From the NCBI GenBank assembly GCA_040384485.1, contig JAZKJH010000003.1:71556-135555 (forward strand): a DNA stretch of 64,000 bases. Reading direction: 5' to 3'. Origin of the DNA: Patescibacteria group bacterium (GTDB lineage: Bacteria > Patescibacteriota > Minisyncoccia > Phycocordibacterales > DATDWN01). The position numbers and the translations under genes are program-made. Shown here in pieces: positions 1-64,000 of this stretch. The notes below the pieces were generated by a model. The model was given only the letters and a program-made list of their open reading frames with translations. It was not told where the DNA came from and made no database searches. How positions within the stretch are numbered: position 1 is the stretch's first letter; each line of letters starts with the position of its first letter.

Positions 1-313
1 CTTTTACAATGGGTATTTTGGCAGTAAAAAGATATGCACTTTCTTCTGGTAAAGACATTTTTACATACTCCAGACTCAATTCATTTTTAAGCTCCAGTAG
101 TAACTTTACAACAGAGGGCTTGTTCTTTATTTGACCGCCCACCACACTACCTTTTTCCAAAAACTTCTCAGAGTATTTGTCTATATATACCGTATCACCC
201 TTTTTTTTAAACAAAATACAGCGTATAGAAGCGTCTGTTATGGACACACCAGCAAAAGGTATTTCCAAAAAAAGAGGTGGAGGAAAATGATTTAAAATTT
301 TACTAAAAGTCAT
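1..313 (-). CDS. Type IV pilus assembly protein PilM-like, N-terminal part (gene continues beyond window start)
   Basis: Reverse translation from ATG (complement of 311-313) gives MTFSKILNHFPPPLFLEIPFAGVSITDASIRCILFKKKGDTVYIDKYSEK..., typical of the PilM/actin-like ATPase N-terminus. No stop before the window edge. Not in the ORF track because it is incomplete. Confidence 0.55.
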   Translation of the reverse strand, partial: MTFSKILNHFPPPLFLEIPFAGVSITDASIRCILFKKKGDTVYIDKYSEKFLEKGSVVGGQIKNKPSVVKLLLELKNELSLEYVKMSLPEESAYLFTAKIPIVK

Positions 314-357
314 TCCCTAAATTATACAACAAAGGATTTCTTACACCTAGGGAAAAA

Positions 358-693
358 CTAAACTGCAGAGCTTCCTGGTGACACCTTAGAACTTACCTCA
401 AGCAAAGAAAAGAAATTTTTATCACCTTCCCCACTTACTGCTAGGATCATTGCCTGACTTTCAAGTCCCATCATTTTTCTAGGCTCTAGATTTGTGGCAA
501 AAGCGCATTTTTTACTCACCAGATTTTCAGGATTTTCGAAATGTTTTGCGATTCCTGACAAAACTTGTCTTGGCGCCTCTTCCCCAAAATCCACAGACAA
601 CCTTAAAAGCTTTTCAGAGCCTTCAATTTTTTCTGCACTGAGTATGTGACCTATTTTTATTTCTATTTTTTTAAAATCCTCTATTGAAATCAT
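358..693 (-). CDS. tRNA-binding domain protein (CsaA/Trbp111/EMAP-like)
   Basis: 111 aa; conserved tRNA_bind-type OB-fold sequence (KIEIKIGHILSAEKIEGSEKLLRLSVDFGEE...GIAKHF). Confidence 0.6.
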   Translation of the reverse strand: MISIEDFKKIEIKIGHILSAEKIEGSEKLLRLSVDFGEEAPRQVLSGIAKHFENPENLVSKKCAFATNLEPRKMMGLESQAMILAVSGEGDKNFFSLLEVSSKVSPGSSAV

Positions 694-697
694 GGTT

Positions 698-1078
698 TTA
701 TTTTTGTTTGTTTAAAAAGCTTGTAAGTATTATAGCTGCAGCAGAAGCATCATTCATGTCGTTGGAACCTTGCAAATGCTGGGCCTCAATCGACGTAAGA
801 AGTTCTGGATACAGGTGCACATCTACTCCAATTTCTGTTTTTATCTTTTCCAGGAACGGGTGAACTTGCTTCATTATCTCATTTTCTTTTTGAGAAAAGT
901 CTTTAGATTCCCCCACCACAACATCTGTAATCTCTTTTTCCTTACAAATGGCCTTTATTTTATCGAACAAACTGTCATCGTTGTCTAAAACAGCCAGCGG
1001 AAATGCCATAGAATGCGTCAAATCACTTATCGCAATCCCGAGCCTTTTACTGCCATAATCAATGCCTAAATATCTCAT
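698..1078 (-). CDS. ruvX: Putative pre-16S rRNA nuclease / Holliday junction resolvase-like YqgF (RuvX)
   Basis: MRYLGIDYGSKRLGIAISD N-terminal RNase H-like motif typical of YqgF/RuvX; 126 aa. Confidence 0.8.
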   Translation of the reverse strand: MRYLGIDYGSKRLGIAISDLTHSMAFPLAVLDNDDSLFDKIKAICKEKEITDVVVGESKDFSQKENEIMKQVHPFLEKIKTEIGVDVHLYPELLTSIEAQHLQGSNDMNDASAAAIILTSFLNKQK

Positions 1079-1125
1079 TTCCTCTAGTGTATATTAAAAT
1101 TGCTTTTTAACCAATTTTTGCTATT

Positions 1126-1359
1126 ATGACCTGCATGAACCCTTTGTTTATTGAAGGTTTTCCAATATGGTTGCTGATAGTAATTCTTATTTGGTCATTA
1201 TTTTGGAAAGGAATGGCTTTATGGAAAGCTGCCCAACTCTCACATAAAAATTGGTTCATAATAATTCTACTGATTAATACATTGGGAATATTGGATATAA
1301 TATACATCCGATTCATTGCCACAAAATATACTGTAGAAACAATAGAAGAGACTAAGTAA
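1126..1359 (+). CDS. Small hypothetical membrane protein (2 TM)
   Basis: 77-aa ORF with two hydrophobic segments; immediately upstream of tRNA-Ser. Confidence 0.35.
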   Translation: MTCMNPLFIEGFPIWLLIVILIWSLFWKGMALWKAAQLSHKNWFIIILLINTLGILDIIYIRFIATKYTVETIEETK

Positions 1360-1362
1360 CAC

Positions 1363-1449
1363 GGATGGATGGCTGAGTGGTCTAAAGCAACAGTCTTGAA
1401 AACTGTCACCTGGGCAACTGGGTCGTGAGTTCGAATCTCACTCCATCCG
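1363..1449 (+). tRNA. tRNA-Ser (anticodon TGA), long variable arm
   Basis: Acceptor GGATGGA/TCCATCC with discriminator G. Anticodon loop CTTGAAA (U33, TGA, A37). Long variable arm; T-loop GGGTCGTGAGTTCGAATCTCAC. Confidence 0.85.
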
Positions 1450-1456
1450 CAAACAG

Positions 1457-1478
1457 AAACCGCGAAAGCGGTTTTTTG
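1457..1478 (+). terminator. Rho-independent terminator after tRNA-Ser
   Basis: aaaccgcgaaagcggtttttt hairpin plus T-run. Confidence 0.7.
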
Positions 1479-1716
1479 TTTGGATTGGAAGCAAAGTGTG
1501 GGACACTTTGCGTGTGGATTCGAAAGACGGAGCGGTTTACAGTCTCAACAGAGACTGTCGCGAGTCAGGGTCGTGGAATTTTTCTTGTGACGACAAGAAA
1601 AATCTCCCTGACCGAATCTCACTCCATCTTTGAGCAACTAAATTATCCCTGACCGCATCTCACTTAATCCGTACTCCTCTTTCTCATCCCCACCACTCCT
1701 GTAATAAAATCTTGTT

Positions 1717-2154
1717 TTGTACGTTATAATAAAACATATGAATAAAAATATTATATCAACCATTATTGTGGTTTTAATTATTATAGGTGGAGTTTATTGG
1801 TTTAACTCAAGCAAAAAAGTAGTAGATACAACAAATGAATCCCCTGTTGTTAATTCCGGTGAGAACACTAGTCAACCTGGGGCAACGATGCCAGGTTTAC
1901 CGGCGGAACCTGCTGCTACTGAGGCCAGAAAAGATCTTGCTTTAAAACTCAATACTGATGAAAACAATATTCTAATTATGCAGGTTGTGGAAGTTACATG
2001 GAACGACGGATGTTTAGGCCTGGGCAGAGCTGACGAAGGATGTATGCAAGCACTTGTTCCAGGATTCAAGGTTGAGTTATTTGCAAAAGGAAAACTCTAT
2101 ATATACAGAACAGACAAAACTGGTTCTAGCTTAAGAGCTGAAACCGCGATATAG
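1717..2154 (+). CDS. Hypothetical membrane-anchored/secreted protein
   Basis: 145 aa (alternative start MNKNI at 1738); N-terminal hydrophobic helix IISTIIVVLIIIGGVYW, Pro/Ala-rich linker, Cys-containing C-terminal domain; followed by a strong terminator. Confidence 0.5.
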   Translation: MYVIIKHMNKNIISTIIVVLIIIGGVYWFNSSKKVVDTTNESPVVNSGENTSQPGATMPGLPAEPAATEARKDLALKLNTDENNILIMQVVEVTWNDGCLGLGRADEGCMQALVPGFKVELFAKGKLYIYRTDKTGSSLRAETAI

Positions 2155-2168
2155 AAAATCAAATAAAA

Positions 2169-2243
2169 ACCACTCAACAAATTGTTGAGTGGTTTTTTAT
2201 ATAAAATAAAACCCCTGCGTCACAGTTAAGTGCGCAGAGGTTG
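2169..2243. terminator. Back-to-back terminators between convergent genes
   Basis: ccactcaacaaattgttgagtgg + T-run terminates the plus gene. cccctgcgtcac..gtgcgcagagg hairpin followed by a T-run on the minus strand terminates the Ubl operon. Confidence 0.6.
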
Positions 2244-2263
2244 TTGAAAAAACAAAGAACTAG

Positions 2264-2515
2264 TTAGTTACCTCGAACCTTGGAGAAGACCAGGATCTGG
2301 TCGCCATCCTCCATGCTGCCGGTGAGGCTGCTGATCTTGGTGCCGTTAACTCGGACATCGAGGGAATCGCCTCGACCCGAACCACTGAGTCCGGCCTTTT
2401 CGAGACCGTCCTGGTAGGTACTTCCGGCGCTCATGGTGTAAGACGTGATCTTTCCACCAGGGAATGCGCCGATTTTCACAGTGATTGCCTTTTCAGTTGT
2501 ACGCGGTGCTGCCAT
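2264..2515 (-). CDS. Ubiquitin-like beta-grasp protein (ThiS/MoaD/Ub-like), C-terminus ...KVRGN
   Basis: 83 aa from ATG at 2515, preceded by AAGGAGAAGAG SD. The track ORF extends to a TTG at 2569, which I consider less likely. Sequence MAAPRTTEKAITVKIGAFPGG...DGDQILVFSKVRGN has beta-grasp-like spacing; last residues Gly-Asn. Higher GC than the flanking genome. Confidence 0.6.
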   Translation of the reverse strand: MAAPRTTEKAITVKIGAFPGGKITSYTMSAGSTYQDGLEKAGLSGSGRGDSLDVRVNGTKISSLTGSMEDGDQILVFSKVRGN

Positions 2516-2572
2516 TACTCTCTTCTCCTTGGGTTGACGGACATTCGTTAACGTACTGCATTCGAACAATGA

Positions 2573-3271
2573 CTAGAAGTTAGAGGTGTTAACCATCATG
2601 GGCTGAAGTGAAAAAATAATTTCATTCTCCACTTCATCCACAACAGCTTTGCCAACCTTTAACTCTTCTTGACCTTGATGCCAGCGAATTAGCTGCCAAA
2701 CAGCAAGACCTGAAACCACTTCAGCAGTGGACCCAACACTAATGCTGGTTCCACATGCGGAGACCTCGGCCACATCATCGGAATAAAGAGTTTCCTCCCA
2801 TCCCCTGACTTGTCCTGGGTTTGATGGATTCAGAGTATAAATACGTCCACTGTTCTTCCCCATGCGAGTCTCAATCATGAGCTTCACATAGGTTTTGTAT
2901 TTTAGTCCCGTCTTCCAGATCTCCTGGCGAGATGCCATGGTATCGGTCAGAAGGAAAACTACGTCACCAAGACGTTGTGATCCGTCTACTTTTTCTGGAT
3001 GAACAGAAACTTCTGTTCCAGTCTGCTCCCTGATGATATTCATCAAGGCATCGACCTTGGACATGCCGACATGGTTGTTGCCAAAGATTTGATTCGGCAC
3101 GTTGTGTGCCTCAACCTTGTCATAATCCCAAATATGAATATTCGGGATACCAAGCTTGGCGAGTCCCAAAGCGATACGCGAACCGGTCGCTCCAACTCCC
3201 ACTACATCAACCCTTTGATCCCCAAATGTCTCTGGGGAAAAAACTTCGATGTGTCGCATTGTGTCTAGCAA
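2573..3271 (-). CDS. E1-like adenylyltransferase (ThiF/MoeB/E1 superfamily), short form
   Basis: Rossmann VDVVGVGATGSRIALGLAKLG; E1 signature DYDKVEAHNVPNQ; candidate catalytic Cys in EVSACGTSISVG. TTG start with GGAGG SD 5-6 nt upstream; stop is 4 nt from the Ubl ORF. Confidence 0.7.
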   Translation of the reverse strand: MLDTMRHIEVFSPETFGDQRVDVVGVGATGSRIALGLAKLGIPNIHIWDYDKVEAHNVPNQIFGNNHVGMSKVDALMNIIREQTGTEVSVHPEKVDGSQRLGDVVFLLTDTMASRQEIWKTGLKYKTYVKLMIETRMGKNSGRIYTLNPSNPGQVRGWEETLYSDDVAEVSACGTSISVGSTAEVVSGLAVWQLIRWHQGQEELKVGKAVVDEVENEIIFSLQPMMVNTSNF

Positions 3272-3283
3272 TTAACCCTCCTT

Positions 3284-4045
3284 TTATTGTCGTGGTCCAA
3301 AGACACCAGTAAAAAACCATGGTTTGTGCTTGTACTTGTAACCTTTGCCGATCTTCATCGGCATTGGGCGCAAATACTTCACCTTAGCCTGCATTTCAGC
3401 TAGAAGATCTTGCTTCAGTTGTTGATAAACTGCGTTACTGACCCTGGGTCCTTTGACTTTCCACGGCAACTTATCGAACTGAACATTGTTCTTCCAGTCA
3501 TAGAGACTGAAGCTAACTTCTCCTCTGCGGTTAAAAATACCGCGAAGGAAAAAATCAGATCCAAAATCCCGAAACGTATTCATGGTCATATCATCCTGAC
3601 CAGATGGTTCAGTACCACCTGTACCGTGTGAATGACCCCAAAAACGAATGTTGTTAAAAATATCTTCGCCGTTTGGACGTGTGAGCACGTCTTGCATGAC
3701 ACTTGCCATGCTATCCGTATTCAGTTCTGTTTGACCATAGTTAACACTCTGGTCAAACAAAAAGATATCGTCAACAAGAACGTGTTTTCCTAATTTTTTG
3801 GCAGTGCCAAGCCATCCAACTTCCATCTCGATGGCACTGATGATTATGTAAATCTTCAGAATGGCCAGATGACTCAAACTAACAACAGGTATCACGTCGG
3901 GAAGACGCAACATCCTTGCTGAAGTAGGAAACTGTCTCGGCAAAAGAAAACTGTCGGCTTGGGTCCTTGAAATATCCCAACCTGGACCTTGGTCTTCCTT
4001 AGCTATCTCGTCTTTTTCCTCTAGTTCTGGAGCGGCATGATCCAC
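3284..4045 (-). CDS. JAB/JAMM (MPN+) metalloprotease-like deubiquitinase/desulfurase candidate with ~110-aa N-terminal extension
   Basis: EMEVGW ... FWGHSHGTGGTEPSGQD fits E-x(n)-HxHx7Sx2D exactly. GTG start with AAGGAG SD; its stop overlaps the SD of the E1 gene (translational coupling). Confidence 0.7.
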   Translation of the reverse strand: MDHAAPELEEKDEIAKEDQGPGWDISRTQADSFLLPRQFPTSARMLRLPDVIPVVSLSHLAILKIYIIISAIEMEVGWLGTAKKLGKHVLVDDIFLFDQSVNYGQTELNTDSMASVMQDVLTRPNGEDIFNNIRFWGHSHGTGGTEPSGQDDMTMNTFRDFGSDFFLRGIFNRRGEVSFSLYDWKNNVQFDKLPWKVKGPRVSNAVYQQLKQDLLAEMQAKVKYLRPMPMKIGKGYKYKHKPWFFTGVFGPRQ

Positions 4046-4165
4046 AGACTAACTCCTTGTTTTGATGTAAATGTTCACTTCCTACAAAACAGACTACATA
4101 ACTATGCCTATTCTGTCAAGTCCAATTTTGGAGCATGTCGGTAACCCTTGTTATATTTATTAATA

Positions 4166-4208
4166 TGTGTTATGGTATAAAAGGAAAGTCACCCGTGGGT
4201 TAACCCAC
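4166..4208 (+). promoter_or_regulatory. Promoter-like TGGTATAAA (-10) followed by perfect 14-bp palindrome GTGGGTTAACCCAC (candidate operator) just upstream of the RBS
   Basis: tatggtataaaagg (extended -10-like). GTGGGTTAACCCAC at 4195-4208 is its own reverse complement. AAGGAG RBS and ATG at 4221. Confidence 0.45.
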
Positions 4209-4220
4209 AAGGAGCACTGA

Positions 4221-4787
4221 ATGAACACTGCGACGATTGAAATCCCCCGATATGGAAGTCTCAAACTGCACTATGCGACTATGTGCATAGTGGTGTTGGG
4301 CACAATGTTTCAAGTGGGACATTTTGCTGAACATGCTGTGCAGTTTGGAATGTGGCTATTCAGTGACAGGTCAATGCCCTGGATGTCAACGTGGGCAATG
4401 TATCTCGTCCACCAGATTGGTCATTGGGCTGTGCCCGATGCATCTGGTGCAAGGCAGATGGCTGTCGGGATGGAACTGCTTCATCTCGTCGGCAATGGTA
4501 TCTTCTTGGTGACCATTGCTGCTTTTTACAAACATTCACCAACCAAACTTGTACGACAGGCATTTTACGTTGAGGGTTTTCATCTAATTGAGCACTTGTT
4601 GCTCACCTTCTCTGTAATCTATCTGGGAAAACCAATCGGGTTCAGTACTCTATTTGGTAACAGTTCACTTGTTTGGGACAAAGAAGGAGTTGTTGGTTAC
4701 AGGGTGTTTTGGCACTTCGCCATGAATCTCGTACCTTCAATTCTCATCATGAAAGCCATGATGAACATGAGGTCAAAAACTCAATAA
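4221..4787 (+). CDS. Hypothetical His/Trp-rich polytopic membrane protein
   Basis: 188 aa, ~5 hydrophobic helices, repeated HxxxH / H-W motifs (GHFAEHAVQFGMW, HQIGHWAVP, HLIEHLLL); strong terminator downstream (ggtccatgctttcgcatggacc + T-run). Confidence 0.55.
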   Translation: MNTATIEIPRYGSLKLHYATMCIVVLGTMFQVGHFAEHAVQFGMWLFSDRSMPWMSTWAMYLVHQIGHWAVPDASGARQMAVGMELLHLVGNGIFLVTIAAFYKHSPTKLVRQAFYVEGFHLIEHLLLTFSVIYLGKPIGFSTLFGNSSLVWDKEGVVGYRVFWHFAMNLVPSILIMKAMMNMRSKTQ

Positions 4788-4807
4788 AGTTTTCCTGTTT
4801 CAATACT

Positions 4808-4876
4808 CGGTCCATGCTTTCGCATGGACCGATTTTTTTATAAAAAAACAACCCCGTTTATAAGCGGGGTTGGTAA
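4808..4876. terminator. Two face-to-face rho-independent terminators
   Basis: ggtccatgc-tttc-gcatggacc + Ts (plus strand). caaccccg-tttataa-gcggggttg with A-run upstream (serves the minus strand 579-aa gene). Confidence 0.7.
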
Positions 4877-4884
4877 GCCTAATC

Positions 4885-6624
4885 TTAACGGGCGCTGCGT
4901 AACTTAGTTACTATTGCTTCGCCAGTTTGTCGGCTATCAAAACTTCTCAAAAAATCCAAAGACATAGTCACAACAGTCTCTAGTTCAAGTCCGCCCAATA
5001 ACTCTGGAAAGGTGGACGTAAGTTGACCTAATGGCAACTCCCCACTTTCTCCACGCAATTGTGGTGACTGAAACACGCTACCGTCTGCAAACCATATCGG
5101 TAGAAGGTTTTTGAACGTGTTAACTCCGGTGGAGAAATTATACTCGAGTGTAAAATCTCCAATCCAGTAAGAAAGACCGGTAGCAACGTCAGTTGCCTTC
5201 AGTTTTTTTGTCTCAACCTTCAAGACGTCGTCCTTGATTGAAACTTTCTTAACACCATCAAGCTTTTGAACCTCAGCAACTCGTTTCTGGATTAGAGTTG
5301 TGATGCTGTAAACCAGAACTGGAGGCTTTCCTCTTCCAACCAGCTGTTCTTTGGTCTCGAGGTGTTCTCCAAGAGTCTCTGCAAGAGTTCCTTTAAGGAT
5401 AGCCGCCTGGTCAGGTCTTACTCCCTTTCTGGCCTCCAAAAGATCTCTCTCGATTTTAACCCTATTACTTCCGTGGGTTTCTTTAAAGACGCTGATGAAT
5501 CCTGCTTTCACCGTCCTGTCCAAAGCATCCTTCTTTACTGGATACACCATTCTCTTTTCAACAACTGGAAACAGTTCCAGAATTTTCTGATAAGAAATGT
5601 TCTCATTAACTGACTCTACTGCCTTAAGTGAAAAGAGTAGAGCAGCTTCGAACTCAAAATCTCTCAAAAGAGTGAGGATGCCTCTACCCTCTCCATGGCA
5701 CCACTCTCCACCCAAACGGTCTACGTGTGGATGTCCATACTTACCAGAATACCCACCATATTCATGATATGGTCGGCGTGACTTGTTGACAAAGACCGCC
5801 TGACCCCCGTCCCCAAAAGTAAGTTTGATTTCGAATTCACCAAACTCATGAATCTTCTTGGTTTGCGAGTGTTCACAATACATTGGGTGTGTGGTAATTA
5901 ACAGTTGAGTCCCGTCAACTCTGATGTCTTTCACTTCGGGGATTTTGTAGAGGTTATCGATGACTCGATCCGACTCTAATGTATCACCCCCAAGTTTTTT
6001 AAGTTGTGCCTCTAAGGCAACAGCTTGAGTGACTGAACCCACCATTTTTTTTCGATGCACCACCACCAAAGACTTCAAGGGTTGAAGAATCTTGGTGTTT
6101 GGAGCAACGAAGTTACCTTCATACATCTCTTCCAAAGTGGGAAATGCTCCCCACCCAAGAAGTATTAACGTCTCACGCAAAATCTTTCTGTAAATATCGA
6201 GACGTGCCTCAGTAACTGTTCCACCAACAACAGGAAACAGCACATACAACTCATTCTTGTTGATGAGCTCTGCGACTGCATATCCACTTGTCGGATCAAC
6301 AATCACCATGCCTTTTCCAGAAGGTTCAAACAAATAGCCTAACTCGATGTTCGCCTGTCCAGCTACTGATAAACCCCACATCTTTGAGGGAATATCCTGA
6401 AATCCGGCTTCGTTACGAGCCCTGCTATAAAGATGGATTATGAAAGAGGACCTGTCTCTCCTGCCCGGTGGATTATGTTCACCCTGGACATCCCACAGAT
6501 ACAAATCCTCAACTCCATTAACTTCAAACGGTCGACCGACAGTACTTCTGGTGACTTCCAGAAACCTATCCTTCGTCTCGTACCCATGTCCCCAATTGTG
6601 TGGTCTGATATTCATCCCCAACAC
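4885..6624 (-). CDS. Large hypothetical protein with candidate E2/UBC-like active-site motif (YGHPHVDRLGGEWCHGEG)
   Basis: 579 aa. The central segment has HP[NH]-V-D-x6-C spacing similar to the UBC HPN-loop/catalytic Cys (HPNIDSNGSICLDIL). No other recognisable domain from sequence alone. Confidence 0.4.
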   Translation of the reverse strand: MLGMNIRPHNWGHGYETKDRFLEVTRSTVGRPFEVNGVEDLYLWDVQGEHNPPGRRDRSSFIIHLYSRARNEAGFQDIPSKMWGLSVAGQANIELGYLFEPSGKGMVIVDPTSGYAVAELINKNELYVLFPVVGGTVTEARLDIYRKILRETLILLGWGAFPTLEEMYEGNFVAPNTKILQPLKSLVVVHRKKMVGSVTQAVALEAQLKKLGGDTLESDRVIDNLYKIPEVKDIRVDGTQLLITTHPMYCEHSQTKKIHEFGEFEIKLTFGDGGQAVFVNKSRRPYHEYGGYSGKYGHPHVDRLGGEWCHGEGRGILTLLRDFEFEAALLFSLKAVESVNENISYQKILELFPVVEKRMVYPVKKDALDRTVKAGFISVFKETHGSNRVKIERDLLEARKGVRPDQAAILKGTLAETLGEHLETKEQLVGRGKPPVLVYSITTLIQKRVAEVQKLDGVKKVSIKDDVLKVETKKLKATDVATGLSYWIGDFTLEYNFSTGVNTFKNLLPIWFADGSVFQSPQLRGESGELPLGQLTSTFPELLGGLELETVVTMSLDFLRSFDSRQTGEAIVTKLRSAR

Positions 6625-6704
6625 TGTCTCCTTTTGATAAGATTACAAGGTTCGAATCCTTCAATACTAAATCATGTACTGAATAAAAAGTCAAATCCAT
6701 GGAC

Positions 6705-6740
6705 TTGACAAAGCACCACTTTTAGTATTCTATTATTAGG
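6705..6740 (+). promoter_or_regulatory. Sigma70-like promoter for the FAD-oxidoreductase gene
   Basis: TTGACA-n17-TTCTAT/TATTAT upstream of AAAAGGAG RBS and ATG at 6811. Confidence 0.4.
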
Positions 6741-6810
6741 CAATACCCTAGGTAAGACTCGGGTACACAAGTTCTTTGAAAATCACACTGCCAAAAGGAG
6801 ACTCTCGTCA

Positions 6811-8343
6811 ATGAACACGAACCGTCAAGCAACTGCACCCGTGATAGTGAAAACTTTCGCTCCGCAAGGTCTACAGTTCTTGGACTTGGGCGCCTTGCGT
6901 GGATATATGGAGGCCAAGGACTATGACTTGGATGTGGTCTCAAAGTTTGCAGAACGTGGAGTATTTGCTCCCCTGTTTGCAGACTTGGTACTCAGAACAG
7001 GCGGCTTGGATAACGAACTGTTGAATCAGTTCGGCCAAGCACTACAGCATGTTCCCCCAACAAAACTGGAATCATACACAGGTTCTGACACCCAGAACAG
7101 TCGTATCGATTCAGCGATTGCCAACAGTGGAATCGCTCGTGATGTAAAGCGGTATGGTGAAGGGTCAGCAAGTTTCTTTGAAACGAAGTCTGTTATTCCG
7201 ACATCAATCAGAAACGTTCCTATTGCCATCGTTGGCTATGGAGCAGCTGGTATTATCGCTGGATACGCCCTGAGCAAATTGGGGTTCCAAAGAATCACAG
7301 TGTATGAAAAAGGGAAAAATCTCGGAATTTGGAGCTACAAGAACGTTTTTGAACTTTCTCGTAACAATCCTTTGAGATTGCAATTTTTCAACAGTGTTCT
7401 TGATCCGGCACCAGGAGGAGGAATCGAGGTTCGAGACTTCCTATCCAGGCTGGCAATTCTGAACACAGTCGACGCAAGGGTTGTTAAGATCCAGCCAGGC
7501 AAAATGAAGCACAAGCTGGTCTTCTCCGACAAAAGCACGGCCGAATATCCAATCGTGGTTAATGCGGTCGGCTTGGGAAAACCAAGACCAGTTTCTGACC
7601 CCGCACGAATGGTTACGGAAACTGGACAGGCACATGCTGGTGCCAGATGGCAACAGCAATTGAGAGTGGAGGATGTTGCTGGACAACAGATTGTTTTGAT
7701 CGGCTTAGGAAATTCAACAGCCGAAATGCTCCAGCAAATCCACACCCTCATCGACGACGGCTACTATGTCGACTACCGTGTGCTTACACATTACCCAGAA
7801 GAAGCTGTCTACAATCCCTCAACTTACGTTGAGGAAGATGGGCGAACATTCCGGGTGTTTCGAGACACATCAAAACCAAATCTCGTTGACTACCAAGGAG
7901 ATTTGGCACGTTCCAGATATGATTACTTTCGTGCACTACACGAAGGTAAAATCATTTCGGGAGTTAAACGCTGGGAAGTAAAAACGCCAGGAGTCATGGC
8001 AATTTACGGGAAAAACAGAAAAAATCTCGGTAAGTTGCCGTTCGACAAAGTAATGACTCTTATTGGTTATCATCAAGGAAAGGACGAGATGCAAAATCTC
8101 GGATGTTCCTATGATGAAAAGCAGGGCAGTGGAGTGTTCGACTATGATGGCGAAGTCGCCGGCATGCCAGGAAACTCCGATCCAAAGAAACGCCTTCACA
8201 AGGGATACTTTGGGTTTGGTTCTATCCTGGAAACACCCCTTAACCCGAATGCGATCGTAATTCCTGGAATGCTTCACCGCATCGGGGACCTGGCATTCAG
8301 TGTGATTATGCGAGCAGCAGAATTTCGAAATAAAGATCTGTAG
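6811..8343 (+). CDS. FAD/NAD(P)-binding oxidoreductase (flavin monooxygenase / pyridine-nucleotide-disulfide oxidoreductase-like)
   Basis: 510 aa; first dinucleotide-binding motif IAIVGYGAAGIIAGYAL, second VLIGLGNSTAEM; GC-richer than the host genes. Confidence 0.6.
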   Translation: MNTNRQATAPVIVKTFAPQGLQFLDLGALRGYMEAKDYDLDVVSKFAERGVFAPLFADLVLRTGGLDNELLNQFGQALQHVPPTKLESYTGSDTQNSRIDSAIANSGIARDVKRYGEGSASFFETKSVIPTSIRNVPIAIVGYGAAGIIAGYALSKLGFQRITVYEKGKNLGIWSYKNVFELSRNNPLRLQFFNSVLDPAPGGGIEVRDFLSRLAILNTVDARVVKIQPGKMKHKLVFSDKSTAEYPIVVNAVGLGKPRPVSDPARMVTETGQAHAGARWQQQLRVEDVAGQQIVLIGLGNSTAEMLQQIHTLIDDGYYVDYRVLTHYPEEAVYNPSTYVEEDGRTFRVFRDTSKPNLVDYQGDLARSRYDYFRALHEGKIISGVKRWEVKTPGVMAIYGKNRKNLGKLPFDKVMTLIGYHQGKDEMQNLGCSYDEKQGSGVFDYDGEVAGMPGNSDPKKRLHKGYFGFGSILETPLNPNAIVIPGMLHRIGDLAFSVIMRAAEFRNKDL

Positions 8344-8462
8344 TTTGTGATAACAGATTACCAACCAAATCTTCAGCAAGTCCGTTAAGGCATTGTTGAA
8401 GATTTTTTCTTTACTTATAACCTACTCTACTTTTATATTGTTAAGTTTAGTATAATTAATTT

Positions 8463-8918
8463 ATGGAAAAAATTTCTTGGAAAACAATAGAATACTTACA
8501 TCAAGAAAAAACAACTGATTGGTATTGGATTGTAGGCATAATTACAGTCTCTATAGCAATAATATCTATTCTTCTTAATAATCTGATATTTGCAATACTT
8601 ATACTCGTAGCGTCTTTCACACTGACACTTTTTGCATCAAAAAAACCTGAGATAATGCTAGTCGAGCTAAACGACAAACATATCATGTTTGGAAAAACTA
8701 AATTTCCATACAAAGAACTTGACGCTTTTTGGATTGAAACTAAGGATGGAATGCCGAGAATTATACTGAAATCAAAAAAGCTTTTCATGCCATATATCTC
8801 TATTTTCCTAGAAGAAACTGATCCTGAAAAAGTGCAAGAGTTTTTAATTACAAAACTAGAATCAGAAGAAATGTCAGAGCCTTTGTTTGAAAAAGTGCTT
8901 GTGTACCTAGGTTTCTAA
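8463..8918 (+). CDS. Hypothetical membrane protein
   Basis: 151 aa, two adjacent TM helices near the N-terminus, AT-rich host-like composition. Confidence 0.45.
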   Translation: MEKISWKTIEYLHQEKTTDWYWIVGIITVSIAIISILLNNLIFAILILVASFTLTLFASKKPEIMLVELNDKHIMFGKTKFPYKELDAFWIETKDGMPRIILKSKKLFMPYISIFLEETDPEKVQEFLITKLESEEMSEPLFEKVLVYLGF

Positions 8919-8958
8919 TTCTGGAAATGGATAAGCTTGTGTGTTAGTCTCTTTAAAC

Positions 8959-9030
8959 GCTCCCGTAGTTTAATGGATAGAATGTTGGCCTGCGAAGCTG
9001 GCGATCCAGGTTCGATTCCTGGCGGGAGCA
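8959..9030 (+). tRNA. tRNA, 72 nt, anticodon loop CTGCGAA (reads as Arg-GCG); anticodon stem has 3 G-U pairs, so it is possibly a variant/pseudo-tRNA
   Basis: Acceptor GCTCCCG/CGGGAGC; perfect T-arm CCAGG-TTCGATT-CCTGG; D-arm GTTT-AATGGATA-GAAT. The anticodon stem TTGGC/GCTGG is mostly wobble pairs. Confidence 0.55.
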
Positions 9031-9076
9031 CAAATAAAAAAACCACTAACAGTGGTTTTTTTATTTGTGCTCCCGC
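9022..9076. repeat. Perfect 26-bp inverted repeat (55 bp with 3-nt loop) that includes the last 9 nt of the tRNA; functions at least as a terminator
   Basis: GCGGGAGCACAAATAAAAAAACCACT-aac-AGTGGTTTTTTTATTTGTGCTCCCGC, arms exactly complementary. Confidence 0.8.
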
Positions 9077-9149
9077 AGAAAGCCGTGGGTACGGCTTTAG
9101 TCAGGAATCGAAAACTTGTGATAGTTTTTGTGAACAATGTGAAACAAAA

Positions 9150-9345
9150 ACGGAACAAGTGTACCGTTCATGTAATGAAAGATTCCGGCGGCAAATATCC
9201 CTGACCACAGATGTCTTCATGTACCATTCACATAATGAAAAATTCCTGTTGGTGAAATTTTTTCCAAGAAGTGAGATATCCTGGCAACAAATATCCCTGA
9301 CCACAGATGCCTGCATGTACCATTTATGTAACGAAATGTCCCCAA
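9150..9345. repeat. Tandem direct repeat, unit ~93 bp, ~2.5 copies
   Basis: caaatatccctgaccacagatg(t/c)ct(t/g)catgtaccatt.a..taa.gaaa occurs at ~9193 and ~9286, with a partial third copy at ~9160. Confidence 0.7.
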
Positions 9346-9351
9346 CCCCAC

Positions 9352-9762
9352 CTACCCCCTCTTCTTAGACAAATAATTTGCCTTAGACCTTTTAGTTATT
9401 GCCAACACACCTATAACAACAATGTATGTTGTATATATTTCGCTTGGCATTTTATAAATATCGCTATAAAATATTTGTAGTATAAAAAGACCTACCACAA
9501 GAATAGTCCAAAAAAATACATAAAATTCGCCAGGATGTCGCCCGACATTTGTATCATGCCATCTTTCAAACTCTTTCTGGGCACTATAAATAGCCAGAAC
9601 TGCCATATAAATAGAAGAGACTGGGCCGATAAGATTTATCATTGAGTTGTGCCCTATAAAATCTAAGATAATAAGTGTATATAGAGCAAGGGTCCAGAAA
9701 TTAACCAAATGTCTCCAGACTCCAACACTTAACAAGGAATCTTTTTTATTTTTTGGGCTCAT
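9352..9762 (-). CDS. Hypothetical membrane protein (4 TM)
   Basis: 136-aa ORF, multiple hydrophobic helices. Confidence 0.45.
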   Translation of the reverse strand: MSPKNKKDSLLSVGVWRHLVNFWTLALYTLIILDFIGHNSMINLIGPVSSIYMAVLAIYSAQKEFERWHDTNVGRHPGEFYVFFWTILVVGLFILQIFYSDIYKMPSEIYTTYIVVIGVLAITKRSKANYLSKKRG

Positions 9763-9807
9763 GTTGTCTTCAAGTATACCAAAAAACCGCTTTCGCGGTC
9801 TTTTGTT

Positions 9808-10068
9808 TTATCCCCTCTTTATCATTGCGTTGATTCTTGATTTCTTTCTTCCGGCTGTATTTGCTTTAAGCAATCCTGTCTTTACTGATTTATCTAGAAT
9901 TTTTTGAACCTTTGGCATTAGTGCTCTGGCTTCATCTAGTTTTTTGTCTGCAACAAGTTTTTTTACTTGTTTAACTGCTTTGTTTATTTGCTCTTTTTTT
10001 GCAGTATTGAAACCTCTTTTTGTTTTAGAGGATCTAAGAGCTTTTTTAGCTGATGTTGTTATTGGCAT
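9808..10068 (-). CDS. rpsT: 30S ribosomal protein S20
   Basis: 86 aa, basic, MPITTSAKKALRSSKTKRGFN...; matches the S20 pattern (SAKKR...K...N) and length. Confidence 0.7.
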   Translation of the reverse strand: MPITTSAKKALRSSKTKRGFNTAKKEQINKAVKQVKKLVADKKLDEARALMPKVQKILDKSVKTGLLKANTAGRKKSRINAMIKRG

Positions 10069-10156
10069 ATCGGCAATACTATACCATAGTATGAATTTTG
10101 TCTACCCCTATAAACCCATACTTCTACTACCAATACAAATAAGGTAATATATACCT

Positions 10157-10708
10157 ATGATTGGCTACCTAAAGGGCACTATTCTTCACACAGACGACAG
10201 ATTCATTATCTTGGATGTGTCAGGGGTTGGATATAAGGTTTTTACCAATACCGCCTTCGTAAATACAGCCAAGGAGGTATCTTTTTGGACATATCTGGCT
10301 GTTAGGGAAACGGCTTTAGACCTATACGGTTTTCAAACCAAGGAAGAAATGGATTTTTTTGAGCTTCTTATAACAGTATCTGGAATAGGGCCGAAATCAG
10401 CGTTAAGTATCATGGGACTCGCGACTCTAAAAAACCTACGTCAGGCTATTAAAACTGGTGACGTGGGACATTTGGTAAAAGTATCGGGGGTTGGAAAGAA
10501 GAATGCTGAAAAAATTGTTGTTGAACTTAAAGACAAGATTGGAGATATTGAGTTCGGTGTAGGAGAAGGAGTATCGGACATGGATGCGCTAGAAGCCCTG
10601 AAGTCTCTAGGCTACAACGAAAAAGATGCTCGGGAAGTTTTGAAAAAAGTTTCTGATGTGTCTGATACTGGGGAAAAGGTTCGTAAAGCCTTGAAACTCT
10701 TGAGTTAA
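10157..10708 (+). CDS. ruvA: Holliday junction DNA helicase RuvA
   Basis: MIGYLKGTI... N-terminal OB domain, HhH motifs (ITVSGIGPKSAL, VSGVGKKNAEKIV), C-terminal domain III. Confidence 0.85.
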   Translation: MIGYLKGTILHTDDRFIILDVSGVGYKVFTNTAFVNTAKEVSFWTYLAVRETALDLYGFQTKEEMDFFELLITVSGIGPKSALSIMGLATLKNLRQAIKTGDVGHLVKVSGVGKKNAEKIVVELKDKIGDIEFGVGEGVSDMDALEALKSLGYNEKDAREVLKKVSDVSDTGEKVRKALKLLS

Positions 10709-10725
10709 TTTGTATATTTAATTTT

Positions 10726-11625
10726 ATGCCAGAACTACCAGAAGTTGAGAATTTACGACTTGGCTTGGAGAAACACATACTTGGTCAAAAAATACTTTCG
10801 ATAAAAATATCTAAACCAAAACTTGTTTCGGGAAAAGGAACTCTTCGTTCCCCTTCCAAGAAAAAGGTGGATGAGTTTATAAACAACCTTACCAACGAAA
10901 AATTTTTAGGTGTGGACAGGCGTGCCAAAAATTTAATATTTAAGCTAAGTCATGACAAAATTATTTTAGCTCATTTGAAAATGACTGGGCAATTTATATA
11001 CAAAAGTAAGTCTGGGAATAAGACTGTTGTAGGTGGTCACCCGATAGAACTTTCCGAGTCTACCCTACCTAACAAGCACAGCCACATAATATTCGAACTA
11101 GAGAAAGGAACCTTGTACTACAATGACACTCGAATGTTCGGGTATGTAATCTACTACCCAAACATGTCGGCACTTGAAACAGAGAAACATTTTGACAAAC
11201 TGGGTGTGGAACCGACTACTCCCGAATTTACTTTAAAATATTTTGAAGACGCCCTTAAAAACAAAAAAGGTAAAATAAAAACAGTATTGATGAACCAGGA
11301 AGTGGTGACTGGAGTCGGAAACATCTACGCTGATGAAAGCCTTTTTGAAGCAGGTATAAACCCGAGTAGAAGCGCGCTGAGTCTTACCCATGAAGAGCTG
11401 GCTAAACTTCATAAAGCAATAAAGAGAATAATAACGAAGGCCATAAAAGTTGGAGGATCTTCTGTGGCAACCTACAGACTAATAGATGACTCGCAAGGAA
11501 ACTATGCTCGTGAACATAAAGTTTATGGAAAACATGGCAAGGAATGTGTAGTGTGCAAAAAAATCCTAGAAAAGACTACCATCAACACTCGTACAACGGT
11601 ATTCTGTTTACAGTGCCAGAAATAA
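10726..11625 (+). CDS. mutM: Formamidopyrimidine-DNA glycosylase (Fpg/MutM/Nei family)
   Basis: MPELPEVE catalytic N-terminus, H2TH region, C-terminal zinc finger CVVCKK...CLQCQK. Confidence 0.85.
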   Translation: MPELPEVENLRLGLEKHILGQKILSIKISKPKLVSGKGTLRSPSKKKVDEFINNLTNEKFLGVDRRAKNLIFKLSHDKIILAHLKMTGQFIYKSKSGNKTVVGGHPIELSESTLPNKHSHIIFELEKGTLYYNDTRMFGYVIYYPNMSALETEKHFDKLGVEPTTPEFTLKYFEDALKNKKGKIKTVLMNQEVVTGVGNIYADESLFEAGINPSRSALSLTHEELAKLHKAIKRIITKAIKVGGSSVATYRLIDDSQGNYAREHKVYGKHGKECVVCKKILEKTTINTRTTVFCLQCQK

Positions 11626-11668
11626 TACTCAGATACTTTTATTAAGTTTTCATTGTATAATACAAAGC

Positions 11669-12538
11669 ATGAAGGATGATATGTTGGGATTACTTATTAT
11701 ATTGGGGATAATCGCCATAGCTTTATATGGTGGTATAAACAATAGTAAAGAAAACTTAGCTGCAAGTGACAATACAAATTCCCCAAAGACCACCCAAAAA
11801 ACTATTCGGGAGACTGAGAATCAGATCACTGAACTCAAAAAACAATTGAAAGCTGAGGAAGCGAAAGTGACCCAAAGCAAGTATAAGGATGTAGTAATTC
11901 TTGCCCTACTTTCACGTTCAAGTAATCCCAGTAAAGAATACGTGGCTATCCGAGTAAACAGTAGAGCTACGACTACAATCCCAGTTACGGGTTGGACCAT
12001 AAAAACTAACTACGGAGACACGGTTGTTATTCCAAAAGCTTCATATTTATTCTTTTCAGGAATGCCCAATTCAGAAGAAAATGTTTTTCTGAACAGCAAA
12101 GATGTTCTTTATATAGTTACTGGTCACTCCCCTATAGGAGTTGGGTTCCGAACTAACAAATGCACAGGATACTTGGACCAGTTCCAATCGTTTACACCAT
12201 ATCTAAAAGATAACTGTCCGCTGGCTGAAAAAGAAGCTCCTTTATATATACCAAACAACACCGGCAACACTGCTTGCCTCAAATACATTGATTCGTTGCG
12301 ACAATGTCAAATCAATACAAAAAACATACCGGTGAGTTGGACTGGAGAATGTAAAAACTTTATTGATCAAAAAATAGGATACCCAGCTTGTATACAAACT
12401 TATAAGAACGATCCTGATTTTTATGAAAACGAGTGGCGAGTATACCTAAAAAGAAGTTCTAGTATATGGACTGCCAGAAACCTGACATTAACTCTTTATG
12501 ACAACGAGGGTAAAATAGTGGATATCCTAGAAAGATAG
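11669..12538 (+). CDS. Secreted/anchored hypothetical protein with coiled coil and lamin-tail-domain-like segment
   Basis: N-terminal TM; heptad-like ENQITELKKQLKAEEAKV; EYVAIRVNS...TIPVTGWTIKTNYGDTVVIP resembles LTD beta-sandwich motifs; several Cys. Confidence 0.45.
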   Translation: MKDDMLGLLIILGIIAIALYGGINNSKENLAASDNTNSPKTTQKTIRETENQITELKKQLKAEEAKVTQSKYKDVVILALLSRSSNPSKEYVAIRVNSRATTTIPVTGWTIKTNYGDTVVIPKASYLFFSGMPNSEENVFLNSKDVLYIVTGHSPIGVGFRTNKCTGYLDQFQSFTPYLKDNCPLAEKEAPLYIPNNTGNTACLKYIDSLRQCQINTKNIPVSWTGECKNFIDQKIGYPACIQTYKNDPDFYENEWRVYLKRSSSIWTARNLTLTLYDNEGKIVDILER

Positions 12539-12540
12539 AC

Positions 12541-13026
12541 CTAGATTCCGAGCATCCTAAACAACGCTACACCAAAAGCAACAGACACATTGAGGGATTC
12601 TTTTTCACCGCGCATTGGTATTTCAACGACCTCGTCGCACAAAGATATAGTTTTTTTATCTATCCCCTCCACCTCGTTTCCAACAATAAACAGAACTGGG
12701 GATTTTATTTTTATTTTTTTATAGTCCACTGATTTTTTGTCTTGCTCTATTCCCACAACAAACACCCCATCTTTTTTTAATTTCTTGATGACTTTTGCTG
12801 GGTTCTCAATGTATTCCCAAGGAATAGTTTTTTCAGCCCCAAGAGCAACTTTAGCAATATCCTTTCTTGGTTTGTTGAACTTATCTATAGGAGTTGGTGT
12901 GTAACCAGATAGATATATTTTGGACACACCCAAAGCGTCCGCGGTTCTAAAAATAGATCCGACGTTATGAGTGCTTCGTATGTCGTGTAGTAAAACAAAA
13001 ACTTCTTTCATGTCTTGAATATACAT
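12541..13026 (-). CDS. SpoU/TrmH-family RNA 2'-O-methyltransferase (minimal form)
   Basis: 161 aa; SPOUT motifs HNVGSIFRTADALGV, IVGNEVEGI, ESLNVSVAFGVALF. Confidence 0.75.
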   Translation of the reverse strand: MYIQDMKEVFVLLHDIRSTHNVGSIFRTADALGVSKIYLSGYTPTPIDKFNKPRKDIAKVALGAEKTIPWEYIENPAKVIKKLKKDGVFVVGIEQDKKSVDYKKIKIKSPVLFIVGNEVEGIDKKTISLCDEVVEIPMRGEKESLNVSVAFGVALFRMLGI

Positions 13027-13105
13027 TAAACTGTGAAATTTGAAAGATGTAACATTTTAGGGGGCTAATGCATTATACTTAGTATAGCTATATATTAATT
13101 AGAAT

Positions 13106-13600
13106 ATGACATTGGACAAAAACCACATAAGTGAGCTGTGGGACAAGATAACCCCTAAATTGTATGGGTATTTGGTCCGCACTCTGGGAGACAAGGATTT
13201 GGCACAGGATATCCTACAGACAACATGGCTAAAAGCCATGCAGAGTCTTCCGACCTTTGGAAACAAGGGTGAAGTAAACTTCTCTGCCTGGTTATTTGCT
13301 ATAGCCAGAAACGAATGCAAGCAACACTGGCGAAAAGGAGAAAGAGAAATACCTTTTGATGAATCCCTGCACGACAGAACTGAAATTTCAACAAAAACTC
13401 AAGACAAAATATTTATAGAGCAAATACTTTCGCAGTTATCTAAAAATGACCAGGAATTAATTAAACTGCGCTACATCTCTGACTTACCACTAAACAATAT
13501 TGCGAAAATTCTTAAAATAAATCCTGTAGCTGTACGAGTAAGAATGCACCGAGCATTAACCGAAGCAAAACTTATACTTAAAAACCAATACCATGTTTAA
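13106..13600 (+). CDS. ECF-type RNA polymerase sigma factor (sigma-70 regions 2 and 4)
   Basis: Region 2 (DLAQDILQTTWLKAMQ...FSAWLFAIARN) and region 4 HTH (LNNIAKILKINPVAVRVRMHRAL). Confidence 0.8.
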   Translation: MTLDKNHISELWDKITPKLYGYLVRTLGDKDLAQDILQTTWLKAMQSLPTFGNKGEVNFSAWLFAIARNECKQHWRKGEREIPFDESLHDRTEISTKTQDKIFIEQILSQLSKNDQELIKLRYISDLPLNNIAKILKINPVAVRVRMHRALTEAKLILKNQYHV

Positions 13601-14786
13601 TAAAAAAATACATAATACATTTAAAAAATGGGGTGAAAAACAAGTGGAGTTTCCTCCTAACAACGAGGTCTTAAAATCGCTCATCCTTGAACAAGTTCCA
13701 AACAGAACAAGTGCCCTTGTTTCCACCACAAAACATAGACAACCTTGGTTTTTCTATGCATTTACAGCAATGGCTGTGCTGACTTTTGTTATAAACTCGC
13801 AACCTTCTTTTTTGAGCAAGATGGACTTGGGAGACGAATTTGTTGTAGCTCCTATGGCGCCACAGGATGCAAGTATGGCTCCTGAATACGCCTACCCAAC
13901 TGTCACCACTGGAAGCACGGCTGGTAGAGACTCGGTCATATATGACCCTTACTATCCCTACCCATACCCCCAGAACCCAAACATTACTGACACCAGAGAA
14001 TTCTCTAAAATTTATTACAACCCCACCCTACAAACGCGGGAGGTAAATGATGTGCGCGGTGAAGTCGAAAGAGTGGTTAGAAATTCTGATGGACGAGTGG
14101 ATTCATCTACCAGTGGAGAAAAATCTGGATACGTAAGTTTTGTTGTACCGAAAGACCGACTAGAATCATTTAAAGATGAGATAGAGAGTTTGGTAGGAAG
14201 TCGGTTCTACATAGAACAGACAAATACCCAAAACATGTTACCGCAGAAGCAAGCTATCGAACAAAGCTTGGAACAACTCGATACAACACTTAAGTCCTTG
14301 ATCAAAGATAGAGATGGAATTGTTAAAAACCACAATCAAAATATTTCGGCTTATAACAAAAGACTTGAATACATAAATTCAGAGATTGCTCGACTTAACA
14401 ATGAAAAGGTATTCTACCCTGCACTGGAGGAGGAAAACACAAAAAGAATATCCGCACTACAGAATGAGATTTTCGCAATTCAAAAAGAGATTTCAAGTGA
14501 AAATCATACTTATCAAACAAACAAAAACAATATTGATAACAGCATAAAATACACCGAGCAAAGTTTGGATTACACAAAAACACAAGACAAGAATCTGATG
14601 CTGGATGTAGAAACAGTAACTGGAAGTGTTTCTATTCAATGGATAAGTCTGTGGGACTACGTTGACACCTACTTCCCCGGAGCACTCTTGGGTTGGGTGT
14701 TTATGGCACTTGCTGTTGTTGCCTACTTCTGGAATAGAAATAGAAAAGATACAGCTACTGATTACTATGCCGAATTAAAATTGTAA
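13593..14786 (+). CDS. Putative anti-sigma factor / DUF4349-like bitopic membrane protein
   Basis: Overlaps sigma gene by 8 nt; N-terminal segment, TM (WFFYAFTAMAVLTFVI), coiled-coil-rich extracytoplasmic region, C-terminal TM (LLGWVFMALAVVAYFW). Confidence 0.55.
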   Translation: MFNKKIHNTFKKWGEKQVEFPPNNEVLKSLILEQVPNRTSALVSTTKHRQPWFFYAFTAMAVLTFVINSQPSFLSKMDLGDEFVVAPMAPQDASMAPEYAYPTVTTGSTAGRDSVIYDPYYPYPYPQNPNITDTREFSKIYYNPTLQTREVNDVRGEVERVVRNSDGRVDSSTSGEKSGYVSFVVPKDRLESFKDEIESLVGSRFYIEQTNTQNMLPQKQAIEQSLEQLDTTLKSLIKDRDGIVKNHNQNISAYNKRLEYINSEIARLNNEKVFYPALEEENTKRISALQNEIFAIQKEISSENHTYQTNKNNIDNSIKYTEQSLDYTKTQDKNLMLDVETVTGSVSIQWISLWDYVDTYFPGALLGWVFMALAVVAYFWNRNRKDTATDYYAELKL

Positions 14787-14816
14787 ATTTGTCTGCATTA
14801 TATATAATGTACACAT

Positions 14817-15170
14817 ATGAACACATTATCTTTTTTCCCAGACCTGCTTACATTTAGTATGGTCGGACCCTTACTTATCAGACTTTCAGTTGGTTTTTTT
14901 ATTCTTTATTTAGGTAGAGAAAGGTTACAGAAACCTGTGGGGTTTGTTTCTATTTTTTATTTTGCTTGTGCATTGTTTTTAATGGTTGGCTTGTATACTC
15001 AGCTGGCGGCAATACTTGGGATTATCATTTTGAAAATTGATTTTTATTCCAAACGAATAGGCGTGTTCAGTGACATGAATATGTTTTTCCTTTACGCCGT
15101 CTCTATAACGGTTCTACTTTCCCTACTCTTCACTGGACCTGGATTTATGGCTTTTGATTTGCCACTGTAG
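14817..15170 (+). CDS. DoxX-like small membrane protein
   Basis: 117 aa, 4 TM, LIRLSVGFFILYLGRERL resembles the DoxX family motif. Confidence 0.45.
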   Translation: MNTLSFFPDLLTFSMVGPLLIRLSVGFFILYLGRERLQKPVGFVSIFYFACALFLMVGLYTQLAAILGIIILKIDFYSKRIGVFSDMNMFFLYAVSITVLLSLLFTGPGFMAFDLPL

Positions 15171-15229
15171 GATATATCTAGTTTTTATTGCTGTCGGTAA
15201 AAATACTGACTGCATGAAAATGTTAAGGG

Positions 15230-16123
15230 TTATAAGTTCTGGGTGAACAAAATATCTTGTTGATAGTCATCAATACTGGAAAGCTTTGTAACCATATCCA
15301 GAGTTTTACCATCCTGTTTCCAGTCGTTATTTTTTGGCATTTTTCTGACGATTACATGAATAAAACGCAACAGGATTAATGTTTGAATATCCCTCATTAT
15401 TTCTTCCAAACTGCCTTCTTCTAGACCGTACCCGCGGAGAAAATGTGCAATATTTTCTTTACCAGTTTTCCATGTGTAAATTTCTGCCAACTCAGCGTAT
15501 GGAGCCCTGTTCCCTGTTGCAGTTTCCCAATCAATAACATGTATTGTTCCAGCTCCATCAATGATGACATTATTCTGAGAGAGGTTTCCATGACAAAGTG
15601 TTGGGAAAAACTTCCAGACATAGGTTTCTTCTAATCTTTTTTGAATTTTTTGTGACAACTCTTTTGAAAAAACTTCTCTTGTGACAAAGTAATCCCTGGC
15701 AAACAAACGAGTAACAAACTCTTTGTAATCTAATTGAATTTCTGGAGCGGGTATTTTATCTATAATATTTGCATATCTTCCGAGAGTAAACCAAATATTA
15801 GCCAGTTCTTGTGGTGCATCATTTCCTGGGACCCCTTCTACGTATTCTTGAAACGAGAAGGCGTACTCACCACACTGGTCTGTATCTAAAATTTTTGGAG
15901 TTGGAATTCCAGCGTCTCTAGCAACCAAGGCACACCACTTTTCCTTTTGATACGACTGAAGTGTTTCCTCACGATTACTCATCCTAAGAATCAAAGGGTT
16001 GTTGTTTATAACTACCTTAAATACCAAATTATTTTTACCTTTTCCTTTAATCTCATCAATCGAGCTTGGGATTACGCTATATACCTGTTCAACAATTTTC
16101 TTTACGAGTTCATCCATAATCAA
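15230..16123 (-). CDS. Phosphotransferase-family kinase (APH/choline-kinase-like)
   Basis: Catalytic loop LCHGNLSQNNVII and IHVIDWETA (Brenner HxDxxxxN / DWE motifs); nucleotide-binding lysine region NNLVFKVV. Confidence 0.75.
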   Translation of the reverse strand: MIMDELVKKIVEQVYSVIPSSIDEIKGKGKNNLVFKVVINNNPLILRMSNREETLQSYQKEKWCALVARDAGIPTPKILDTDQCGEYAFSFQEYVEGVPGNDAPQELANIWFTLGRYANIIDKIPAPEIQLDYKEFVTRLFARDYFVTREVFSKELSQKIQKRLEETYVWKFFPTLCHGNLSQNNVIIDGAGTIHVIDWETATGNRAPYAELAEIYTWKTGKENIAHFLRGYGLEEGSLEEIMRDIQTLILLRFIHVIVRKMPKNNDWKQDGKTLDMVTKLSSIDDYQQDILFTQNL

Positions 16124-16335
16124 AGTATAGCAAGGGAAAATGGAAAAATCTCAAGGATTTAGCCCGGTAGGAATCTTTCATTACATGAACAGTACACTAG
16201 CTCAGTCTCATTAGGTAAAACCTGGGCGCACTTGTGTCTTGGATAATACTGTTTTAGTCAAAACTGTATTTCCTCCGGCCCAGACCTCGACCGTTTTGTT
16301 TGGTAACAAAACATGTCTCCGGTCCGCACCAGTAT

Positions 16336-16366
16336 CAAAAAATCCCAAACTGATGGGATTTTTTGT
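16336..16366. terminator. Bidirectional terminator downstream of tRNA-Lys
   Basis: aaaaa-aatccca-aactga-tgggatt-ttttt. Confidence 0.65.
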
Positions 16367-16367
16367 C

Positions 16368-16443
16368 TGGTGCGCCCGGTAGGAATCGAACCTACGACCA
16401 TCTCCTTAAAAGGGAGCTGCTCTACCGACTGAGCTACGGGCGC
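16368..16443 (-). tRNA. tRNA-Lys (anticodon TTT), CCA encoded
   Basis: Reverse complement GCGCCCGTAGCTCAGTCGGTAGAGCAGCTCCCTTTTAAGGAGATGGTCGTAGGTTCGATTCCTACCGGGCGCACCA; anticodon loop CTTTTAA. Confidence 0.85.
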
Positions 16444-16496
16444 ATATTTAGAACGGTAATTCAAAATATATCAGAAAAATACAAAAAGTCCAACTC

Positions 16497-17207
16497 CTAT
16501 CTCTCTAAAATCCACTTCTCCAGCATTACTTCCATATCCCCCGCTCCCGTTCTAACTTTGTGTGTCATGTTTACCAAATCAGCTGACATATTCTGAAGCT
16601 CTTCTGTTTTATATTTCCTGCTACCTCTCAAAGCATTTTTATACGGAAATGGCGCCAGTCCTGTTTCTGTCTGACTTGAGGAGCGACTTGCTAGAATCAT
16701 GTTTTTCACCTGCCAGAAAAATATTCCGTGGATTTCCTCTGGCTCTATACCCATAGACAAAGCTTTTAAATAAGAAACCCAGAGCTCTTTTTTGTCTCTT
16801 TCCAGAATTCCGTCTGTTACAAAAAAGGGGTTTATGTTTTGCTTCTTTTCTGTTTTTTCGAACTTCTGTACTTTTTCACTATACTTCTCAAACTTCTTAA
16901 CTGTATCTGCTGTAGCCCCACCTTCCAAAACTAAAAATATTTGTTCTGATTTTTGAAAGCTTTCCAGCATGCCAAGAACAACCTCTTTTAATTCCTTATT
17001 CTCAAAAACATTATCTAAAACCACTGTATATTTCTTTTCGAACAATCCCTGAGAGTTAGCTAATTCTTGTAAGGTTACTTCATTACAGTTCTCTGAAGTT
17101 AGTTTAAACAGTTCTGCAGATGGTCTCTTTTTCTCAGCTAAAAGTAAAAGCTCGTGGAGCTTTTCTCTGGACTTGTGTGTATCTGTACCGTAAAGAAAAT
17201 AAATCAT
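16497..17207 (-). CDS. holA: DNA polymerase III delta subunit-like (HolA)
   Basis: MIYFLYGTDTHKSREKLHELL... N-terminal pattern and length (~236 aa) typical of reduced HolA; start chosen at MIYF (track ORF extends to 17273 and overlaps polA). Confidence 0.5.
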   Translation of the reverse strand: MIYFLYGTDTHKSREKLHELLLLAEKKRPSAELFKLTSENCNEVTLQELANSQGLFEKKYTVVLDNVFENKELKEVVLGMLESFQKSEQIFLVLEGGATADTVKKFEKYSEKVQKFEKTEKKQNINPFFVTDGILERDKKELWVSYLKALSMGIEPEEIHGIFFWQVKNMILASRSSSQTETGLAPFPYKNALRGSRKYKTEELQNMSADLVNMTHKVRTGAGDMEVMLEKWILER

Positions 17208-17220
17208 TGAATTTAATGAG

Positions 17221-19575
17221 TTACACCTTAGTTTGTTCTGCCCAGTTATCCCCGACTGCAGCCTCTGCCACACACACTATCCCACTTATTTTCTTTGGAT
17301 CTATAATTCCTTCCATGATTTTTTTTACCTCAGGAACAATACTGTCTACCAAGTTTTCTTTTATCTCAAACACTAATTCATCATGTATCTGTAGAAGGAG
17401 TCTTGCATCATTAAGCAAGCCTTTGCTTACAAGAAACTTGTTCACTTCTATCATCGCCAGCTTTACTATATCTGCCTCAGTTCCTTGTATCGGCGCGTTT
17501 ACCGCCATTCTTTCAGCCTGGGCTTTCATAAAAGGGAGTCTTGAGTTTATGTCTGGGAAGTATCTTCTTCTGCCAAAAAATGTTTCGGTATAACCTTTTT
17601 GGGAAGTTTCTCTCTTTATTTTTTCCAGGTACTCCGCTAATCCAGAAAATGATTTGAAGTATTCATCTAAAAAAGTTTGAGCTTCTTCTCTGTTTGTCCC
17701 AATATTTTTCTGGAGAGCTGTGACCCCCATACCATACATAACGCCGAAGTTTATCACCTTGGCACGACTTCGCATTTCTTTAGTAACATCTTTGGCTTCT
17801 ACCCCGAACACTTCTCTGGCAACCGCTGTGTGAATATCCTCACCTTTTTTAAAAATATCTATCATCTTTTCATCCCCTGACAGAAAAGCTGCTATTCGTA
17901 GTTCTATTTGAGAATAGTCAAAAGAAACTAGCTTCCACCCTTTCTCAGCCACAAAAGACTTCCTAATTTCCCTACCTAATTCTGTCTTGTTTGGAATATT
18001 TTGCAGGTTTGGATTTTCACACCCCATTCTTCCTGTAGTTGTCCCTGTCTGCAAAAAGTCGGCATGTAGACGGTTATCTGTGTCCACCTGAGTAGGAATA
18101 GTATCTATATATGTACCCAAAAGCTTGGCCAGTTCTCTGTAATCCAAAACAAGTCCCGTCACGGGATGCTCATCCTTTAGTTTTTCTAGTTCTGATTCTT
18201 TTGTGGAAAATCCTCCACTCGCTGTTTTCTTTTGGTTTTTTGGTTTGAGTCCCATCTTTACAAACAGCATTTCTCCGAGTTGTTTAGGTGATGCAACATT
18301 GAACTCCTCCCCCACTATCTTCCAGATTTTCTTTTCTATCACTGTTAGTTCTTTATGATAGTCTTTGGAAAGTTTCAGCAGTCTTTCTTTATCTATTTTT
18401 ACACCAAACTCCTTCATTTTTTTAACAATCGGTATGAGTGGCATTTCTATTTCATCTACCACAAAAGACAGGTTCTGATCTCTGATTGTTTTTTCTAAGA
18501 CCTTCTTTGCATCCTCTAGAGTATGAGTTCTGGTGTAGGCCAAGATATCGTCCAGACTTGGGTTAGTTTTGTTAGAATCAATAACCCACAACAAAATGCC
18601 GGTTTTAAAAACTTCTTCTGGATCCTCGTCAAACAATACACTCTGGGGTATCTCGATAGAAAGCACTTCTCTAAACTTATTTGCTAAGGACCTAAACTCA
18701 AACTCCAAAAATAAGTCTTCAACTTTTTTCATATCTATTGCTTCTGTAAAGTTTTTTTCTGGAACAGAGAAATGTATAGGGGCGTCTCGCCTGATAGTTG
18801 CGAGCATTTTGGAAAACATTGCTTCTTCCTCCCCTTCTTTTAGGAGCTCTATAATTCTTTTTTTAATACCTGCCTTTAGAAAACTCTCTTCATCCTTTTT
18901 TAATTTTTTGTATATGTTTTCAATAGAACCAAAATTTACAATAAGCTCCTCTGCAGTCTTCTCTCCTATACCTTTAATTCCAATAATGTTGTCCGAAGGG
19001 TCACCTCGCAAACCTTTGTAGTCCGGCAAAAGTTCTGGTCCGAATTTAAATCTTTCTAACACAGCTTGCTCGTCGTAAATAATTGTATCCTTAATACCTT
19101 TTTTCAGAGTATAAACTCGAACCTTGGTGCCATCAATAAGCTGCATGGTATCCATATCTCCCGAGGCAATAACAACGTCTATATTTTTATCTGATTTTAA
19201 ATTATCTACGATAGTTCCCAACATATCATCTGCTTCAAAACCAGGAGAAGAATACATTGGAATATTTAGACCAGAAAAAACATCTTTAGAACGTTCAAGT
19301 TGAGTTATAAGAGCGCTGTCTATTTCCTTTCTACCAGCTTTATATGCCCCATATGCTTCGTGGCGCAGTGTTGGTTCAGGTAAGTCGTAACACGCAACAA
19401 TATAGTCAGGATGAACATCTTTTATGAGCTTTATGAGCATGGTACACAAGCCGTACAGAGCGCCTGTTGGCTCACCTTTACTTGAAGCGAACTCAGGAAG
19501 TGCATGATATGCCCTGTGCAAAATCGCATGAACGTCGAGAAGAGCTAAGGTTTTTTTGTTATTATTTTTTTTCAT
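17221..19575 (-). CDS. polA: DNA polymerase I (5'-3' exonuclease + polymerase domains; 3'-5' exonuclease region reduced)
   Basis: N-terminal 5' nuclease (LALLDVHAILHRAYHALP), polymerase motifs RSRAKVINFGVMYGMG and LLLQIHDELVFE; 784 aa. Confidence 0.9.
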   Translation of the reverse strand: MKKNNNKKTLALLDVHAILHRAYHALPEFASSKGEPTGALYGLCTMLIKLIKDVHPDYIVACYDLPEPTLRHEAYGAYKAGRKEIDSALITQLERSKDVFSGLNIPMYSSPGFEADDMLGTIVDNLKSDKNIDVVIASGDMDTMQLIDGTKVRVYTLKKGIKDTIIYDEQAVLERFKFGPELLPDYKGLRGDPSDNIIGIKGIGEKTAEELIVNFGSIENIYKKLKKDEESFLKAGIKKRIIELLKEGEEEAMFSKMLATIRRDAPIHFSVPEKNFTEAIDMKKVEDLFLEFEFRSLANKFREVLSIEIPQSVLFDEDPEEVFKTGILLWVIDSNKTNPSLDDILAYTRTHTLEDAKKVLEKTIRDQNLSFVVDEIEMPLIPIVKKMKEFGVKIDKERLLKLSKDYHKELTVIEKKIWKIVGEEFNVASPKQLGEMLFVKMGLKPKNQKKTASGGFSTKESELEKLKDEHPVTGLVLDYRELAKLLGTYIDTIPTQVDTDNRLHADFLQTGTTTGRMGCENPNLQNIPNKTELGREIRKSFVAEKGWKLVSFDYSQIELRIAAFLSGDEKMIDIFKKGEDIHTAVAREVFGVEAKDVTKEMRSRAKVINFGVMYGMGVTALQKNIGTNREEAQTFLDEYFKSFSGLAEYLEKIKRETSQKGYTETFFGRRRYFPDINSRLPFMKAQAERMAVNAPIQGTEADIVKLAMIEVNKFLVSKGLLNDARLLLQIHDELVFEIKENLVDSIVPEVKKIMEGIIDPKKISGIVCVAEAAVGDNWAEQTKV

Positions 19576-20015
19576 TATATTGAAAGTATCTCGATATTTC
19601 GTGAATCCTCGGAATCACCCGCTTGGATACGCACCTGTATATGTTCAGGCATAGCGTCAAGCACTATCTCTGGCCATTCTATAAGAATTAAATTATTTTT
19701 GTCTTTCAAGATTTCATTCCAGCCCAGATGTAATAGCTCTCCCGAATCTTTCAAACGATAGGCATCTATATGAATCAGATGTGTAAATTTTTGCTTTTCT
19801 AGTTCGTATATTTTTTCAATAACAAAAGTTGGGCTGGTGATGGTTTCATAAATTCCCAACACACTTGCTACGTATTTGGTAAATGCTGTTTTGCCGGCCC
19901 CAAGGTTTCCATATAGTCCCACTACAGTGGCAGTGCTTTCTTTCGGAACAAGAGAATTAACGAAGCTTTCTGCAACCTTTCTTGTTTCTTCTAGATTTTT
20001 AGCCTGGTATTGCAT
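19575..20015 (-). CDS. tsaE: tRNA threonylcarbamoyladenosine biosynthesis ATPase TsaE (YjeE)
   Basis: 146 aa; Walker A GNLGAGKTAFTK, SPTF motif, IHIDAYRL. Confidence 0.8.
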   Translation of the reverse strand: MQYQAKNLEETRKVAESFVNSLVPKESTATVVGLYGNLGAGKTAFTKYVASVLGIYETITSPTFVIEKIYELEKQKFTHLIHIDAYRLKDSGELLHLGWNEILKDKNNLILIEWPEIVLDAMPEHIQVRIQAGDSEDSRNIEILSI

Positions 20016-20085
20016 AAGCAGATTTTAACATATTTTAGGTAAGAAAAATGGCCGAGGGATTGTATCCCCCGACCGGTATAAATCT

Positions 20086-20430
20086 CTATCTCAGTCTGCC
20101 ACTAAACCCTCGAATGGACCAGGATTGATTCCTGTATCCATATCTCCCAGAACGGCGGGCGTAAAACTCGTTCTCTGTGAAGCCCGCAAGCTTCCCAGAT
20201 TTGAAGACCTTACAGGAAAGCAACATGTTCTGCCGCCCTGACCAGAAATGTATCCTGGCATCCTTTCCACTCTGAAGAGGGCCTACTTCCTCTCCGTTTC
20301 GAAACAAAACGCAGTCTTGTTGGGTATTGTTGGAAACCAACACATAACCAGCCGAAACGGCGAGTTGCATTGTGGCGCAGGCATTAGTGCTGGCCACAAT
20401 CACCACACTCAAAATGAGTTTTTTCATCAA
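20086..20430 (-). CDS. Small secreted hypothetical protein (signal peptide, 3 Cys), GC-richer than neighbours
   Basis: MMKKLILSVVIVASTNACA signal-like N-terminus; 114 aa. Confidence 0.4.
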   Translation of the reverse strand: MMKKLILSVVIVASTNACATMQLAVSAGYVLVSNNTQQDCVLFRNGEEVGPLQSGKDARIHFWSGRQNMLLSCKVFKSGKLAGFTENEFYARRSGRYGYRNQSWSIRGFSGRLR

Positions 20431-20495
20431 TTCACCTCTGTTTATATTATACTTCTATATAGCTTAGTTGTCAAATATGTTCAAAAGAAAGCTTA

Positions 20496-22202
20496 TTGCA
20501 GCGGCTGTTGTGTTATTATTATTGCTATATGATCATTTTTGATGAAGAGAATCAGCAGAAAAAAATTGGTGAGCTTCGAAAACGAGAAGAGGAAGAGCTC
20601 GCTCAAACACTTTCTGGAAAATATGGCCTCCCCTATCTCGACCTAACCTCTGTTCCTATCAACATTGACGCACTTCGAGTTATTGGTGAGATAGAAGCAC
20701 GAGAGTCTCAACTCGCTGTATTCAACGAAATAAACAAAATACTTAGCATTGGTGTTCTGTCTCCGAACAATCCAAAAACCTTGGAGTCTCTCAACAAAAT
20801 GAAAGAGAGTGGTTATGAAATAGAGCTTTTTATGGTTTCTCATTTAAGTTTAAATAAAGTATGGGACCGTTACAAAGACTTGTCTTACTCTTTTGAAACA
20901 AAGTCTGGAGCATTGGATATTTCAAACGAGCAGATAACTGAGTTTTTGTCCCAAGTTCAAGCCATTCCTGATGTGCAAAAACTTATTGGTGATGTTTTGC
21001 ATATGAAAAAAAGTTATAGAATCTCACGAATCATGGAAATTATACTGGCTGGAGCTATGGCAACAGGTTCTTCGGATATCCACCTTGAACCGGAAGAAGA
21101 TTATGTTCGTCTGAGATACCGTTTAGATGGAATACTGACTGAGATTCTACAGTTTGACTTGGAGACATATAAACTCCTTTTGTCACGTCTAAAACTTATT
21201 TCAAACATGAAACTAAACGTCACTGGTGCCCAAGACGGAAGGTTTAGTATCAAAGTAAAAGATGATGAAATAGAAATAAGAAGTTCTATTCTTCCTGGTG
21301 CTTATAGTGAGTCAGTAGTTCTGAGAGTACTTAACCCAAACTCAATCTCTGTTCCCTTAGAAGAACTAGGAATTCATCCAAAATTACTAGAGAAAATATT
21401 TCGAGAAATCCGAAAGCCGAATGGAATGATACTTATTACTGGACCTACGGGAAGTGGTAAAACAACCACCCTGTATGCCTTCTTGAAAAAAATACACACT
21501 CCGGAAGTAAAAATAATTACAATAGAAAACCCTATTGAGTACCACCTTCCTGGTGTTGTACAAACCCAGACCGACGACAAAAAAGGTTATGGCTTTGCCG
21601 AAGGATTGCGAAGTGCTCTAAGACAGGACCCAGACATAATCATGGTGGGAGAGATTAGAGACGGCGAGACTGCTGAGATAGCGATAAACTCTGCGCTTAC
21701 TGGGCACTTGGTGTTCTCTACCCTACACACCAACAATGCAGCTGGAACATTTCCACGACTAATAGACCTTGGAATAAATTCCAAAGTTCTTTCTTCGTCT
21801 ATAAACATGGCGATGGCTCAGAGACTTGTTAGAAAACTTTGCTCAGTCTGTAAAAAAGAAGTGTTGATTGAAGAAAAAGATAAAGAAATAGTTTCAGCTA
21901 TAGCTGGAACAATAGTAGATAAAACTTATCTAGAAGGAATTAGTTTAGATAAAATGTTTGTAGGAGTAGGATGTGAAAAATGTAACATGACCGGGTACAA
22001 AGGTAGGCTTGGAGTTCACGAGGCTATTCTGATGGATGAAAACATAGAAAACATTGTAAAAGACAACCCAAGTGAACGTGAGATACGACAAGCCTCCCTA
22101 TCTCAAAACTTGTTGGATTTAGCCCAAGACGGAATTGTAAAAGTTCTACAAGGAAAAACAACCTTGAGTGAGCTTGGAAGAATCATAGATATTGAAAAAT
22201 AG
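20496..22202 (+). CDS. pilB: Type IV pilus assembly / type II secretion ATPase (PilB/GspE family)
   Basis: Walker A ILITGPTGSGKTTTLYAFL, Asp box, Walker B IIMVGEIRD, His box, C-terminal Cys4 (CSVCKK...CEKCN); alternative ATG at 20529. Confidence 0.85.
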   Translation: MQRLLCYYYCYMIIFDEENQQKKIGELRKREEEELAQTLSGKYGLPYLDLTSVPINIDALRVIGEIEARESQLAVFNEINKILSIGVLSPNNPKTLESLNKMKESGYEIELFMVSHLSLNKVWDRYKDLSYSFETKSGALDISNEQITEFLSQVQAIPDVQKLIGDVLHMKKSYRISRIMEIILAGAMATGSSDIHLEPEEDYVRLRYRLDGILTEILQFDLETYKLLLSRLKLISNMKLNVTGAQDGRFSIKVKDDEIEIRSSILPGAYSESVVLRVLNPNSISVPLEELGIHPKLLEKIFREIRKPNGMILITGPTGSGKTTTLYAFLKKIHTPEVKIITIENPIEYHLPGVVQTQTDDKKGYGFAEGLRSALRQDPDIIMVGEIRDGETAEIAINSALTGHLVFSTLHTNNAAGTFPRLIDLGINSKVLSSSINMAMAQRLVRKLCSVCKKEVLIEEKDKEIVSAIAGTIVDKTYLEGISLDKMFVGVGCEKCNMTGYKGRLGVHEAILMDENIENIVKDNPSEREIRQASLSQNLLDLAQDGIVKVLQGKTTLSELGRIIDIEK

Positions 22203-22610
22203 AGTTTTTAAAAAATCAAGGTAAAACTTATTTGCCACACCTTTTTCCTTAGGTTGTAGTGGAAAAATCTCTTGCCTAATCTAGCCCTATATGAATAATT
22301 AGTAGTAGGAGTCTGATGGAGACTCTGGAGAATACAAAAGCTCCAAACCATAAATCTCTAAGCAACACTTTTAATATTGATACCAAAAGCTAAGTGTTTG
22401 ACAAAGGATAATTCCAGAGTATTACACAAGGTAATATCCAGAATGTCCTCGTGGAAAGACTCTTAAACACCGGAATGTTTAGTTGCTTAGAGATTTATTT
22501 TTTGGAGCCCGTAAGAAGATCGTAGAAACAAAAAAGGCTCGTCTTTTGAGAACAGTAGCCATTCGAATATCAGCTTAGCACGAAAGATTTTTTCTGTCAA
22601 CCCCCTCCCC

Positions 22611-22663
22611 TTTGACACATTTGCCTCCAAAATACCTATTATTTTTTGTGATATAATTTTCAT
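22611..22663 (+). promoter_or_regulatory. Promoter for ruvB producing a leaderless or near-leaderless mRNA
   Basis: TTTGACA ... TGtgATATAAT with only ~6 nt between the -10 and ATG 22664; no SD. Confidence 0.4.
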
Positions 22664-23668
22664 ATGATGAAGAAAAATACTGAGGAATCCGTGAGTCCTG
22701 ACAATTTGTTTTTAGACACAACTTTGCGTCCCTCCAAATGGGACGATTATGTGGGTCAAACAAACATAAAGAAAAACCTCCACATCCTACTCACTGCTGC
22801 AAAAGAGCGAGAGCACCCTCCTGAGCACATTTTGTTCTACGGTCCTCCAGGTTTGGGAAAAACCACCCTGGCCCATCTGGTGGCAAAAGAGCTAAATGCC
22901 CAAATGAAAGTCACTAGTGGACCTGCTATAGAAAAAGTAGGTGACCTTGCTTCCATACTTACTAACCTATCCCCTGGAGATATTTTGTTTATAGATGAGA
23001 TTCATAGGTTAAATAAATCGATTGAAGAGGTTCTCTATCCTGCCATGGAATCCGGTTCTTTAGATATCATCATAGGAAAAGGGCCGTCTGCCAGAACAAT
23101 TCAACTAGAACTTCCTCCCTTTACTCTGATTGGTGCTACCACTCGCATAGCCATGATCAGCTCCCCTCTTCGCTCAAGATTCTCAGGTGGAATTTTCAAG
23201 CTAGAGTTTTATACTAATGACGAAATAAAGAAAATAATCACTCGTTCAGCAAAAATACTGGGTATAGATTTGGAGGACAGTGCCAGTGAAGAAATAGCGA
23301 AGCGAAGCAGGTTCACCCCAAGAACTGCAAACTACTTTCTAAAAAGATGTAGGGACTTTGCCCAGGTCAACAAAACTGAGTTAACCAAAAAGTCTGTAGA
23401 CGAAGCTCTTAAAATGTTAGGTATTGACTCAGTAGGACTTTCTCCTTCTGACCGGGACTTGTTGCACACCATTATAAATAAATTCTCTGGTGGCCCTGTG
23501 GGACTCAACACACTAGGAGCAGCCATGTCTGAAGAGCAGGCCACGATAGAAGAGTTTAACGAGCCGTATTTAATACAACTTGGTTTCCTTGATCGAACTC
23601 CTCGCGGAAGGGTGGTCACATCTTCAGGTTACGAACATTTGGGTCTCACTCCCCCAACATTGCTTTAA
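22664..23668 (+). CDS. ruvB: Holliday junction branch migration helicase RuvB
   Basis: LRPSKWDDYVGQ...HILFYGPPGLGKTTLA Walker A, sensor motifs, winged-helix C-terminus. Confidence 0.9.
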   Translation: MMKKNTEESVSPDNLFLDTTLRPSKWDDYVGQTNIKKNLHILLTAAKEREHPPEHILFYGPPGLGKTTLAHLVAKELNAQMKVTSGPAIEKVGDLASILTNLSPGDILFIDEIHRLNKSIEEVLYPAMESGSLDIIIGKGPSARTIQLELPPFTLIGATTRIAMISSPLRSRFSGGIFKLEFYTNDEIKKIITRSAKILGIDLEDSASEEIAKRSRFTPRTANYFLKRCRDFAQVNKTELTKKSVDEALKMLGIDSVGLSPSDRDLLHTIINKFSGGPVGLNTLGAAMSEEQATIEEFNEPYLIQLGFLDRTPRGRVVTSSGYEHLGLTPPTLL

Positions 23669-23690
23669 TTATTAATTTTAAATCAACATC

Positions 23691-24221
23691 ATGGCAGGTC
23701 ATAACAAATGGTCAAAAATAAAAAGACAGAAAGAAAAAACTGACGGACAGAAAAGTAAAATCTATGGAAAATTTGTGCGCCTTATTTCTGCTGAAGCTAG
23801 AAGATGTGGAGGTGACATAACATCTCCTGGACTAAAAGCAGTTATAGATAGAGCAAAAGCCGCCAATGTCCCGGCAGACAATATAGAAAGAGCAGTGAAA
23901 AAGTTTGCCGATGGAGGTGCTGAAATGGAATCTATTGTGTATGAAGCATATGGACCAGGTGGTTGCGCTATGGTTATCGAAACACTGACTGACAGTAGAA
24001 ATAGAGTATCGAATGAAATAAAACACATCCTGTCCCTCCATGGTTTCAGTTTGGCTGGCATTGGTTCTGCAACGTGGGCTTTTACTCATAACCCAGGAGA
24101 AGAATGGATTCCCACAATGACTGTTCCTTTGTCAGATGAGGATGCAGAAAAACTTGGAAAGTTGATTGATGATTTGGAAGAAAACGACGACGTGCAGGAT
24201 GTTTATACTAACGCAGAATAA
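23691..24221 (+). CDS. YebC/PmpR-family DNA-binding regulator (short form)
   Basis: MAGHNKWSKIKRQK... hallmark N-terminus of the YebC family; 176 aa (shorter than typical ~245). Confidence 0.75.
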   Translation: MAGHNKWSKIKRQKEKTDGQKSKIYGKFVRLISAEARRCGGDITSPGLKAVIDRAKAANVPADNIERAVKKFADGGAEMESIVYEAYGPGGCAMVIETLTDSRNRVSNEIKHILSLHGFSLAGIGSATWAFTHNPGEEWIPTMTVPLSDEDAEKLGKLIDDLEENDDVQDVYTNAE

Positions 24222-24222
24222 T

Positions 24223-24528
24223 ATGAAAAAATTTACCGTCATAATCAGTGTGCTGATAATCCTTTTACTGGGCGGTTACTATTTTTACCAATCGGCAGCC
24301 AAAGAAATATCTGAGTACCACTGGACGTTTTGTGAAAATGGTTATAGTACATACTACAAAGGTGTAGTAGATGGTGGAAGTACCTCATATGATTTGGATG
24401 GGAAAGAGTTAGGATCATGCACTTTTTGGACAGAAATTGAAGGTGGAAAGTGTCCGAATATTGGTAGTAAATGTAAAACAGAGACTAGTGTTTATAAAAT
24501 TTTTCTTAAAACTAAGCTTAATTTTTAA
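24223..24528 (+). CDS. Small secreted Cys-containing hypothetical protein
   Basis: ATG 1 nt after yebC stop; MKKFTVIISVLIILLLGGYYF signal/anchor, 4 Cys. Confidence 0.45.
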   Translation: MKKFTVIISVLIILLLGGYYFYQSAAKEISEYHWTFCENGYSTYYKGVVDGGSTSYDLDGKELGSCTFWTEIEGGKCPNIGSKCKTETSVYKIFLKTKLNF

Positions 24529-24531
24529 CGC

Positions 24532-25236
24532 ATGAAAAAACCTATCATACTGTGTGCGCGCGCCTTAGTAGACAAAAGATTGGTCGTAAATGAAGCCTAT
24601 GCAAAAGCTATAGAGAACTCTGGTGGAATACTATTAATGCTTGCTAGTGAGGTTGAGGATTTTGAGTTAGATGATGTTCTGCAAAATGTAGATGGCTTGT
24701 TGCTTACAGGTGGAACAGATGTAAATCCGAGTCTATATGAAGAAGAAAAGAAAGAATACACTGGGGACTCTGACAACTACAGAGATATTGTCGAATCTAT
24801 GCTTATAGAAAAAGCTATTGAAAAAAAGATGCCTATTCTGGGAATATGTAGGGGTATGCAAATGCTAAATGTAAAACTAGGTGGAAGTTTATACCAAGAT
24901 ATTTTAAAAGAAATGCCTGGCTCCCTTCAGCACGACAGGCATCACGACGGACCACGCTCTATGCCAGCTCACAAAGTGACTGTAAAAGAAAATTCTCTTA
25001 TGCATTCTGTGCTGGGAACTACAGAGATAGAAGTAAATAGTCTGCACCACCAAGGTATAAAAACTTTGAGCCCTGAGCTGAAAGCTACTTGTGTTACGCC
25101 TGACGGTCTCGTGGAGGGAGCGGAAATGTCAGACTACCCTTTCTTGTTATGTATGCAGTGGCATCCTGAGGAACTTTTAGAAACTCCTGTTTGGAAAAAT
25201 ATATTTGATGCTTTTATAAATGCTTGTAAAAAATAA
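24532..25236 (+). CDS. Class I glutamine amidotransferase-like hydrolase (peptidase C26 / PuuD-like gamma-glutamyl hydrolase)
   Basis: Nucleophile elbow PILGICRGMQ; His-containing C-terminal motif HHQG; 234 aa. Confidence 0.75.
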   Translation: MKKPIILCARALVDKRLVVNEAYAKAIENSGGILLMLASEVEDFELDDVLQNVDGLLLTGGTDVNPSLYEEEKKEYTGDSDNYRDIVESMLIEKAIEKKMPILGICRGMQMLNVKLGGSLYQDILKEMPGSLQHDRHHDGPRSMPAHKVTVKENSLMHSVLGTTEIEVNSLHHQGIKTLSPELKATCVTPDGLVEGAEMSDYPFLLCMQWHPEELLETPVWKNIFDAFINACKK

Positions 25237-25709
25237 TGAAGATAATCTCTATAGATCCAGGATATGAAAGGCTGGGAATAGCAGTTATAGAAAAAGAACT
25301 CAAGGGCAAAGAGGTTTTGCTGTTTTCAGAGTGTTTCAAAACCTCAGCCAAACTCCCCCACCACGAGCGTCTTACTCTTATCGGAAACAGAATTAAAGAA
25401 GTGATAAAAAAATGGAAACCGCAGGCGTTAGCTACAGAAAAACTTTTCTTCAGTGCCAACCAGAAAACTGCTTTGTTTGTAGCCGAGGCTAGGGGTGTCA
25501 TACTTTACGCCGGAAGCTCAGAGAGTCTTCCAGTTTTTGAGTATCGACCTAACGAAATAAAAATAGCCATCACAGGCTATGGCAGAAGCGAAAAAAAACA
25601 GATGATGGATATGACTCGCAAACTGATAAAAATTGATTCAAAAACAAAAAGTGATGATGAGTTTGATGCGATTGCCATTGGTCTTACTCACTTTGCAATA
25701 AGTAGATGA
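25236..25709 (+). CDS. ruvC: Crossover junction endodeoxyribonuclease RuvC
   Basis: MKIISIDPGYERLGIAVIE (catalytic Asp7), 157 aa, RNase H-like fold signature. Confidence 0.85.
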   Translation: MKIISIDPGYERLGIAVIEKELKGKEVLLFSECFKTSAKLPHHERLTLIGNRIKEVIKKWKPQALATEKLFFSANQKTALFVAEARGVILYAGSSESLPVFEYRPNEIKIAITGYGRSEKKQMMDMTRKLIKIDSKTKSDDEFDAIAIGLTHFAISR

Positions 25710-25741
25710 TTGTGCTTTAATTCGAGTCAGAAGGAGTATAT

Positions 25742-25930
25742 ATGGCTGAGTACACTGCTCAATTCCAGCTTGGAAACAAAGGACTTGAATCAAGTTTCCA
25801 AGCAGTTGATGATAAAGAAGCAAGAGATATTGCCGATAAATATGCAGAGGGTCTCGCTTCAATAAAAAAAGGTTACACCTGCAAAGTGCTTGCTGTCTGG
25901 CAAGGTGATAGAATGCTTATTTTGAAGTAA
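25742..25930 (+). CDS. Small hypothetical protein (62 aa)
   Basis: Good SD (AGAAGGAG) 8 nt upstream of ATG. Confidence 0.4.
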   Translation: MAEYTAQFQLGNKGLESSFQAVDDKEARDIADKYAEGLASIKKGYTCKVLAVWQGDRMLILK

Positions 25931-25978
25931 AACGGTATAGCAAAAAACTGCCTTTGCCGTTTTTTGTTATAAAAATCC

Positions 25979-27793
25979 TTAATTTCTGAGCATCTTCAAA
26001 AATACGTCATGAGGAATATCCACTGAGCCTCTGCCTCTCTCCTTCATTTTCTTCTTACCTTTCTTTTGTTTCTCACGGAGCTTCATTTTACGAGTTATAT
26101 CCCCTCCGTACATATGCTGAGTAACGTCTTTACTAAAAGCAGACACTGTTCTACTAGATATTATTCTACCTAGTGCTTTTCCTTGAATTTTCATTACGAA
26201 CATCTGTCTTGGTAGAATGCCGTGGAGTTTCTCCACTGTCGTCTCACACTCCTCCTCCACTCTTCTTTTTGATACCACCCTAGAAAATGCTGGTAAAACC
26301 TCGTCAGCAACTAGTATGTCCATACGTACAACATCTGCGTCTCTCATGCCAACTATTTCATACGATATAGAAGCAAACCCACTGGATGCACTCTTTAGTT
26401 TATCGAAAAAGTTTCGCATAAGTTCACGTAGTGGCATCTGTAGTGTAAGTCTCGTTCGATCGTCTCCAAAGTTTTCTGAGTTGCCCAGTTCTGCTTCATG
26501 GTCGTAAAGCAAAGTCATGATATTACTCAAATATGTAGCGGGTAGAATAATTACACATTCTACCCAAGGCTCTCGTATATTTGAAAGTAGTCCCTCATCT
26601 GGAAAATAAGATGGAGAGTAAATTATTTCACTTTTACCTTGTTTTGGTCCTGTTTTGTAAGTAACTTCGTAGGTAATAGTAGGCATAGTCACCACTAGTT
26701 CTAGATCAAACTCTCTATGAAGTCTTTCTGAAATAATTTCAAGGTGAAGCATCCCCAAGAACCCACAACGAAATCCTCGTCCTAATGCCCCAGAAGATTC
26801 CTCTTCGTATGTGTATGATGAATCCGAAAGTTTTAGCTTACCCAAAGCTTGTTTAAGTTCATTGAAATCATCCTGACTTTCAGGATAGATAGATGCCCAT
26901 ACCACAGGTTTAGGTGACATGTACCCGGGCAGAGCCTCTCTAGTGTCGCTCAGTGATGCTAAAGTATCTCCCACAGATGCAATACCTGGTTCTTTGATAC
27001 CTGTAACAACATAACCTATTTCCCCAGCCGAAAGTGATTCTACTGGAGTATCGTCTGGTGCAAAAATTCCAACCTCTATTCCTGTAAATGTTTTCTTTGA
27101 AATCTTGAAACTGAGAGGTGTGTTTCGACTTACCTTTCCATCCATAACTCGGATAAAAACAATAACCCCTTTATGTGTGGAATATTTGAAATCAAAAATA
27201 AGGGAGCGGAAATTTTTTGGATCCAAATTACTTTCTTGATTGTGTTCTGGTGGAGAAACTTTCTTTATCACCTCTTGGAGTAACTTATCCACCCCTTCCC
27301 CTGTTCTACCAGATGTTTCTATAATATCCTCCGGGTTACAGTCCAAAAGTTTTACAACTTCTTTTTTAATATCTTCTACTCTAGCCAACGGTGAATCAAC
27401 TTTAGACAGCACAGGAATTATAGTAAGTCCTGCTTCCCTAGCCATACCTAACGTAGTAAGAGTTTGTGCCTGCACGCCTTGAGTTGCATCAACTAGAAGT
27501 ATTGAGCCTTCTACAGCCTTTAATGCCCGAGAGACTTCATATGAAAAGTCTATGTGTCCCGGGGTGTCGATAAGGTTCAATACATAGTCTGCACCTTCGT
27601 ATTTATAATTCATACGAACTGGCTGCATTTTAATAGTTATTCCTCTTTCTCTTTCTAGTTCCATAGAATCCAGAACTTGGTCCTGCATTTTACGTGCTTC
27701 TATAGTTCCTGTAATCTCCAACATCCTGTCAGCCAAGGTTGATTTACCGTGGTCTATGTGAGCTATGATACTGAAGTTTCGAATATTCTGCAT
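25979..27793 (-). CDS. lepA: Elongation factor 4 (LepA)
   Basis: NFSIIAHIDHGKSTLADR G1 motif, DTPGHIDF, NLID; 604 aa with LepA C-terminal domain. Confidence 0.95.
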   Translation of the reverse strand: MQNIRNFSIIAHIDHGKSTLADRMLEITGTIEARKMQDQVLDSMELERERGITIKMQPVRMNYKYEGADYVLNLIDTPGHIDFSYEVSRALKAVEGSILLVDATQGVQAQTLTTLGMAREAGLTIIPVLSKVDSPLARVEDIKKEVVKLLDCNPEDIIETSGRTGEGVDKLLQEVIKKVSPPEHNQESNLDPKNFRSLIFDFKYSTHKGVIVFIRVMDGKVSRNTPLSFKISKKTFTGIEVGIFAPDDTPVESLSAGEIGYVVTGIKEPGIASVGDTLASLSDTREALPGYMSPKPVVWASIYPESQDDFNELKQALGKLKLSDSSYTYEEESSGALGRGFRCGFLGMLHLEIISERLHREFDLELVVTMPTITYEVTYKTGPKQGKSEIIYSPSYFPDEGLLSNIREPWVECVIILPATYLSNIMTLLYDHEAELGNSENFGDDRTRLTLQMPLRELMRNFFDKLKSASSGFASISYEIVGMRDADVVRMDILVADEVLPAFSRVVSKRRVEEECETTVEKLHGILPRQMFVMKIQGKALGRIISSRTVSAFSKDVTQHMYGGDITRKMKLREKQKKGKKKMKERGRGSVDIPHDVFLKMLRN

Positions 27794-27837
27794 AGAGTAT
27801 AGTTAAGCACAAAAAATCAAAATATTCTAATATATGT

Positions 27838-29517
27838 TTATTGTGGGTCGCTTCCAGGAACAACAACTTTTGCCTTCCAAATCTTTTTATGAAGAGCCTT
27901 CCAAACTTCCATAAGCTCTCTATTTTTCAACAAATACAGGACTATAATTGCTGAGATGATACCCATCACACCCGATAAAAATCCTTGTAAGAATATACCA
28001 AGCAATGTGTCCACATTAAACACATTATCAAAAACATCTAGGAATTTGTATGCGACAAAACCCATTATTATAGATGAACTGAACGTATGGAAAAATGTTT
28101 TAAAAAGTAACCCTGAGAAGTTTTTGAAATCCTTTTCAAAAGCAAACCAATGAATACAAAGGTTGAACAAAGCTCCGATAGAAAAACCTAGTGGGAGCAT
28201 CAACACTACAGTCCCCTCTAGATCCGTCACTTTTAACAACGACTCCCAAAAGCTTCTGAAAAACTCGTTGCTATTAAAAAGCATAACGAGGTAATAAGTA
28301 GTTACTATGGTAACGATCGCTGAAAATAGATTCATGAACAAAGGAGTTTTTGTTCTGCCCTGAGAATAATACGACCTGATAAAAAGAGTTATTAGGTTTT
28401 GGGCAATAAGAGATACCACGAACAAAGCTAGTGCCGCAGCAGTTAGACGCGTAGCGTCCCAGTTAAAACCACCTGCCCCGAGGATAGTTCTAACTATCTG
28501 GGCTCGCAATACTATAAACAGTACTGTGACGGGTATAGACCAGAATACAATGTGTCTAACTGAAGAAACCATTTGTTCCAAAAATTGTTGCTTATTTCCG
28601 GTGGAAAATATCCGTGACAATGTCGGAAATGCAGCTATAGAATAGCTCACTCCTATAATACTGAGAGGTACAGATTGTAAGTTAAGTGAGAAGTTAAATA
28701 CAGAAACCGAACCAGGAATAAAAAACGAAGCGAACGAAACCATAAACAACTTCGTTATTTCAACCGAAGAAACAGTTATGGTTCTAGGTAGTGATATAAA
28801 GATAATGTTTTTTATATCCTTCCATTTTATATAAAACCGAATAGAAGGAAGCATTTTTTCGCTCGCAACAAATGGAGCTTGGATTGCAAAGTGGAAAAAG
28901 GCTCCAAGTATAACCCCGAACCCCAACCCAGTCAGTCCCCATATCGGGTAGAAGAATATAATACCTATTATTATTCCGACGTTATAAACCACCGGCGACA
29001 TTGCGTACACAAAAAACCTTTTATACACCTGAGTTATGCTTGCAAGTAGGTTAGAAAAACCTAGAAAAATCGGAGATAGTAGTAAAACTCTGGTAAGACT
29101 GACGAGCTCGCCAAACGTAGGTAACACGGCAAAATTTGGGAAAATAAGTGCCATAAGTTGCGGTGTAAAAATGAACGCCAAAACTGCAGAAAAACCTATA
29201 GCAAAAAAGAAAAACGAGAAGACATTGTTTATAAACTCTTTTGCCTCTGGTTTTCCCTTGTCTAATCTTTCAATAATAAGCGGTATCAAAACAGAAATAG
29301 ACACAATAGAAGCCAAAGTTACAAACAAAATATCTGGTATTCTAAATGCAGAGTAGTACAAATCCAATGTCGTCCCAGCTCCGAAATGGGATGCAAGCAT
29401 TCTGTCCCTCCACAGTGCCAGAATCTGTGAACATAAAGCGAAGAAACCCAAAAGATAAGCGGCCTCGTGAAGGCCGGCTATCTCTCTGTTGAATATGTTC
29501 AATAGATTCTTAACCAT
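27838..29517 (-). CDS. murJ: Lipid II flippase MurJ (MviN family)
   Basis: 559 aa polytopic membrane protein with MurJ-type N-terminus (..LGFFALCSQILALWRDRMLASHFGAG..). Confidence 0.8.
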   Translation of the reverse strand: MVKNLLNIFNREIAGLHEAAYLLGFFALCSQILALWRDRMLASHFGAGTTLDLYYSAFRIPDILFVTLASIVSISVLIPLIIERLDKGKPEAKEFINNVFSFFFFAIGFSAVLAFIFTPQLMALIFPNFAVLPTFGELVSLTRVLLLSPIFLGFSNLLASITQVYKRFFVYAMSPVVYNVGIIIGIIFFYPIWGLTGLGFGVILGAFFHFAIQAPFVASEKMLPSIRFYIKWKDIKNIIFISLPRTITVSSVEITKLFMVSFASFFIPGSVSVFNFSLNLQSVPLSIIGVSYSIAAFPTLSRIFSTGNKQQFLEQMVSSVRHIVFWSIPVTVLFIVLRAQIVRTILGAGGFNWDATRLTAAALALFVVSLIAQNLITLFIRSYYSQGRTKTPLFMNLFSAIVTIVTTYYLVMLFNSNEFFRSFWESLLKVTDLEGTVVLMLPLGFSIGALFNLCIHWFAFEKDFKNFSGLLFKTFFHTFSSSIIMGFVAYKFLDVFDNVFNVDTLLGIFLQGFLSGVMGIISAIIVLYLLKNRELMEVWKALHKKIWKAKVVVPGSDPQ

Positions 29518-29519
29518 AA

Positions 29520-31898
29520 TTATTCTGTATCCTCTACAGGCAGACCCTCAGCAGATTCTGGATTTGTTTCTTCTAGTCCAGTAAGCGCCTTTTGCCCAGA
29601 TTTAATATTTTCAATTATTTTCACCAAATCTTGATTATCAGGGTTAGTTTTTGCAATGTCCTCAAATTCCTTCAGTGCTTTTTCTGTTTCCCCCACCTCA
29701 TCGTACGACAAACCTAGGAAATACTTAGCGTTAGCATAGTCGGGAGATATTTCAACTGCTTTTAACAAACTCTCTATTGCCCCCGCAAAATCTTTGTCGT
29801 TATACTTCAAAAGACCGAGTTGGAAAAATATTCCTGCGTTTGTTGGGTCTATCACAGACGCTGCTGTAACAGACTCAATGGCTCTCTTTAGGTTTTTGTC
29901 AGCAACTTCTATCTGAGACAACAGGAAGTACGCATCAACATAATTATTTTTTGTTTTTATAGCTTCTTCTGCATATCTTCTAGCTTCGGCAATATCGTTC
30001 TTTACCATAGCCAGCCTAGAGAACAAAATCAAAATACCAGGGTTAGTTGGGTTTCTTTTTAGAGCCTCTCCGTAAGCAAACTGAGCACTTTCGTAAGCTC
30101 CTTCTATTTTAAGTTCTGGAAGTGACACTGACTCATACACTTTTCCTAGAGCTATCCAGTTAAGGTAGTTTTTGTCGTCTGCGTTCTTGGCAGAAAGTCC
30201 GTGGATAATAGTTGCGGACAGTGTATCACTAAACTGTTTTTGTATTTCCTCCGGCTTTACGTTTGTATCAGTAGTGTTAAGTAAGTTAGTCATTTTCGCC
30301 ACTCCGATCTCTGACATAACTCTGTAATATATATCGTGTGGAACGTTCTCAATGGCCTTATTCATATACTCCTCCCCTAGAGCAATGTCGGTTGAGTTAT
30401 TCAGAGTTTGTAATCCCTTGTCAAAATACCACAATGATTTTGCATTTTTTAATACACCAAAACCTAGAACAACAACCCCTAACAATGTAGCGACAAGCAA
30501 GAGTGTTGCGACAAATCCAGTTTTTGGATGGTCTCCAAAAACCTTGTTTTCTATTTTTATAATTCCTGACAAGTAAACTGAAGAGAAGAACACTCCGGTA
30601 AAGAACAATGTCATTATGAACACCGAGGTGCTTGGTATATACACAAAGGCCATAATCCACAAATATAGCGAAACGAAAAATGATGAGGTGAGTAGATATT
30701 TAACAAACCCATCCTCAATTCTGGCAAAAATAGATTTTACTCCTAGATATATATAAAATCCTAGAAACAAAATCCAAGACAAAATACCCAATATTCCAGT
30801 GGTCACAGCGAATGTTGGTAGTAGCCCCATACCAGAAGAAAAATCAGTATTCCAAAAAACAGTACTAACAATGTCTGTTGGTCTCCAAGTTAACCATTGA
30901 AATGTGAAAGTTGTAGGACCAGAACCAAACAGTGGTTTCTCAGCTATGGTATGTTTAGCGATATCCATAGTTACAGATAGAGAAGGACGAACATCTACAT
31001 TTACCACATTAAACTTTTCGTTAAGATAGCCGGCTATACTACTCCCCCATATAACAAACACTAGAGAAACAACAAAAATAAATGCTGAAAATTTTGGTGC
31101 ATTCTTTAATTTTGCAAAAAAAGAAAGCTCGTGGTGTGAATGTGTAAATGCTACATAGAGAACAAAAACCAAAGAACAAACTGCCATTGCCCACCACACA
31201 AAAGAAAATCCGACCAAAGCCAAGAAAAATAGAGATAAAATAGTAGAAAGAACAAGTAGCCATTTTACTATCTTACTAACGTGTACCATTTCGTAAGTCA
31301 GGACTGAAAGAAGTAACCCTATACCAAAAAATATACCTACGTTATTCCAACTTCCCACAGGAGTAGACGTTATATCATTAAAAATTCCGAAAGAAAGGGT
31401 CTCTACCCCAAACACTAGACGCACCAACAAAAACAAAGCTAGCAAAATGGAAGAAAACACAACTGCAATGTATGAATAAAAAATGTTTTTTCTGTTTATA
31501 AACAGAACAGAAACCAAAAAAAGATAGATGAACCCTAGCAACATAAAACCCACAGTGTTTATATCAAACGTATATCCAAAGAAAGACATTCTTGAAAAGC
31601 CGTTTGAGATACCGGCCATAAGATAAACAAGTGGAACAAGTGAGGTGAAGCCTAAGATATATCTTGCAGGCTTAGGCAAATCAATGTTTCCAGATGACAA
31701 AACTGAAGCTCCATACACAATTAGAGCCAAAATCACACCAAAAGCGAACAAAAGACTTGTGGCGAATTGAGTAGATAAAAAAGATACTGGTGCAAAAAAT
31801 ATTGGTGCTAAAAACGTAATTCCTAATAAAATTCCGAAGGCAAGCCTTGCTCCGAAGCTTCTATTGTTTATACTGTGCGTTAAATAATGTTCGTTCAT
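29520..31898 (-). CDS. O-antigen ligase/polymerase-like polytopic membrane protein with C-terminal TPR repeats
   Basis: ~12 TM N-terminal half (Wzy_C-like), large C-terminal soluble region with tandem TPR-like repeats (AYESAQFAYGEALKRNP..., AYFLLSQIEV...). Confidence 0.6.
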   Translation of the reverse strand: MNEHYLTHSINNRSFGARLAFGILLGITFLAPIFFAPVSFLSTQFATSLLFAFGVILALIVYGASVLSSGNIDLPKPARYILGFTSLVPLVYLMAGISNGFSRMSFFGYTFDINTVGFMLLGFIYLFLVSVLFINRKNIFYSYIAVVFSSILLALFLLVRLVFGVETLSFGIFNDITSTPVGSWNNVGIFFGIGLLLSVLTYEMVHVSKIVKWLLVLSTILSLFFLALVGFSFVWWAMAVCSLVFVLYVAFTHSHHELSFFAKLKNAPKFSAFIFVVSLVFVIWGSSIAGYLNEKFNVVNVDVRPSLSVTMDIAKHTIAEKPLFGSGPTTFTFQWLTWRPTDIVSTVFWNTDFSSGMGLLPTFAVTTGILGILSWILFLGFYIYLGVKSIFARIEDGFVKYLLTSSFFVSLYLWIMAFVYIPSTSVFIMTLFFTGVFFSSVYLSGIIKIENKVFGDHPKTGFVATLLLVATLLGVVVLGFGVLKNAKSLWYFDKGLQTLNNSTDIALGEEYMNKAIENVPHDIYYRVMSEIGVAKMTNLLNTTDTNVKPEEIQKQFSDTLSATIIHGLSAKNADDKNYLNWIALGKVYESVSLPELKIEGAYESAQFAYGEALKRNPTNPGILILFSRLAMVKNDIAEARRYAEEAIKTKNNYVDAYFLLSQIEVADKNLKRAIESVTAASVIDPTNAGIFFQLGLLKYNDKDFAGAIESLLKAVEISPDYANAKYFLGLSYDEVGETEKALKEFEDIAKTNPDNQDLVKIIENIKSGQKALTGLEETNPESAEGLPVEDTE

Positions 31899-32040
31899 TT
31901 TTTTATAAATTATCTATTATTGATTGCCTAATTATATAGAAAATACACCCTATATTCAATTGTGAACAAGGCAAAAAACCCATATTTTAGGCACTACTTT
32001 TCAAAACATAGAGTTTGTGCTATAATATAGGCTGTTATGT

Positions 32041-32324
32041 TGGATAAGTGCTCTGCATAATATTTATATTTTGTAGGGAGGAAAGTCCGAACATCAAGTT
32101 TAGAGCAATCTGAACAGGGGTAGCGGGTAACGCCCGTCGGGAGTAATCCTAGAGGTGCGAGCAGTGACGCTGGAGGCGAAAGCTGAAGGATTCCGCAAGG
32201 AATAATTTCATAGAAATATGAAAGTGAAACGGCAAAATCCTTACTTTGATGCAAGGCCGTGTCCGAGCAATCGGAAGTGCCGCTCGAGGTTGTAGGTAAC
32301 TACAATCCCAGATAAATACTTATC
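32041..32324 (+). ncRNA. rnpB: RNase P RNA (bacterial type A, reduced)
   Basis: Conserved GGAGGAAAGUCCGAACA (P4), AGGGGUAGCGGGUAACGCCCG, GUGAAACGGCAAAAUCC. The P1 pairing of GGAUAAGUG with ACUUAUC sets approximate ends. Overlapping antisense ORF 31994-32254 is spurious. Confidence 0.7.
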
Positions 32325-32499
32325 GTTTAATATCAATTAGATATTAAATACAGAATTCGGCTTATAAACATAACCAAAATGAAAAGACACACCTAAACAG
32401 TGTGTTTTTTCTTAACCGATATCATTTTATTGCAACCATTGAACCTTCACCTACCTAGTGCTACCATTATATATAGAACGTACACAGTAGGAGGTCGTA

Positions 32500-33236
32500 T
32501 GGAGAGAAAAGACTTGTTCGGCTCAGTATCGACTGATAGGCCGAAAAGCAAAGCCAGGAGTGCTGTTGCTTTTTCTGTTGCCGTGCTGGTCAACTTTGTT
32601 GCTGTCGCAACACTGGTGATCAGTCCCCTTCTTGCTACAAACGAGCTGCCTCTGATTCACAGAGACAGCCCTTATGTAATGAGAGCAGACATTGTTCTGC
32701 CAACAGAACCGTCGGCACCCAAGAAAACTGAAAGTGTGCCGAAGGACCCAAATGCACCAAATCCAAAAGGTGCACCGCCAGAGTCTCCGGACAAAATATC
32801 TCCAGAACCTCCGAGGGTTCCCGAGTGGACACCACCAACAGCACCATGCCCGGGTTGTCTTCCGCCAACCGGTGGACCGGAAGGACCGCCAACACTTGGC
32901 CCCCCACCGCCACCAACTCCTCCGAAACCTGAACCCCCACCGCCACCAACAAAGCCGGTGAGAATTAGTTCCTCGGAGATGCCGAGACAGGTTGTGCGTG
33001 TAAACCCAACTTACCCAACAATCGCACAGTCAGCGAGAGTTGAAGGTGTTGTGATCATTGAAGCGATCATCGACAGATTTGGGAACGTAGTCAACGCCAA
33101 CATCTTGCGGGGACAAGCACTACTCAACGAAGCGGCTCTCTCTGCCGTTCGTCAATGGAAATATGAACCTCACAAACTCAATGGTGAACCAGTCCCTATC
33201 ATTATGACAGTGACAGTCACCTTCAGTTTGAAGTAG
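32500..33236 (+). CDS. TonB C-terminal-domain protein with TM anchor and proline-rich linker
   Basis: AGGAGG SD before ATG 32500; TM AVAFSVAVLVNFVAVATLVI; Pro-rich PPTLGPPPPPTPPKPEPPPPP; C-terminal TonB-like PTYPTIAQSARVEGVVIIEAIIDRFGNVVNANILRGQALLNEAALSAVRQWKYEP. GC-rich segment. Confidence 0.6.
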
Positions 33237-33244
33237 ACACACTC

Positions 33245-33280
33245 AGCCAAGGAACCTCACGGATCCTTGGCTGTTTTTTA
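33245..33280 (+). terminator. Rho-independent terminator
   Basis: agccaagga-acctcacgga-tccttggct + TTTTTT. Confidence 0.7.
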
Positions 33281-33284
33281 TTAT

Positions 33285-36200
33285 TTATTCAATTACTTCC
33301 TCAATAACTTCTACAGTTCGTGTCGCATAACTCCAGTTACCCCCTTCATCCATAGCTGAGTAAACTATTGTATGTGTAGCTGTTGCATTGGTAGATATAG
33401 ATACTGAAAGCATATCTACTCCGTTTACGTTGAAGTAGATTCCCAGGTTGTTGTTTGCATTGTTTTCATCATCTAGGTCTGTGACTGTTGCTCCTAGGTC
33501 TGAGTAGTTAGAGTTTAGTGGTATTTGTAGGTTAGCACTTCCGGTTATTGTGATGACTGGTGGGATTGAATCGGTTGGGCCTTCTTCTATAGTTTCAGGT
33601 TCTGGCTCAGGATCTCCTCCCCCTTCTTCTGGTGCCTGTGTTCCACAAATTCCTGCAACAGAAACCATTGCCCCGTTTCGCATCTTCATACAATATGGGT
33701 CATTTGTCACTTCGTCGTATATTGTAATACCTGTTGGGTTTGAACTACTTCCTACAGTTAGTCTGTCTGCAATAATATTTTTAAAGTAAGCAATACCATC
33801 GACGAACTTAGCCCCTACAGTTTCAAACTGATTTACAAATCCATCCAAAACATCGTTGAAATTTATTCCAGTACTTTCTGGTGTACTACTTGCAACAATT
33901 TGTTCTAGATTTGTTAGTCGAGAACCAGTATTTAAATCTAATTCTTGAATAGCATTTATTGCGGCTGCCAGTATGGTAGTTGTATTTACTTGCAAAGTTC
34001 CACTTGGGTTTGTGTTTACTGCATCAGGAATAGCTTGTTGGATGTTCTGAGCAATGAATCCAGAGTATAGAACTCCATTATCATACAAACCAGAATCTGT
34101 TTTCCATGAGTATGTTTGTGGGTTGATTTGATTTATTGCAGACAATCCTGATGTAAACTCGCTTTGTATGTCTTTTAGTCTTTCGTCTGAGGTACAACTC
34201 ATAGTACCGGAACCATTTGTCTGAATACCTCCACAAGAAACAAGGTTTGTGACAGCGAATGTTCCTCCCCCTATTACTGACGGACCATCACTTTGGAAAT
34301 AGTTAGTTAGACCATTTGCAGCGTTATACATATATAGAGAAGTGTCTCCGTCTGACTGTATTTCAAGACTGAGCTTGTTAGAACTGCCAACTTTTACAGC
34401 AAAAGGTACAGTACTTACAGCACCTGCTACTGTTAGTTTATTAGTTGCGTCAGTAGTTCCAATACCAACATTACCCGCAGAATCTAATGTAAACGACTTA
34501 GTAAACACACCTCCTGCTCGACTTAAAAGATGCAGTTTTGTGCCACTATTTTGCATTCCAATTACACCGTCGGTCCCGTCATTACCGAGCATAACCGCGT
34601 TCACATCAACACCGAAAGCTCCTGAGATTGTAGCTATACTGTTGGTTACACCACCGGATACAGCTAGTTTTGCATAACTAGAAGGGATACTTGTTCCCAC
34701 ACCAACTCCCCCATTTGCCAAAACAGTTAGCAAATTTGCACTGGCATTATTATCTACAACCAAGGCGTATTTGGCAGAATTCACTCCTCCTGCTTTTATA
34801 TATACACCATTTCCGTCGTTTGCCTCTGTGTTATAGAAAGTCGCGATACTTCCAGCTACCGAACCAGAGACACTTAGTTTGCTGTCTGGTGACGCGGTTC
34901 CAATACCAACATCTCCACCTTGCTCAATAGCCACTCTTATATCTCCTCCAGAACTCGCAAACTCCAAGTTTGGTGTAGCATTGTTTGAAGAATACACGTT
35001 CCATTTTTGTGTCCCAGCCTGACTATATATTAGCTGTGCATAGTTAGATGTTGTTCCAGCATTTATATATGTGGACTGATTCCCAGAAGCAGAAAACCTA
35101 ACACTGTCTCCGAGTATATCTAGTTTATGAGCCGGATCAGCTGTTCCAATACCAATATCCCCTGTAGATTCAATGACCATCTCATCATTTCCTGCGTTGT
35201 TGTAATTAAGCCTAAAGGTGTTGTCTGTATGGTTATACATTCCCCAGAAGTTTGTTGAGTTTGTTGCCTGCAAACCGACAATTCCTTTTACTTCCAATGT
35301 TTGAGTTGGACTAGAAAGTCCTATTCCCACCCCACCTGTAGCAAATATTCCCAACTTGGTACCGTTTGATTGTAAGTATGCCTGCGTTGTTGAATTATCG
35401 TTATCCAAGAAAGTAAGTGTTCCTTCGTCCACACTTCCGTTACTTCTACCTATGATACTGATTCCATTTGCGCCACTGTTTGATTGTACTGAAAGTGGAA
35501 ATGTAGGGTTTGTTGTTCCAATTCCAACATTTCCACCAGCCTTAATTCTCATCGCTTCAGAAATTGCTGTGACAGCAGTGCTAGCCTTTACACCAAACAC
35601 CAAATCACTAGATGTATTTACCGCACCACTAGTCAAAACAGCCCCGATGTATGCCTGGTTTGTGTTTGCATTGTTAGCAATCCATCTATATACAGTTCCT
35701 GTCCAATCACCCACTGTACCTGCAGTTGGGTTTACTATTTCTTGTTGGAATGCAGTTCCTATTGCACCACCTGTTATTGCATTGGAAATAGTTAATCTCG
35801 CACCTGGGTCAGTCGTGCCAATACCAACATTGCCACCTCCAACTTGTAACGAAAGGTTAGCTGTAGCAAAAGTTCCTGTATATCCTTGAATTTGAGCTCC
35901 GGCCGATCCTCCACCTAATCCGACAGCGTATGAACCTGAACCTTGGAAAAATCCTGAGTAGGTATTACTTGTATCTGCAACAGTCAGTCTTGCTGCTGTT
36001 GGTGTTGTTGTTCCGATCCCAACGTTGCCCGTACTTGCAACTCTCATCCTTTCGTTGTTGCCATTAGTATAAAATCTAATAACACCACTAGCATCTGTAG
36101 CGGCCAAAGAAAGTCCTCCCACAAGATTTGCCTCGAGTAACATACTGTCTTGTATGTATCTTCCACTGGTTGTGTACCCGGATCCAAATGTATACAAATA

Positions 36201-39200
36201 AGAAGTCCCGTTATTTGTTGTTTGACCCAAAGCTGTGTATGCACCAGTTCCCGTACTTTGGTTAAGTATGTTTATAGAAGTTACAGCGTCTTGTGTTTTT
36301 GCAACTTGCAAAAGTTGTGTTGGTCCTGATGTTCCTACTCCCACACGACCTGTATTGTCGATAGTAAAATAATCCGAAGTTCCTAATGTTCCACTTCCTG
36401 AAATTTTCAACTTATCACTATCAGAATTATCTATACCCATTGAATATTGTTGCCCACCAGTTAGGTACCATGAAATACTAGTGTCCCCTGTACTGTTTTG
36501 TTCCAACATTGCCAATGGGTTTGTTCCGGAAGTATTTTTATAAACTGTTAGTGGCCACTGTGGACTTTCTGTTCCAATGCCAACCTCACCATCTCCATCA
36601 ATAGTAAGTCTTGCTGTTCCTGCAGTTGCGAAAGCAATTGAAGTTGCAGCAGGTCTGTACATACCAGCTGATGCGTCATTTGAAAAACCGTAAGCAACAC
36701 TTGAAGCAGAACCATCTGACGTTCTTAGTGCGCCCGCAACACCTATTTGTCCAGAACCTACTTTGTAAAAACCAGTTGAAGTTTGCGAACTAAATGCTAT
36801 GGAGGGTGTTCCAACTAAACCATCTGCCACATAAACTGCAGTTGAAGAAGCTGTTCCTTGTACATCTAGTTTTGTTTGAGGATTAGTTGTTCCAATACCT
36901 ACATTTCCATTTGTACCCTCAATAGTTAAGTCAGGATATGTGTTTGATGTGCCTAAATTTAAACTAGTTGAACCTGGAGAACGCACTGTTCCACTACCAA
37001 GAAACAGTCCGTTTACTGACAAAGCATCGTTAGCAGAATCCCAAGTTAGTTGAGTTGTGTCTGTGGTTAGAGCACCCGCACTGTTATACAAAACTAGTTG
37101 ACCTGTATTAGCACCAAGAGCTGGAAGAGTCGCCCTAATCCCTCCGTTTACATCAAGGGTTGTGCTTGGACTGGTTGTTCCAAGCCCCACAAAACCACTA
37201 CTTCCCAATATACTTAGAGCGGAAGTTGTGGTCGTTGCAGTACCTGCAACAGTTGTTGTTGCTAAATAGAAGTTTCCTCCTGCATTTCTCATTACCCATT
37301 GTGAAATACCTCCTCCTGCAGAGAGAGCTAGTTGTGGTGCTGTAGCTGAGGTTGGGTTAAGTATCCATTGTGGGGTTGTTGTTCCGATACCAACGTTTCC
37401 TGTTGAACTAATAACCATTCTTTCGTTGGTAGGTAATGTTGCCACGTTTCCTATAGTGCTTCCAGCGAAAAATCTAATATTTGCAGTTGACGCAGTTATA
37501 AGATCTTCTGAGCCCCCGTTATTAACTGCTATAGTAGCCCGAAGGCCGCCACTTGGTTCCATAAGTGCTATCTGAGCATTTACACCACCGTTGATACCTT
37601 GAATCTCTAACTTTCTTGCGGTAGGTACTCTTCCAATACCTAACCATGCAGAAGATGCATCTACAACTAAAGCATTTGTACTCCCTGCTTCACCGACTCT
37701 AAAGTCTCCGTCAATATCAAGAAGATATGAAGGTGTACTGGTTCCAATACCCACATTACCAGCGTTTGTTATTCTCATCTTTTCAGTAGTCACGTCAGAT
37801 GTGTATGATCCCCCAAATGCACCTGCTGTGTAAAAAGACAACCCTGTCTCACCAGAAGCACCTTCACTTATACCAGACAATTTTGCACGAACACCTGAAG
37901 CAGCAAACGTTTGACCAGATGAAGCATCACCACCAAAAAATTGGACAGACCCCAGAACATCATCAGCAACAATTGCAGAAAAAACATTACTTAGTCTAAG
38001 TATTGATGTGTTTGAAGTTGCAGAAGAAACTTCAAGTTTTACTTGAGGGGTGCTGGTTCCAACTCCAACATTACCTTGAACAAGTAGTCCGTTTGAAGGA
38101 GCAGCTGTCGTATCATATCCAGCACCAATTGTAGCTCCTCCGGAAACAGAAAGACGAGAACCTGGTAGCAGCTCACCTACCCCCAAAGAACCATCGTCCC
38201 TAAGAGCAAGAAGGGTTGTCTGATCAGAGTTCTCAACATACATCGCATATGAAGCATTTGTATTGCCTCCACCTCTAGTAATAAACTTATATCCGGTAAG
38301 CGGGACACTTCCTATACCAACACTACCAGATGCATCGATGATAAATGGTGTGGAATCCGGGGAACTCGAGTCCTCAACAACAAAAGAAGGTGCTGACCCT
38401 GTGTTCGTTACCGAGAGTTTGCCCCACGGTGTTGTTGTTGCTATTCCAACATTTCCTGAAGAGCTAACAACTAACCTATAAGCATCACTAACATGTCCTA
38501 AACCTATGCTTTGCCCATCAGCTGCTTGCATTATTATTGGGTAGTTTGGTGCGTAAATTTGGAAAGCGGAAATATCTCCGCGAGATTGCATTACTGCTTG
38601 TTGAGTTGACCCGTTGTAAAAGGAAACTCCTGAATAACCCCCTGAAGAGCCGTAAAATCTTGAGGTGTCGGAAACAGATGTGTCTCCGATATATGCTAAA
38701 CCATTAACTTGAAGCTTTGCCACTGGACTTGCAGTCCCAATACCAACATTGTTGGTTGAATAGTCATATACCAAACCTGATGTTTCGATTGCTAACCCCC
38801 CAGCGATTGTTGATGTCGCATTTGTGGATGTGGCATTGAAGTTTCCAAAAGTTGGTGTTGAGGTTGCGACTAATGCACCAGATGAATTGGTAGAGAGTAA
38901 TGAGTTGATTGCTGTGCCCGATAAAGTAATAGCCGGAGTAACCACACTTGTTCCTACATACAACGTTCTTGGTCTAGTTGCTCCTGAGGCACCGATATCG
39001 AGAGTATTGTCTGTTGCAGCAAGAAAATGTCCCGTAGCATTTATTCTCCATTTTTGAGCACTGCCCGTCATAAACAGCAAATCTCCTGTGCTGTGTTGTC
39101 CGTATATTTCTTGAGCATTTGCAAATCTAATAGATGAACTATCACTATCAGTTCGCAACTCTCCTGTTCGGTCTCCAGCTCCGGTGCTCAACCTCCTCCA

Positions 39201-42200
39201 CTCCATAACAACACCGGAGCTTTCTCGATCTATTTGCAAAATCTGATCTTCAGTAGCAACACCTGCAGCACCAGATATGTGGGTCCGGTAACTTGGAGTC
39301 GTTCCAATACCCACATTGGCAGATGTTGTCATTCTTAATACTTCAGCAAGCGTGCCCGCTCCATTTGAAGTTTTAAAAATTAAATCTGACTTATTGTCAT
39401 TGCTTGCATAATTGTTTGCATAAATTCCACCTAGCGAGGTTGCCCCTGACCCATAAGTAAGCAAAGCTTCTTCTTGTGGGTTTCCGTTAGTTACAATTAG
39501 CCTTCTTATTTCCCCTGATACGGCTAATTTTTGAAGAGGGTTGGTTGTTCCGATACCCAGGTTCCCAGCTGTAGATAATGTCATTTTTGTAAGACCGTCT
39601 CCAGTCAAGAAACCTAAGTTGCTAGCTCCAGTAAAATCATATAACCCAGTGCCCACCATCCAGTCATTTGTTCCGGCAGTTTGGAATTGAACAGCAGAAG
39701 AGTTCCCAGAAGAGCTGCTTCTGTTTAACAAGGCGAACGCGCCGCCGTTATCCGCAGTAGCATTTAGAGTTACATTTCCATTAGTTGCCTGGAAACGAGC
39801 CTGGTTACTTATACCAGACATATGAAACTGTGCTGCTGGAGTCGCGGTGCCCAACCCAACTCTTCCGCTATTCTGCTGAACCACAAACTGACTTGTTCCT
39901 ACAGCCAGTCCTCCTGTTGCGATAGTTGACGTTGCTGTTGTCGATGTTGCATTGAAATTTCCAAATGTTGGAGTTGACGTTGCCACTATCGCACCTGATG
40001 AGTTTGTGGAAAGCAGTGAGTTGATTGCTGTGCCGGATAAAGTCAGAGACGGAGTTGAAATAGATGTTGTTGCCGTAAATATATTTGCAATAACAGTTCC
40101 ACCGTCAAAAAATCCTGAACCGGCAACTGATAGTTTATAACCTGGAGTTGTTGAGCCGATTCCAACATTTCCCGCAGAACTAAGGAACATTCCTCCTGCC
40201 CCACCACTACCATTTCCATAGAAAGCCAGGCCTCCGCCTCCACCAATATTAGTGATCTGTCCATCAATAGTCCCAGATCTCTTGATCAAAATTCCAGGAA
40301 AAGAACCACTGACTGAATCCAGGACAAGAGTCGCATTTGTTCCGGAAACGTAAAGATTATTTTGGCTTACGTTTTGAAAAGCCATTGTTCCTGACCCATC
40401 AGCAACTGAGAATTTTGTGTAAGGTGATGTAGTTCCTACTCCGACATTACCAGTTGCAGATGTTAGGTTAAGTCCACCACCTGAAGTGCTTATGGTTGGA
40501 GCGGAACCGTTTGATCCAGCAAGTGTAAGATAGTTTGTAACACCAGCAGTACTCAAAACACGAACTTGTTCCACACCACCAGCTCTCATATGAATACCTA
40601 AAGAAGAAGGACCGCTATCAAGATAAAGCTCTCCGGTAGGACTAACGGCCAAATACCCGTCAGGGTTTGTGATGTTTGCAGCTGCGCCAGATCCCTGAAT
40701 AATGTTAGAGTTTCCAAAAATAGTCCAACTCCCAGCCGTTAGGGTTTTTCCACCCGTTATTGAAACACTACCCCCACTTACTGTTCCCGTTAAAGCAATA
40801 TTACCGTCAACAGAAAACTTTTCGTAAGGACTTGTAGTTCCAACTCCAACATTTCCTCCAGCCAAAACTGTCAATCTGTTTAAACCATTTGTCTGCAAGT
40901 TCAAATCAAAAAAACCTGTGTGTCCAAAGTTGGCCGCAGTTGGTCCTGTCACCAAGTACGAAGAACCTGAACCCGAAAGAGCCACATTTCCATCAGCAAC
41001 TTGTAGTTTATAAAACGGATTACTTGTCCCAATACCAACATTCCCACTATTCTGTTGCACCACAAACTGACTTGTTCCAACTGCGAGACCTCCTGTTGAA
41101 ATAGTTGAAGTAGCAGTAGTAGATGTCGCATTAAAGTTTCCGAATGTAGGAGTTGAGGTTGCAACTATTGCTCCTGATGAATTTGTAGAAAGTAGTGAAT
41201 TAATTGATGTGCCAGAAAGTGAAATGGATGGAGTAACAACAGAGGTTCCGAAGTATCCTGTTCTCCATGTATTACCTACTGCTCCTATGTCTGCATTATT
41301 ATCTGTAGTGGGAACAATATTTATTCCATTTCCAAGAGTTAGATTTCCAGTTGAGAGTCTCATTCCCAAAGTTCCATTTACTGCCCATCTCAATGCACTT
41401 GATTCTAGATACATTCCGTATCCAGAGTTGCTTGCAAAAGTATATGATGGTGTTGTCACAGAACCAACACTTGCTGTAATTGTAGAAGTTGCAGTAAGAT
41501 TACTTGCAACAACTGTTCCTCCGTCAAAATATCCACTACCAGCAACTGATAGTTTATAACCAGGAGTTGTTGAACCTACACCGACATTTCCGCCGCTCGT
41601 TATCCTCAATCTTTCTGAGTACGTGCCCGCATCTCTAGTTGCGAATGAAAGCTCAGCACTAACAGCACTTGGGGTATGGCTTGTAAAAATAGCGTTAATA
41701 CTAGCTCCAGTCCCAAGAACTCCATTCGTATCCATTGTCAGAAACCTATTTTGAGCAAAATTATTATTTGTGGTATCAGTGTTTATTAAATTCGATGACG
41801 TGTCGTTAGAAAGTCCGCTAACGGTGTATGTAGAATCAGAACTACCCGAAACAACGAGTTTTGCACCTGGAGCTGTCGTCCCAATTCCCACACGGCCCGA
41901 TGAAGTCACGTTGAAAGTGGACCCCCCAATTGATGCCACAGAAGAGAAAAGATTGGTGGATGAAGCTGTTGTTGAAAATAGATTTGTTGTGGTTGCTGAT
42001 ACTCCAGTTGAATTAACAAAGCTAAAGTTTTGTAGAGTTGTAGAACCTGTTAGCAACAAGTTTCCAAAATTTCCTGTTCCTGTTGTTGTTATGTTTCCTG
42101 ATCCGGCGTTGATAGTGTTGTTGTTTGTAACAATTCCATTTGTCCAAGTTCCGGCAATTTCTAGCGCAGTTGTCCCTGTTCCTGTGTTACTTATATACAA

Positions 42201-44921
42201 ACCATTTTCTGTTGTTCCTGTTCCGGTATTAATCACTGAGAGCAATCTTTGTATTCCGCCTGTGGTGTTGTTGGTTAGTAACCCTGAGTACAAGTTCGCC
42301 GCGGTAGAAATAGAAGCATCGTTTACTGTGTATGTTGCGTTGAAAGGATAGTTAACAGACAAATATCGCAAATCATTTACTCCTGAGTTCCATTGGAAAG
42401 TTGCATTTCCAGAACCAGAGTTTCGTTGGAATATAACTGCTTTCAAATTATCTCCTGCCTCAGATGAACCGATAGTCCAAGTGTCGCTACTTGTATCTCC
42501 TGTAACCACAGTACCAGACAGGTTGTTCGCGGTGATGGTGTTAAAGTAACCATTTTTCCAATAGAAAGATGGTGAACCGATAGAGTTGTTGTTGGAAGCA
42601 AAGTCCGCTGTTGGTCGCAAAGCTCCGGTTGAGTCGAAAACTATTTCATTACTCCCGCCTGGATTAAGCGACAGAAGTGTTTTGTCTCCAGAGCCAACCC
42701 CTGCGCCAGTTACGTTTATTTCTAATGCACTATATCCTCCACCTGCAACAGTAGAGTCAATAAGATCTATTACTTGTCCTCGACTTATTTGTCCGTTACC
42801 TGCGTTTGCGGTTATTTCTTGTTTTATTAAATTTCCAGAAGTTATTGCGTTGTCACGAACAGTAAAGATATCACCTGTTGCAATAGTTGAGTTGATAAGA
42901 AATGTTCCGTCATTTTGCTGATAATCGTTTACATATAAACTATCAAAAACTCCAATGCTTGAAAAAAAGTTGGTGGTGGTTGCATTTGTTCCAGTGGCAT
43001 TGGTGAAAATTAGGTTTGTTAGATCTATGTTTCCAAATGTTCCGTTGTCTGTGCTCAAGTTTGCAATGTAAGAATTTGTGGTGGTCGCATTGGTGGTTGT
43101 TGAGTTGGTTACATTCAATCCTGTGATTGTAGAAAGAATAGAACTCAAATTATCAATAGACCCTGTACTTGATCTGAACAAGCTTGAAAACAAACTTGTG
43201 GTTGTCGCATTTGTTCCAGTAGCATTAGTAAATAAAAGATTTGTTAAGTCCGAAGATACAGAAGTTAGATTGGCTATATTTGCGTTGGTGGCAAACATGT
43301 TGGTACTGGTTGCATTTGTTGTTGTGGAATTTGTAATGTTCAATCCGGTGATTGTGGCGATAGCAGAAGTAAGTGAATCCACTGATCCTGTGGTTGCATT
43401 CAGTAGTGAAGTAAAAAAGTTTGTTGTGGTGGCGTTTGTAACTGTAGCAAAACTGCCCAGAATGTTTGTCCCTGTAAAGTTAGTTACAAAAGAGTTGGTG
43501 GTAGTTGAATTTGTTACATTAAGCCCTGTGATTGTTGCCAATGCGGAAGATAAAGAATCTATTGAGCCTGTGCTTGCATTAAAAATACTAGTGAACAAGT
43601 TAGTGGTTGTGGCACTAGTAAAAAGACTGTTTGTTCCTGTAAGGTTGGTTATAAAAAAGTTCGTGGATGTGGCATTTGTCAGGGTAGACCCATTTAAAGT
43701 ACTGTTATTTATTACTGCATTTGATATCGTTCCTCCTGTGATAGTTGGGTTACCGACAGTAACATTGGTTAAATTATCGATTTTATTTGTATGAGCTATT
43801 TGCTGATATACATTTGTTATTGCATTGCTACTTCCAGTAGAAAGACTAGCGAACCTTCGTGCTAAATCAGAGTTTAGAGCGATTGAGAATTCTTGTATTT
43901 TTCTATCGACATCCATACTTGTTAAGGCAAGAGTTGGTGCTGGTTGAATAAGTCTTTCTACAATTCTTTCCACGACAGGGTTATTTATTACGGTGGTGTT
44001 GGTTACTTGTTGTGGCTGTTGGACGGGTAGTCTAGGAGTTGAGGGTTGCTGGGTAGGTGTTGGATTAACTACTGCTACTGTAGTAGGAGTTTTATTTTCA
44101 ACCAAAACTGTACCAGTCGGAACTATGCCGTCCTCAAACCAACCATTGATTGTGTTGTAAACAAAAGTACCTCCAGCATTTAAAGGTTTTAGAAGAGCGT
44201 CTGTTATTGCACCAAAAACACCCGCAGTCATTGATCCCAAATCCTGTGAAAAAACTTGCTGTCCAAGTTCCATAGCTACCTCAGGAATATTCTTGGAGTT
44301 TCGAGCAAGAGATCTCAAGTCATCATTTTTTACCATTAAGACTGTGGCGAGCATTGCAAGAGAAACTGCACCAACAACAAAAAACTTTCCTTTGTTATTT
44401 TTTACTACTGCATTTATGTTAGGGATCTCAGATTTAACCTCGGGAATAGTGACCAACATTGGTGCGCTAACTATTACCTCTGGACCTGCAACTGGAACAA
44501 AAACTATTTCGTCCTTTTTTTGCACCCCAAGATTTTTTGAAAAATCGAAAGTAGTTGGAGTATTTTTGTATTCCAAAAGAGACTTCTCTTCTACATACCA
44601 TACCTGCCCTATTCTTCTTGACTCCACCTTTCCTTCACGGCAAAGTTTTCCAATATAGTCACGTGAGTAGCCAGTCAAGAAACTTGCTTGCTTAACAGGA
44701 AGATAGTTTTTCTCACTTTTTGGTGCGGGTGCATTCGCTGACAAACTCCTGTATTTCAAGATGGACTCCTCTCCTACGTACCAACTCTTCCCTATTCTTT
44801 TAGAAAGGATTTTGTTGTCACGACAAAGTTCGCCAATATGCTCTGTTGAATAAGAAGTTAAAGTGCTAGCTTCTTTTACTGAAATGTATTTTTTATTTCC
44901 GAAAATTAGATCAGAACTCAT
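33285..44921 (-). CDS. Giant surface protein 1 (3878 aa), Gly/Thr/Ser/Asn-rich with tail-fibre-like repeats. Contains two N-terminal MerR-like HTH motifs, one TM, a C-terminal intramolecular chaperone (peptidase S74-like) and a DUF5011-like Ig domain.
   Basis: Single uninterrupted ORF. N-terminal repeats KYISVKEASTLTSYSTEHIGELCRDNKILSKRIGKSWYV / NYLPVKQASFLTGYSRDYIGKLCREGKVESRRIGQVWYV; TM FFVVGAVSLAMLATVLMV. Repeated modules SLLSTNSSGAIVATSTPTFGNFNATSTTATSTI and ...SGNVGIGTT.P..KL.V. Near the C-terminus SDERLKDIQ...YSWK...GFIAQNIQQAIPDAV. C-terminal domain IPPVITITGSANLQIPLNSNYSDLGATVTDLDDENN... Confidence 0.85.
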   Translation of the reverse strand: MSSDLIFGNKKYISVKEASTLTSYSTEHIGELCRDNKILSKRIGKSWYVGEESILKYRSLSANAPAPKSEKNYLPVKQASFLTGYSRDYIGKLCREGKVESRRIGQVWYVEEKSLLEYKNTPTTFDFSKNLGVQKKDEIVFVPVAGPEVIVSAPMLVTIPEVKSEIPNINAVVKNNKGKFFVVGAVSLAMLATVLMVKNDDLRSLARNSKNIPEVAMELGQQVFSQDLGSMTAGVFGAITDALLKPLNAGGTFVYNTINGWFEDGIVPTGTVLVENKTPTTVAVVNPTPTQQPSTPRLPVQQPQQVTNTTVINNPVVERIVERLIQPAPTLALTSMDVDRKIQEFSIALNSDLARRFASLSTGSSNAITNVYQQIAHTNKIDNLTNVTVGNPTITGGTISNAVINNSTLNGSTLTNATSTNFFITNLTGTNSLFTSATTTNLFTSIFNASTGSIDSLSSALATITGLNVTNSTTTNSFVTNFTGTNILGSFATVTNATTTNFFTSLLNATTGSVDSLTSAIATITGLNITNSTTTNATSTNMFATNANIANLTSVSSDLTNLLFTNATGTNATTTSLFSSLFRSSTGSIDNLSSILSTITGLNVTNSTTTNATTTNSYIANLSTDNGTFGNIDLTNLIFTNATGTNATTTNFFSSIGVFDSLYVNDYQQNDGTFLINSTIATGDIFTVRDNAITSGNLIKQEITANAGNGQISRGQVIDLIDSTVAGGGYSALEINVTGAGVGSGDKTLLSLNPGGSNEIVFDSTGALRPTADFASNNNSIGSPSFYWKNGYFNTITANNLSGTVVTGDTSSDTWTIGSSEAGDNLKAVIFQRNSGSGNATFQWNSGVNDLRYLSVNYPFNATYTVNDASISTAANLYSGLLTNNTTGGIQRLLSVINTGTGTTENGLYISNTGTGTTALEIAGTWTNGIVTNNNTINAGSGNITTTGTGNFGNLLLTGSTTLQNFSFVNSTGVSATTTNLFSTTASSTNLFSSVASIGGSTFNVTSSGRVGIGTTAPGAKLVVSGSSDSTYTVSGLSNDTSSNLINTDTTNNNFAQNRFLTMDTNGVLGTGASINAIFTSHTPSAVSAELSFATRDAGTYSERLRITSGGNVGVGSTTPGYKLSVAGSGYFDGGTVVASNLTATSTITASVGSVTTPSYTFASNSGYGMYLESSALRWAVNGTLGMRLSTGNLTLGNGINIVPTTDNNADIGAVGNTWRTGYFGTSVVTPSISLSGTSINSLLSTNSSGAIVATSTPTFGNFNATSTTATSTISTGGLAVGTSQFVVQQNSGNVGIGTSNPFYKLQVADGNVALSGSGSSYLVTGPTAANFGHTGFFDLNLQTNGLNRLTVLAGGNVGVGTTSPYEKFSVDGNIALTGTVSGGSVSITGGKTLTAGSWTIFGNSNIIQGSGAAANITNPDGYLAVSPTGELYLDSGPSSLGIHMRAGGVEQVRVLSTAGVTNYLTLAGSNGSAPTISTSGGGLNLTSATGNVGVGTTSPYTKFSVADGSGTMAFQNVSQNNLYVSGTNATLVLDSVSGSFPGILIKRSGTIDGQITNIGGGGGLAFYGNGSGGAGGMFLSSAGNVGIGSTTPGYKLSVAGSGFFDGGTVIANIFTATTSISTPSLTLSGTAINSLLSTNSSGAIVATSTPTFGNFNATSTTATSTIATGGLAVGTSQFVVQQNSGRVGLGTATPAAQFHMSGISNQARFQATNGNVTLNATADNGGAFALLNRSSSSGNSSAVQFQTAGTNDWMVGTGLYDFTGASNLGFLTGDGLTKMTLSTAGNLGIGTTNPLQKLAVSGEIRRLIVTNGNPQEEALLTYGSGATSLGGIYANNYASNDNKSDLIFKTSNGAGTLAEVLRMTTSANVGIGTTPSYRTHISGAAGVATEDQILQIDRESSGVVMEWRRLSTGAGDRTGELRTDSDSSSIRFANAQEIYGQHSTGDLLFMTGSAQKWRINATGHFLAATDNTLDIGASGATRPRTLYVGTSVVTPAITLSGTAINSLLSTNSSGALVATSTPTFGNFNATSTNATSTIAGGLAIETSGLVYDYSTNNVGIGTASPVAKLQVNGLAYIGDTSVSDTSRFYGSSGGYSGVSFYNGSTQQAVMQSRGDISAFQIYAPNYPIIMQAADGQSIGLGHVSDAYRLVVSSSGNVGIATTTPWGKLSVTNTGSAPSFVVEDSSSPDSTPFIIDASGSVGIGSVPLTGYKFITRGGGNTNASYAMYVENSDQTTLLALRDDGSLGVGELLPGSRLSVSGGATIGAGYDTTAAPSNGLLVQGNVGVGTSTPQVKLEVSSATSNTSILRLSNVFSAIVADDVLGSVQFFGGDASSGQTFAASGVRAKLSGISEGASGETGLSFYTAGAFGGSYTSDVTTEKMRITNAGNVGIGTSTPSYLLDIDGDFRVGEAGSTNALVVDASSAWLGIGRVPTARKLEIQGINGGVNAQIALMEPSGGLRATIAVNNGGSEDLITASTANIRFFAGSTIGNVATLPTNERMVISSTGNVGIGTTTPQWILNPTSATAPQLALSAGGGISQWVMRNAGGNFYLATTTVAGTATTTTSALSILGSSGFVGLGTTSPSTTLDVNGGIRATLPALGANTGQLVLYNSAGALTTDTTQLTWDSANDALSVNGLFLGSGTVRSPGSTSLNLGTSNTYPDLTIEGTNGNVGIGTTNPQTKLDVQGTASSTAVYVADGLVGTPSIAFSSQTSTGFYKVGSGQIGVAGALRTSDGSASSVAYGFSNDASAGMYRPAATSIAFATAGTARLTIDGDGEVGIGTESPQWPLTVYKNTSGTNPLAMLEQNSTGDTSISWYLTGGQQYSMGIDNSDSDKLKISGSGTLGTSDYFTIDNTGRVGVGTSGPTQLLQVAKTQDAVTSINILNQSTGTGAYTALGQTTNNGTSYLYTFGSGYTTSGRYIQDSMLLEANLVGGLSLAATDASGVIRFYTNGNNERMRVASTGNVGIGTTTPTAARLTVADTSNTYSGFFQGSGSYAVGLGGGSAGAQIQGYTGTFATANLSLQVGGGNVGIGTTDPGARLTISNAITGGAIGTAFQQEIVNPTAGTVGDWTGTVYRWIANNANTNQAYIGAVLTSGAVNTSSDLVFGVKASTAVTAISEAMRIKAGGNVGIGTTNPTFPLSVQSNSGANGISIIGRSNGSVDEGTLTFLDNDNSTTQAYLQSNGTKLGIFATGGVGIGLSSPTQTLEVKGIVGLQATNSTNFWGMYNHTDNTFRLNYNNAGNDEMVIESTGDIGIGTADPAHKLDILGDSVRFSASGNQSTYINAGTTSNYAQLIYSQAGTQKWNVYSSNNATPNLEFASSGGDIRVAIEQGGDVGIGTASPDSKLSVSGSVAGSIATFYNTEANDGNGVYIKAGGVNSAKYALVVDNNASANLLTVLANGGVGVGTSIPSSYAKLAVSGGVTNSIATISGAFGVDVNAVMLGNDGTDGVIGMQNSGTKLHLLSRAGGVFTKSFTLDSAGNVGIGTTDATNKLTVAGAVSTVPFAVKVGSSNKLSLEIQSDGDTSLYMYNAANGLTNYFQSDGPSVIGGGTFAVTNLVSCGGIQTNGSGTMSCTSDERLKDIQSEFTSGLSAINQINPQTYSWKTDSGLYDNGVLYSGFIAQNIQQAIPDAVNTNPSGTLQVNTTTILAAAINAIQELDLNTGSRLTNLEQIVASSTPESTGINFNDVLDGFVNQFETVGAKFVDGIAYFKNIIADRLTVGSSSNPTGITIYDEVTNDPYCMKMRNGAMVSVAGICGTQAPEEGGGDPEPEPETIEEGPTDSIPPVITITGSANLQIPLNSNYSDLGATVTDLDDENNANNNLGIYFNVNGVDMLSVSISTNATATHTIVYSAMDEGGNWSYATRTVEVIEEVIE

Positions 44922-45540
44922 TAACCTAATTATATATTTCTTGTAAACAATAAAGTTTCAAAATATGTTGATAATTAGCTAAATAACGGCCATCCGGGGT
45001 TACAAAACAGGACGATATTTTGGAAAAATTTAGCCAACTTTTACATCCACAAATGCTAATTATTTTAAGCAAAAAGAATGCCGAGCAAATTAGTCTAATT
45101 ACTAACCTAAATAGCTGCGCTTTTCCCTGTAAAGCTAGGGGTATGGAGATATTGGAAGGATGGGGTTCTTATGAAGGACTAAAAATTTGATTGGTATGTC
45201 ACAAACGCCAAATTTATATATAAAAGTTGATAAATTTTATTAAATTTCATTGCATCTTTATCAAGGTTTATTCTGGTTTGCAGTATTTATAGCTTGTATT
45301 TGATACTGAGCTTCTGACTATTGGTCCCCACTTGTTTGAGTTGATGAGACTAGCATGGTGCCGACAACCTAAGCTAGGGGGCGACTTCTTTGTTCCCTTC
45401 TCATGTACCTCAATGACCGAGTAAGGTAATTTATTTTTGGCAACTAATGAATTTCAAATATCCAGAATTACAAAAAGTCCTATTTTTCATAGAATAGTTA
45501 CAAATTATTTATAAAAAATGTCAATGCCCGATTTATAAAT

Positions 45541-48500
45541 CTATTCTTCTATCACTTCCACACTTCTCGTCGCATAACTCCAGTTCCCTCCTTCATCAAC
45601 AGCTGAGTAAACTACTGTATGGATAGTTTCCGTAGCTGTATCTAGTTGAATACTTTGTACATCTACTCCGTTTACATTGAAGTAAATTCCTAAGTTGTTG
45701 TTTGCATTGTTTTCATCATCTAGGTCTGTGACTGTTGCTCCTAGGTCAGAGTAGTTAGAGTTTAGTGGTATTTGAAGTATTGCACTTCCGGTTATACTTA
45801 TTACCGGTGGGATTGAATCGGTTGGGCCTTCAGGTTGTTCTTCTGGTTCATGTGACGGTTGGTTGTTTCCAGAGTTTGCGAGAAGTGAATCTAGTTGAGA
45901 TTTAGTTATACAAGTCTCCCCACTTTCGTCACTTACACAGACTTCTTTCGTTCTAATTCTGTTTGCGAAGAAATCCCCAATTCCGTTACTAGCATCTGCA
46001 AACCAAGATTTCAATTTGTCAGTTAGTGAAGTAAAGTGTGTTTCTATTGCACTGACAAAACTAGATACATAACCCTCTTCAGGTTCGACGAATTGGTATC
46101 CCAACTTTACAAAAGTTAGTATTTTATCTTTTTCAGAACTAGAGTCTTCCATGGCAACACCGATACTTTGTCCTGACTCTGTCATTTTCATGGCGTAACC
46201 AGTACGAGTCATAGAAGTAGTCAGGTAGTCCCCTACTTTTATAATTCCGTTCTCTTCTGAAATTTTTACAGGAACTCGTCCAGCTAGTGCCAAAGGATAA
46301 TCATTGTTATTCTTTTGTCCGAACTTTAACCCGCCTATTCCCAACGAAGTACCGATACCATCACCCAGTGTAATACCTGGTGCAGTGGATACAATACCAG
46401 CAAGAGTTGATGATGCGTTTCCTGCTTTCATGATTTTTTTGTCTCCACTCGGGTCAAACACCACCACATCTCCTGGTTCTAATATTTCATCACTTGGATA
46501 ATTTTCGGCTATATCGGCAGAACCATTGATTTTATAGACCATAATGCGCCAAGAATAACTAGGGCTTGTTAATGATGAAGCACTTTTATTAAGTCTCATG
46601 CTCCAAGATCCAGTCCAAGGTGTAGTAGCAGTAACTTGGGCACCAAACATCACTGGAATTGTAGCTGCTACATATGCAGGCTTACCCCATCCATTTACAC
46701 TAATTTGTGTGCTGGAGGTTGGGTCTGGTGACATATAAAATTCAGCGGAGCTGTACCATCTCACCCCCGTACTTTCAGACCATGCTCCTGGTTTTAATTC
46801 CCCAGAGTTAACTAGTGCCACACCATCTGAGTGATTAAGGCTAATCGTTGGAGTGCTTGCTGGAGAACGATCATCGTTAGTAGCAAAACTGTGTTCCACC
46901 ACAACAAATAATTTATCGTCGGAAGTAAGCCCTGTAATTGGGATATCTGCCACGTTCACTGAGGAGTTAGAGGTGCTTGTGCCCTCACTTATGGCGACGA
47001 GTTCCATTCCACCATGAGAAGTCACTGTTCCTGTAACATTCACATTGCCGTTTACATTTAATTTATAAGTCCCAGGGTCAGTAGTTCCAATACCAACATT
47101 TCCGGCAAAGTAATTATAAGCATTCGCATCAGAAGCATAGAAAGAATACTTGTTTGTTTGGGTTCCAGTTGTTATGTCTCCTATATATGCCCCGTAGGTA
47201 TTTGTTATGTTTCCAGTTGCATTTGTAAAGTCATCCACCCTCAAACCATACAAGTTTGTTATGGCTGCTGCATTAGCTGTTAAGTCCGCATCAAGTAAGG
47301 CAACATTTGTTGCCGTAAAATTTGCTGCAAATTGAGCGGCCCCATAAAGCCCTCTAGTTGTTGTGACTGTTGAACCTGCTCCACCTGATGACATTGAAAC
47401 AAACCCTAAGGCACCTGTAGCATTAGTAATAGTTGTAGATGCAGTTAAACTAACTTGGTTATATGAACCATATGTACTTGTGAGAATAGCCTCAGCATTA
47501 ATATTACTTAGACTCTCTGAACCAGTTATCCCGAAAAGTCTACCTGTGCCTTGATGGGCCACACTTGAATGTGTGCCTACCAATGTCATAGAACTGTGTC
47601 CAAAAGTACTACCAACTGGAGTAGAAATGTAGTTTTCTATTCCTCTATAAGTTCTTGCCCCGGAAGGATCCCCAGTTAGACTAACTTGAGTCTCAAACCA
47701 ATTTGATCTATAAGGAGACGATGCCGATGCTGGATTTGGATCTGTAATTATTTGTGTAGACAGTAACGCACCAACCCCTCCTGTAGCTCCTGTTATTTGT
47801 CCGGTGTATGTTTGCCAACTATCTAAGTTGTTTAGTGATAGTTTAGCTCCAGGAGTTGTTGTTCCAATACCAACATTTCCAGAACTATCTATTATCATTC
47901 GTTGGTTAACATCAGCCGAACCACCCGTGTAAAATCTCATATCTCCTCCAGCGTTGGTCGCAGATAAAGATAGACCACCTATACGTGAGCTGTTGATACG
48001 GATACTGTCTGCGATGGCTGCTCCTGTAGTGTTATAACCGGTTGAATACACACTTATTCCTCCAGCAGCGGCAGCTCCGTCGTTACCGAATTGTAGATTT
48101 GTTATAGCTGCACTACCTGAACTAGTATTGCGTGCTCTAAAAAATACATTATTACCGTCACTAGAATTCAAAAGACTAAGAAAAGCTGATGTGCTGTCAT
48201 ATGTTAGTGTCCCACCTATATCTAAAGTTGCTGTGGGGTTTGTTGTGCCAACTCCAATTCTTCCACTACCTTGTTGAACAACAAACTGATTTGTTCCAAC
48301 TGAAAATCCACCAGTCGAGATGGTTGAGGTTGCTATTGTAGATGTAGAAGTAAAATATGAGTTGATTATATTGTTACCAAGTATATCCCCTGCTACAGAA
48401 AGTTTTTGTCCTGGTGTTGTAGTGCCAATACCAACGTTACCGGCAAAGTAGTTTCTAAGGGCTGTAGATGCTTGATACAAACCAAATGCGTTTGTCCCCG

Positions 48501-49932
48501 CAATACTGTCTATATATACACCATATCCGTTAGTTATAGTTCCTCCTGTGTTTAGACCTTGAACATGCAGACCGTATGCAGATGTCACGTTTGCGCCTGC
48601 GTTGAAAGTTTGAGTGTATGCTTTAAGTCCTGCCATAGTAGATATGTCAGATGCTCCATCTACATACACTATTCCGTTAGCACCTACAGCTTGAGTTACA
48701 TCGCCTGTATTTTCTATATCCGCCAAAAACATTCCTCCAGTAATTGAGGATATTGTTCCCGTTCCCCAATAATCAGCTACCCCATACACGCCTCTTATGT
48801 CAGAGTTTGAGTTTTGAGAGTTTGTTGAAGGAACCTCTACAACACCTTGAAGTCCTGTTTTGATGTTTGAATTAGTTCCAGAATAATCAGCGACTAGTTT
48901 TGCATATGCACCAACTGTTCTATCACTAGCACTAGTAGTATTACCGTCTATATACATTATTGGAGCGACATTAGTCAAACCTTCAAACATAGTTGCCAAG
49001 CCTCCGGTTCCACTTCCTCTCAAATGAAATTGTGATGCTGGAGCCAATGTTCCCAAACCAATCCTTCCACTGTTCTGTTGAACAAGAAAATTATTTGTCC
49101 CGACCAATAATCCGCCAGTTGAAATGGTTGTGGTAGCTGTTGTAGATGTGGCGTTGAAACTTCCAAAAGTTGGGGTTGTTGTGGCCGATATGGTGCCAGA
49201 ACTATCGGTAGATAGCAGTGAGTTAGCAGATAATCCAGACAAAGTAAGACTAGCTACCGAAAAACTGTCAGCTGAAAGTGTTGTGGCATTAACCGAAACG
49301 CCGCTTATAGTTCCTCCGGAAATAGCTGTATTTGATATTGTTCCGTTTGATATTGTGGGATTACTAAATGTAACATTGGCTAAGTAATCTATCTTGTTGG
49401 TGTGAGCTATTTGTTGATACACGTTCGAGATAGGAGTATTAGAGCCAGAAGAAAAATTGTTTATTTTTTGTGACAATTCCGAAGCAAACTTGTTGTTTGT
49501 TTGGTTTAATGCAGACTGTAGATGTTCTGTGGTAACAAAATTATTTGATACAACCAACTTCTCAACCACTCTCTCAACAACAGGGTTAGTTATGTTTTGA
49601 GTTATATGTGTAGTGGTGGCTATTGAAGTAGGGATTGTTGGTGAAGTTGGGTTGTTTGAAGTCGGTTCGGAAGTGCTATATATAGTATTAGCAGTTTGAG
49701 CTCTATTGCTAGAGCCGATACTTGTTTCTATTTTTTGGGCAAATTTCGCACCAAAACTCTCGACGCTACTAAAAATACTTTTAATAAAACTTGTAACCTT
49801 TGCTCCGGATTCAAATACAGAGTTGATTGAAAAAGCTGCTGTTGGAGTTGGAGCGAAAATAATACAAAGAACTATCAACCCTGAGATGAGTTTGGTTGTT
49901 GCTCTATTCTTTTGTGTTTTAAATGTTTTCAT
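45541..49932 (-). CDS. Giant surface protein 2 (1463 aa), paralog of proteins 1 and 3; signal peptide, same conserved N-proximal and C-terminal DUF5011-like modules
   Basis: MKTFKTQKNRATTKLISGLIVLCIIFAPTPTAAFS signal; shares NPVVERVVEKLV, VYQQIAHTNKIDYLANVT, SLLSTDSSGTISATTTPTFGSFNATSTTATTTISTGGLLVGTNNFLVQQNSGRIGLGT and C-terminal IPPVISITGSAILQIPLNSNYSDLGATVTDLDDENN... with the other two. Confidence 0.85.
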   Translation of the reverse strand: MKTFKTQKNRATTKLISGLIVLCIIFAPTPTAAFSINSVFESGAKVTSFIKSIFSSVESFGAKFAQKIETSIGSSNRAQTANTIYSTSEPTSNNPTSPTIPTSIATTTHITQNITNPVVERVVEKLVVSNNFVTTEHLQSALNQTNNKFASELSQKINNFSSGSNTPISNVYQQIAHTNKIDYLANVTFSNPTISNGTISNTAISGGTISGVSVNATTLSADSFSVASLTLSGLSANSLLSTDSSGTISATTTPTFGSFNATSTTATTTISTGGLLVGTNNFLVQQNSGRIGLGTLAPASQFHLRGSGTGGLATMFEGLTNVAPIMYIDGNTTSASDRTVGAYAKLVADYSGTNSNIKTGLQGVVEVPSTNSQNSNSDIRGVYGVADYWGTGTISSITGGMFLADIENTGDVTQAVGANGIVYVDGASDISTMAGLKAYTQTFNAGANVTSAYGLHVQGLNTGGTITNGYGVYIDSIAGTNAFGLYQASTALRNYFAGNVGIGTTTPGQKLSVAGDILGNNIINSYFTSTSTIATSTISTGGFSVGTNQFVVQQGSGRIGVGTTNPTATLDIGGTLTYDSTSAFLSLLNSSDGNNVFFRARNTSSGSAAITNLQFGNDGAAAAGGISVYSTGYNTTGAAIADSIRINSSRIGGLSLSATNAGGDMRFYTGGSADVNQRMIIDSSGNVGIGTTTPGAKLSLNNLDSWQTYTGQITGATGGVGALLSTQIITDPNPASASSPYRSNWFETQVSLTGDPSGARTYRGIENYISTPVGSTFGHSSMTLVGTHSSVAHQGTGRLFGITGSESLSNINAEAILTSTYGSYNQVSLTASTTITNATGALGFVSMSSGGAGSTVTTTRGLYGAAQFAANFTATNVALLDADLTANAAAITNLYGLRVDDFTNATGNITNTYGAYIGDITTGTQTNKYSFYASDANAYNYFAGNVGIGTTDPGTYKLNVNGNVNVTGTVTSHGGMELVAISEGTSTSNSSVNVADIPITGLTSDDKLFVVVEHSFATNDDRSPASTPTISLNHSDGVALVNSGELKPGAWSESTGVRWYSSAEFYMSPDPTSSTQISVNGWGKPAYVAATIPVMFGAQVTATTPWTGSWSMRLNKSASSLTSPSYSWRIMVYKINGSADIAENYPSDEILEPGDVVVFDPSGDKKIMKAGNASSTLAGIVSTAPGITLGDGIGTSLGIGGLKFGQKNNNDYPLALAGRVPVKISEENGIIKVGDYLTTSMTRTGYAMKMTESGQSIGVAMEDSSSEKDKILTFVKLGYQFVEPEEGYVSSFVSAIETHFTSLTDKLKSWFADASNGIGDFFANRIRTKEVCVSDESGETCITKSQLDSLLANSGNNQPSHEPEEQPEGPTDSIPPVISITGSAILQIPLNSNYSDLGATVTDLDDENNANNNLGIYFNVNGVDVQSIQLDTATETIHTVVYSAVDEGGNWSYATRSVEVIEE

Positions 49933-49953
49933 GTTTTTGTTTGTGCTTATTTC

Positions 49954-52900
49954 CTACTCTCCACCTTCACCACCCTCTTCTGGTAATTCCTCTGGTGGAC
50001 CTTCGACCGTTTCTTCTATAACCTCCACCGTCCTAGTTGCATAACTCCAATTCCCTCCTTCATCCATAGCTGAGTAAACTATTGTATGGGTAGTTGTTGC
50101 ATTGGTAGATATAGATACTGAAAGCATATCTACTCCGTTTACATTGAAGTATATTCCTAGGTTATTGTTTGCATTGTTTTCATCATCTAGATCTGTGACG
50201 GTTGCTCCTAGATCTGAGTAATTAGAGTTTAGTGGGATTTGTAGGTTAGCACTTCCGGTTATGGTGATTACTGGTGGGATTGAGTCTCCTGATTCTGGGG
50301 TTTCTTCTTCCTCAGGTTCGTTGTTTTGTTCTTGCACCAAATCCAGCAAGGCTCTGATATCATCTTTTGTTAGACATTCGTCATCCACACAGATTTTCTC
50401 GTTTGCAGTAAACACGTTTGCAAACATATTCCCTATTCCGTTTGTTGTCTCACTAAACCATGCGACTAGTTTTGTTTTTATTCCTGTCCAGAAAGCGCTT
50501 GCAAAACCATCTGCCTCAGTTGTATTGGTTGTATTTATTCCAGCAATAGTTTCTAGGTTTAAATTCATCTCTTGAATTGATTTAACAATTAGCGGCGTTA
50601 TCCTTCCGTAATCAACTGCCCACATATCATCTGGATTTGCTGGAACACTAACTGCGGTTGGGTAAATATCATGTAGTTCTTGCGCAACAAAACCTGTTTG
50701 AGGAGTGTTGTTCAAGTCAGATGTCATTGTATAATCACGCACCTTTATTGCCATTAGATCGGAAAGTTTGTAATGCGTATCTACAATTCCTGATTTTGCT
50801 CTAACATCTGAAGTTGTGTTATATGTCGTAGCACTTCCAGTGTATGTGACAGAGCCCACTAGCTCACTGCCATCACCATCGTAGAAATACAGCAAGTTAC
50901 CTGCGCCACCGTTCGCGTGCTGTCCTGCGGCTATACCAACACCTCTAGCATCAGAATTATTTCCATCATTGTGAAAAAATGCTGCCCAGTTCGCAACCTC
51001 AGAAATTTTTACTTGTAATTGTCCTGCACCCACTGTTGGGGTTCCGACAGTAACATTGCCAGTGCTCAAAACAGTCATTAGTTCAGTAGATCCATCAAGA
51101 AAAGCCAGCCCTGCGATATCATCAGTAGCAGCTTCTCTTATAGTTGCCAAATTAAATGAATCGGTTCCACTAGTGTGAGTGAATCTTAGTTGAGTATTTC
51201 TCGCATTCGCAGCCCCACCACCAACCTCAACAGAAAGTTTTGCTCCTGGGGTGGTTGTTCCGATACCAACATTTCCGGCAAAATAGTTGTAAGCTCCCGT
51301 GTCAGAAGCGTAAAAAGAATAGGGGGTGTTGGTTTGAGTGCCAGTAGTTAAATCCCCCGCATAGTATGCGTAAGTATTGGTTATAGTACCGGAATTAGAT
51401 AGGACGCTGGCTTCGAAAAGATTCAGGGTAGTAACTGTTGATGCACTGGCGAACGTTGCTCTTGATCTTACACCTATCGCTGAGGTCACGGTACTACCTG
51501 TACTTGTTGGATTCAAAACTACTCCTGAGTCTAATCCTTGGAGAGTTGTTACTGTACCGGTGCCCGCAATAGATGCAGAAAATAAACCAGCTGAAACCAG
51601 AGATGCTGTTGCAGATCCTGCAAGTTGAGCGCTGGAATCTAAAGCTCTTATTGCGTTAACCTGCCCAGTACCTTGATGATAGGCGCCTATATGATTTCCT
51701 GTTAATGACAAGTTTGAATGACCAAAAGTACTCCCAACTGGTGTAGAAATATAAGTTTGAACACCTCTATATAGTCTGGATGATGAAGGATTCCCTGTTA
51801 AATTAATTTCAGTTTCAAACCAGTTTGATCTGTATGGACTTGCAACTACAGGGTCTGGGTCAGTTATAGTCTGAACAGATTTGAAAGCTCCAACACCACC
51901 ACTTACTGAAGCGGAAGTTATTTGGTTTGTGTAAGAACTCCAATTGTTCGTATTTGCGATATCTAATTTTGCACCAGGAGTAGTTGTTCCAATACCAACA
52001 CTTCCAGCAAAATAGTTTAATGTGTTATTGTCTGAAGCATATATTGAATACTCACTGCCAGATTGTGTTCCGTTTGTGATGTCTCCTATATACAGACCAT
52101 ATGTGTTACCTGCAATGGTTCCGAGGTTTGATAGATCCGCTACCTCAAAATGTTTGACGTCAGTAAGTAGGTTTGCACCTGCAGAACTCTGATAAAAAGT
52201 TGCTTTTACAACCGTGCTCGTTCCCATTGTTCCAATATTCGCACTAATAGCATTTAATGCCATTGAGGTTGTTGCAAAACCCAAACTTAAAGACCTGGCT
52301 CTGACACCATCCATATCTTTGTTGTAACCAGAGTTTATAAAAGTGAAGTCCCCTGCTCTTCCTGTGGTAATAGTTCCTCCAGCAGAGTTTGATACCCAAC
52401 CATAGGTACCGACAGCATCAGTTATTGTTCCTCCACCTGTGTTCAGAACTTCTCCGTAATTGGTCCATGCGCCACCAATAGTTCCAGTTCCTGCGTGTTT
52501 AACTGTGTTATACAAACCGTACATATATCCTCCATTTTGACTATTGCCACTGACAGTGCTCAATGCCAAACTTTGATTGAACACCGTGTTTGACCATGAA
52601 CTTGTTGGGTTAATGCTTGTGTATACCGCTGAGTTTGCAATACGAGTCACCCCGGAAGCGTATGACGGATCAGTTATTGTGGATGAGCTGATATTTCCAA
52701 TATTATACAAACTTCCGGAAGCTGGATTTGTGAAGGTAATATTTGTAGACGGTAAAACTGTGTTTACTATTGTTCCTCCAGTTGGTGCAACAGTTAGATT
52801 TCCATTTGTAGAAACTGTTAGTGATGTATAGTTGCTTGCATCGTAACCAAGACGAAGTTGTTCAGTGGTAGAAAGGGTGTGGAGTTTAGCCGCTGGTGTT

Positions 52901-55900
52901 GTTGTTCCGATACCAATCAACCCATTTGAAACCGGAGTAGAAGACATGCTACTTCCGTTATATATCCCTGTTGCATAAAGAACATTTCCTATGTTTAACT
53001 GCCTGCTTCCTGCCACAACAGGAACATCAACATTTGAACCGATAATTATATTGTTTGCGCCGGTGGTGTTTGAGTAACCAGACCTATATCCTAAAAAAAT
53101 ATTGTAATCAGACCCAGTTTGAACACTGTATCCGGATGCAGTTCCCATATATATTCCACCTTGATTTGTGTAATTGGCTCCATTGCCTGCTGCAGCTGAC
53201 ACTCCTATAGCAATATTTGATGTAGATTGTGTGTTTAATCCTAGTGACCCTTGGCCTATACCGATACTGTCTGATCCTGCAATGTTAGTGTTTAAGGAAA
53301 ACAAACCAATTGCGATGTTGGAATTTCCAGTTGTAACACCGAGGGTGCTGGGACCTATTGCAACGTTGTATGCACCGTTTGCTGATACCATAGAACTGTA
53401 TCCAATAGCGACATTCTCTCCGCCGCTTGTATTGCCTGCTAGTGCATTTACTCCCATAGATACGTTTCTACCTCCACTAACATTACTTATCAACGAACGG
53501 TATCCGACAGCTGTGTTATCGCTCGCCCCACTTGTAGAACCTCCTCCATATAGTCCAGCTTGATAACCAACAAAAGTGTTCCCTGTGGCTGCAGAGACAT
53601 TGTTTTTGCCCGCTTGATATCCCAGCTTTGTACTGAAAGTGGTGTTGCTAAAATCTATCAAATCGTAGACACTAATTAAGTTGTTTGGGGTTGTGGTTCC
53701 AATACCAACCCTACCCCCATTCGTCACTACAAAATTCGTCGCTGTAGACGAACCTATAGCAAAAGCCGGACCTGTGATTCCGTTTGGATTTATTGAGAGT
53801 TGGGCCCATGGAGTTGTGGTTCCAAACCCTGTAAAGCCTGTTAGGGATTTGGTTGTAAATACGGGGTTTGCAACATTCAGCAAAACAGATGCTGTGGTTG
53901 TGTTGTTGTTTGTGGTCACTATATCCAACTTTCCATTTCCGTCAAAATCCCCTAAAGCAACATAGAATGGGCCGTCACCTGTCGCATAATCAACTTTTGT
54001 AGCAAATGTTCCGTTTCCGTTGTTTATCAAAACCGAAACTGTATCTGAGCCATGGTTTGTTGAAACAATATCTACAAAACCATCTCCGTTTACGTCACCC
54101 AGGGCTATCCCAACACTTCCTGCGTTTGTATAGTCTACCCTAGCGGCAAATGTTCCGTTTCCGTTGTTTATAAAAACCGACACCCCACCACTTCGCATTA
54201 CCACAATATCCGCCTTTCCATCACCACTCAAATCAGCCGCTTTTACACTGTATTGCTCTCCTGGTACAGCGTATTCCACATCTGCTCCAAAAGTTCCATC
54301 GCCGTTATTCATCATTACTGCCATAGTAGCAGTGGTCCAGTCGTCAGTGGCAATATCCACGTATCCGTCTCCATTAAAATCTGCTGCTGCAAGACCTTGT
54401 GGTCTACCGGTAGCGGTGGTGTACTTTACTCTTGTTGCTAGAGTTCCATTCCCATTGTTCATATACACAGACACACCTGTGTCAAAATAACTTGCACTTG
54501 CCACATCAAGTTTTCCGTCTGCATTAAAGTCTGCTAAAGATAAGTTTTCTTCATAGGCTCCGCCTCCGTAATTAACTCTCGTAGCAAATGTTCCGTTGCC
54601 ATTGTTTAAATAAATAGCAACTCCGCTAGCACCACCTAGGGTAACTACCATATCCAACTTACCATCACCATTCATGTCCCCCAATGCCACAGCCGTTGGA
54701 ACACTACCTGTTGCTGCATAATCAACTTTTGTGGCGAATGTTCCGTTGCCATTGTTTATAAAAACTGACACAGTCTCACTCCCTCTGTTAACCACCACCA
54801 CATCATCTTTCCCATCACCGTTAACATCACCTGTTGTTACACCTAATGGACTGGTCCCGGTTGTGTAGTCAACTTTTGTGGCGAATGTTCCGCCTGAAGT
54901 TAGACTTATCTCCCCTGCTTTTATTGAGCCGATATTTACCAAGTTTCCAGATGAGGTTATTCTTTGAGAAATCGGCAACATTTCTGTCCCCCCTGTTCCT
55001 AACCCGCCAGATAGATTTAAATAACTATTAAACCCAACAGGTCCTGGAGAAATTGTTGAGCCGAAGGCTTTTGAAAGTATTATAGATTCTGCACCAACCC
55101 CTCCTCCAGCCACAGTAAGTTTTGATCTTGGGGTTGTTGTTCCTACGCCAATATTTCCAGTCGTGCCTTTTATGGTTAAACGTTCAGTCCCTTCTGTTTT
55201 AAACGCGTAGTCTGGACCGATTCCAAAACCAAGGGGTGGTGTGTCAAATGCACTCCAAACTCTTATTGTGTTTGTTGGAAAATCGAATTGTGTTAATCCG
55301 TCCTGCCTAATCTCACCTGGGGTACCGTCGAAATTTATTTTCCCAGCAACAACACCTCCTTTACCTAGAGTGAAAACTGCGGAGGAAGGATTAAAACTAA
55401 ATATAGTATCGTCTGATGAGTTTAGTATTGAAGCTGTGCCCTTTACTGTAAGTAGCCCTGTTGGGTTTACGGTTCCAATTCCAACATTTCCAGAGCTTGT
55501 TACAGAAAGGAAGGTTGATGCTGTGGAACCTATTGCAAAAGCTGGATCAGTAAGTCCTGTAGTATCTACTGAAAATTTTGCCCATGGGGTTGTTGTTCCA
55601 ACACCAACCTTTCCTGAAGTTGGATTCAAAACAACATTTCCTGCACTACCCTCTATAGAGATTCTAGTTGTTCCATTTGTGCCTATAGCTATTTGTTGTC
55701 CGGCTGAGTGGTCACTGATAGTAAAGTTATCAAAACCCAACCTTTCGTTTCTAACAAGAAATCCGTTGTTTGCATTGTTGTATCCAACTGACCAACCACT
55801 AGTAGCTCCTGTAAAAAATCTAACTTTTGCGTCATCTGTCTCAAGTGTTCTATTTATATATAAATTATTTTTAATTCCTACTGTTCCCTCTACAGCGAGT

Positions 55901-58320
55901 TTATATCCAGGTGATGTTGTTCCTATTCCAACATTTCCTCCATTGGTCACAATAAAATTTGTTGCTGTTGATGAACCGACAGCAAAAGCTGGACCTGCTA
56001 TTCCATTTGGGTTTATAGACAATTTTGCCCAAGGTGTAGTTGTGCCTATGCCGACATTGCCAGTTGATCCATTTATCACCATTCTAGTTTCTTGGCTACC
56101 TAAAAACGCCCCACTTGTGTTGAAAGCGATACCCGACCAGGCACCAAGATTCAAATATCCACCACCAACTGTTGATCCTAAATCTCCACGAAAAATACCG
56201 TTGGTGTAGTTTCCACTTCCTGTATCAATATCACCAAGATTAATGGTTCCAGAATCATCTGCTGTGCCAACTCGCAAAACCCCATTTATTTCCAGTTTTT
56301 CTGTTGGGTTTGAAACCCCCAATCCCAATCTTCCGTTGAGTGTATCTATATTGAGCACAGATGTCCCTGCAGCATTTTGAAAATTAAAAGCATTTATTTG
56401 ATCATTCTCTGGAACAAAGTTTAGAGATGAATTAGCTCCGTTCACTGCTACGGTTGTAGAGCCGTTTGCGGTTGTAGAAAATGTTGCCTCGTTACTCGCA
56501 TCGTATTGGAGTCTGAATTGAGGAGTTGATATTGAAGTTATTGTCTGACTACCTGAGTTAATAATTCCTCCTGCGTATAAGTTTCCAGAGTTATCTACTC
56601 GAAACAAATCTGTTGCTCCGTTCGCAGTTTTAAAAGTTATAAAGTCACCACTTGGAGCAAGGTCTGTTGCACGTCTTGAGGCAAATAAGGTTAGTCCGTT
56701 TTGTGATTGAACTAAATCTAGGGTCGCGGCGGGCATAGTGGTCCCAATACCTATCCTTCCGGAATTCTGTTGAACAACAAATTGACTCCCCCCTACAGCC
56801 AAACCTCCGGTTGAAATAGTAGAGGTAGCAACAGTACTAGTTGCGTTAAAATTCCCAAAGGTGGGAGTTGAGGTCGCCACAACTACCCCATCAGAACCTA
56901 TTGATAGCAACGAGTTTATTGCAACTCCTGAGAATGTTATGGTGGGAACTGAAAACGTTGTCGCGGAAAGATTGGTTGCTGTTATGGATGTGTTTGTGAT
57001 AGTTCCCCCGCTAATAGTTGGTGTCGTGATGCTAGGATTTTGGATTGTGGTATTTACAAGATTATCTATTTTTCCAGTGTGAGCTATTTGCTGGTATATG
57101 TTTGTAACTGCGTTGTTACTACCAGTTGAAAGACTTGAAAGTTGAATCGATAGTTCACTCGCAAATTTATTACTTGTTTCAGAAAGTCTTTGTTCTAAGT
57201 ATTCTCGGGTTACCCCAGTTACTGTGGTTGGAACAACTCTTTCAATAATTCTTTCAATTACAGGGTTAGTAACTATATTTTGCACAACAGGTGTATTTGT
57301 TGAAACAATAGTTTTTGTCGGAGCAACAGCTATTGGTTTTGCTTCATCCGAAACATATGTCTTTTCTGGAATTTGAATTGATGGTGTTTCTGCTTCTAAA
57401 GAATCGTCGGTGCCAAATAGTCCGCTAATAAAATTATAAATACCAACACTAGCTTTATCAAAAATATTTAACTCTTCGACAGAAGATGACACTTGCGCAC
57501 CAAACCTTCTAGCTTCATTTTTTGCAAGCGAGTTTGCTATAGATACTCCGTCTAATGATTCTGAGATAAAAGCTAGTGCACTGTAATAGTTACTTGCAAC
57601 TATTTTTTGTGTTTCAGAAAAACCAACATCGATAACTTTTTTATTTTTAAGTGCAAGTTCTTCTGTTGCTCCCCTTATGTAAAGTGATGGGTTTTTAAAA
57701 AACTTATAAGAATGTTGCGCGAAAAGTGAGCTCGCATTATCAATTTTATTTCCCAATGAAATATATGTGGGTGTTGCCAACTTTGAATACAAGTCAATTG
57801 TTTCATCTACTGATTCAAAAAAGTGGTGCGGGGCACTAGATATGTTTTTGGAAAGTTTTGGATAATCTACTTGAGTTATGGTGTGCCCAACAAAAACCAG
57901 CATCAAACCGAACGCCAAAGGCATCAGGTGTCTAGTAAAATAAACCAAAGATAGTGACCCTCTCATCATTGGAAACTTTGGGGAGGAAAGAATGTCGCCA
58001 ACATGAGCCTGAATCTTGCTTGCACTTTTTTGAGACAATTCCTCAATTTTCTTTACCGCAATACTTGCCGAGATATCGTTATTTTTAGATGTTTCAAAAA
58101 TCTCGGAGTGACGAGAAGTTTTTATTTCTAGGTCTTTTTTTTCAGTTCCGTAGTTAAGTATTGAGCTCTCAGCCACATACCACAAGTCCCCTACTTTTTT
58201 AGAATCTATTTTCCCAGAACGTGAAAGTTGACCGATGTAGTCGCGTGTATAGCCAGTAATCCTACTAGCATCTTTAACGGAAATATACTTCTTCTGATCA
58301 AAATAGAGCTCAGTTATCAT
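49954..58320 (-). CDS. Giant surface protein 3 (2788 aa). Contains an N-terminal MerR-like HTH, a TM, FG-GAP/VCBS beta-propeller repeats, Gly-rich fibre repeats, an S74-like intramolecular chaperone and a C-terminal DUF5011-like domain.
   Basis: N-terminus KYISVKDASRITGYTRDYIGQLSRSGKIDSKKVGDLWYV; TM LMPLAFGLMLVFVGHTI. About 7 FG-GAP units (GDVNGDGKDDVVVVNRGSETVSVFINNGNGTFATKVDY...). SDVRAKSGIVDTHYKL...GFVAQELHDIYPTAV. C-terminal IPPVITITGSANLQIPLNSNYSDLGATV.... Confidence 0.85.
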   Translation of the reverse strand: MITELYFDQKKYISVKDASRITGYTRDYIGQLSRSGKIDSKKVGDLWYVAESSILNYGTEKKDLEIKTSRHSEIFETSKNNDISASIAVKKIEELSQKSASKIQAHVGDILSSPKFPMMRGSLSLVYFTRHLMPLAFGLMLVFVGHTITQVDYPKLSKNISSAPHHFFESVDETIDLYSKLATPTYISLGNKIDNASSLFAQHSYKFFKNPSLYIRGATEELALKNKKVIDVGFSETQKIVASNYYSALAFISESLDGVSIANSLAKNEARRFGAQVSSSVEELNIFDKASVGIYNFISGLFGTDDSLEAETPSIQIPEKTYVSDEAKPIAVAPTKTIVSTNTPVVQNIVTNPVIERIIERVVPTTVTGVTREYLEQRLSETSNKFASELSIQLSSLSTGSNNAVTNIYQQIAHTGKIDNLVNTTIQNPSITTPTISGGTITNTSITATNLSATTFSVPTITFSGVAINSLLSIGSDGVVVATSTPTFGNFNATSTVATSTISTGGLAVGGSQFVVQQNSGRIGIGTTMPAATLDLVQSQNGLTLFASRRATDLAPSGDFITFKTANGATDLFRVDNSGNLYAGGIINSGSQTITSISTPQFRLQYDASNEATFSTTANGSTTVAVNGANSSLNFVPENDQINAFNFQNAAGTSVLNIDTLNGRLGLGVSNPTEKLEINGVLRVGTADDSGTINLGDIDTGSGNYTNGIFRGDLGSTVGGGYLNLGAWSGIAFNTSGAFLGSQETRMVINGSTGNVGIGTTTPWAKLSINPNGIAGPAFAVGSSTATNFIVTNGGNVGIGTTSPGYKLAVEGTVGIKNNLYINRTLETDDAKVRFFTGATSGWSVGYNNANNGFLVRNERLGFDNFTISDHSAGQQIAIGTNGTTRISIEGSAGNVVLNPTSGKVGVGTTTPWAKFSVDTTGLTDPAFAIGSTASTFLSVTSSGNVGIGTVNPTGLLTVKGTASILNSSDDTIFSFNPSSAVFTLGKGGVVAGKINFDGTPGEIRQDGLTQFDFPTNTIRVWSAFDTPPLGFGIGPDYAFKTEGTERLTIKGTTGNIGVGTTTPRSKLTVAGGGVGAESIILSKAFGSTISPGPVGFNSYLNLSGGLGTGGTEMLPISQRITSSGNLVNIGSIKAGEISLTSGGTFATKVDYTTGTSPLGVTTGDVNGDGKDDVVVVNRGSETVSVFINNGNGTFATKVDYAATGSVPTAVALGDMNGDGKLDMVVTLGGASGVAIYLNNGNGTFATRVNYGGGAYEENLSLADFNADGKLDVASASYFDTGVSVYMNNGNGTLATRVKYTTATGRPQGLAAADFNGDGYVDIATDDWTTATMAVMMNNGDGTFGADVEYAVPGEQYSVKAADLSGDGKADIVVMRSGGVSVFINNGNGTFAARVDYTNAGSVGIALGDVNGDGFVDIVSTNHGSDTVSVLINNGNGTFATKVDYATGDGPFYVALGDFDGNGKLDIVTTNNNTTTASVLLNVANPVFTTKSLTGFTGFGTTTPWAQLSINPNGITGPAFAIGSSTATNFVVTNGGRVGIGTTTPNNLISVYDLIDFSNTTFSTKLGYQAGKNNVSAATGNTFVGYQAGLYGGGSTSGASDNTAVGYRSLISNVSGGRNVSMGVNALAGNTSGGENVAIGYSSMVSANGAYNVAIGPSTLGVTTGNSNIAIGLFSLNTNIAGSDSIGIGQGSLGLNTQSTSNIAIGVSAAAGNGANYTNQGGIYMGTASGYSVQTGSDYNIFLGYRSGYSNTTGANNIIIGSNVDVPVVAGSRQLNIGNVLYATGIYNGSSMSSTPVSNGLIGIGTTTPAAKLHTLSTTEQLRLGYDASNYTSLTVSTNGNLTVAPTGGTIVNTVLPSTNITFTNPASGSLYNIGNISSSTITDPSYASGVTRIANSAVYTSINPTSSWSNTVFNQSLALSTVSGNSQNGGYMYGLYNTVKHAGTGTIGGAWTNYGEVLNTGGGTITDAVGTYGWVSNSAGGTITTGRAGDFTFINSGYNKDMDGVRARSLSLGFATTSMALNAISANIGTMGTSTVVKATFYQSSAGANLLTDVKHFEVADLSNLGTIAGNTYGLYIGDITNGTQSGSEYSIYASDNNTLNYFAGSVGIGTTTPGAKLDIANTNNWSSYTNQITSASVSGGVGAFKSVQTITDPDPVVASPYRSNWFETEINLTGNPSSSRLYRGVQTYISTPVGSTFGHSNLSLTGNHIGAYHQGTGQVNAIRALDSSAQLAGSATASLVSAGLFSASIAGTGTVTTLQGLDSGVVLNPTSTGSTVTSAIGVRSRATFASASTVTTLNLFEASVLSNSGTITNTYAYYAGDLTTGTQTNTPYSFYASDTGAYNYFAGNVGIGTTTPGAKLSVEVGGGAANARNTQLRFTHTSGTDSFNLATIREAATDDIAGLAFLDGSTELMTVLSTGNVTVGTPTVGAGQLQVKISEVANWAAFFHNDGNNSDARGVGIAAGQHANGGAGNLLYFYDGDGSELVGSVTYTGSATTYNTTSDVRAKSGIVDTHYKLSDLMAIKVRDYTMTSDLNNTPQTGFVAQELHDIYPTAVSVPANPDDMWAVDYGRITPLIVKSIQEMNLNLETIAGINTTNTTEADGFASAFWTGIKTKLVAWFSETTNGIGNMFANVFTANEKICVDDECLTKDDIRALLDLVQEQNNEPEEEETPESGDSIPPVITITGSANLQIPLNSNYSDLGATVTDLDDENNANNNLGIYFNVNGVDMLSVSISTNATTTHTIVYSAMDEGGNWSYATRTVEVIEETVEGPPEELPEEGGEGGE

Positions 58321-58673
58321 TACTAATATTTTATCTATCTAATCAACTGTGTAGTGGAATTCATTGGGGAAAAGTGAAAGATTAAAAACAAGCCTAATTA
58401 CATAGGTAATTACATGATGTTGGTATGGATTCCTAATCAAATACTTCTACAATAAAGTCGTAAATTTTTTATGTTACTGTTCCACATGGTCATGCGACCA
58501 CTGCTCGGCTTCGCACGGTTGCAATCAATAATCAAAACTTACAACCATGGCTTCATACTAGAAATTTTCGTGTTAGCTCACCGACAACTTATCCACTTTT
58601 GTAACATTGCTAATAGATATTAAAGGATATAATATTGGTATATACCTTTATCAATGTTTTTATAAGTACAACT

Positions 58674-58916
58674 ATGGCAAATCTCTATATAACAATAAAA
58701 CAGGCAGGAAAAATACTTGGAGTGACTCCTCTCACCTTGAGAAACTGGGACAAGAACGGTAAGCTAAAAGCCCATAGACACCCGATGAATAACTATCGTG
58801 TTTACAAGATCGAGGACTTGGAGAAAGTGATTCATGAGATAGAAACACACGCAGGACTTCGCAAGAGTACAAAAAAAGAAGTTCACAAATTGATTGTTAA
58901 GCATTTGGAGGAATAG
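58674..58916 (+). CDS. Small MerR-family HTH DNA-binding protein
   Basis: ANLYITIKQAGKILGVTPLTLRNWDKNGKLKAHRHPMNNYRVYKIEDLEKV matches the MerR-type HTH (..tigelA...gvs..tLR.We..GLl.p.r...gyR.Y...dl). ATG at 58674 is preferred over the TTG at 58635. A TATAAT box lies at 58629-58634. Confidence 0.65.
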   Translation: MANLYITIKQAGKILGVTPLTLRNWDKNGKLKAHRHPMNNYRVYKIEDLEKVIHEIETHAGLRKSTKKEVHKLIVKHLEE

Positions 58917-58925
58917 CAATACAAA

Positions 58926-58960
58926 ATAAAAAAATCACTCTGTCTAGAGTGATTTTTTTA
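58926..58960. terminator. Bidirectional rho-independent terminator
   Basis: aaaaa-tcactct-gtct-agagtga-ttttttt. Confidence 0.7.
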
Positions 58961-58975
58961 TTTTGTGTTCTGTTC

Positions 58976-60391
58976 TTACTGACTCAATAGCCCTAGTAAA
59001 ACATTCTTGAGCATTTCTGGATTCACACTCCCCTTCGATATTTTCATTCCTTGTCCAATAAAAAATTGAAACAGTGCAACTTTTCCTCCTTTGTATTCTG
59101 CTACAACATTTGGGTTGTCATTTAATATTTGCTCTGCAAGTTTTTTTACTTCCTCCGGATTACTTTTTTGTATTAGTCCTTTTTCATTTGCAATAACTTC
59201 TGGATCCCCTCCAACTTCAAACATAACGAGCAGTGTGTCTTTCGCTCCACGGGAAGACAAGTCACCTTTCTTGATCATTTGAATCAGTTTTATAAAACTA
59301 TCAGATGTTATTTTGCCTAATGAAAAGTCTAGGTTTATTTTTTTAGCAAAACCTACCAAATCAGAAGCAATATAGTTGGATGCCAACTGTAGAGTTTCTC
59401 CAGATTCAAGTTGTTTTGTTACAGCGTCGAAAAATTGACCTGCTTCTATATTTCCAACATACACCTCAACATCCGTTGGTTTTATTCCAAAACTTAAAAG
59501 TCTTTCTCTTTTTTGAGTTGGTGTTTCTGGTAGCTGGCTTTGTAGCACTTCCCTACTTAGCTCAGGGATTTCACTTAAAATGATTTTAGGCAAATCAGGA
59601 TCTGGGAAATATCTGTAATCATGTGCTGATTCTTTTGCGCGCTGACTAAACGTTGCTTGTTTGTTTTCATCCCAACCTCGAGTTTCTTGTATCACCTTCT
59701 CACCCTTATCCAAAAGAGTTGTTTGTCTTTTGAATTCATACTCAATTGCTTTTCCTGCTGCTCTAAATGAGTTGATATTTTTTACTTCTACTTTTGTGCC
59801 AAACTCTTCTGTTTTCGATACAGACATATTTACTTCTACACGCATCTCGCCTTTTTCCATATTTGCGTCCGACACATTTAAATACTGTAATAGTAGTTGA
59901 AATTCTTTTCCGAAGTTCATAGCTTCTTCAGCGCTGTGTATTACTGGTTCGGTAACAAGCTCCATCAAAGGCACTCCGGCTCGGTTGTAGTCGATCAAAC
60001 TAACATCTCCAGTGTCGTGTGATGATTTGGCTGTATCTTCCTCCAGATGAATTCTGGTTAATGTCACCCCTGCAAGTGAGCCTCCACTAACTAATGGATA
60101 TTTATATTGGCTTATTTGATAACCTTTTGGTATGTCTGGGTAGAAATAGTTTTTTCTATCAAACTCTGTAAAGTCTGCTAGTGTACTGTTTAAGGCTGTG
60201 CCTACCATCAAAACTTTTTTGACTGCCTCTTTGTTTATAACTGGTAGGGTTCCTGGGTGGCCCATACATATTGGACAAACGTTGGTGTTGGGAGCATCCC
60301 CCTCTCCATTTTTACAACCACAAAACATCTTACTTTTTGTTTTTAGCTCGGCGTGTATTTCTAAACCGATTGTTGTTTTGTATTCACTCAT
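58976..60391 (-). CDS. gatB: Aspartyl/glutamyl-tRNA(Asn/Gln) amidotransferase subunit B
   Basis: MSEYKTTIGLEIHAELKTKSKMFCGC... canonical GatB N-terminus; 471 aa; C-terminal YqeY-like domain. Confidence 0.9.
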   Translation of the reverse strand: MSEYKTTIGLEIHAELKTKSKMFCGCKNGEGDAPNTNVCPICMGHPGTLPVINKEAVKKVLMVGTALNSTLADFTEFDRKNYFYPDIPKGYQISQYKYPLVSGGSLAGVTLTRIHLEEDTAKSSHDTGDVSLIDYNRAGVPLMELVTEPVIHSAEEAMNFGKEFQLLLQYLNVSDANMEKGEMRVEVNMSVSKTEEFGTKVEVKNINSFRAAGKAIEYEFKRQTTLLDKGEKVIQETRGWDENKQATFSQRAKESAHDYRYFPDPDLPKIILSEIPELSREVLQSQLPETPTQKRERLLSFGIKPTDVEVYVGNIEAGQFFDAVTKQLESGETLQLASNYIASDLVGFAKKINLDFSLGKITSDSFIKLIQMIKKGDLSSRGAKDTLLVMFEVGGDPEVIANEKGLIQKSNPEEVKKLAEQILNDNPNVVAEYKGGKVALFQFFIGQGMKISKGSVNPEMLKNVLLGLLSQ

Positions 60392-60393
60392 GT

Positions 60394-61401
60394 CTATTTT
60401 GCTATCTTTCTAAGTATTTTAACAATTTCGTCACTGAAGTTCTTTACTGATGCGTCATCTATAATGGACAGGTCAAGAATATGTTCGTGAGTCTTACTGA
60501 ATAATTTCTTAATGGAATTGAGTTTTTTACTATCTACCATGTCTGTTTTTGTAAGTAATATAATTTCTGGTTTTTGTATCAAAGCAGGATCATAGTTCTT
60601 GAGCTCGTCTCTTATTATGTTGTACGTAGCCAAAACATCCTCGTTTTCGCAAGAGATACAGTGTAAGATAGCTTTTGTTCTAGAAACATGTCTCAAAAAT
60701 TTGTGCCCCAAACCTTTTCCTTCACTTGCTCCACTAATAAGTCCTGGTATGTCAGCTATAATAAAACCGTATAAGTCTCCTAGGTTTGGAACAAGAGTTG
60801 TAAATTGGTAATTTCCTATTTTTGCTTTTGCATTCGTTATGGAGTTGAGCAAACTAGACTTTCCTGCATTTGGCAATCCAACCAACCCCAGATCAACTAC
60901 TAGTTTTAATTCTACAAAAAACTGTCCTCCTTCTCCTGGTTTTCCAGGAGTGGACTCTTGCGGCCTTATGTTTTTTGAACCTTTAAAGTGAGTGTTTCCT
61001 CGTCCACCAAAACCACCTTTTAAAAAGAAAATTGGCTCTTCAGTAAGTACTTCTACAAACTCGCCTGTTTCAGTGTTAGTAACAATGCTTCCGATAGGTA
61101 GCTCGAGAATAGTGTCTTCCCCTCTTTTGCCGTGCATACAGTTACCCATCCCGTTTTGACCATCTTCTGCTTTTATATCTTTAATGAATTTATACTCTGA
61201 CAGTTTTCCTATGTCTCGTGCTCCTTTTAGATATACGCTGCCTCCCCTGCCACCATCTCCTCCTCCTGGCCCGGCATGATCAATACCCTTCTCATGCATC
61301 CATGAGACTATCCCATCACCTCCTTTTCCTGCCCAAATATTCAATGTGAGTTCGTCGATAAACATATATGGTACTCTAGCAGAAAAACCCTTAAAATCCA
61401 A
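60394..61401 (-). CDS. obg: GTPase Obg/CgtA
   Basis: Gly-rich Obg fold (GGDGGRGGSVYL, GGFGGRGN), G-domain LVGLPNAGKSSLLN, DIPGLI, TKTD. Confidence 0.9.
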   Translation of the reverse strand: MDFKGFSARVPYMFIDELTLNIWAGKGGDGIVSWMHEKGIDHAGPGGGDGGRGGSVYLKGARDIGKLSEYKFIKDIKAEDGQNGMGNCMHGKRGEDTILELPIGSIVTNTETGEFVEVLTEEPIFFLKGGFGGRGNTHFKGSKNIRPQESTPGKPGEGGQFFVELKLVVDLGLVGLPNAGKSSLLNSITNAKAKIGNYQFTTLVPNLGDLYGFIIADIPGLISGASEGKGLGHKFLRHVSRTKAILHCISCENEDVLATYNIIRDELKNYDPALIQKPEIILLTKTDMVDSKKLNSIKKLFSKTHEHILDLSIIDDASVKNFSDEIVKILRKIAK

Positions 61402-61432
61402 TAACTACTAAGTAATTACGGTTATCCACACT

Positions 61433-61798
61433 ATGTCTGCAATAACAGATTTGCAAAATAATCATAATCTGGTACAAATATTGAAAATACTTATTAATTG
61501 TTTTTATAATATTTATATACATATGGACGAACCATTGAAAGATGATGACAAAGAGAAAGATGAGATAGACCTTCCGATAGGAGATATCGACCCAGAAGCG
61601 GCTGCGCCAATAATAGAACCTGAGGAGGAAGCTGACCTTCCTGCAGATGATTTAGGTTTTGGTGGCGAAGATGAGTTCGGTGATCCATTGATAGTTCCGA
61701 CAAAAAAGCCTAGTGATGATGTTTCTGCTGAGGAGGAGGCTGAAGCAGAGGAAGAAGAGTTGCCTGAGGATGGGTATGACGATGTAGATTTACTATAA
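61433..61798 (+). CDS. Highly acidic hypothetical protein
   Basis: 121-aa ORF (possible internal start MDEPLKDDD at ~61523), Asp/Glu-rich low-complexity; followed by clear terminator accgccg-atac-cggcggt + Ts at 61803-61828. Confidence 0.4.
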   Translation: MSAITDLQNNHNLVQILKILINCFYNIYIHMDEPLKDDDKEKDEIDLPIGDIDPEAAAPIIEPEEEADLPADDLGFGGEDEFGDPLIVPTKKPSDDVSAEEEAEAEEEELPEDGYDDVDLL

Positions 61799-61829
61799 TA
61801 ACAAAAACCGCCGATACCGGCGGTTTTTG

Positions 61830-63041
61830 TTATTTAATTTTAATGAATCGTTTTTTACCTATTCTATATACTCCCTCTTTTATAAAACTTTCATCTTTTA
61901 TCTTTTCACCGTTCTCCACACTAGTTACTGCACCATCTTGAAGTAATCTTCGCCACTCTGTTTTAGATGAGACAATCTCTTTTTTTATCAACTCCTCTAC
62001 TAACCCAGAACCTTCGATAGAAATTTCTTCTATATTCTCTGGCACCCCTCCTTTTGAAAATGTGTTTTCAAAAGCTTCTTCTGCTTTTTTTGCCTCCCCT
62101 TCTCCGTGATAAGTTGCTACTATTTCCCTTGCTAAAACTAGTTTAAATTCTTTCGGGTTGCCGCCTACAAGGATTGAGTTTTTTATTTTATTTATTTGTG
62201 ATGATGGAATTGTAGTAATAAGTTCCAAAGCAGGGATAATTAATTCGTCGCCCCAACTCATTATTTTACCAAACATATCTTCAGGGGTTTGATCCAACGA
62301 AACCATATTGTTTTCAGTTTTTCCCATTTTCTTTCCTGTTGGGTCAACAAGTAACTTGCAAGCTATGACGAACTTCTCTTTGTTTTTAAGTGTTTTAAGC
62401 AAATCCCTTCCAACTAGCATGTTAAAGGTTTGGTCATTCCCACCTATTTCCCCATCGACGTTCATGGCTACAGAATCGTAACCCTGCATTAGTGGATACA
62501 TGAATTCGTGAATGTAAATCGGCTTACCTTCTTTGCTTCGATTTTCAAACATATCTCTTTCCATCATCTGTCCAACTGTCATGTTGGAAGCTAAGTCCAA
62601 AACATCTGCAAAGCCCATCTCTCCTAGCCATTCTGAGTTGAATTTGAATAAAGCTTTGTTGGAACCAGAAAATGAAATATATTTTGAAGCTTGGTTTTTA
62701 TATTCCTTTAAGTTTGCCATTACCTCCTCAGAAGAAAGCTTTTTTCTGGCGGAAGTTTTATCTGTTGGGTCTCCGATCATCGCAGTAAAGTCTCCCATAA
62801 GTAGAATGATTTGGTGGCCTAACTCTTGGAACTTAGCCATCTTTAAAAGAGGAATAACGTGCCCCATGTGTAGGGTTGGACCTGTTGGGTCAACGCCTAA
62901 ATACAGAGTTACTCTTTCCCCTCGCATCATTTTTGCCTTCACAAACTCCTTGTTCGGGAAAACATTCTCTATACCCCTAGAAAGCAGCTCATCTATTTTT
63001 ACTTCATCTGTTATTGTTTTTTGTTGGGTGAATCCGAACAT
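61830..63041 (-). CDS. tyrS: Tyrosine--tRNA ligase
   Basis: Class I HIGH motif (GVDPTGPTLHMGHVIPL), KMSKS-like KMGKTE, C-terminal S4-like domain; 403 aa. Confidence 0.85.
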   Translation of the reverse strand: MFGFTQQKTITDEVKIDELLSRGIENVFPNKEFVKAKMMRGERVTLYLGVDPTGPTLHMGHVIPLLKMAKFQELGHQIILLMGDFTAMIGDPTDKTSARKKLSSEEVMANLKEYKNQASKYISFSGSNKALFKFNSEWLGEMGFADVLDLASNMTVGQMMERDMFENRSKEGKPIYIHEFMYPLMQGYDSVAMNVDGEIGGNDQTFNMLVGRDLLKTLKNKEKFVIACKLLVDPTGKKMGKTENNMVSLDQTPEDMFGKIMSWGDELIIPALELITTIPSSQINKIKNSILVGGNPKEFKLVLAREIVATYHGEGEAKKAEEAFENTFSKGGVPENIEEISIEGSGLVEELIKKEIVSSKTEWRRLLQDGAVTSVENGEKIKDESFIKEGVYRIGKKRFIKIK

Positions 63042-63085
63042 AGTACTGTTTATTTGTGATTTAACTTTACCACAAATATGTTAGA

Positions 63086-64000
63086 ATGCTAGGAATGAGA
63101 AGCTCTCTAAAAAAAGCCTGGAAACAAGCTCTTTCTTTAAAAAAGCATGGTTTTCGAAATATATCTATATTTATAATATCCTGTGGCATGGTTTTGGCTG
63201 GATTGGCTTTTGTTTGGGTTTCTACCTTTAAAATACCTTCTGTTGATACTATTGAAGCTAGAAAAGTTAGTCAGTCTACAAAAATATATGATAATACAGG
63301 GGAAATTTTGCTTTTTGATGTGTTCCAAGACACCAGACGAACGGTGGTTCCTTTTGACCAAATATCTAAATATATAAAAGACGCTACTATTTCTATTGAA
63401 GACAAGGAATTTTATGAACATAAAGGTTTTAAACCGACATCATTTTTGAGAGCGGTTTTTGTAAACACTTTAACCCAAGAATTCTCTCAGGGTGGGTCAA
63501 CTATTACTCAACAAGTTGTCAAAAACTCTATTTTGGTTGGAGATAAGACGATAACAAGAAAGTTGAAGGAAATTGTGCTTGCCTTAAAACTTGAAAAGAT
63601 AATATCTAAAGAAGAGATTTTGAATATGTATTTAAATGAAAACCCATATGGTGGAAGTATATATGGTGCGGAAGAAGCTAGTCAGTCTTTTTTTGGTAAA
63701 AGCGCTAATGAGGTCACTCTTGCCGAAGCTGCTTATCTAGCTGCCCTTCCCCAAGCCCCTTCTTTTTATTCACCTTATGGTAAAAACAAGAGCAGACTTG
63801 ATGACAGAAAAAATCTTGTGTTAAGGGAGATGTTGTCTGATGGAAAAATAAGTCAAGGTGAATATGATGCTGCTACAAAAGAAGAGGTGGTGTTTCTACC
63901 TAAATCAAGTCGTGGAATCAAAGCTCCACATTTTGTAATGTTTGTTCGGGATTATTTGGAAAAGAAATATGGAGCAGATGTTATTGAGCAAGGAGGTTTG
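63086..64000 (+). CDS. Penicillin-binding protein 1A-like (glycosyltransferase GT51 domain), N-terminal part; continues past window end
   Basis: Open frame from ATG 63086: cytoplasmic tail, TM ISIFIISCGMVLAGLAFVWV, then GT51 motifs EDKEFYEHKGF, QGGSTITQQVVKN, RKLKEIVLALKLE. Not in the ORF track because there is no stop within the window. Confidence 0.8.
   Translation, partial: MLGMRSSLKKAWKQALSLKKHGFRNISIFIISCGMVLAGLAFVWVSTFKIPSVDTIEARKVSQSTKIYDNTGEILLFDVFQDTRRTVVPFDQISKYIKDATISIEDKEFYEHKGFKPTSFLRAVFVNTLTQEFSQGGSTITQQVVKNSILVGDKTITRKLKEIVLALKLEKIISKEEILNMYLNENPYGGSIYGAEEASQSFFGKSANEVTLAEAAYLAALPQAPSFYSPYGKNKSRLDDRKNLVLREMLSDGKISQGEYDAATKEEVVFLPKSSRGIKAPHFVMFVRDYLEKKYGADVIEQGGL

What the first reader, a model, noticed from the sequence alone, without database searches (positions are those of the whole stretch)
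2200..8350. GC-richer ~6-kb island with foreign-looking cargo between two tRNA genes
From ~2200 to ~8350 the sequence is visibly richer in G+C, with many GGC/GCC/CCG codons, than the AT-rich housekeeping genes on both sides. The cargo is atypical for a reduced genome: a Ubl/E1/JAB set, a His-rich membrane protein, an E2-like 579-aa protein and a two-Rossmann FAD oxidoreductase. The island lies between tRNA-Ser (1363-1449) and a second tRNA (8959-9030), and both tRNAs have repeat debris next to them. No integrase or transposase is present, so it is probably an old, domesticated acquisition.
Basis: partly seen in the sequence, partly recalled or inferred. Interest (0 to 1): 0.6.

Follow-up and report, generated by a model that had tools for sequence, protein, structure and literature searches.

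The report
Acquired ubiquitin-like tagging cassette, undescribed family
A real, G+C-richer 6-kb insertion in a tiny Patescibacteria genome carries a complete ubiquitin-like protein-tagging gene set of a family that no searched library or paper describes, whose tag ends in Gly-Asn instead of the usual glycine.

Summary
Bases 2200-8350 are 45.2% G+C against 39.5% for the rest of the window. Third-codon-position G+C of the six genes is 0.42-0.62 against 0.33±0.05 for 32 other genes (p=1.4e-6). The tetranucleotide deviation is the largest in the window.

In 80 related Paceibacterota species the backbone is tRNA-Ser, a variable stretch, hyp151, tRNA-Arg, rpsT, ruvA. None carries any island gene there. 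In six relatives the two tRNAs lie 0.5-1.0 kb apart, against 7.5 kb here. The island is therefore an insertion at a variable hot spot, with no integrase and no bracketing repeats.

The cargo is one conserved cassette with two parts:
- A four-gene ubiquitin-like conjugation module: a 576-aa E2-like protein, a JAMM peptidase, a minimal ThiF-type E1 and a Ubl.
- Two accessory genes found only in Patescibacteria copies: a two-Rossmann flavoprotein and the His/Glu-rich membrane protein DUF6008.

The four-gene module recurs in at least 46 metagenomic loci and on two ~200-kb viral contigs. No Pfam, PHROG or PADLOC family, and no paper in the library, covers the E2-like protein. Its Ubls, often tandem poly-Ubls, end in Gly-Asn in 79 of 87 repeats.

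"Old, domesticated" is not supported, because the composition has not drifted towards that of the host. I rate it a new variant of bacterial ubiquitination-like systems. The biological role is inferred only.

The parts
2264..2515 (-). Ubl: 83-aa beta-grasp protein ending ...SKVRGN*. The start is taken at MAAPRT; the mechanical ORF runs to 2569. Gly82 is at 2270-2272 and Asn83 at 2267-2269.
   Evidence: Orthologs in L001-L006 all end in (V/I)RGN. A weak ThiS match aligns the C-terminal Gly. Across the family, 79 of 87 repeats end in GN.
2573..3271 (-). Minimal E1: a 232-aa ThiF-type adenylation domain. The GxGxxG motif (G25-G30) is at about 3182-3199. The invariant Cys173 (S-x-C-G, crossover-loop region) is at 2753-2755.
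   Evidence: Pfam ThiF 4.7e-20. 66-79% identical among Patescibacteria cassettes. Invariant residues. PDB relatives are MccB, ThiF, Uba5 and PaaA.
3284..4045 (-). JAMM/MPN+ metallopeptidase, 253 aa, with an N-terminal extension of about 60 aa. Glu75 (EMEVGW) is at about 3821-3823. The motif H138-S-H-x7-S-x2-D151 is at about 3593-3634.
   Evidence: The motif is invariant in 4 orthologs. The profile hits CSN5 (5.6e-4) and Rpn11 in the PDB. 109 homologs were found.
4221..4787 (+). DUF6008 membrane protein, 188 aa, with 4-5 hydrophobic helices. Conserved residues: H34, E37, H38, E85xxH88, E118xxH121, E124, H125, H165.
   Evidence: Pfam DUF6008 3.9e-29. Alignment and hydropathy. Present in the window, L001, L002 and L003 only.
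4885..6615 (-). E2-like multidomain protein, 576 aa from the ATG at 6615; the mechanical ORF starts at GTG 6624. Domains: an N-terminal domain (1-152) of unknown fold family; a coiled coil; an active UBC-like domain (about 212-346) with HPH 295-297 (5725-5733) and Cys306 (5698-5700); a coiled coil (367-420); and an inactive duplicate of the UBC-like domain (434-576) with Cys replaced by Pro.
   Evidence: AF2 model with pLDDT 91.5. P296, H297, C306 and G308 are nearly invariant in 150 relatives. 24 of the 26 matches in a PDB profile search are E2s. hhalign against E2s gives probability 91.5%. The C-terminal domain against the E2-like domain gives probability 99.7%. 1114 relatives at E<1e-3, none with a Pfam or PHROG family.
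6811..8343 (+). Two-dinucleotide-binding-domain flavoprotein, 510 aa. It has an N-terminal domain of about 130 aa, an FAD motif GYGAAG at residue 142 and a second motif GLGNSTAE at residue 298.
   Evidence: Pfam NAD_binding_8 9e-6, and Pyr_redox_2/3 below cut-off. The PDB shows only Rossmann-level similarity to flavin monooxygenases. 115 homologs, some stand-alone in other Patescibacteria (L089, L090); sources label some homologs as DPANN archaea. Adjacent to the module in all 6 Patescibacteria cassettes.
2165..2197 (.). Left border: a 16-bp perfect hairpin with T-runs on both sides, between the host-like hyp145 (+) and the Ubl gene (-). The G+C step occurs here.
4807..4872 (.). Two convergent terminator-like hairpins between DUF6008 (+) and the E2-like gene (-).
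8344..8462 (.). Right border: the intergenic stretch before hyp151, where G+C drops to about 0.33.
1363..1450 (+). tRNA-Ser(tga), the conserved left anchor of the variable site. Partial copies of its 3' end lie at 1613-1628 and 1654-1669.

Best explanation
The stretch at about 2200-8350 is a horizontally acquired six-gene cassette. It sits in a variable site downstream of tRNA-Ser in a Paceibacterota (Patescibacteria) genome. Its core is a complete ubiquitin-like protein-conjugation module of an undescribed family.

Proposed mechanism:
1. The JAMM peptidase matures the Ubl. It cuts poly-Ubl or capped precursors at the conserved Gly-Asn end, and it reverses conjugates. This is inferred.
2. The minimal ThiF-type E1, probably a homodimer, adenylates the Ubl C-terminus and may hold it on the invariant Cys173. 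This is inferred from motifs.
3. The Ubl passes to Cys306 of the UBC-like domain of the 576-aa protein. That protein's N-terminal domain, coiled coils and inactive second UBC-like domain would act as built-in substrate or chain-building adaptors, in the manner of an E2/UEV pair with an E3-like part. This is inferred.
4. The Ubl is then attached to target proteins.

The flavoprotein and the DUF6008 membrane protein are accessory genes restricted to the Patescibacteria branch. DUF6008 has ExxH motifs reminiscent of membrane di-iron enzymes. The pair probably forms a redox couple that is a target, an effector or a sensor of the module. This is a weak inference.

The biological role is most likely in conflict with phages or other mobile elements, or in tagging proteins for unfolding. 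That rests on analogy and context only.
For: Island and insertion:
- Composition.
- 0 of 80 related species carry any island gene at the syntenic site. The two tRNAs lie 0.5-1.0 kb apart in six relatives against 7.5 kb here, and other relatives hold different cargo at that site.

The cassette is a unit:
- The same six genes occur in L001-L003 in three different orders and orientations and with different neighbours.
- Five of the six, lacking DUF6008, occur in L004-L006.

Core module:
- E2-like, JAB, E1 and Ubl lie together in 46 of 80 metagenomic loci seeded only with the E1; most of the rest are cut by contig ends.
- The module also lies on two IMG/VR contigs of 188 and 207 kb.

Catalytic features:
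- ThiF domain with GxGxxG and an invariant Cys.
- JAMM motif E...HxHx7SxxD, with profile hits to CSN5 and Rpn11.
- E2-like domain: PH...C.G nearly invariant in 150 sequences. PDB profile hits are almost all E2s, with HPN/Cys aligned. hhalign gives probability 91.5%, E 8.6e-7.
- The second domain is an inactive duplicate of the E2-like domain (probability 99.7%).

Ubl:
- Precedent for JAB pre-processing one residue from the end: Bil type II cleaves between Gly97 and Ala98 (PMC10557695).

Context:
- A ClpB/Hsp100-type double AAA+ ATPase follows the E1 gene directly in 10 of 80 loci.
Against: - No biochemical evidence exists. Conjugation, thioester formation and the cleavage site are all inferred.
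- None of the six proteins reaches a curated cut-off of any defence-system model. PADLOC gives only partial Cap2 E1 hits.
- There are no att repeats, no integrase and no donor, so the transfer mechanism is unknown.
- The cassette is G+C-richer than its flanks in every host examined. This could reflect a constraint of the genes rather than recent transfer.
- Only ±10 kb around ruvA was inspected in relatives, so the cassette could lie elsewhere in their genomes.
- The role of the flavoprotein and DUF6008 is unsupported beyond gene neighbourhood.
Confidence: 0.68

Rival explanations
1. A sulfur-carrier or small-molecule biosynthesis cluster. The Ubl would be a ThiS/MoaD-type carrier that the E1 activates to a thiocarboxylate or another acyl intermediate, and JAB would trim it, as in CysO/Mec+ or QbsC/D/E of thioquinolobactin synthesis. 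The flavoprotein and the DUF6008 oxidase-like protein would be tailoring enzymes. This comparison rests on established knowledge of those pathways.
For: The Ubl's only database similarities are weak ones to ThiS and MoaD. The E1 is a minimal ThiF/MoeB-like domain with ThiF and MoeB among its best PDB hits. A flavin-monooxygenase-like gene and a putative metallo-oxidase are tightly linked to the module in the Patescibacteria copies. In some related loci a radical-SAM protein and an aminotransferase lie downstream.
Against: There is no Gly-Gly end; the end is Gly-Asn. No rhodanese, cysteine desulfurase or other sulfur-transfer domain was found in the cassette. The module always includes an E2-like protein with a conserved Cys plus an inactive E2-like duplicate. 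Tandem poly-Ubl genes make no sense for a stoichiometric sulfur carrier. The flavoprotein and DUF6008 are absent from 79 of 80 other operons of the family.
Confidence: 0.1
2. Not an acquisition. On this view the block is an ancestral, vertically inherited locus whose higher G+C reflects amino-acid composition, expression level or selection on these particular genes, and relatives have simply lost it.
For: No integrase, att sites or mobility genes were found. The cassette is G+C-richer than its flanks in every host, which fits an intrinsic bias. Cassette G+C partly tracks host G+C: 42-53% in hosts of 33-52%.
Against: The excess is at synonymous third positions, GC3 0.48 against 0.33, while rpsT has GC3 0.21. 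None of 80 related species has it at the conserved site, which holds unrelated cargo in other species. Only about 20 full-length homologs of the E2-like protein exist among 1.84 billion representatives. The six-gene cassette lies next to guaA, rpmG or NAD-salvage genes in other hosts. Module relatives are found on viral contigs.
Confidence: 0.1
3. A remnant of a phage or other mobile element whose Ubl module serves the element rather than the cell, for example by modifying host or rival-phage proteins. It would now be stranded in the chromosome and possibly no longer functional for the host.
For: The same four-gene module, in the same order, lies on two ~200-kb IMG/VR contigs beside phage-type nucleotidyltransferase, transposase and lytic-transglycosylase genes. 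L005 has a serine recombinase 3 kb from the cassette. tRNA-adjacent repeat scars are present.
Against: No phage structural, replication or integration gene lies in or beside the island. All six ORFs are intact with catalytic residues conserved. The six-gene form with the flavoprotein and DUF6008 is seen only in cellular Patescibacteria contigs of up to 476 kb.
Confidence: 0.12

Closest known systems
Bil (bacterial ISG15-like) BilABCD operons, types I and II (Millman 2022; Chambers et al., PMC10557695)
   Same: Four separate genes for a Ubl, an E2-like protein, a JAB/JAMM peptidase and an E1. The Ubl gene product needs, or may need, trimming next to a conserved Gly. Distribution is sparse and patchy, with the operon located in variable regions.
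   Different: Gene order here is E2-JAB-E1-Ubl, not Ubl-E2-JAB-E1. The E1 is a 232-aa single adenylation domain, whereas BilD has tandem inactive and active adenylation domains plus a mobile Cys domain. The E2-like protein is 576 aa with an extra N-terminal domain, coiled coils and an inactive E2 duplicate, and it has a PH...C.G motif rather than CEHH. The Ubl end is a conserved Gly-Asn, not Gly plus a variable tail. No Bil protein appears among the PDB sequence hits of any of the four profiles. The flavoprotein and DUF6008 have no Bil counterpart.
Bub (bacterial ubiquitination-like, '6E/DUF6527') operons (PMC11601596, PMC11601603)
   Same: A homodimer-type minimal E1 adenylation domain. Ubls with one to several tandem beta-grasp domains. 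An inactive E2/RWD-like domain occurs in the system. BubCD is a weak PDB hit of the E1 profile (1.6e-5).
   Different: Bub uses Ser/oxyester chemistry, with no Cys in the E1 or E2, and fuses JAB to E1 or E2 to E1. It also has a DUF6527 serine protease. Here both the E1 and the E2-like domain keep invariant Cys residues, the genes are separate and there is no DUF6527.
Type II CBASS Cap2/Cap3
   Same: E1 and E2 chemistry with a JAB partner. PADLOC 'E1-E2' (Cap2) models hit the Rossmann part of the E1 (best 8.4e-16).
   Different: Cap2 is an E2-E1 fusion that conjugates a CD-NTase rather than a Ubl. There is no CD-NTase or effector here, and only 70-80 residues match.
MccB / PaaA (ThiF-like enzymes of microcin C7 and pantocin A biosynthesis)
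   Same: MccB is the top PDB hit of the E1 family profile (8.7e-11). By established knowledge, MccB activates a peptide whose obligatory C-terminal residue is Asn, and this Ubl family ends in Asn in 83 of 87 repeats.
   Different: The match covers only the nucleotide-binding part (residues 10-100). The E1 here lacks MccB's N-terminal peptide-clamp domain. The substrate here is a folded beta-grasp protein, and E2-like and JAB partners are present.
Eukaryotic ubiquitin system (polyubiquitin, E2/UEV pairs, Rpn11/CSN5)
   Same: Head-to-tail poly-Ubl precursors with a conserved terminal dipeptide and an optional cap. An active E2-like domain is paired with an inactive one. The JAMM peptidase's best PDB matches are CSN5 and Rpn11, and the E2-like domain's best matches are eukaryotic E2s.
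   Different: Gly-Asn instead of Gly-Gly. A minimal E1. No RING or HECT E3. Sequence similarity is at the limit of detection.
tRNA-linked genomic islands
   Same: Compositional deviation, a position next to a tRNA gene, absence from relatives, and copies of the tRNA 3' end nearby.
   Different: There is no integrase. The tRNA-derived repeats do not bracket the island. A host-like gene (hyp145) separates it from the tRNA.

Membership tests
ThiF/MoeB/E1 adenylation-domain superfamily (protein 2573-3271) | Match to the ThiF family model above its curated cut-off, with the GxGxxG nucleotide-binding motif | tested here: met
   Pfam PF00899 72.2 bits against a cut-off of 28.1, E 4.7e-20. G25, G27 and G30 are invariant in 10 family members.
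ThiF/MoeB/E1 adenylation-domain superfamily (protein 2573-3271) | Conserved Cys in or near the crossover loop, needed for an E1~Ubl thioester or acyl-disulfide | tested here: met
   Cys173 in S-x-C-G is invariant in 10 sequences, including the phage and distant versions. Its position in the loop is inferred from the alignment to ThiF and was not modelled.
JAMM/MPN+ metallopeptidases (protein 3284-4045) | The motif E ... HxHx7Sx2D | tested here: met
   EMEVGW and H138-S-H-GTGGTEP-S-GQ-D151 are invariant in 4 orthologs. The profile hits CSN5 at 5.6e-4 and Rpn11 at 0.03. Pfam Prok-JAB scores only 15.6 bits, below its cut-off of 25.
E2/UBC-like fold (residues about 212-346 of protein 4885-6615) | An HPN-type loop followed about 10 residues later by the catalytic Cys, alignable to canonical E2s | tested here: met
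   P296, H297, C306 and G308 are conserved in at least 90% of 150 relatives. 24 of the 26 matches in a PDB profile search are E2 enzymes, with HPhV..G.aCLG aligned on HPNID..GQVCLP, though at E about 0.08. hhalign against five canonical E2s gives probability 91.5%, E 8.6e-7.
E2/UBC-like fold (residues about 212-346 of protein 4885-6615) | Three-dimensional UBC fold: an N-terminal helix, an antiparallel beta-meander and C-terminal helices | tested here: inconclusive
Bil (BilABCD) systems | An operon encoding a Ubl, an E2, a JAB peptidase and an E1 | tested here: met
   All four are adjacent here and in 46 related loci, although in the order E2-JAB-E1-Ubl.
Bil (BilABCD) systems | A multidomain E1 (BilD) with inactive and active adenylation domains and a mobile catalytic-Cys domain (PMC10557695) | tested here: not met
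   The E1 is 219-260 aa across the family, a single ThiF domain.
Bil (BilABCD) systems | Sequence relationship of the E2, JAB and Ubl to BilB (CEHH motif), BilC and BilA | tested here: not met
   No molecule named Bil appears among the PDB sequence matches of profiles A2, A3 and A5 at E up to 10, or of A8 at E up to 0.1; I did not confirm that Bil chains are in this PDB copy. The motif is PH...C.G, not CEHH.
Bil (BilABCD) systems | A Ubl with a universally conserved Gly followed by a non-conserved tail | tested here: inconclusive
   Gly is conserved in 83 of 87 repeats, but the next residue, Asn, is equally conserved (83 of 87), and variable caps follow the Asn.
Bil (BilABCD) systems | Protection against phage by Ubl conjugation to virion proteins | not testable with these tools
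The context evidence is only a variable hot spot and a patchy distribution.
Bub operons | A DUF6527 serine protease, and an E1 and E2 lacking catalytic Cys (PMC11601596) | tested here: not met
   There is no DUF6527 hit. Invariant Cys residues are present in the E1 and the E2-like domain.
PRTRC system (Iyer 2006 type 6d) | Matches to the TIGR03735-03742 models above their cut-offs | tested here: not met
   Only PRTRC_ThiF is hit, at 39.2 bits against a cut-off of 144.75. No other PRTRC model is hit.
Sulfur-carrier Ubl/E1/JAB pathways (CysO-Mec+, QbsCDE) | A C-terminal Gly-Gly on the carrier and a sulfur-transfer partner such as a rhodanese or desulfurase | tested here: not met
   The end is Gly-Asn. 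No such domain exists in the six proteins.
tRNA-associated integrative genomic island | Atypical composition, absence from the syntenic site in relatives, and a position next to a tRNA gene | tested here: met
   composition; 0 of 80 relatives; tRNA-Ser 0.8 kb to the left.
tRNA-associated integrative genomic island | An integrase or recombinase gene, and direct repeats (att) bracketing the element | tested here: not met
   There is no such gene in 1450-8460. The copies of the tRNA-Ser 3' end both lie at 1613-1669, left of the island, and no repeat pair spans it.
MccB-type C-terminal-Asn-activating ThiF enzymes | A substrate with an obligatory C-terminal Asn, and an enzyme with an N-terminal peptide-clamp domain plus a ThiF domain | tested here: inconclusive
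   The substrate-like feature is present: Asn in 83 of 87 repeats. MccB is the top PDB hit, but only over residues 10-100 and only 3.5 bits above ThiF. The clamp domain is absent, since the protein is only 232 aa.

The most novel reading that the evidence does not exclude
The operon family would define a new chemical flavour of ubiquitin-like conjugation, in which the reactive C-terminal residue of the tag is asparagine (-Gly-Asn) rather than glycine. A minimal E1 whose closest solved relative is MccB would activate it. Activation might then pass through an Asn-derived succinimide and give an unusual linkage or a Ubl-nucleotide adduct. The family has polyubiquitin-like precursors, an E2 plus pseudo-E2 protein and, in some members, a dedicated Clp/Hsp100 unfoldase. 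That would make it a self-contained 'tag and unfold' system in CPR bacteria and on ~200-kb viral contigs. In Patescibacteria it would be coupled to a membrane redox pair, the flavoprotein and a di-iron-like DUF6008.
Probability: 0.25. Interest if true: 0.9.

Novelty: new variant of a known kind. Interest (0 to 1): 0.7.

Why it matters
Bacterial ubiquitination-like systems (CBASS Cap2, Bil, Bub) were shown only recently to perform true protein conjugation, and they now inform ideas about the origin of eukaryotic ubiquitin signalling.

This cassette points to a further family:
- It is sizeable. The E2-like protein has more than 1000 cluster representatives, and 233 E1 relatives were found in one metagenome scan.
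- It has no Pfam, PHROG or PADLOC model for its key component, and no paper in the searched library describes it.
- Its features differ from every characterised system: a conserved Gly-Asn terminus, head-to-tail poly-Ubl genes, an active plus inactive E2-like pair in one chain, a minimal Cys-bearing E1, and occasional linkage to an Hsp100-type unfoldase.

It occurs in ultra-small Patescibacteria genomes, where spare genes are rare, and on ~200-kb viral contigs.

If the Asn terminus is the activated residue, that would be new conjugation chemistry, and a few recombinant proteins would suffice to test it. The island itself is an ordinary insertion in a variable tRNA-adjacent site. The interest lies in its cargo.

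Tried and rejected
- **Family libraries.** Pfam, NCBIfam, PADLOC and PHROGs gave nothing for the E2-like protein, or for ten distant relatives of it in Pfam.
- **N-terminal domain.** Residues 1-160 of the E2-like protein have no PDB or E2 relationship.
- **PRTRC membership.** Rejected, because scores are far below the cut-offs.
- **Repeats bracketing the island.** None found. The tRNA-Ser-derived copies both lie on the left side.
- **Woesearchaeota locus.** The locus carrying a flavoprotein homolog next to a ThiF-domain protein (L091) is not related to the cassette.
- **Poly-Ubl repeat registers.** I tried to use them to decide whether cleavage falls after Gly or after Asn. The registers are ambiguous.
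- **Alignment-based locus scans.** An E1 profile was used instead.
- **Literature.** Searches on DUF6008, Patescibacteria with ubiquitin-like, C-terminal asparagine, huge phages and ClpB/JAB/ThiF found no description of this family.
- **Other G+C-rich stretches.** I checked whether those at 32-42 kb and 53-55 kb are similar islands. They are giant genes enriched at codon position 2 only.

Full report
**1. The observation**

The stretch 2200-8350 has 45.2% G+C against 39.5% for the rest of the window. Among all 6151-nt windows the maximum falls exactly at start 2201. Non-overlapping windows average 0.399 ± 0.017, with a maximum of 0.434.

The shift is at synonymous sites. GC3 of the six genes is 0.42-0.62 (mean 0.479), against 0.329 ± 0.047 for 32 other genes of the window (Mann-Whitney p = 1.4e-6). 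The other G+C-rich parts of the window are giant ORFs at 33-58 kb. They are enriched only at codon position 2, with GC3 of 0.27-0.29. The tetranucleotide distance to the rest of the window is also highest here: 0.279 against 0.169 ± 0.031.

tRNA-Ser(tga) lies at 1363-1450 and tRNA-Arg(gcg) at 8959-9031. The "repeat debris" is real:
- The last 16 nt of tRNA-Ser recur at 1613-1628 (16/16) and 1654-1669 (13/16).
- A 72-nt direct repeat lies at 9169-9240 and 9265-9336.
- A perfect 26-nt hairpin overlaps the end of tRNA-Arg.
- A shared 9-mer, TCCCTGACC, occurs four times in 64 kb, only at these places, against 0.42 expected.

None of these repeats brackets the island. The compositional borders are a bidirectional hairpin at 2165-2197 and the intergenic stretch 8344-8462. 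The flanking genes hyp145 (1717-2154, GC3 0.29) and hyp151 (8463-8918, GC3 0.27) look like host genes.

**2. It is an insertion at a variable site**

The 576-aa protein is 100% identical to a protein that NCBI labels as from a Patescibacteria group MAG, on a 225-kb contig.

A scan of one genome per species with RuvA (10157-10708) returned 80 Paceibacterota/Zambryskibacteria-like loci, at most 72% identical. Their conserved backbone is csaA, ruvX, (tm77), tRNA-Ser(tga), a variable stretch, hyp151, tRNA-Arg(gcg), rpsT, ruvA, fpg, and so on.

None of the 80 has a tblastn match (E ≤ 1e-5) to any of the six island proteins or to hyp145 within ±10 kb. The distance from tRNA-Ser to tRNA-Arg is 0.5-1.0 kb in six relatives (L013, L015, L017, L034, L038, L078), against 7.5 kb here. 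Other relatives hold unrelated cargo in the same gap, namely HtrA-like protease, glycosyltransferase, pilin-like and giant surface protein genes.

So the site is a hot spot for variable genes, and the block is an insertion relative to the family backbone. No integrase, transposase or att pair accompanies it.

**3. The six genes are one conserved cassette**

The 576-aa protein has only four word-search relatives among 5.8 billion clusters. The three other contigs (L001-L003) carry the same six genes:
- DUF6008;
- a flavoprotein of about 511 aa;
- a protein of about 580 aa;
- a JAB-like protein of about 267 aa;
- a ThiF protein of about 233 aa;
- a Ubl of 69-84 aa.

These appear in three different orders and orientations. 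They lie next to different housekeeping genes: guaA, rpmG and NAD-salvage genes. Three further loci (L004-L006, Paceibacterota) have five of the six and lack DUF6008. One of them lies 3 kb from a serine recombinase.

In every host the cassette is G+C-richer than its flanks.

**4. The core is a four-gene module of a large, unannotated family**

A full HMMER search of 1.84 billion representatives with the profile of the 576-aa protein gave 1114 hits at E < 1e-3. About 20 are full length. Most match only the first 355 positions. None of the ten relatives tested has a Pfam family, and none of the four tested has a PHROG family.

A metagenome scan seeded only with the E1 profile found 233 relatives. 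In the 80 loci kept, E2-like, JAB, E1 and Ubl genes are adjacent in 46, and most of the others are cut by contig ends. The flavoprotein occurs in 1 of 80 and DUF6008 in 0 of 80.

The same module, in the same order, lies on two IMG/VR contigs of 207 and 188 kb. Its neighbours there match phage-type nucleotidyltransferase, transposase and lytic transglycosylase families.

A ClpB/Hsp100-type double AAA+ ATPase follows the E1 gene directly in 10 of 80 loci.

**5. The parts**

*E1 (2573-3271).* The Pfam ThiF match is 4.7e-20. The protein is only 232 aa. GxGxxG and Cys173 (S-x-C-G) are invariant in ten family members. The family profile's best PDB hits are MccB (8.7e-11), ThiF (1e-9), Uba5 (2e-9) and PaaA. 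Cap2 (1e-6) and BubCD (1.6e-5) score lower, and BilD is not listed.

*JAB (3284-4045).* The intact JAMM motif E...HSHx7SxxD is present. The profile hits CSN5 (5.6e-4) and Rpn11.

*E2-like protein (4885-6615).* The AF2 model has pLDDT 91.5. It shows an N-terminal alpha/beta domain, a coiled coil, a domain with a helix, a beta-meander, a long loop and three helices, a second coiled coil, and a second copy of that domain.
- In 150 relatives, P296, H297, C306 and G308 are nearly invariant.
- The domain profile's PDB matches are almost all E2 enzymes. The alignment places HPhV..G.aCLG on HPNID..GQVCLP, although at E about 0.08.
- hhalign against five canonical E2s gives probability 91.5%, E 8.6e-7, across helix 1, the meander, the HPN loop and the Cys.
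- The C-terminal domain is a duplicate of this domain (probability 99.7%, E 9e-26), with the Cys replaced by Pro.
- Foldseek did not confirm the fold. The best weak hits are RWD and UbcH5c at TM about 0.38.
- The N-terminal domain has no detectable relatives.

*Ubl (2264-2515).* This is a beta-grasp-sized protein with weak similarity to ThiS and MoaD.

**6. The Gly-Asn terminus**

All Patescibacteria Ubls end in (V/I)RGN. Across 87 distinct repeats in 62 proteins, the last two profile positions are:

| Dipeptide | Repeats |
|---|---|
| GN | 79 |
| GA | 4 |
| SN | 3 |
| AN | 1 |

What follows the dipeptide also has a pattern:
- 45 proteins stop right after it.
- 11 carry one or two extra, variable residues (A, S, N, K, D, G, QS).
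- 31 repeats are followed by the next repeat of a 2-4-fold head-to-tail poly-Ubl, or by another domain.

This is the pattern of ubiquitin's Gly-Gly plus an optional cap.

There are two readings. In the first, the JAB removes Asn, as Bil type II BilC cleaves between Gly97 and Ala98 (PMC10557695). In the second, Asn is the activated residue. MccB activates a C-terminal Asn (established knowledge) and is the top PDB hit of the E1 profile, but only over the nucleotide-binding part. Repeat registers do not decide between the readings. I leave this open.

**7. The accessory pair**

The 510-aa protein has two dinucleotide-binding motifs. It has only Rossmann-level similarity to flavin monooxygenases. 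Its family has 115 word-search homologs. Source labels assign some to DPANN archaea. It also occurs alone in other Patescibacteria genomes.

DUF6008 has 4-5 hydrophobic helices. It has conserved His and Glu residues, including two ExxH motifs, a pattern reminiscent of membrane di-iron enzymes. That is an inference from motifs only.

The two genes stay next to the module through three rearrangements. This argues for a functional link, but its nature is unknown.

**8. Comparison with known systems**

In logic the module works like Bil: separate Ubl, E2, JAB and E1 genes. It fails Bil's defining features in three respects:
- It has no multidomain E1.
- It has no CEHH-type E2.
- It shows no sequence relationship to Bil proteins.

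It differs from Bub, which lacks catalytic Cys residues, has DUF6527 and uses fusions. It differs from CBASS Cap2, which is an E2-E1 fusion that conjugates a CD-NTase. It differs from PRTRC, where scores fall far below the cut-offs. It differs from sulfur-carrier pathways, because it has no Gly-Gly end and no sulfur-transfer domain, and it does have an E2-like partner and poly-Ubls. No paper in the held library describes it.

**9. Verdict**

The compositional island and its foreign origin are confirmed. "Old and domesticated" is not supported. The cargo is a new variant of bacterial ubiquitination-like systems with several unusual features.

Shown here:
- the composition;
- synteny and absence from relatives;
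- conservation of the cassette;
- the catalytic motifs;
- the profile-level E2 relationship;
- the internal duplication of the E2-like domain;
- the Gly-Asn statistics.

Inferred:
- the conjugation cascade;
- the site where the Ubl is processed;
- the role of the accessory pair;
- any defence or proteostasis function.

Noticed in passing
window 1594-1669 and 9169-9336: Four copies of a short element with the core TCCCTGACC lie only beside tRNA-Ser (1605, 1646) and tRNA-Arg (9198, 9294), against 0.42 expected by chance. In several relatives the same 9-mer lies about 130-200 nt from tRNA-Lys. It may be a tRNA-linked repeat or an old attachment-site scar.
   Followed up: partly
window 9022-9076: A perfect 26-nt inverted repeat whose left arm starts inside the 3' end of tRNA-Arg (GCGGGAGCA...). 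It probably acts as a terminator, but it duplicates the tRNA acceptor end in inverted form.
   Followed up: no
window 33285-44921 (-), 45541-49932 (-), 49954-58320 (-): Three giant ORFs of 3878, 1463 and 2788 aa. Their raised G+C comes only from codon position 2 (GC2 about 0.5, GC3 about 0.27-0.29), that is, from amino-acid composition. They were not characterised.
   Followed up: no
window 32400-33236 (+): A 278-aa protein with a TonB C-terminal domain (6.3e-19) and the highest G+C outside the island (0.50, GC3 0.43). This is unusual for a Patescibacteria genome.
   Followed up: no
relatives L011-L045, just upstream of the hyp151 homolog: A conserved membrane-protein gene of about 142 aa (MxIKQASILLSRIALFVIYFWFG...) precedes hyp151 in 16 related species and has no counterpart in the window. 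The island occupies that position.
   Followed up: partly
L017 14034-14109: ARAGORN calls a tRNA with anticodon tta ('tRNA-Stop') at the place where other relatives have tRNA-Lys(ttt). It may be a suppressor tRNA or a sequencing variant.
   Followed up: no
L104, L105, L107, L115, L117, L119-L122, L129 (about 7763-10100 in most): A ClpB/Hsp100-like double AAA+ ATPase of about 780 aa is encoded directly after the E1 gene in 10 of 80 related operons. In three of these loci it is followed by a radical-SAM protein and an aminotransferase-like protein.
   Followed up: partly
L162, L163, L165, L168: In four related operons an SMC/RecN-like ATPase (655-787 aa) and a protein with three ThiS-like domains follow the Ubl gene.
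   Followed up: no
L091 729-7611: A contig that a source labels Woesearchaeota carries a homolog of the island's flavoprotein. It lies next to a 544-aa ThiF-domain protein and a 966-aa protein that are unrelated to the cassette's proteins. This may be another E1-linked system.
   Followed up: partly
L093 460-1601 and 4978-8376: A 188-kb viral contig carries two E1 paralogs and a di-Ubl in which both repeats end in IKGA. An IS200/605-type transposase gene lies between the two halves of the system.
   Followed up: partly

What the first reader, a model, noticed from the sequence alone, without database searches (positions are those of the whole stretch)
2264..4045. Translationally coupled JAB - E1 - ubiquitin-like protein operon: candidate Ub-like conjugation (Bil/Bub-like antiphage or sulfur-carrier) system
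**Seen directly.** Three minus-strand genes sit in a row.
- A JAMM protease carries an exact E...HxHx7Sx2D motif (EMEVGW / HSHGTGGTEPSGQD).
- A 232-aa E1-like enzyme carries GxGxxG, the DYDKVEAHNVPNQ adenylation signature and a candidate catalytic Cys (SACG).
- An 83-aa beta-grasp-like protein ends in ...KVRGN, a Gly followed by one extra residue as in Ub precursors.
- The JAB stop overlaps the E1 SD and the E1 stop abuts the Ubl ORF. The block is GC-richer than the host.

**Established knowledge.**
- Ubl+E1+JAB operons were predicted by Iyer/Burroughs/Aravind.
- Related modules act in antiphage defence: the Bil system, CBASS Cap2/Cap3, and Bub/6E systems.
- Related modules also act in sulfur transfer: CysO/MoeZ/Mec+ and QbsE/QbsC/QbsD.

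**Inference.** No thiamine, Moco or cysteine biosynthesis genes are adjacent, and the locus sits on an apparently acquired island. A conjugation or defence role is therefore more attractive than cofactor biosynthesis. Such a module in a CPR-like reduced genome would be unusual.
Basis: partly seen in the sequence, partly recalled or inferred. Interest (0 to 1): 0.85.

Follow-up and report, generated by a model that had tools for sequence, protein, structure and literature searches.

The report
Complete ubiquitin-like conjugation system with E2
The three genes are real, and an overlooked E2-like gene next to them completes a four-part ubiquitin-like protein-tagging system of a previously unannotated family, shared by tiny CPR bacteria, Melainabacteria and many phages.

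Summary
JAB (3284-4045), E1 (2573-3271) and an 83-aa Ubl (2264-2515) form one minus-strand operon on a GC-rich island. All catalytic residues are conserved across homologs.

The finding is incomplete. The neighbouring 579-aa ORF (4885-6624) is an E2-like enzyme with one intact UBC domain (HPH...Cys309) and one Cys-less copy. Three lines of evidence support this. The order E2-like, JAB, E1, Ubl recurs: 100 of 151 related loci carry all four genes.

- The Ubl is SAMP2-like, often tandem in relatives, and ends in a conserved Gly-Asn.
- The JAB's closest solved relative is Rpn11.
- The E1 is a minimal ThiF-type enzyme whose only Cys is invariant.

The system most likely runs a thioester Ubl-conjugation cascade that works like Bil. 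It fails the defining features of Bil, Bub and Cap2/Cap3. A sulfur-carrier role is unlikely.

The family lives in Patescibacteria, Melainabacteria and real phages, so it is not unusual in CPR. Accessory genes differ by clade: a flavoprotein plus DUF6008 here, and a ClpB-like AAA+ in Melainabacteria.

The target, the biological role and the fate of the terminal Asn remain unknown.

Verdict: a new variant of a known kind.

The parts
2264..2515 (-). Ubl: 83-aa SAMP2/ThiS-like beta-grasp protein ending ...FSKVRGN. It has its own SD (AAGGAG) and ATG start.
   Evidence: Profile against PDB: SAMP2 2e-7, MoaD, SAMP1, ThiS. Pfam ThiS/SAMP2 hits for 16 of 39 units. Orthologs lie downstream of the E1 in L001, L002, L008 and L009. 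G-N end found in 111 of 146 units.
2165..2197 (-). Intrinsic terminator ending the JAB-E1-Ubl operon (15-bp stem followed by a T run).
   Evidence: the sequence is visible.
2573..3271 (-). Minimal E1: 232-aa single ThiF-type adenylation domain. Gly loop at residues 25-30. Sole and invariant Cys173 (nt 2753-2755) in the crossover-loop position.
   Evidence: Pfam ThiF 72 bits. 711 homologs. Invariant residues. Profile against PDB: ThiF 2e-8 full length, MccB, PaaA, BubCD, Cap2.
3284..4045 (-). JAMM/MPN+ metallopeptidase, 253 aa. E75 (nt 3821-3823) and H138-S-H140...S148..D151 (nt 3593-3634). Has an N-terminal extension of about 60 aa.
   Evidence: Motif invariant in 27 homologs. All 26 PDB profile hits are JAMM isopeptidases, best Rpn11 at 1.2e-4. 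Its stop codon overlaps the E1 SD.
4046..4220 (.). Divergent intergenic region between the JAB operon and the DUF6008 gene. Presumed promoter region.
   Evidence: No consensus sigma-70 match was reported here, so the promoter is inferred only.
4221..4787 (+). DUF6008 integral-membrane protein, 188 aa. Clade-specific accessory gene of the cassette, with its own terminator at 4807-4832.
   Evidence: Pfam DUF6008 102 bits. 49-51% identical orthologs sit inside the cassette in L008, L009 and L013. Terminator.
4885..6624 (-). Layout: family-specific N-terminal module, helical linker, intact UBC domain, helical linker, Cys-less UBC domain. Own terminator at 4849-4872.
   Evidence: Orthologs lie directly upstream of JAB-E1-Ubl in relatives (blastp 4e-93). 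No Pfam, NCBIfam, PHROG or PADLOC hit. Terminator.
6115..6489 (-). N-terminal module of the E2-like protein (residues 46-170). An unannotated domain found only in this protein family, in 1-4 copies per protein.
   Evidence: jackhmmer: 84 ORFs carry it, all of the BIG family and none outside it, with 1-4 copies.
5554..6030 (-). UBC/E2-like domain 1 (residues 199-357), intact. H298-P-H300 (nt 5725-5733) and candidate catalytic Cys309 (nt 5698-5700).
4888..5319 (-). UBC-like domain 2 (residues 436-579). Cys is replaced by Pro (SPQL...GELPLGQ). UEV/RWD-like inactive copy, well conserved within the clade.
   Evidence: Second core-domain hit at 9.9e-25. Invariant P521, G528, L530, P531, G533, Q534. 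Intact-plus-variant pairing is common in cellular loci.
6811..8343 (+). Flavin/NAD(P)-binding two-dinucleotide-domain protein, 510 aa, FMO-like. Clade-specific accessory gene; role unknown.
   Evidence: Pfam NAD_binding_8 above cutoff, Pyr_redox_2/3 weak. Weak FMO-like PDB hits only. 54-68% identical orthologs lie next to the cassette in L001, L008, L009, L014 and L015.

Best explanation
The locus encodes a complete, compact ubiquitin-like protein-conjugation cascade. Its parts are a SAMP2-like Ubl, a minimal ThiF-type E1, a large E2-like protein and an Rpn11-like JAMM peptidase. The cassette sits on a horizontally acquired island next to tRNA-Ser.

Proposed mechanism:
1. The Ubl is made as a capped pro-form ending Gly-Asn. 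In relatives it can be Gly-Asn plus a short tail, or a tandem di- or tri-Ubl.
2. The JAB cuts after the Gly. This releases units and exposes the reactive C-terminus.
3. The E1, presumably a homodimer like ThiF and MoeB, adenylates that C-terminus and takes the Ubl onto its only cysteine, Cys173.
4. The Ubl is passed to Cys309 of the intact UBC domain of the 579-aa protein. The Cys-less second UBC domain and the family-specific N-terminal module bind the Ubl or the target, standing in for a UEV partner or an E3.
5. The Ubl is transferred to a lysine on a target.
6. The JAB can also reverse the mark.

Shown here: the presence, homology, catalytic-residue conservation and gene linkage of all four parts.

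Inferred: every chemical step, the cut site, the target and the biological role.

The role is most likely in phage-host or mobile-element conflict. The accessory genes vary by clade and act as output or target modules: FMO-like plus DUF6008 here, and a ClpB-like AAA+ in Melainabacteria.
For: - Four-gene linkage. BIG-JAB-E1-Ubl are all present in 100 of 151 related loci. JAB plus E1 occur in 147 of 151. Gene order is conserved across CPR, Melainabacteria and phages.
- E1. The adenylation residues and the single Cys173 are invariant, and Cys173 aligns with the ThiF crossover-loop Cys.
- JAB. The full JAMM motif is invariant and the profile matches Rpn11, CSN5 and BRCC36.
- Ubl. It is homologous to SAMP2, a conjugated archaeal Ubl, and tandem poly-Ubls in relatives need a processing peptidase.
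- Cap precedents. BilA ends G97-A98 and is trimmed by BilC (PMC10557695). Rub1 and Ubi4 carry an Asn cap (PMC12146660). Diverged family members end G-A.
- Island context. GC is 0.45 against 0.37. There is an att-like duplicate of the tRNA-Ser 3' end. Insertion sites differ between CPR genomes.
Against: - There is no experiment on any member of this family.
- No E3 or target is identifiable.
- The conserved Asn is not explained by a simple cap model. In the SAMP2 alignment the Asn sits where SAMP2's last residue is.
- In the window the E2-like gene is a separate transcription unit, separated from the JAB operon by an opposite-strand gene.
- No PADLOC defence model hits the JAB, Ubl or E2-like protein, and no known defence gene is adjacent.
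- About half of the relatives found are in phage genomes, among replication genes. So host defence is not the only plausible role.
Confidence: 0.66

Rival explanations
1. The biochemistry is the same but the owner is different. The cassette is primarily a phage tool. Phages use their own Ubl cascade to modify host or phage proteins, for host takeover, anti-defence or replication control. The copy in this Patescibacteria genome is cargo of an integrated or decayed mobile element. It may act in superinfection exclusion or have no host function.
For: - 132 relatives were found in viral contigs, and 79 loci were kept.
- These are real phages. L075 has a large terminase (phrog_675, 3.7e-50). L104 has Sak4, DnaB and primase next to the cassette.
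- Distant JAB-E1 pairs occur in cultured Flavobacterium FpV4-type phages, and a distant E1 in Xanthomonas/Erwinia jumbo phages.
- phrog_15670 matches the E1.
- The island lies beside tRNA-Ser with an att-like scar.
- Some phage loci carry two cassettes.
Against: - No integrase or phage structural gene lies in or next to the window island.
- The cellular copies are intact, with all catalytic residues, and are embedded among housekeeping genes.
- Cellular loci have features that are rare in phage loci, namely intact-plus-variant UBC pairs and accessory genes. This suggests a host-adapted function.
Confidence: 0.3
2. The terminal Asn is kept and is chemically used. The mature Ubl ends Gly-Asn, and tails after Asn are what the JAB removes. 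The E1 adenylates the Asn carboxylate as MccB does for MccA. The activated Asn can cyclise to a C-terminal succinimide, giving a non-glycine, imide-based route to conjugation or to a nucleotidylated product.
For: - Asn is conserved in 111 of 146 units.
- 43 of 87 terminal units stop exactly at GN.
- Where a tail follows GN it is short and variable (N, K, L, EEV, HS, SSSY). This is the pattern expected if GN is the conserved mature end.
- In the SAMP2 alignment the family's IKG-N lies over the last residues of the chain.
- MccB is the second-best PDB match of the E1 profile (3e-8).
- MccB chemistry on a C-terminal Asn is established (PMC12250964).
Against: - The MccB match covers only the shared Rossmann part (residues 11-90), and the E1 lacks MccB's N-terminal peptide-clamp domain.
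- Diverged members end G-A, S-N, A-N or GG plus one residue. This fits a removable cap better than Asn-specific chemistry.
- Direct precedents exist for one-residue Ala or Asn caps removed by a peptidase.
- The invariant Cys residues in E1 and E2 argue for an ordinary thioester relay.
Confidence: 0.15
3. It is a sulfur-carrier or biosynthetic system of the ThiS/ThiF, MoaD/MoeB, CysO/Mec+ or QbsCDE type. The E1 adenylates the Ubl so that it can be thiocarboxylated, and the JAB trims the carrier or releases a product.
For: - The E1 is a generic ThiF-family enzyme whose best full-length PDB match is ThiF.
- The Ubl profile also matches MoaD, ThiS and TtuB.
- JAB plus E1 plus Ubl trios are known in CysO and Qbs pathways (PMC1779556).
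- A flavoenzyme is linked to the cassette in this clade.
Against: - All NCBIfam ThiF, MoeB and MoeZ equivalog scores are far below their cutoffs, for example 59.9 against 159.
- The Ubl does not end in Gly-Gly.
- No rhodanese, cysteine desulfurase, ThiG/H, MoaE or siderophore genes appear in any inspected neighbourhood.
- The conserved E2-like partner with an invariant Cys has no role in sulfur transfer.
- Tandem poly-Ubls and wide phage distribution do not fit a cofactor pathway.
Confidence: 0.05
4. It is simply a diverged member of an already named family: Type I/II Bil, Type I/II Bub (6E/DUF6527), or Type II CBASS Cap2/Cap3.
For: - It has the same component list as Bil: Ubl, E2, JAB and E1.
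- PADLOC Cap2 (E1-E2) models hit the E1.
- BubCD and Cap2 appear among the E1 profile hits.
Against: - The Cap2 hits cover only E1 residues 16-96.
- The E1 is 232 aa with no inactive adenylation domain and no inserted Cys domain, unlike BilD.
- JAB and E1 are separate, both E1 and E2 keep an invariant Cys, and there is no DUF6527, unlike Bub.
- A Ubl is present and no CD-NTase is, unlike CBASS.
- The E2-like protein is 450-700 aa with a family-specific N-terminal module and keeps the HPN-type P-H motif.
- No Bil E1 chain is named among the E1 profile's PDB matches at E<=1e-3.
Confidence: 0.05

Closest known systems
Type I/II Bil (BilABCD; Iyer et al. 2006 operon types 6d and 6c)
   Same: - It has four separate components: Ubl, E2, JAMM peptidase and E1.
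- Cysteines are conserved in both E1 and E2, so a thioester relay is expected.
- The Ubl is encoded with a C-terminal cap after the reactive Gly (BilA G97-A98) that the JAMM peptidase removes.
- There is no E3 gene, and the E2 is proposed to pick the target.
- Distribution is sporadic and linked to mobile elements (PMC10557695; PMC11601596).
   Different: - BilD is a roughly 500-aa IAD-AAD-CYS pseudo-dimer with a structural zinc site. This E1 is a 232-aa single domain with one Cys and no CxxC pairs.
- As I recall it, BilB is a small stand-alone E2; the sources read here say it lacks the HPN histidine. This E2-like protein is 579 aa, keeps H/A-P-H, carries a second Cys-less UBC copy and has a family-specific N-terminal module.
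- The cap residue here is a conserved Asn.
- The hosts are CPR, Melainabacteria and phages rather than Proteobacteria and Firmicutes.
- No PADLOC model hits the JAB, Ubl or E2.
Type I/II Bub (6E/DUF6527)
   Same: - It encodes a Ubl with one to three tandem beta-grasp domains, processed by a JAMM peptidase.
- It has a homodimeric single-domain E1 without a separate Cys domain.
- RWD-like inactive UBC domains were noted in these operons (PMC1779556; PMC11601596).
   Different: - Bub uses JAB-E1 or E2-E1 fusions, has no catalytic cysteines (Tyr and Ser oxyesters) and always encodes the DUF6527 serine protease.
- Here the genes are separate, both cysteines are invariant and no DUF6527 is present.
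Archaeal SAMP2 / UbaA / HvJAMM1 sampylation
   Same: - The Ubl is a SAMP2 homolog (E=2e-7).
- The E1 is a small single-domain ThiF/MoeB-type enzyme.
- A JAMM peptidase reverses or processes the mark.
   Different: - To my knowledge, sampylation has no E2, and the SAMPs I know end in Gly-Gly and also serve as sulfur carriers.
- Here an E2-like enzyme is tightly linked and the end is Gly-Asn.
- The NCBIfam SAMP-activating E1 model scores 25.9 against a cutoff of 450.
Eukaryotic E2-UEV pairs (Ubc13-Mms2) and the Rpn11/AAA+ logic of the proteasome
   Same: - An intact UBC domain is paired with a Cys-less UBC-like domain, fused here and encoded as two genes in Melainabacteria.
- The JAB's closest solved relatives are Rpn11 and CSN5.
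- In 25 genome loci a double-ring Clp/Hsp100 AAA+ gene directly follows the E1.
   Different: - This is a resemblance of parts only.
- No proteasome or ClpP linkage was shown.
- The window itself has no AAA+ partner.
- No function has been tested.
MccB/MccA (microcin C) and other ThiF-like RiPP enzymes
   Same: - A ThiF-type adenylating enzyme acts on a substrate with an obligatory C-terminal Asn (PMC12250964).
- MccB is the second-best PDB match of the E1 profile.
   Different: - There is no N-terminal peptide-clamp domain.
- The substrate is a folded 70-83-aa beta-grasp protein, not a short peptide.
- An E2 and a JAB are present.
- Some family members end G-A or GG plus one residue.

Membership tests
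JAMM/MPN+ metallopeptidases | Catalytic motif E...HxHx7Sx2D | tested here: met
   E75, H138, H140, S148 and D151 are invariant in 27 homologs. All 26 PDB profile hits are JAMM isopeptidases, best Rpn11 at 1.2e-4.
E1/ThiF/MoeB adenylating superfamily | Rossmann adenylation domain with Gly-rich loop, conserved Asp, Lys and Arg, and a crossover-loop Cys | tested here: met
   PF00899 scores 72 bits against a cutoff of 28. Invariant residues include Cys173. Full-length alignment to ThiF at 2e-8, with Cys173 aligned to the ThiF Cys.
ThiS/MoaD/SAMP beta-grasp Ubls | Beta-grasp domain homologous to ThiS, MoaD or SAMP | tested here: met
   Profile A5 matches SAMP2 (5lda_B 2e-7; 2l32 4.5e-6), then MoaD, SAMP1 and ThiS. 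ThiS or SAMP2 Pfam hits for 16 of 39 units. No structure was predicted for the Ubl itself.
ThiS/MoaD/SAMP beta-grasp Ubls | C-terminal Gly-Gly | tested here: not met
   The window Ubl ends G-N. 111 of 146 units end G-N; the others end G-A, S-N, A-N or GG plus one residue.
UBC/E2 superfamily (for the 579-aa protein) | UBC fold | tested here: met
UBC/E2 superfamily (for the 579-aa protein) | HPN-type motif followed by the catalytic Cys | tested here: met
   H298-P-H300...C309. The family consensus is [A/H]-P-H-V-x3-G-x2-C-x-G. P is present in 151, G in 143 and C in 133 of 157 domains. It aligns with HPNV..G.ICL of UBE2A.
Type I/II Bil (BilABCD) | [quoted passage not shown] | tested here: not met
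   The E1 is 232 aa with a single ThiF domain covering residues 17-206. The family length is 225-245 aa. There is no insertion at the crossover loop. The feature definition comes from PMC10557695.
Type I/II Bil (BilABCD) | Small stand-alone E2 with Cys plus a conserved downstream His and no HPN histidine | tested here: not met
   The UBC domain lies inside a 579-aa multidomain protein and keeps P-H upstream of the Cys. The residue after the Cys is not conserved. Feature definition from PMC1779556 and PMC10557695.
Type I/II Bil (BilABCD) | Ubl with a capped C-terminal Gly that the JAMM peptidase exposes | tested here: inconclusive
   The G-N end, and G-A in diverged members, fits the pattern. 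The cut site cannot be determined from sequence.
Type I/II Bil (BilABCD) | Protects against phage by conjugating the Ubl to a phage protein | not testable with these tools
No PADLOC model hit the JAB, Ubl or E2-like protein.
Type I/II Bub (6E/DUF6527) | JAB-E1 or E2-E1 fusion protein | tested here: not met
   JAB, E1 and E2-like are three separate genes.
Type I/II Bub (6E/DUF6527) | No catalytic Cys in E1 or E2 (Tyr and Ser oxyester intermediates) | tested here: not met
   E1 Cys173 is invariant. The E2 Cys is invariant in the intact domains.
Type I/II Bub (6E/DUF6527) | DUF6527 (PF20137) serine protease BubE in the operon | tested here: not met
   No such Pfam hit on any of the eight island and flanking proteins, nor in the precomputed Pfam lists of the neighbourhoods.
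Type II CBASS (Cap2/Cap3) | E2-E1 fusion acting on a CD-NTase, with no Ubl gene | tested here: not met
   PADLOC E1-E2 models match only E1 residues 16-96. A Ubl is present. No nucleotidyltransferase is in the island.
ThiF/MoeB sulfur-carrier pathways (thiamine, Moco, CysO, Qbs) | Reaches the curated equivalog score and has linked sulfur-transfer or cofactor genes | tested here: not met
   The best NCBIfam ThiF score is 59.9 against a cutoff of 159, and MoeB is 35 against 266. No ThiG/H, MoaE, rhodanese or desulfurase is in any inspected neighbourhood.
MccB-type peptide-nucleotide synthetases | Substrate with an obligatory C-terminal Asn | tested here: met
   The window Ubl ends in Asn, and Asn ends 111 of 146 units.
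MccB-type peptide-nucleotide synthetases | N-terminal peptide-clamp domain before the adenylation domain, and a short peptide substrate | tested here: not met
   The E1 Gly loop starts at residue 25. MccB aligns from its residue 107 onward, only to E1 residues 11-90. The substrate is a folded beta-grasp protein.
PRTRC system (ParB-related, ThiF-related cassette) | TIGR03736 PRTRC_ThiF at its curated score | tested here: not met
   39.2 bits against a cutoff of 144.75. No plasmid match to the E1.

The most novel reading that the evidence does not exclude
The conserved C-terminal Asn is not a throw-away cap but the reactive residue. The mature Ubl ends Gly-Asn and the minimal E1 adenylates the Asn as MccB does. 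The activated Asn forms a C-terminal cyclic imide that is the acyl donor, or the end product. This would be the first ubiquitin-like modifier conjugated through a non-glycine, imide-based chemistry, in a family spread through phages, CPR bacteria and Melainabacteria.
Probability: 0.13. Interest if true: 0.88.

Novelty: new variant of a known kind. Interest (0 to 1): 0.66.

Why it matters
Only a few bacterial ubiquitination-like pathways are characterised: Type II CBASS, Bil and Bub. This locus represents a further family that is large and currently unannotated.

- **Size.** The E1 search returned 711 homologs. The E2-like core has 1,725 clusters at 50% identity.
- **Compactness.** It is the most compact complete version so far: a 232-aa E1 with a single Cys, an E2 that brings its own UEV-like partner and a new N-terminal module, an Rpn11-like peptidase and a SAMP2-like Ubl.
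- **Hosts.** It is concentrated where such systems have not been reported in the papers I could search: CPR/Patescibacteria, Melainabacteria and phage genomes themselves. If phages run their own Ubl cascade, ubiquitin-like tagging is used on both sides of the phage-host conflict.
- **AAA+ link.** In Melainabacteria a Clp/Hsp100 AAA+ gene directly follows the E1. With the Rpn11-like JAB, this makes a bacterial tag-and-unfold pathway directly testable.
- **Unusual C-terminus.** The conserved Gly-Asn end poses a sharp and cheap biochemical question.
- **Annotation.** These E1s are currently labelled 'thiamine biosynthesis protein ThiF', and the E2, JAB and Ubl are labelled 'hypothetical'.

Tried and rejected
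- **Full-length structure of the 579-aa protein.** The 4-sequence alignment gave pLDDT 52 and pTM 0.37. Foldseek on that model gave no hit at E<=0.001. I discarded it as meaningless.
- I used a 7-sequence crop instead.
- **Single-sequence searches.** PDB, Pfam, NCBIfam, PHROGs and PADLOC searches with the JAB, Ubl and 579-aa protein were empty or sub-threshold. Only family profiles were informative.
- **The 579-aa protein in the word index.** The word-indexed homolog search found only 4 proteins. Family size came from the exhaustive profile search.
- **Plasmids.** No match to the E1.
- **Cultured phages.** Only distant E1s were found (26-34% identity). FpV4 has a JAB next to its E1. At E<0.01 my profiles found no Ubl or E2-like gene in either phage group, and no JAB in the Xanthomonas/Erwinia jumbo phages. 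These phages are not shown to carry the full cassette.
- **Literature.** There was nothing on DUF6008. No paper links Patescibacteria with these components.
- **FMO-like protein.** Only weak Rossmann-level matches, so no function is assigned.
- **PRTRC membership** was considered and rejected.
- **Island ends.** I considered the AAxTATCCCTGACC repeats as island ends. There are only 4 copies, and 2 of 100 shuffles reach that count. I left this as an observation.
- **AAA+ partner in the window.** I looked and found none.

Full report
**1. The observation**

The three minus-strand ORFs exist as described.

- **JAB** (3284-4045, 253 aa) starts at a GTG 7 nt after AAGGAG.
- **E1** (2573-3271, 232 aa) starts at a TTG 5 nt after AAGGAGG. 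That Shine-Dalgarno overlaps the JAB stop codon.
- **Ubl.** Its real start is the ATG at 2515, which has its own AAGGAG. This gives 83 aa ending FSKVRGN. The longer 101-aa TTG ORF that abuts the E1 stop is mechanical. Orthologs start MATPRTT or MSAKPRVT, like the ATG form.
- **Terminator.** A hairpin with a 15-bp stem at 2197-2165 ends the operon.
- **Composition.** GC is 0.45-0.47 between about 2000 and 8000, against about 0.37 on both sides. So the GC-rich block is much larger than the three genes.

**2.

*JAB.* Alone it reaches only a sub-threshold Pfam Prok-JAB score (15.6 bits) and has no PDB sequence match.
- In 27 homologs down to 21% identity, E75, H138, S139, H140, S148 and D151 are invariant.
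- The family profile hits 26 PDB sequences. All are JAMM isopeptidases: Rpn11 (1.2e-4), an archaeal Rpn11-like protein, PSMD14, CSN5 and BRCC36.
- None of those 26 is a bacterial JAB. BubCD, which is in the PDB copy and has an N-terminal JAB domain, was not hit.

*E1.* It is a clear ThiF-family domain (72 bits) belonging to a large family of about 230 aa (711 hits).
- The Gly loop, D49, N57, N60, Q61, K72, D110, R115, an ETRMG block and Cys173 are invariant.
- Cys173 is the only cysteine in the window protein (sequence).
- In the full-length ThiF alignment (2e-8) Cys173 pairs with the Cys of ThiF's NCRTAGVVGP segment.
- The E1 is not close to any named family. The ranking is ThiF, MccB, PaaA, an unnamed ThiF-type protein (9egc), BubCD, TcdA, UBA6/UBA5, MoeB, and then Cap2 much lower.
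- All NCBIfam equivalog scores are far below their cutoffs.

*Ubl.* It has no single-sequence family hit, but a 39-unit profile matches SAMP2 (2e-7 and 4.5e-6) over its whole length, followed by MoaD, SAMP1, ThiS and TtuB. Individually, 11 units hit Pfam ThiS and 5 hit SAMP2. I did not predict its structure.

**3.

Neighbourhoods of E1 homologs showed a large unannotated protein directly upstream of JAB-E1-Ubl. The window's 579-aa ORF (4885-6624, minus strand) is its ortholog:
- 33% identity over the full length to L001, E=4e-93
- 47% identity to L009

It has no hit in Pfam, NCBIfam, PHROGs or PADLOC, and neither do eight relatives.

A core domain of about 155 aa occurs in 168 ORFs of the collected loci. 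Its consensus is [A/H]-P-H-V-x3-G-x2-C-x-G. P is present in 151, G in 143 and C in 133 of 157 domains. T47, G64, H102 and C111 are invariant in 35 Cys-bearing domains.

Three independent tests identify it as a UBC/E2 fold:
- **(i) PDB profile search.** 24 of the 25 best matches are E2 enzymes. The E-values are individually weak (0.15-1), but the alignment 'mnaPHVdseGkaClG' over 'MFHPNVYADGSICLD' is in register with the HPN motif and with what I recall is the catalytic Cys of UBE2A.
- **(ii) hhalign against five canonical E2s.** It gives 95.3% probability, E=2.2e-8, and 116 columns covering E2 residues 6-123.

The window protein has two copies of the domain:
- Residues 199-357 keep H298-P-H300 and Cys309.
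- Residues 436-579 read SPQL...GELPLGQ, with Pro in place of Cys, and are well conserved within the clade.

Pairing an intact domain with a variant domain, fused or as adjacent genes, is common in cellular loci. Phage loci mostly have one intact domain.

Upstream of the UBC domains lies a module of about 120 aa (residues 46-170). It occurs only in this protein family, in 1-4 copies.

**4. The cassette and its distribution**

I scanned 151 loci with iterated profiles: 11 from context look-ups, 60 from species-representative genomes, 79 from viral contigs, and the window.
- JAB plus E1 co-occur in 147 loci.
- All four components co-occur in 100 loci.
- Recurrent orders include BIG-JAB-E1-Ubl and Ubl-BIG-BIG-JAB-E1.
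- Di- and tri-Ubl genes recur.

The 60 genome loci break down as 30 Melainabacteria/Obscuribacterales/Cyanobacteriota, 20 CPR/Patescibacteria and 10 others. So the module is not unusual for CPR.

The viral contigs are real phages. L075 has a large terminase 5 kb from the cassette (3.7e-50). L104 has Sak4, DnaB and primase beside it.

Cultured phages carry only distant versions:
- Flavobacterium FpV4-type phages have JAB plus E1.
- Xanthomonas/Erwinia jumbo phages have only the E1.

No plasmid carries the E1. The E2-like core family has 1,725 clusters at 50% identity at E<=1e-3.

**5. The window island**

In the closest Patescibacteria relatives the cassette has six genes: FMO-like flavoprotein, DUF6008 membrane protein, E2-like, JAB, E1 and Ubl. 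In L008 all six lie on one strand.

The window has the same six genes, rearranged into separate units with their own terminators.

The island lies between tRNA-Ser and tRNA-Arg. A 16-nt exact copy of the tRNA-Ser 3' end sits 165 nt downstream of the tRNA. That is an att-like scar. No integrase is present.

Related islands sit at different places in other CPR genomes, which fits horizontal acquisition.

**6. The Gly-Asn end**

- Of 146 unique Ubl units, 111 end phi-[K/R]-G-N.
- 43 of 87 terminal units stop exactly at GN. The rest carry short variable tails.
- Internal junctions of tandem Ubls are also GN|x.
- Diverged viral members end G-A, S-N, A-N or GG plus one residue.

Two readings remain.

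*Leading reading: a removable cap.* The JAB cuts after Gly and Asn is a cap. The direct precedents are Type II BilA G97-A98, where the Ala blocks conjugation until BilC removes it (PMC10557695), and the single Asn cap on yeast Rub1 and Ubi4 (PMC12146660). The G-A variants in this family fit this reading.

*Minority reading: Asn is the mature end.* Asn is conserved while whatever follows it varies. In the SAMP2 alignment it lies at the position of the last residue. The ThiF-like enzyme MccB acts precisely on a C-terminal Asn through a succinimide (PMC12250964).

Sequence alone cannot decide between these.

**7. Mechanism and role**

The best-supported mechanism is a thioester relay: pro-Ubl, JAB trimming, adenylation, E1 Cys173, E2 Cys309, then a target lysine. 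The JAB would also deconjugate. The second UBC copy and the N-terminal module would provide Ubl or target binding.

The parts, their catalytic residues and their linkage are shown here. Every chemical step is inferred.

The biological role is uncertain. Analogy with Bil, CBASS and Bub, together with the island context, suggests phage-host conflict. However, the abundance of the cassette in phage genomes among replication genes means it may serve the phage.

Accessory genes differ by clade:
- FMO-like plus DUF6008 in this Patescibacteria clade.
- A ClpB/ClpC-like double AAA+ gene 20-230 nt downstream of the E1 in 25 of the 60 genome loci. The window lacks it.

**8. Comparison with known systems**

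It works like Bil and has the same four activities, but it fails Bil's defining E1 and E2 architectures. It fails all three Bub features and does not fit Cap2/Cap3, PRTRC, MccB or the sulfur-carrier equivalogs (see the membership table).

No paper in the searchable library describes this cassette. That library does not cover subscription journals.

I rate it a new variant of a known kind.

Noticed in passing
L017-L058 (25 genome loci; for example L005 8757-11084, L023 9763-12102): A ClpB/ClpC-like double-AAA+ gene (750-890 aa, two Walker A motifs, 38% identical to a Patescibacteria ClpB, with a shorter middle region) lies 20-230 nt downstream of the E1 on the same strand, in most Melainabacteria/Obscuribacterales-type loci. 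With the Rpn11-like JAB, this suggests a tag-and-unfold pathway. The window has no such gene.
   Followed up: partly
window 1363-1668: tRNA-Ser(tga) lies at 1363-1450. The 16-nt stretch CGAATCTCACTCCATC at 1613-1628 is an exact copy of its 3' end (1432-1447), and a degenerate second copy follows at about 1654-1668. This is an att-like scar of integration at the left edge of the GC-rich island. No integrase is present.
   Followed up: partly
window 1600-1668 and 9169-9336: The motif AAxTATCCCTGACC occurs only four times in the 64 kb: twice left of the island and twice right of tRNA-Arg (8959-9031). The right-hand pair lies inside two 72-nt direct repeats spaced 96 nt apart. The chance expectation is 0.76 copies, and 2 of 100 shuffles reach 4.
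   Followed up: partly
window 3259-3271: The public annotation of the E1 (228 aa) starts at the internal ATG. The homolog N-termini (MLDxxRH) and the Shine-Dalgarno spacing support the TTG start at 3271 (232 aa).
   Followed up: yes
window 6115-6489 and relatives (L061, L064, L010, L066): The E2-like proteins carry a family-specific N-terminal module of about 120 aa (signature F.I.lW..WG..PSG.G..i.D..G..vAEliG..LYi). It is present in 1-4 copies and found in no other ORF of the 151 loci. It has no Pfam match.
   Followed up: partly
L075, L077, L080, L074, L089 (viral loci): Some phage contigs carry two JAB-E1 sets, or two full cassettes, within 10 kb. Some also have both a single Ubl and a tandem Ubl gene.
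   Followed up: no
window 6811-8343 and L001 3739-5292: The Rossmann region of the FMO-like protein gives a weak blastp match to the E1's nucleotide-binding region (29% over 73 aa, 2.8e-4). This is probably generic Rossmann similarity. Its role in the cassette is unknown.
   Followed up: no
window 32001-33000, 37001-41000, 53001-55000: Other stretches have GC of 0.44-0.47, against a background of 0.36-0.41. They may be further islands or RNA genes. I did not examine them.
   Followed up: no
L025 (contig CALRJJ020000337.1): A contig labelled as a Flavobacterium psychrophilum MAG carries the Melainabacteria-type cassette with the adjacent AAA+ gene. Its E1 match to the window E1 (59% identity, E=8e-95) is the same as that of Obscuribacterales loci such as L023 and L027. 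This is likely a binning error.
   Followed up: no
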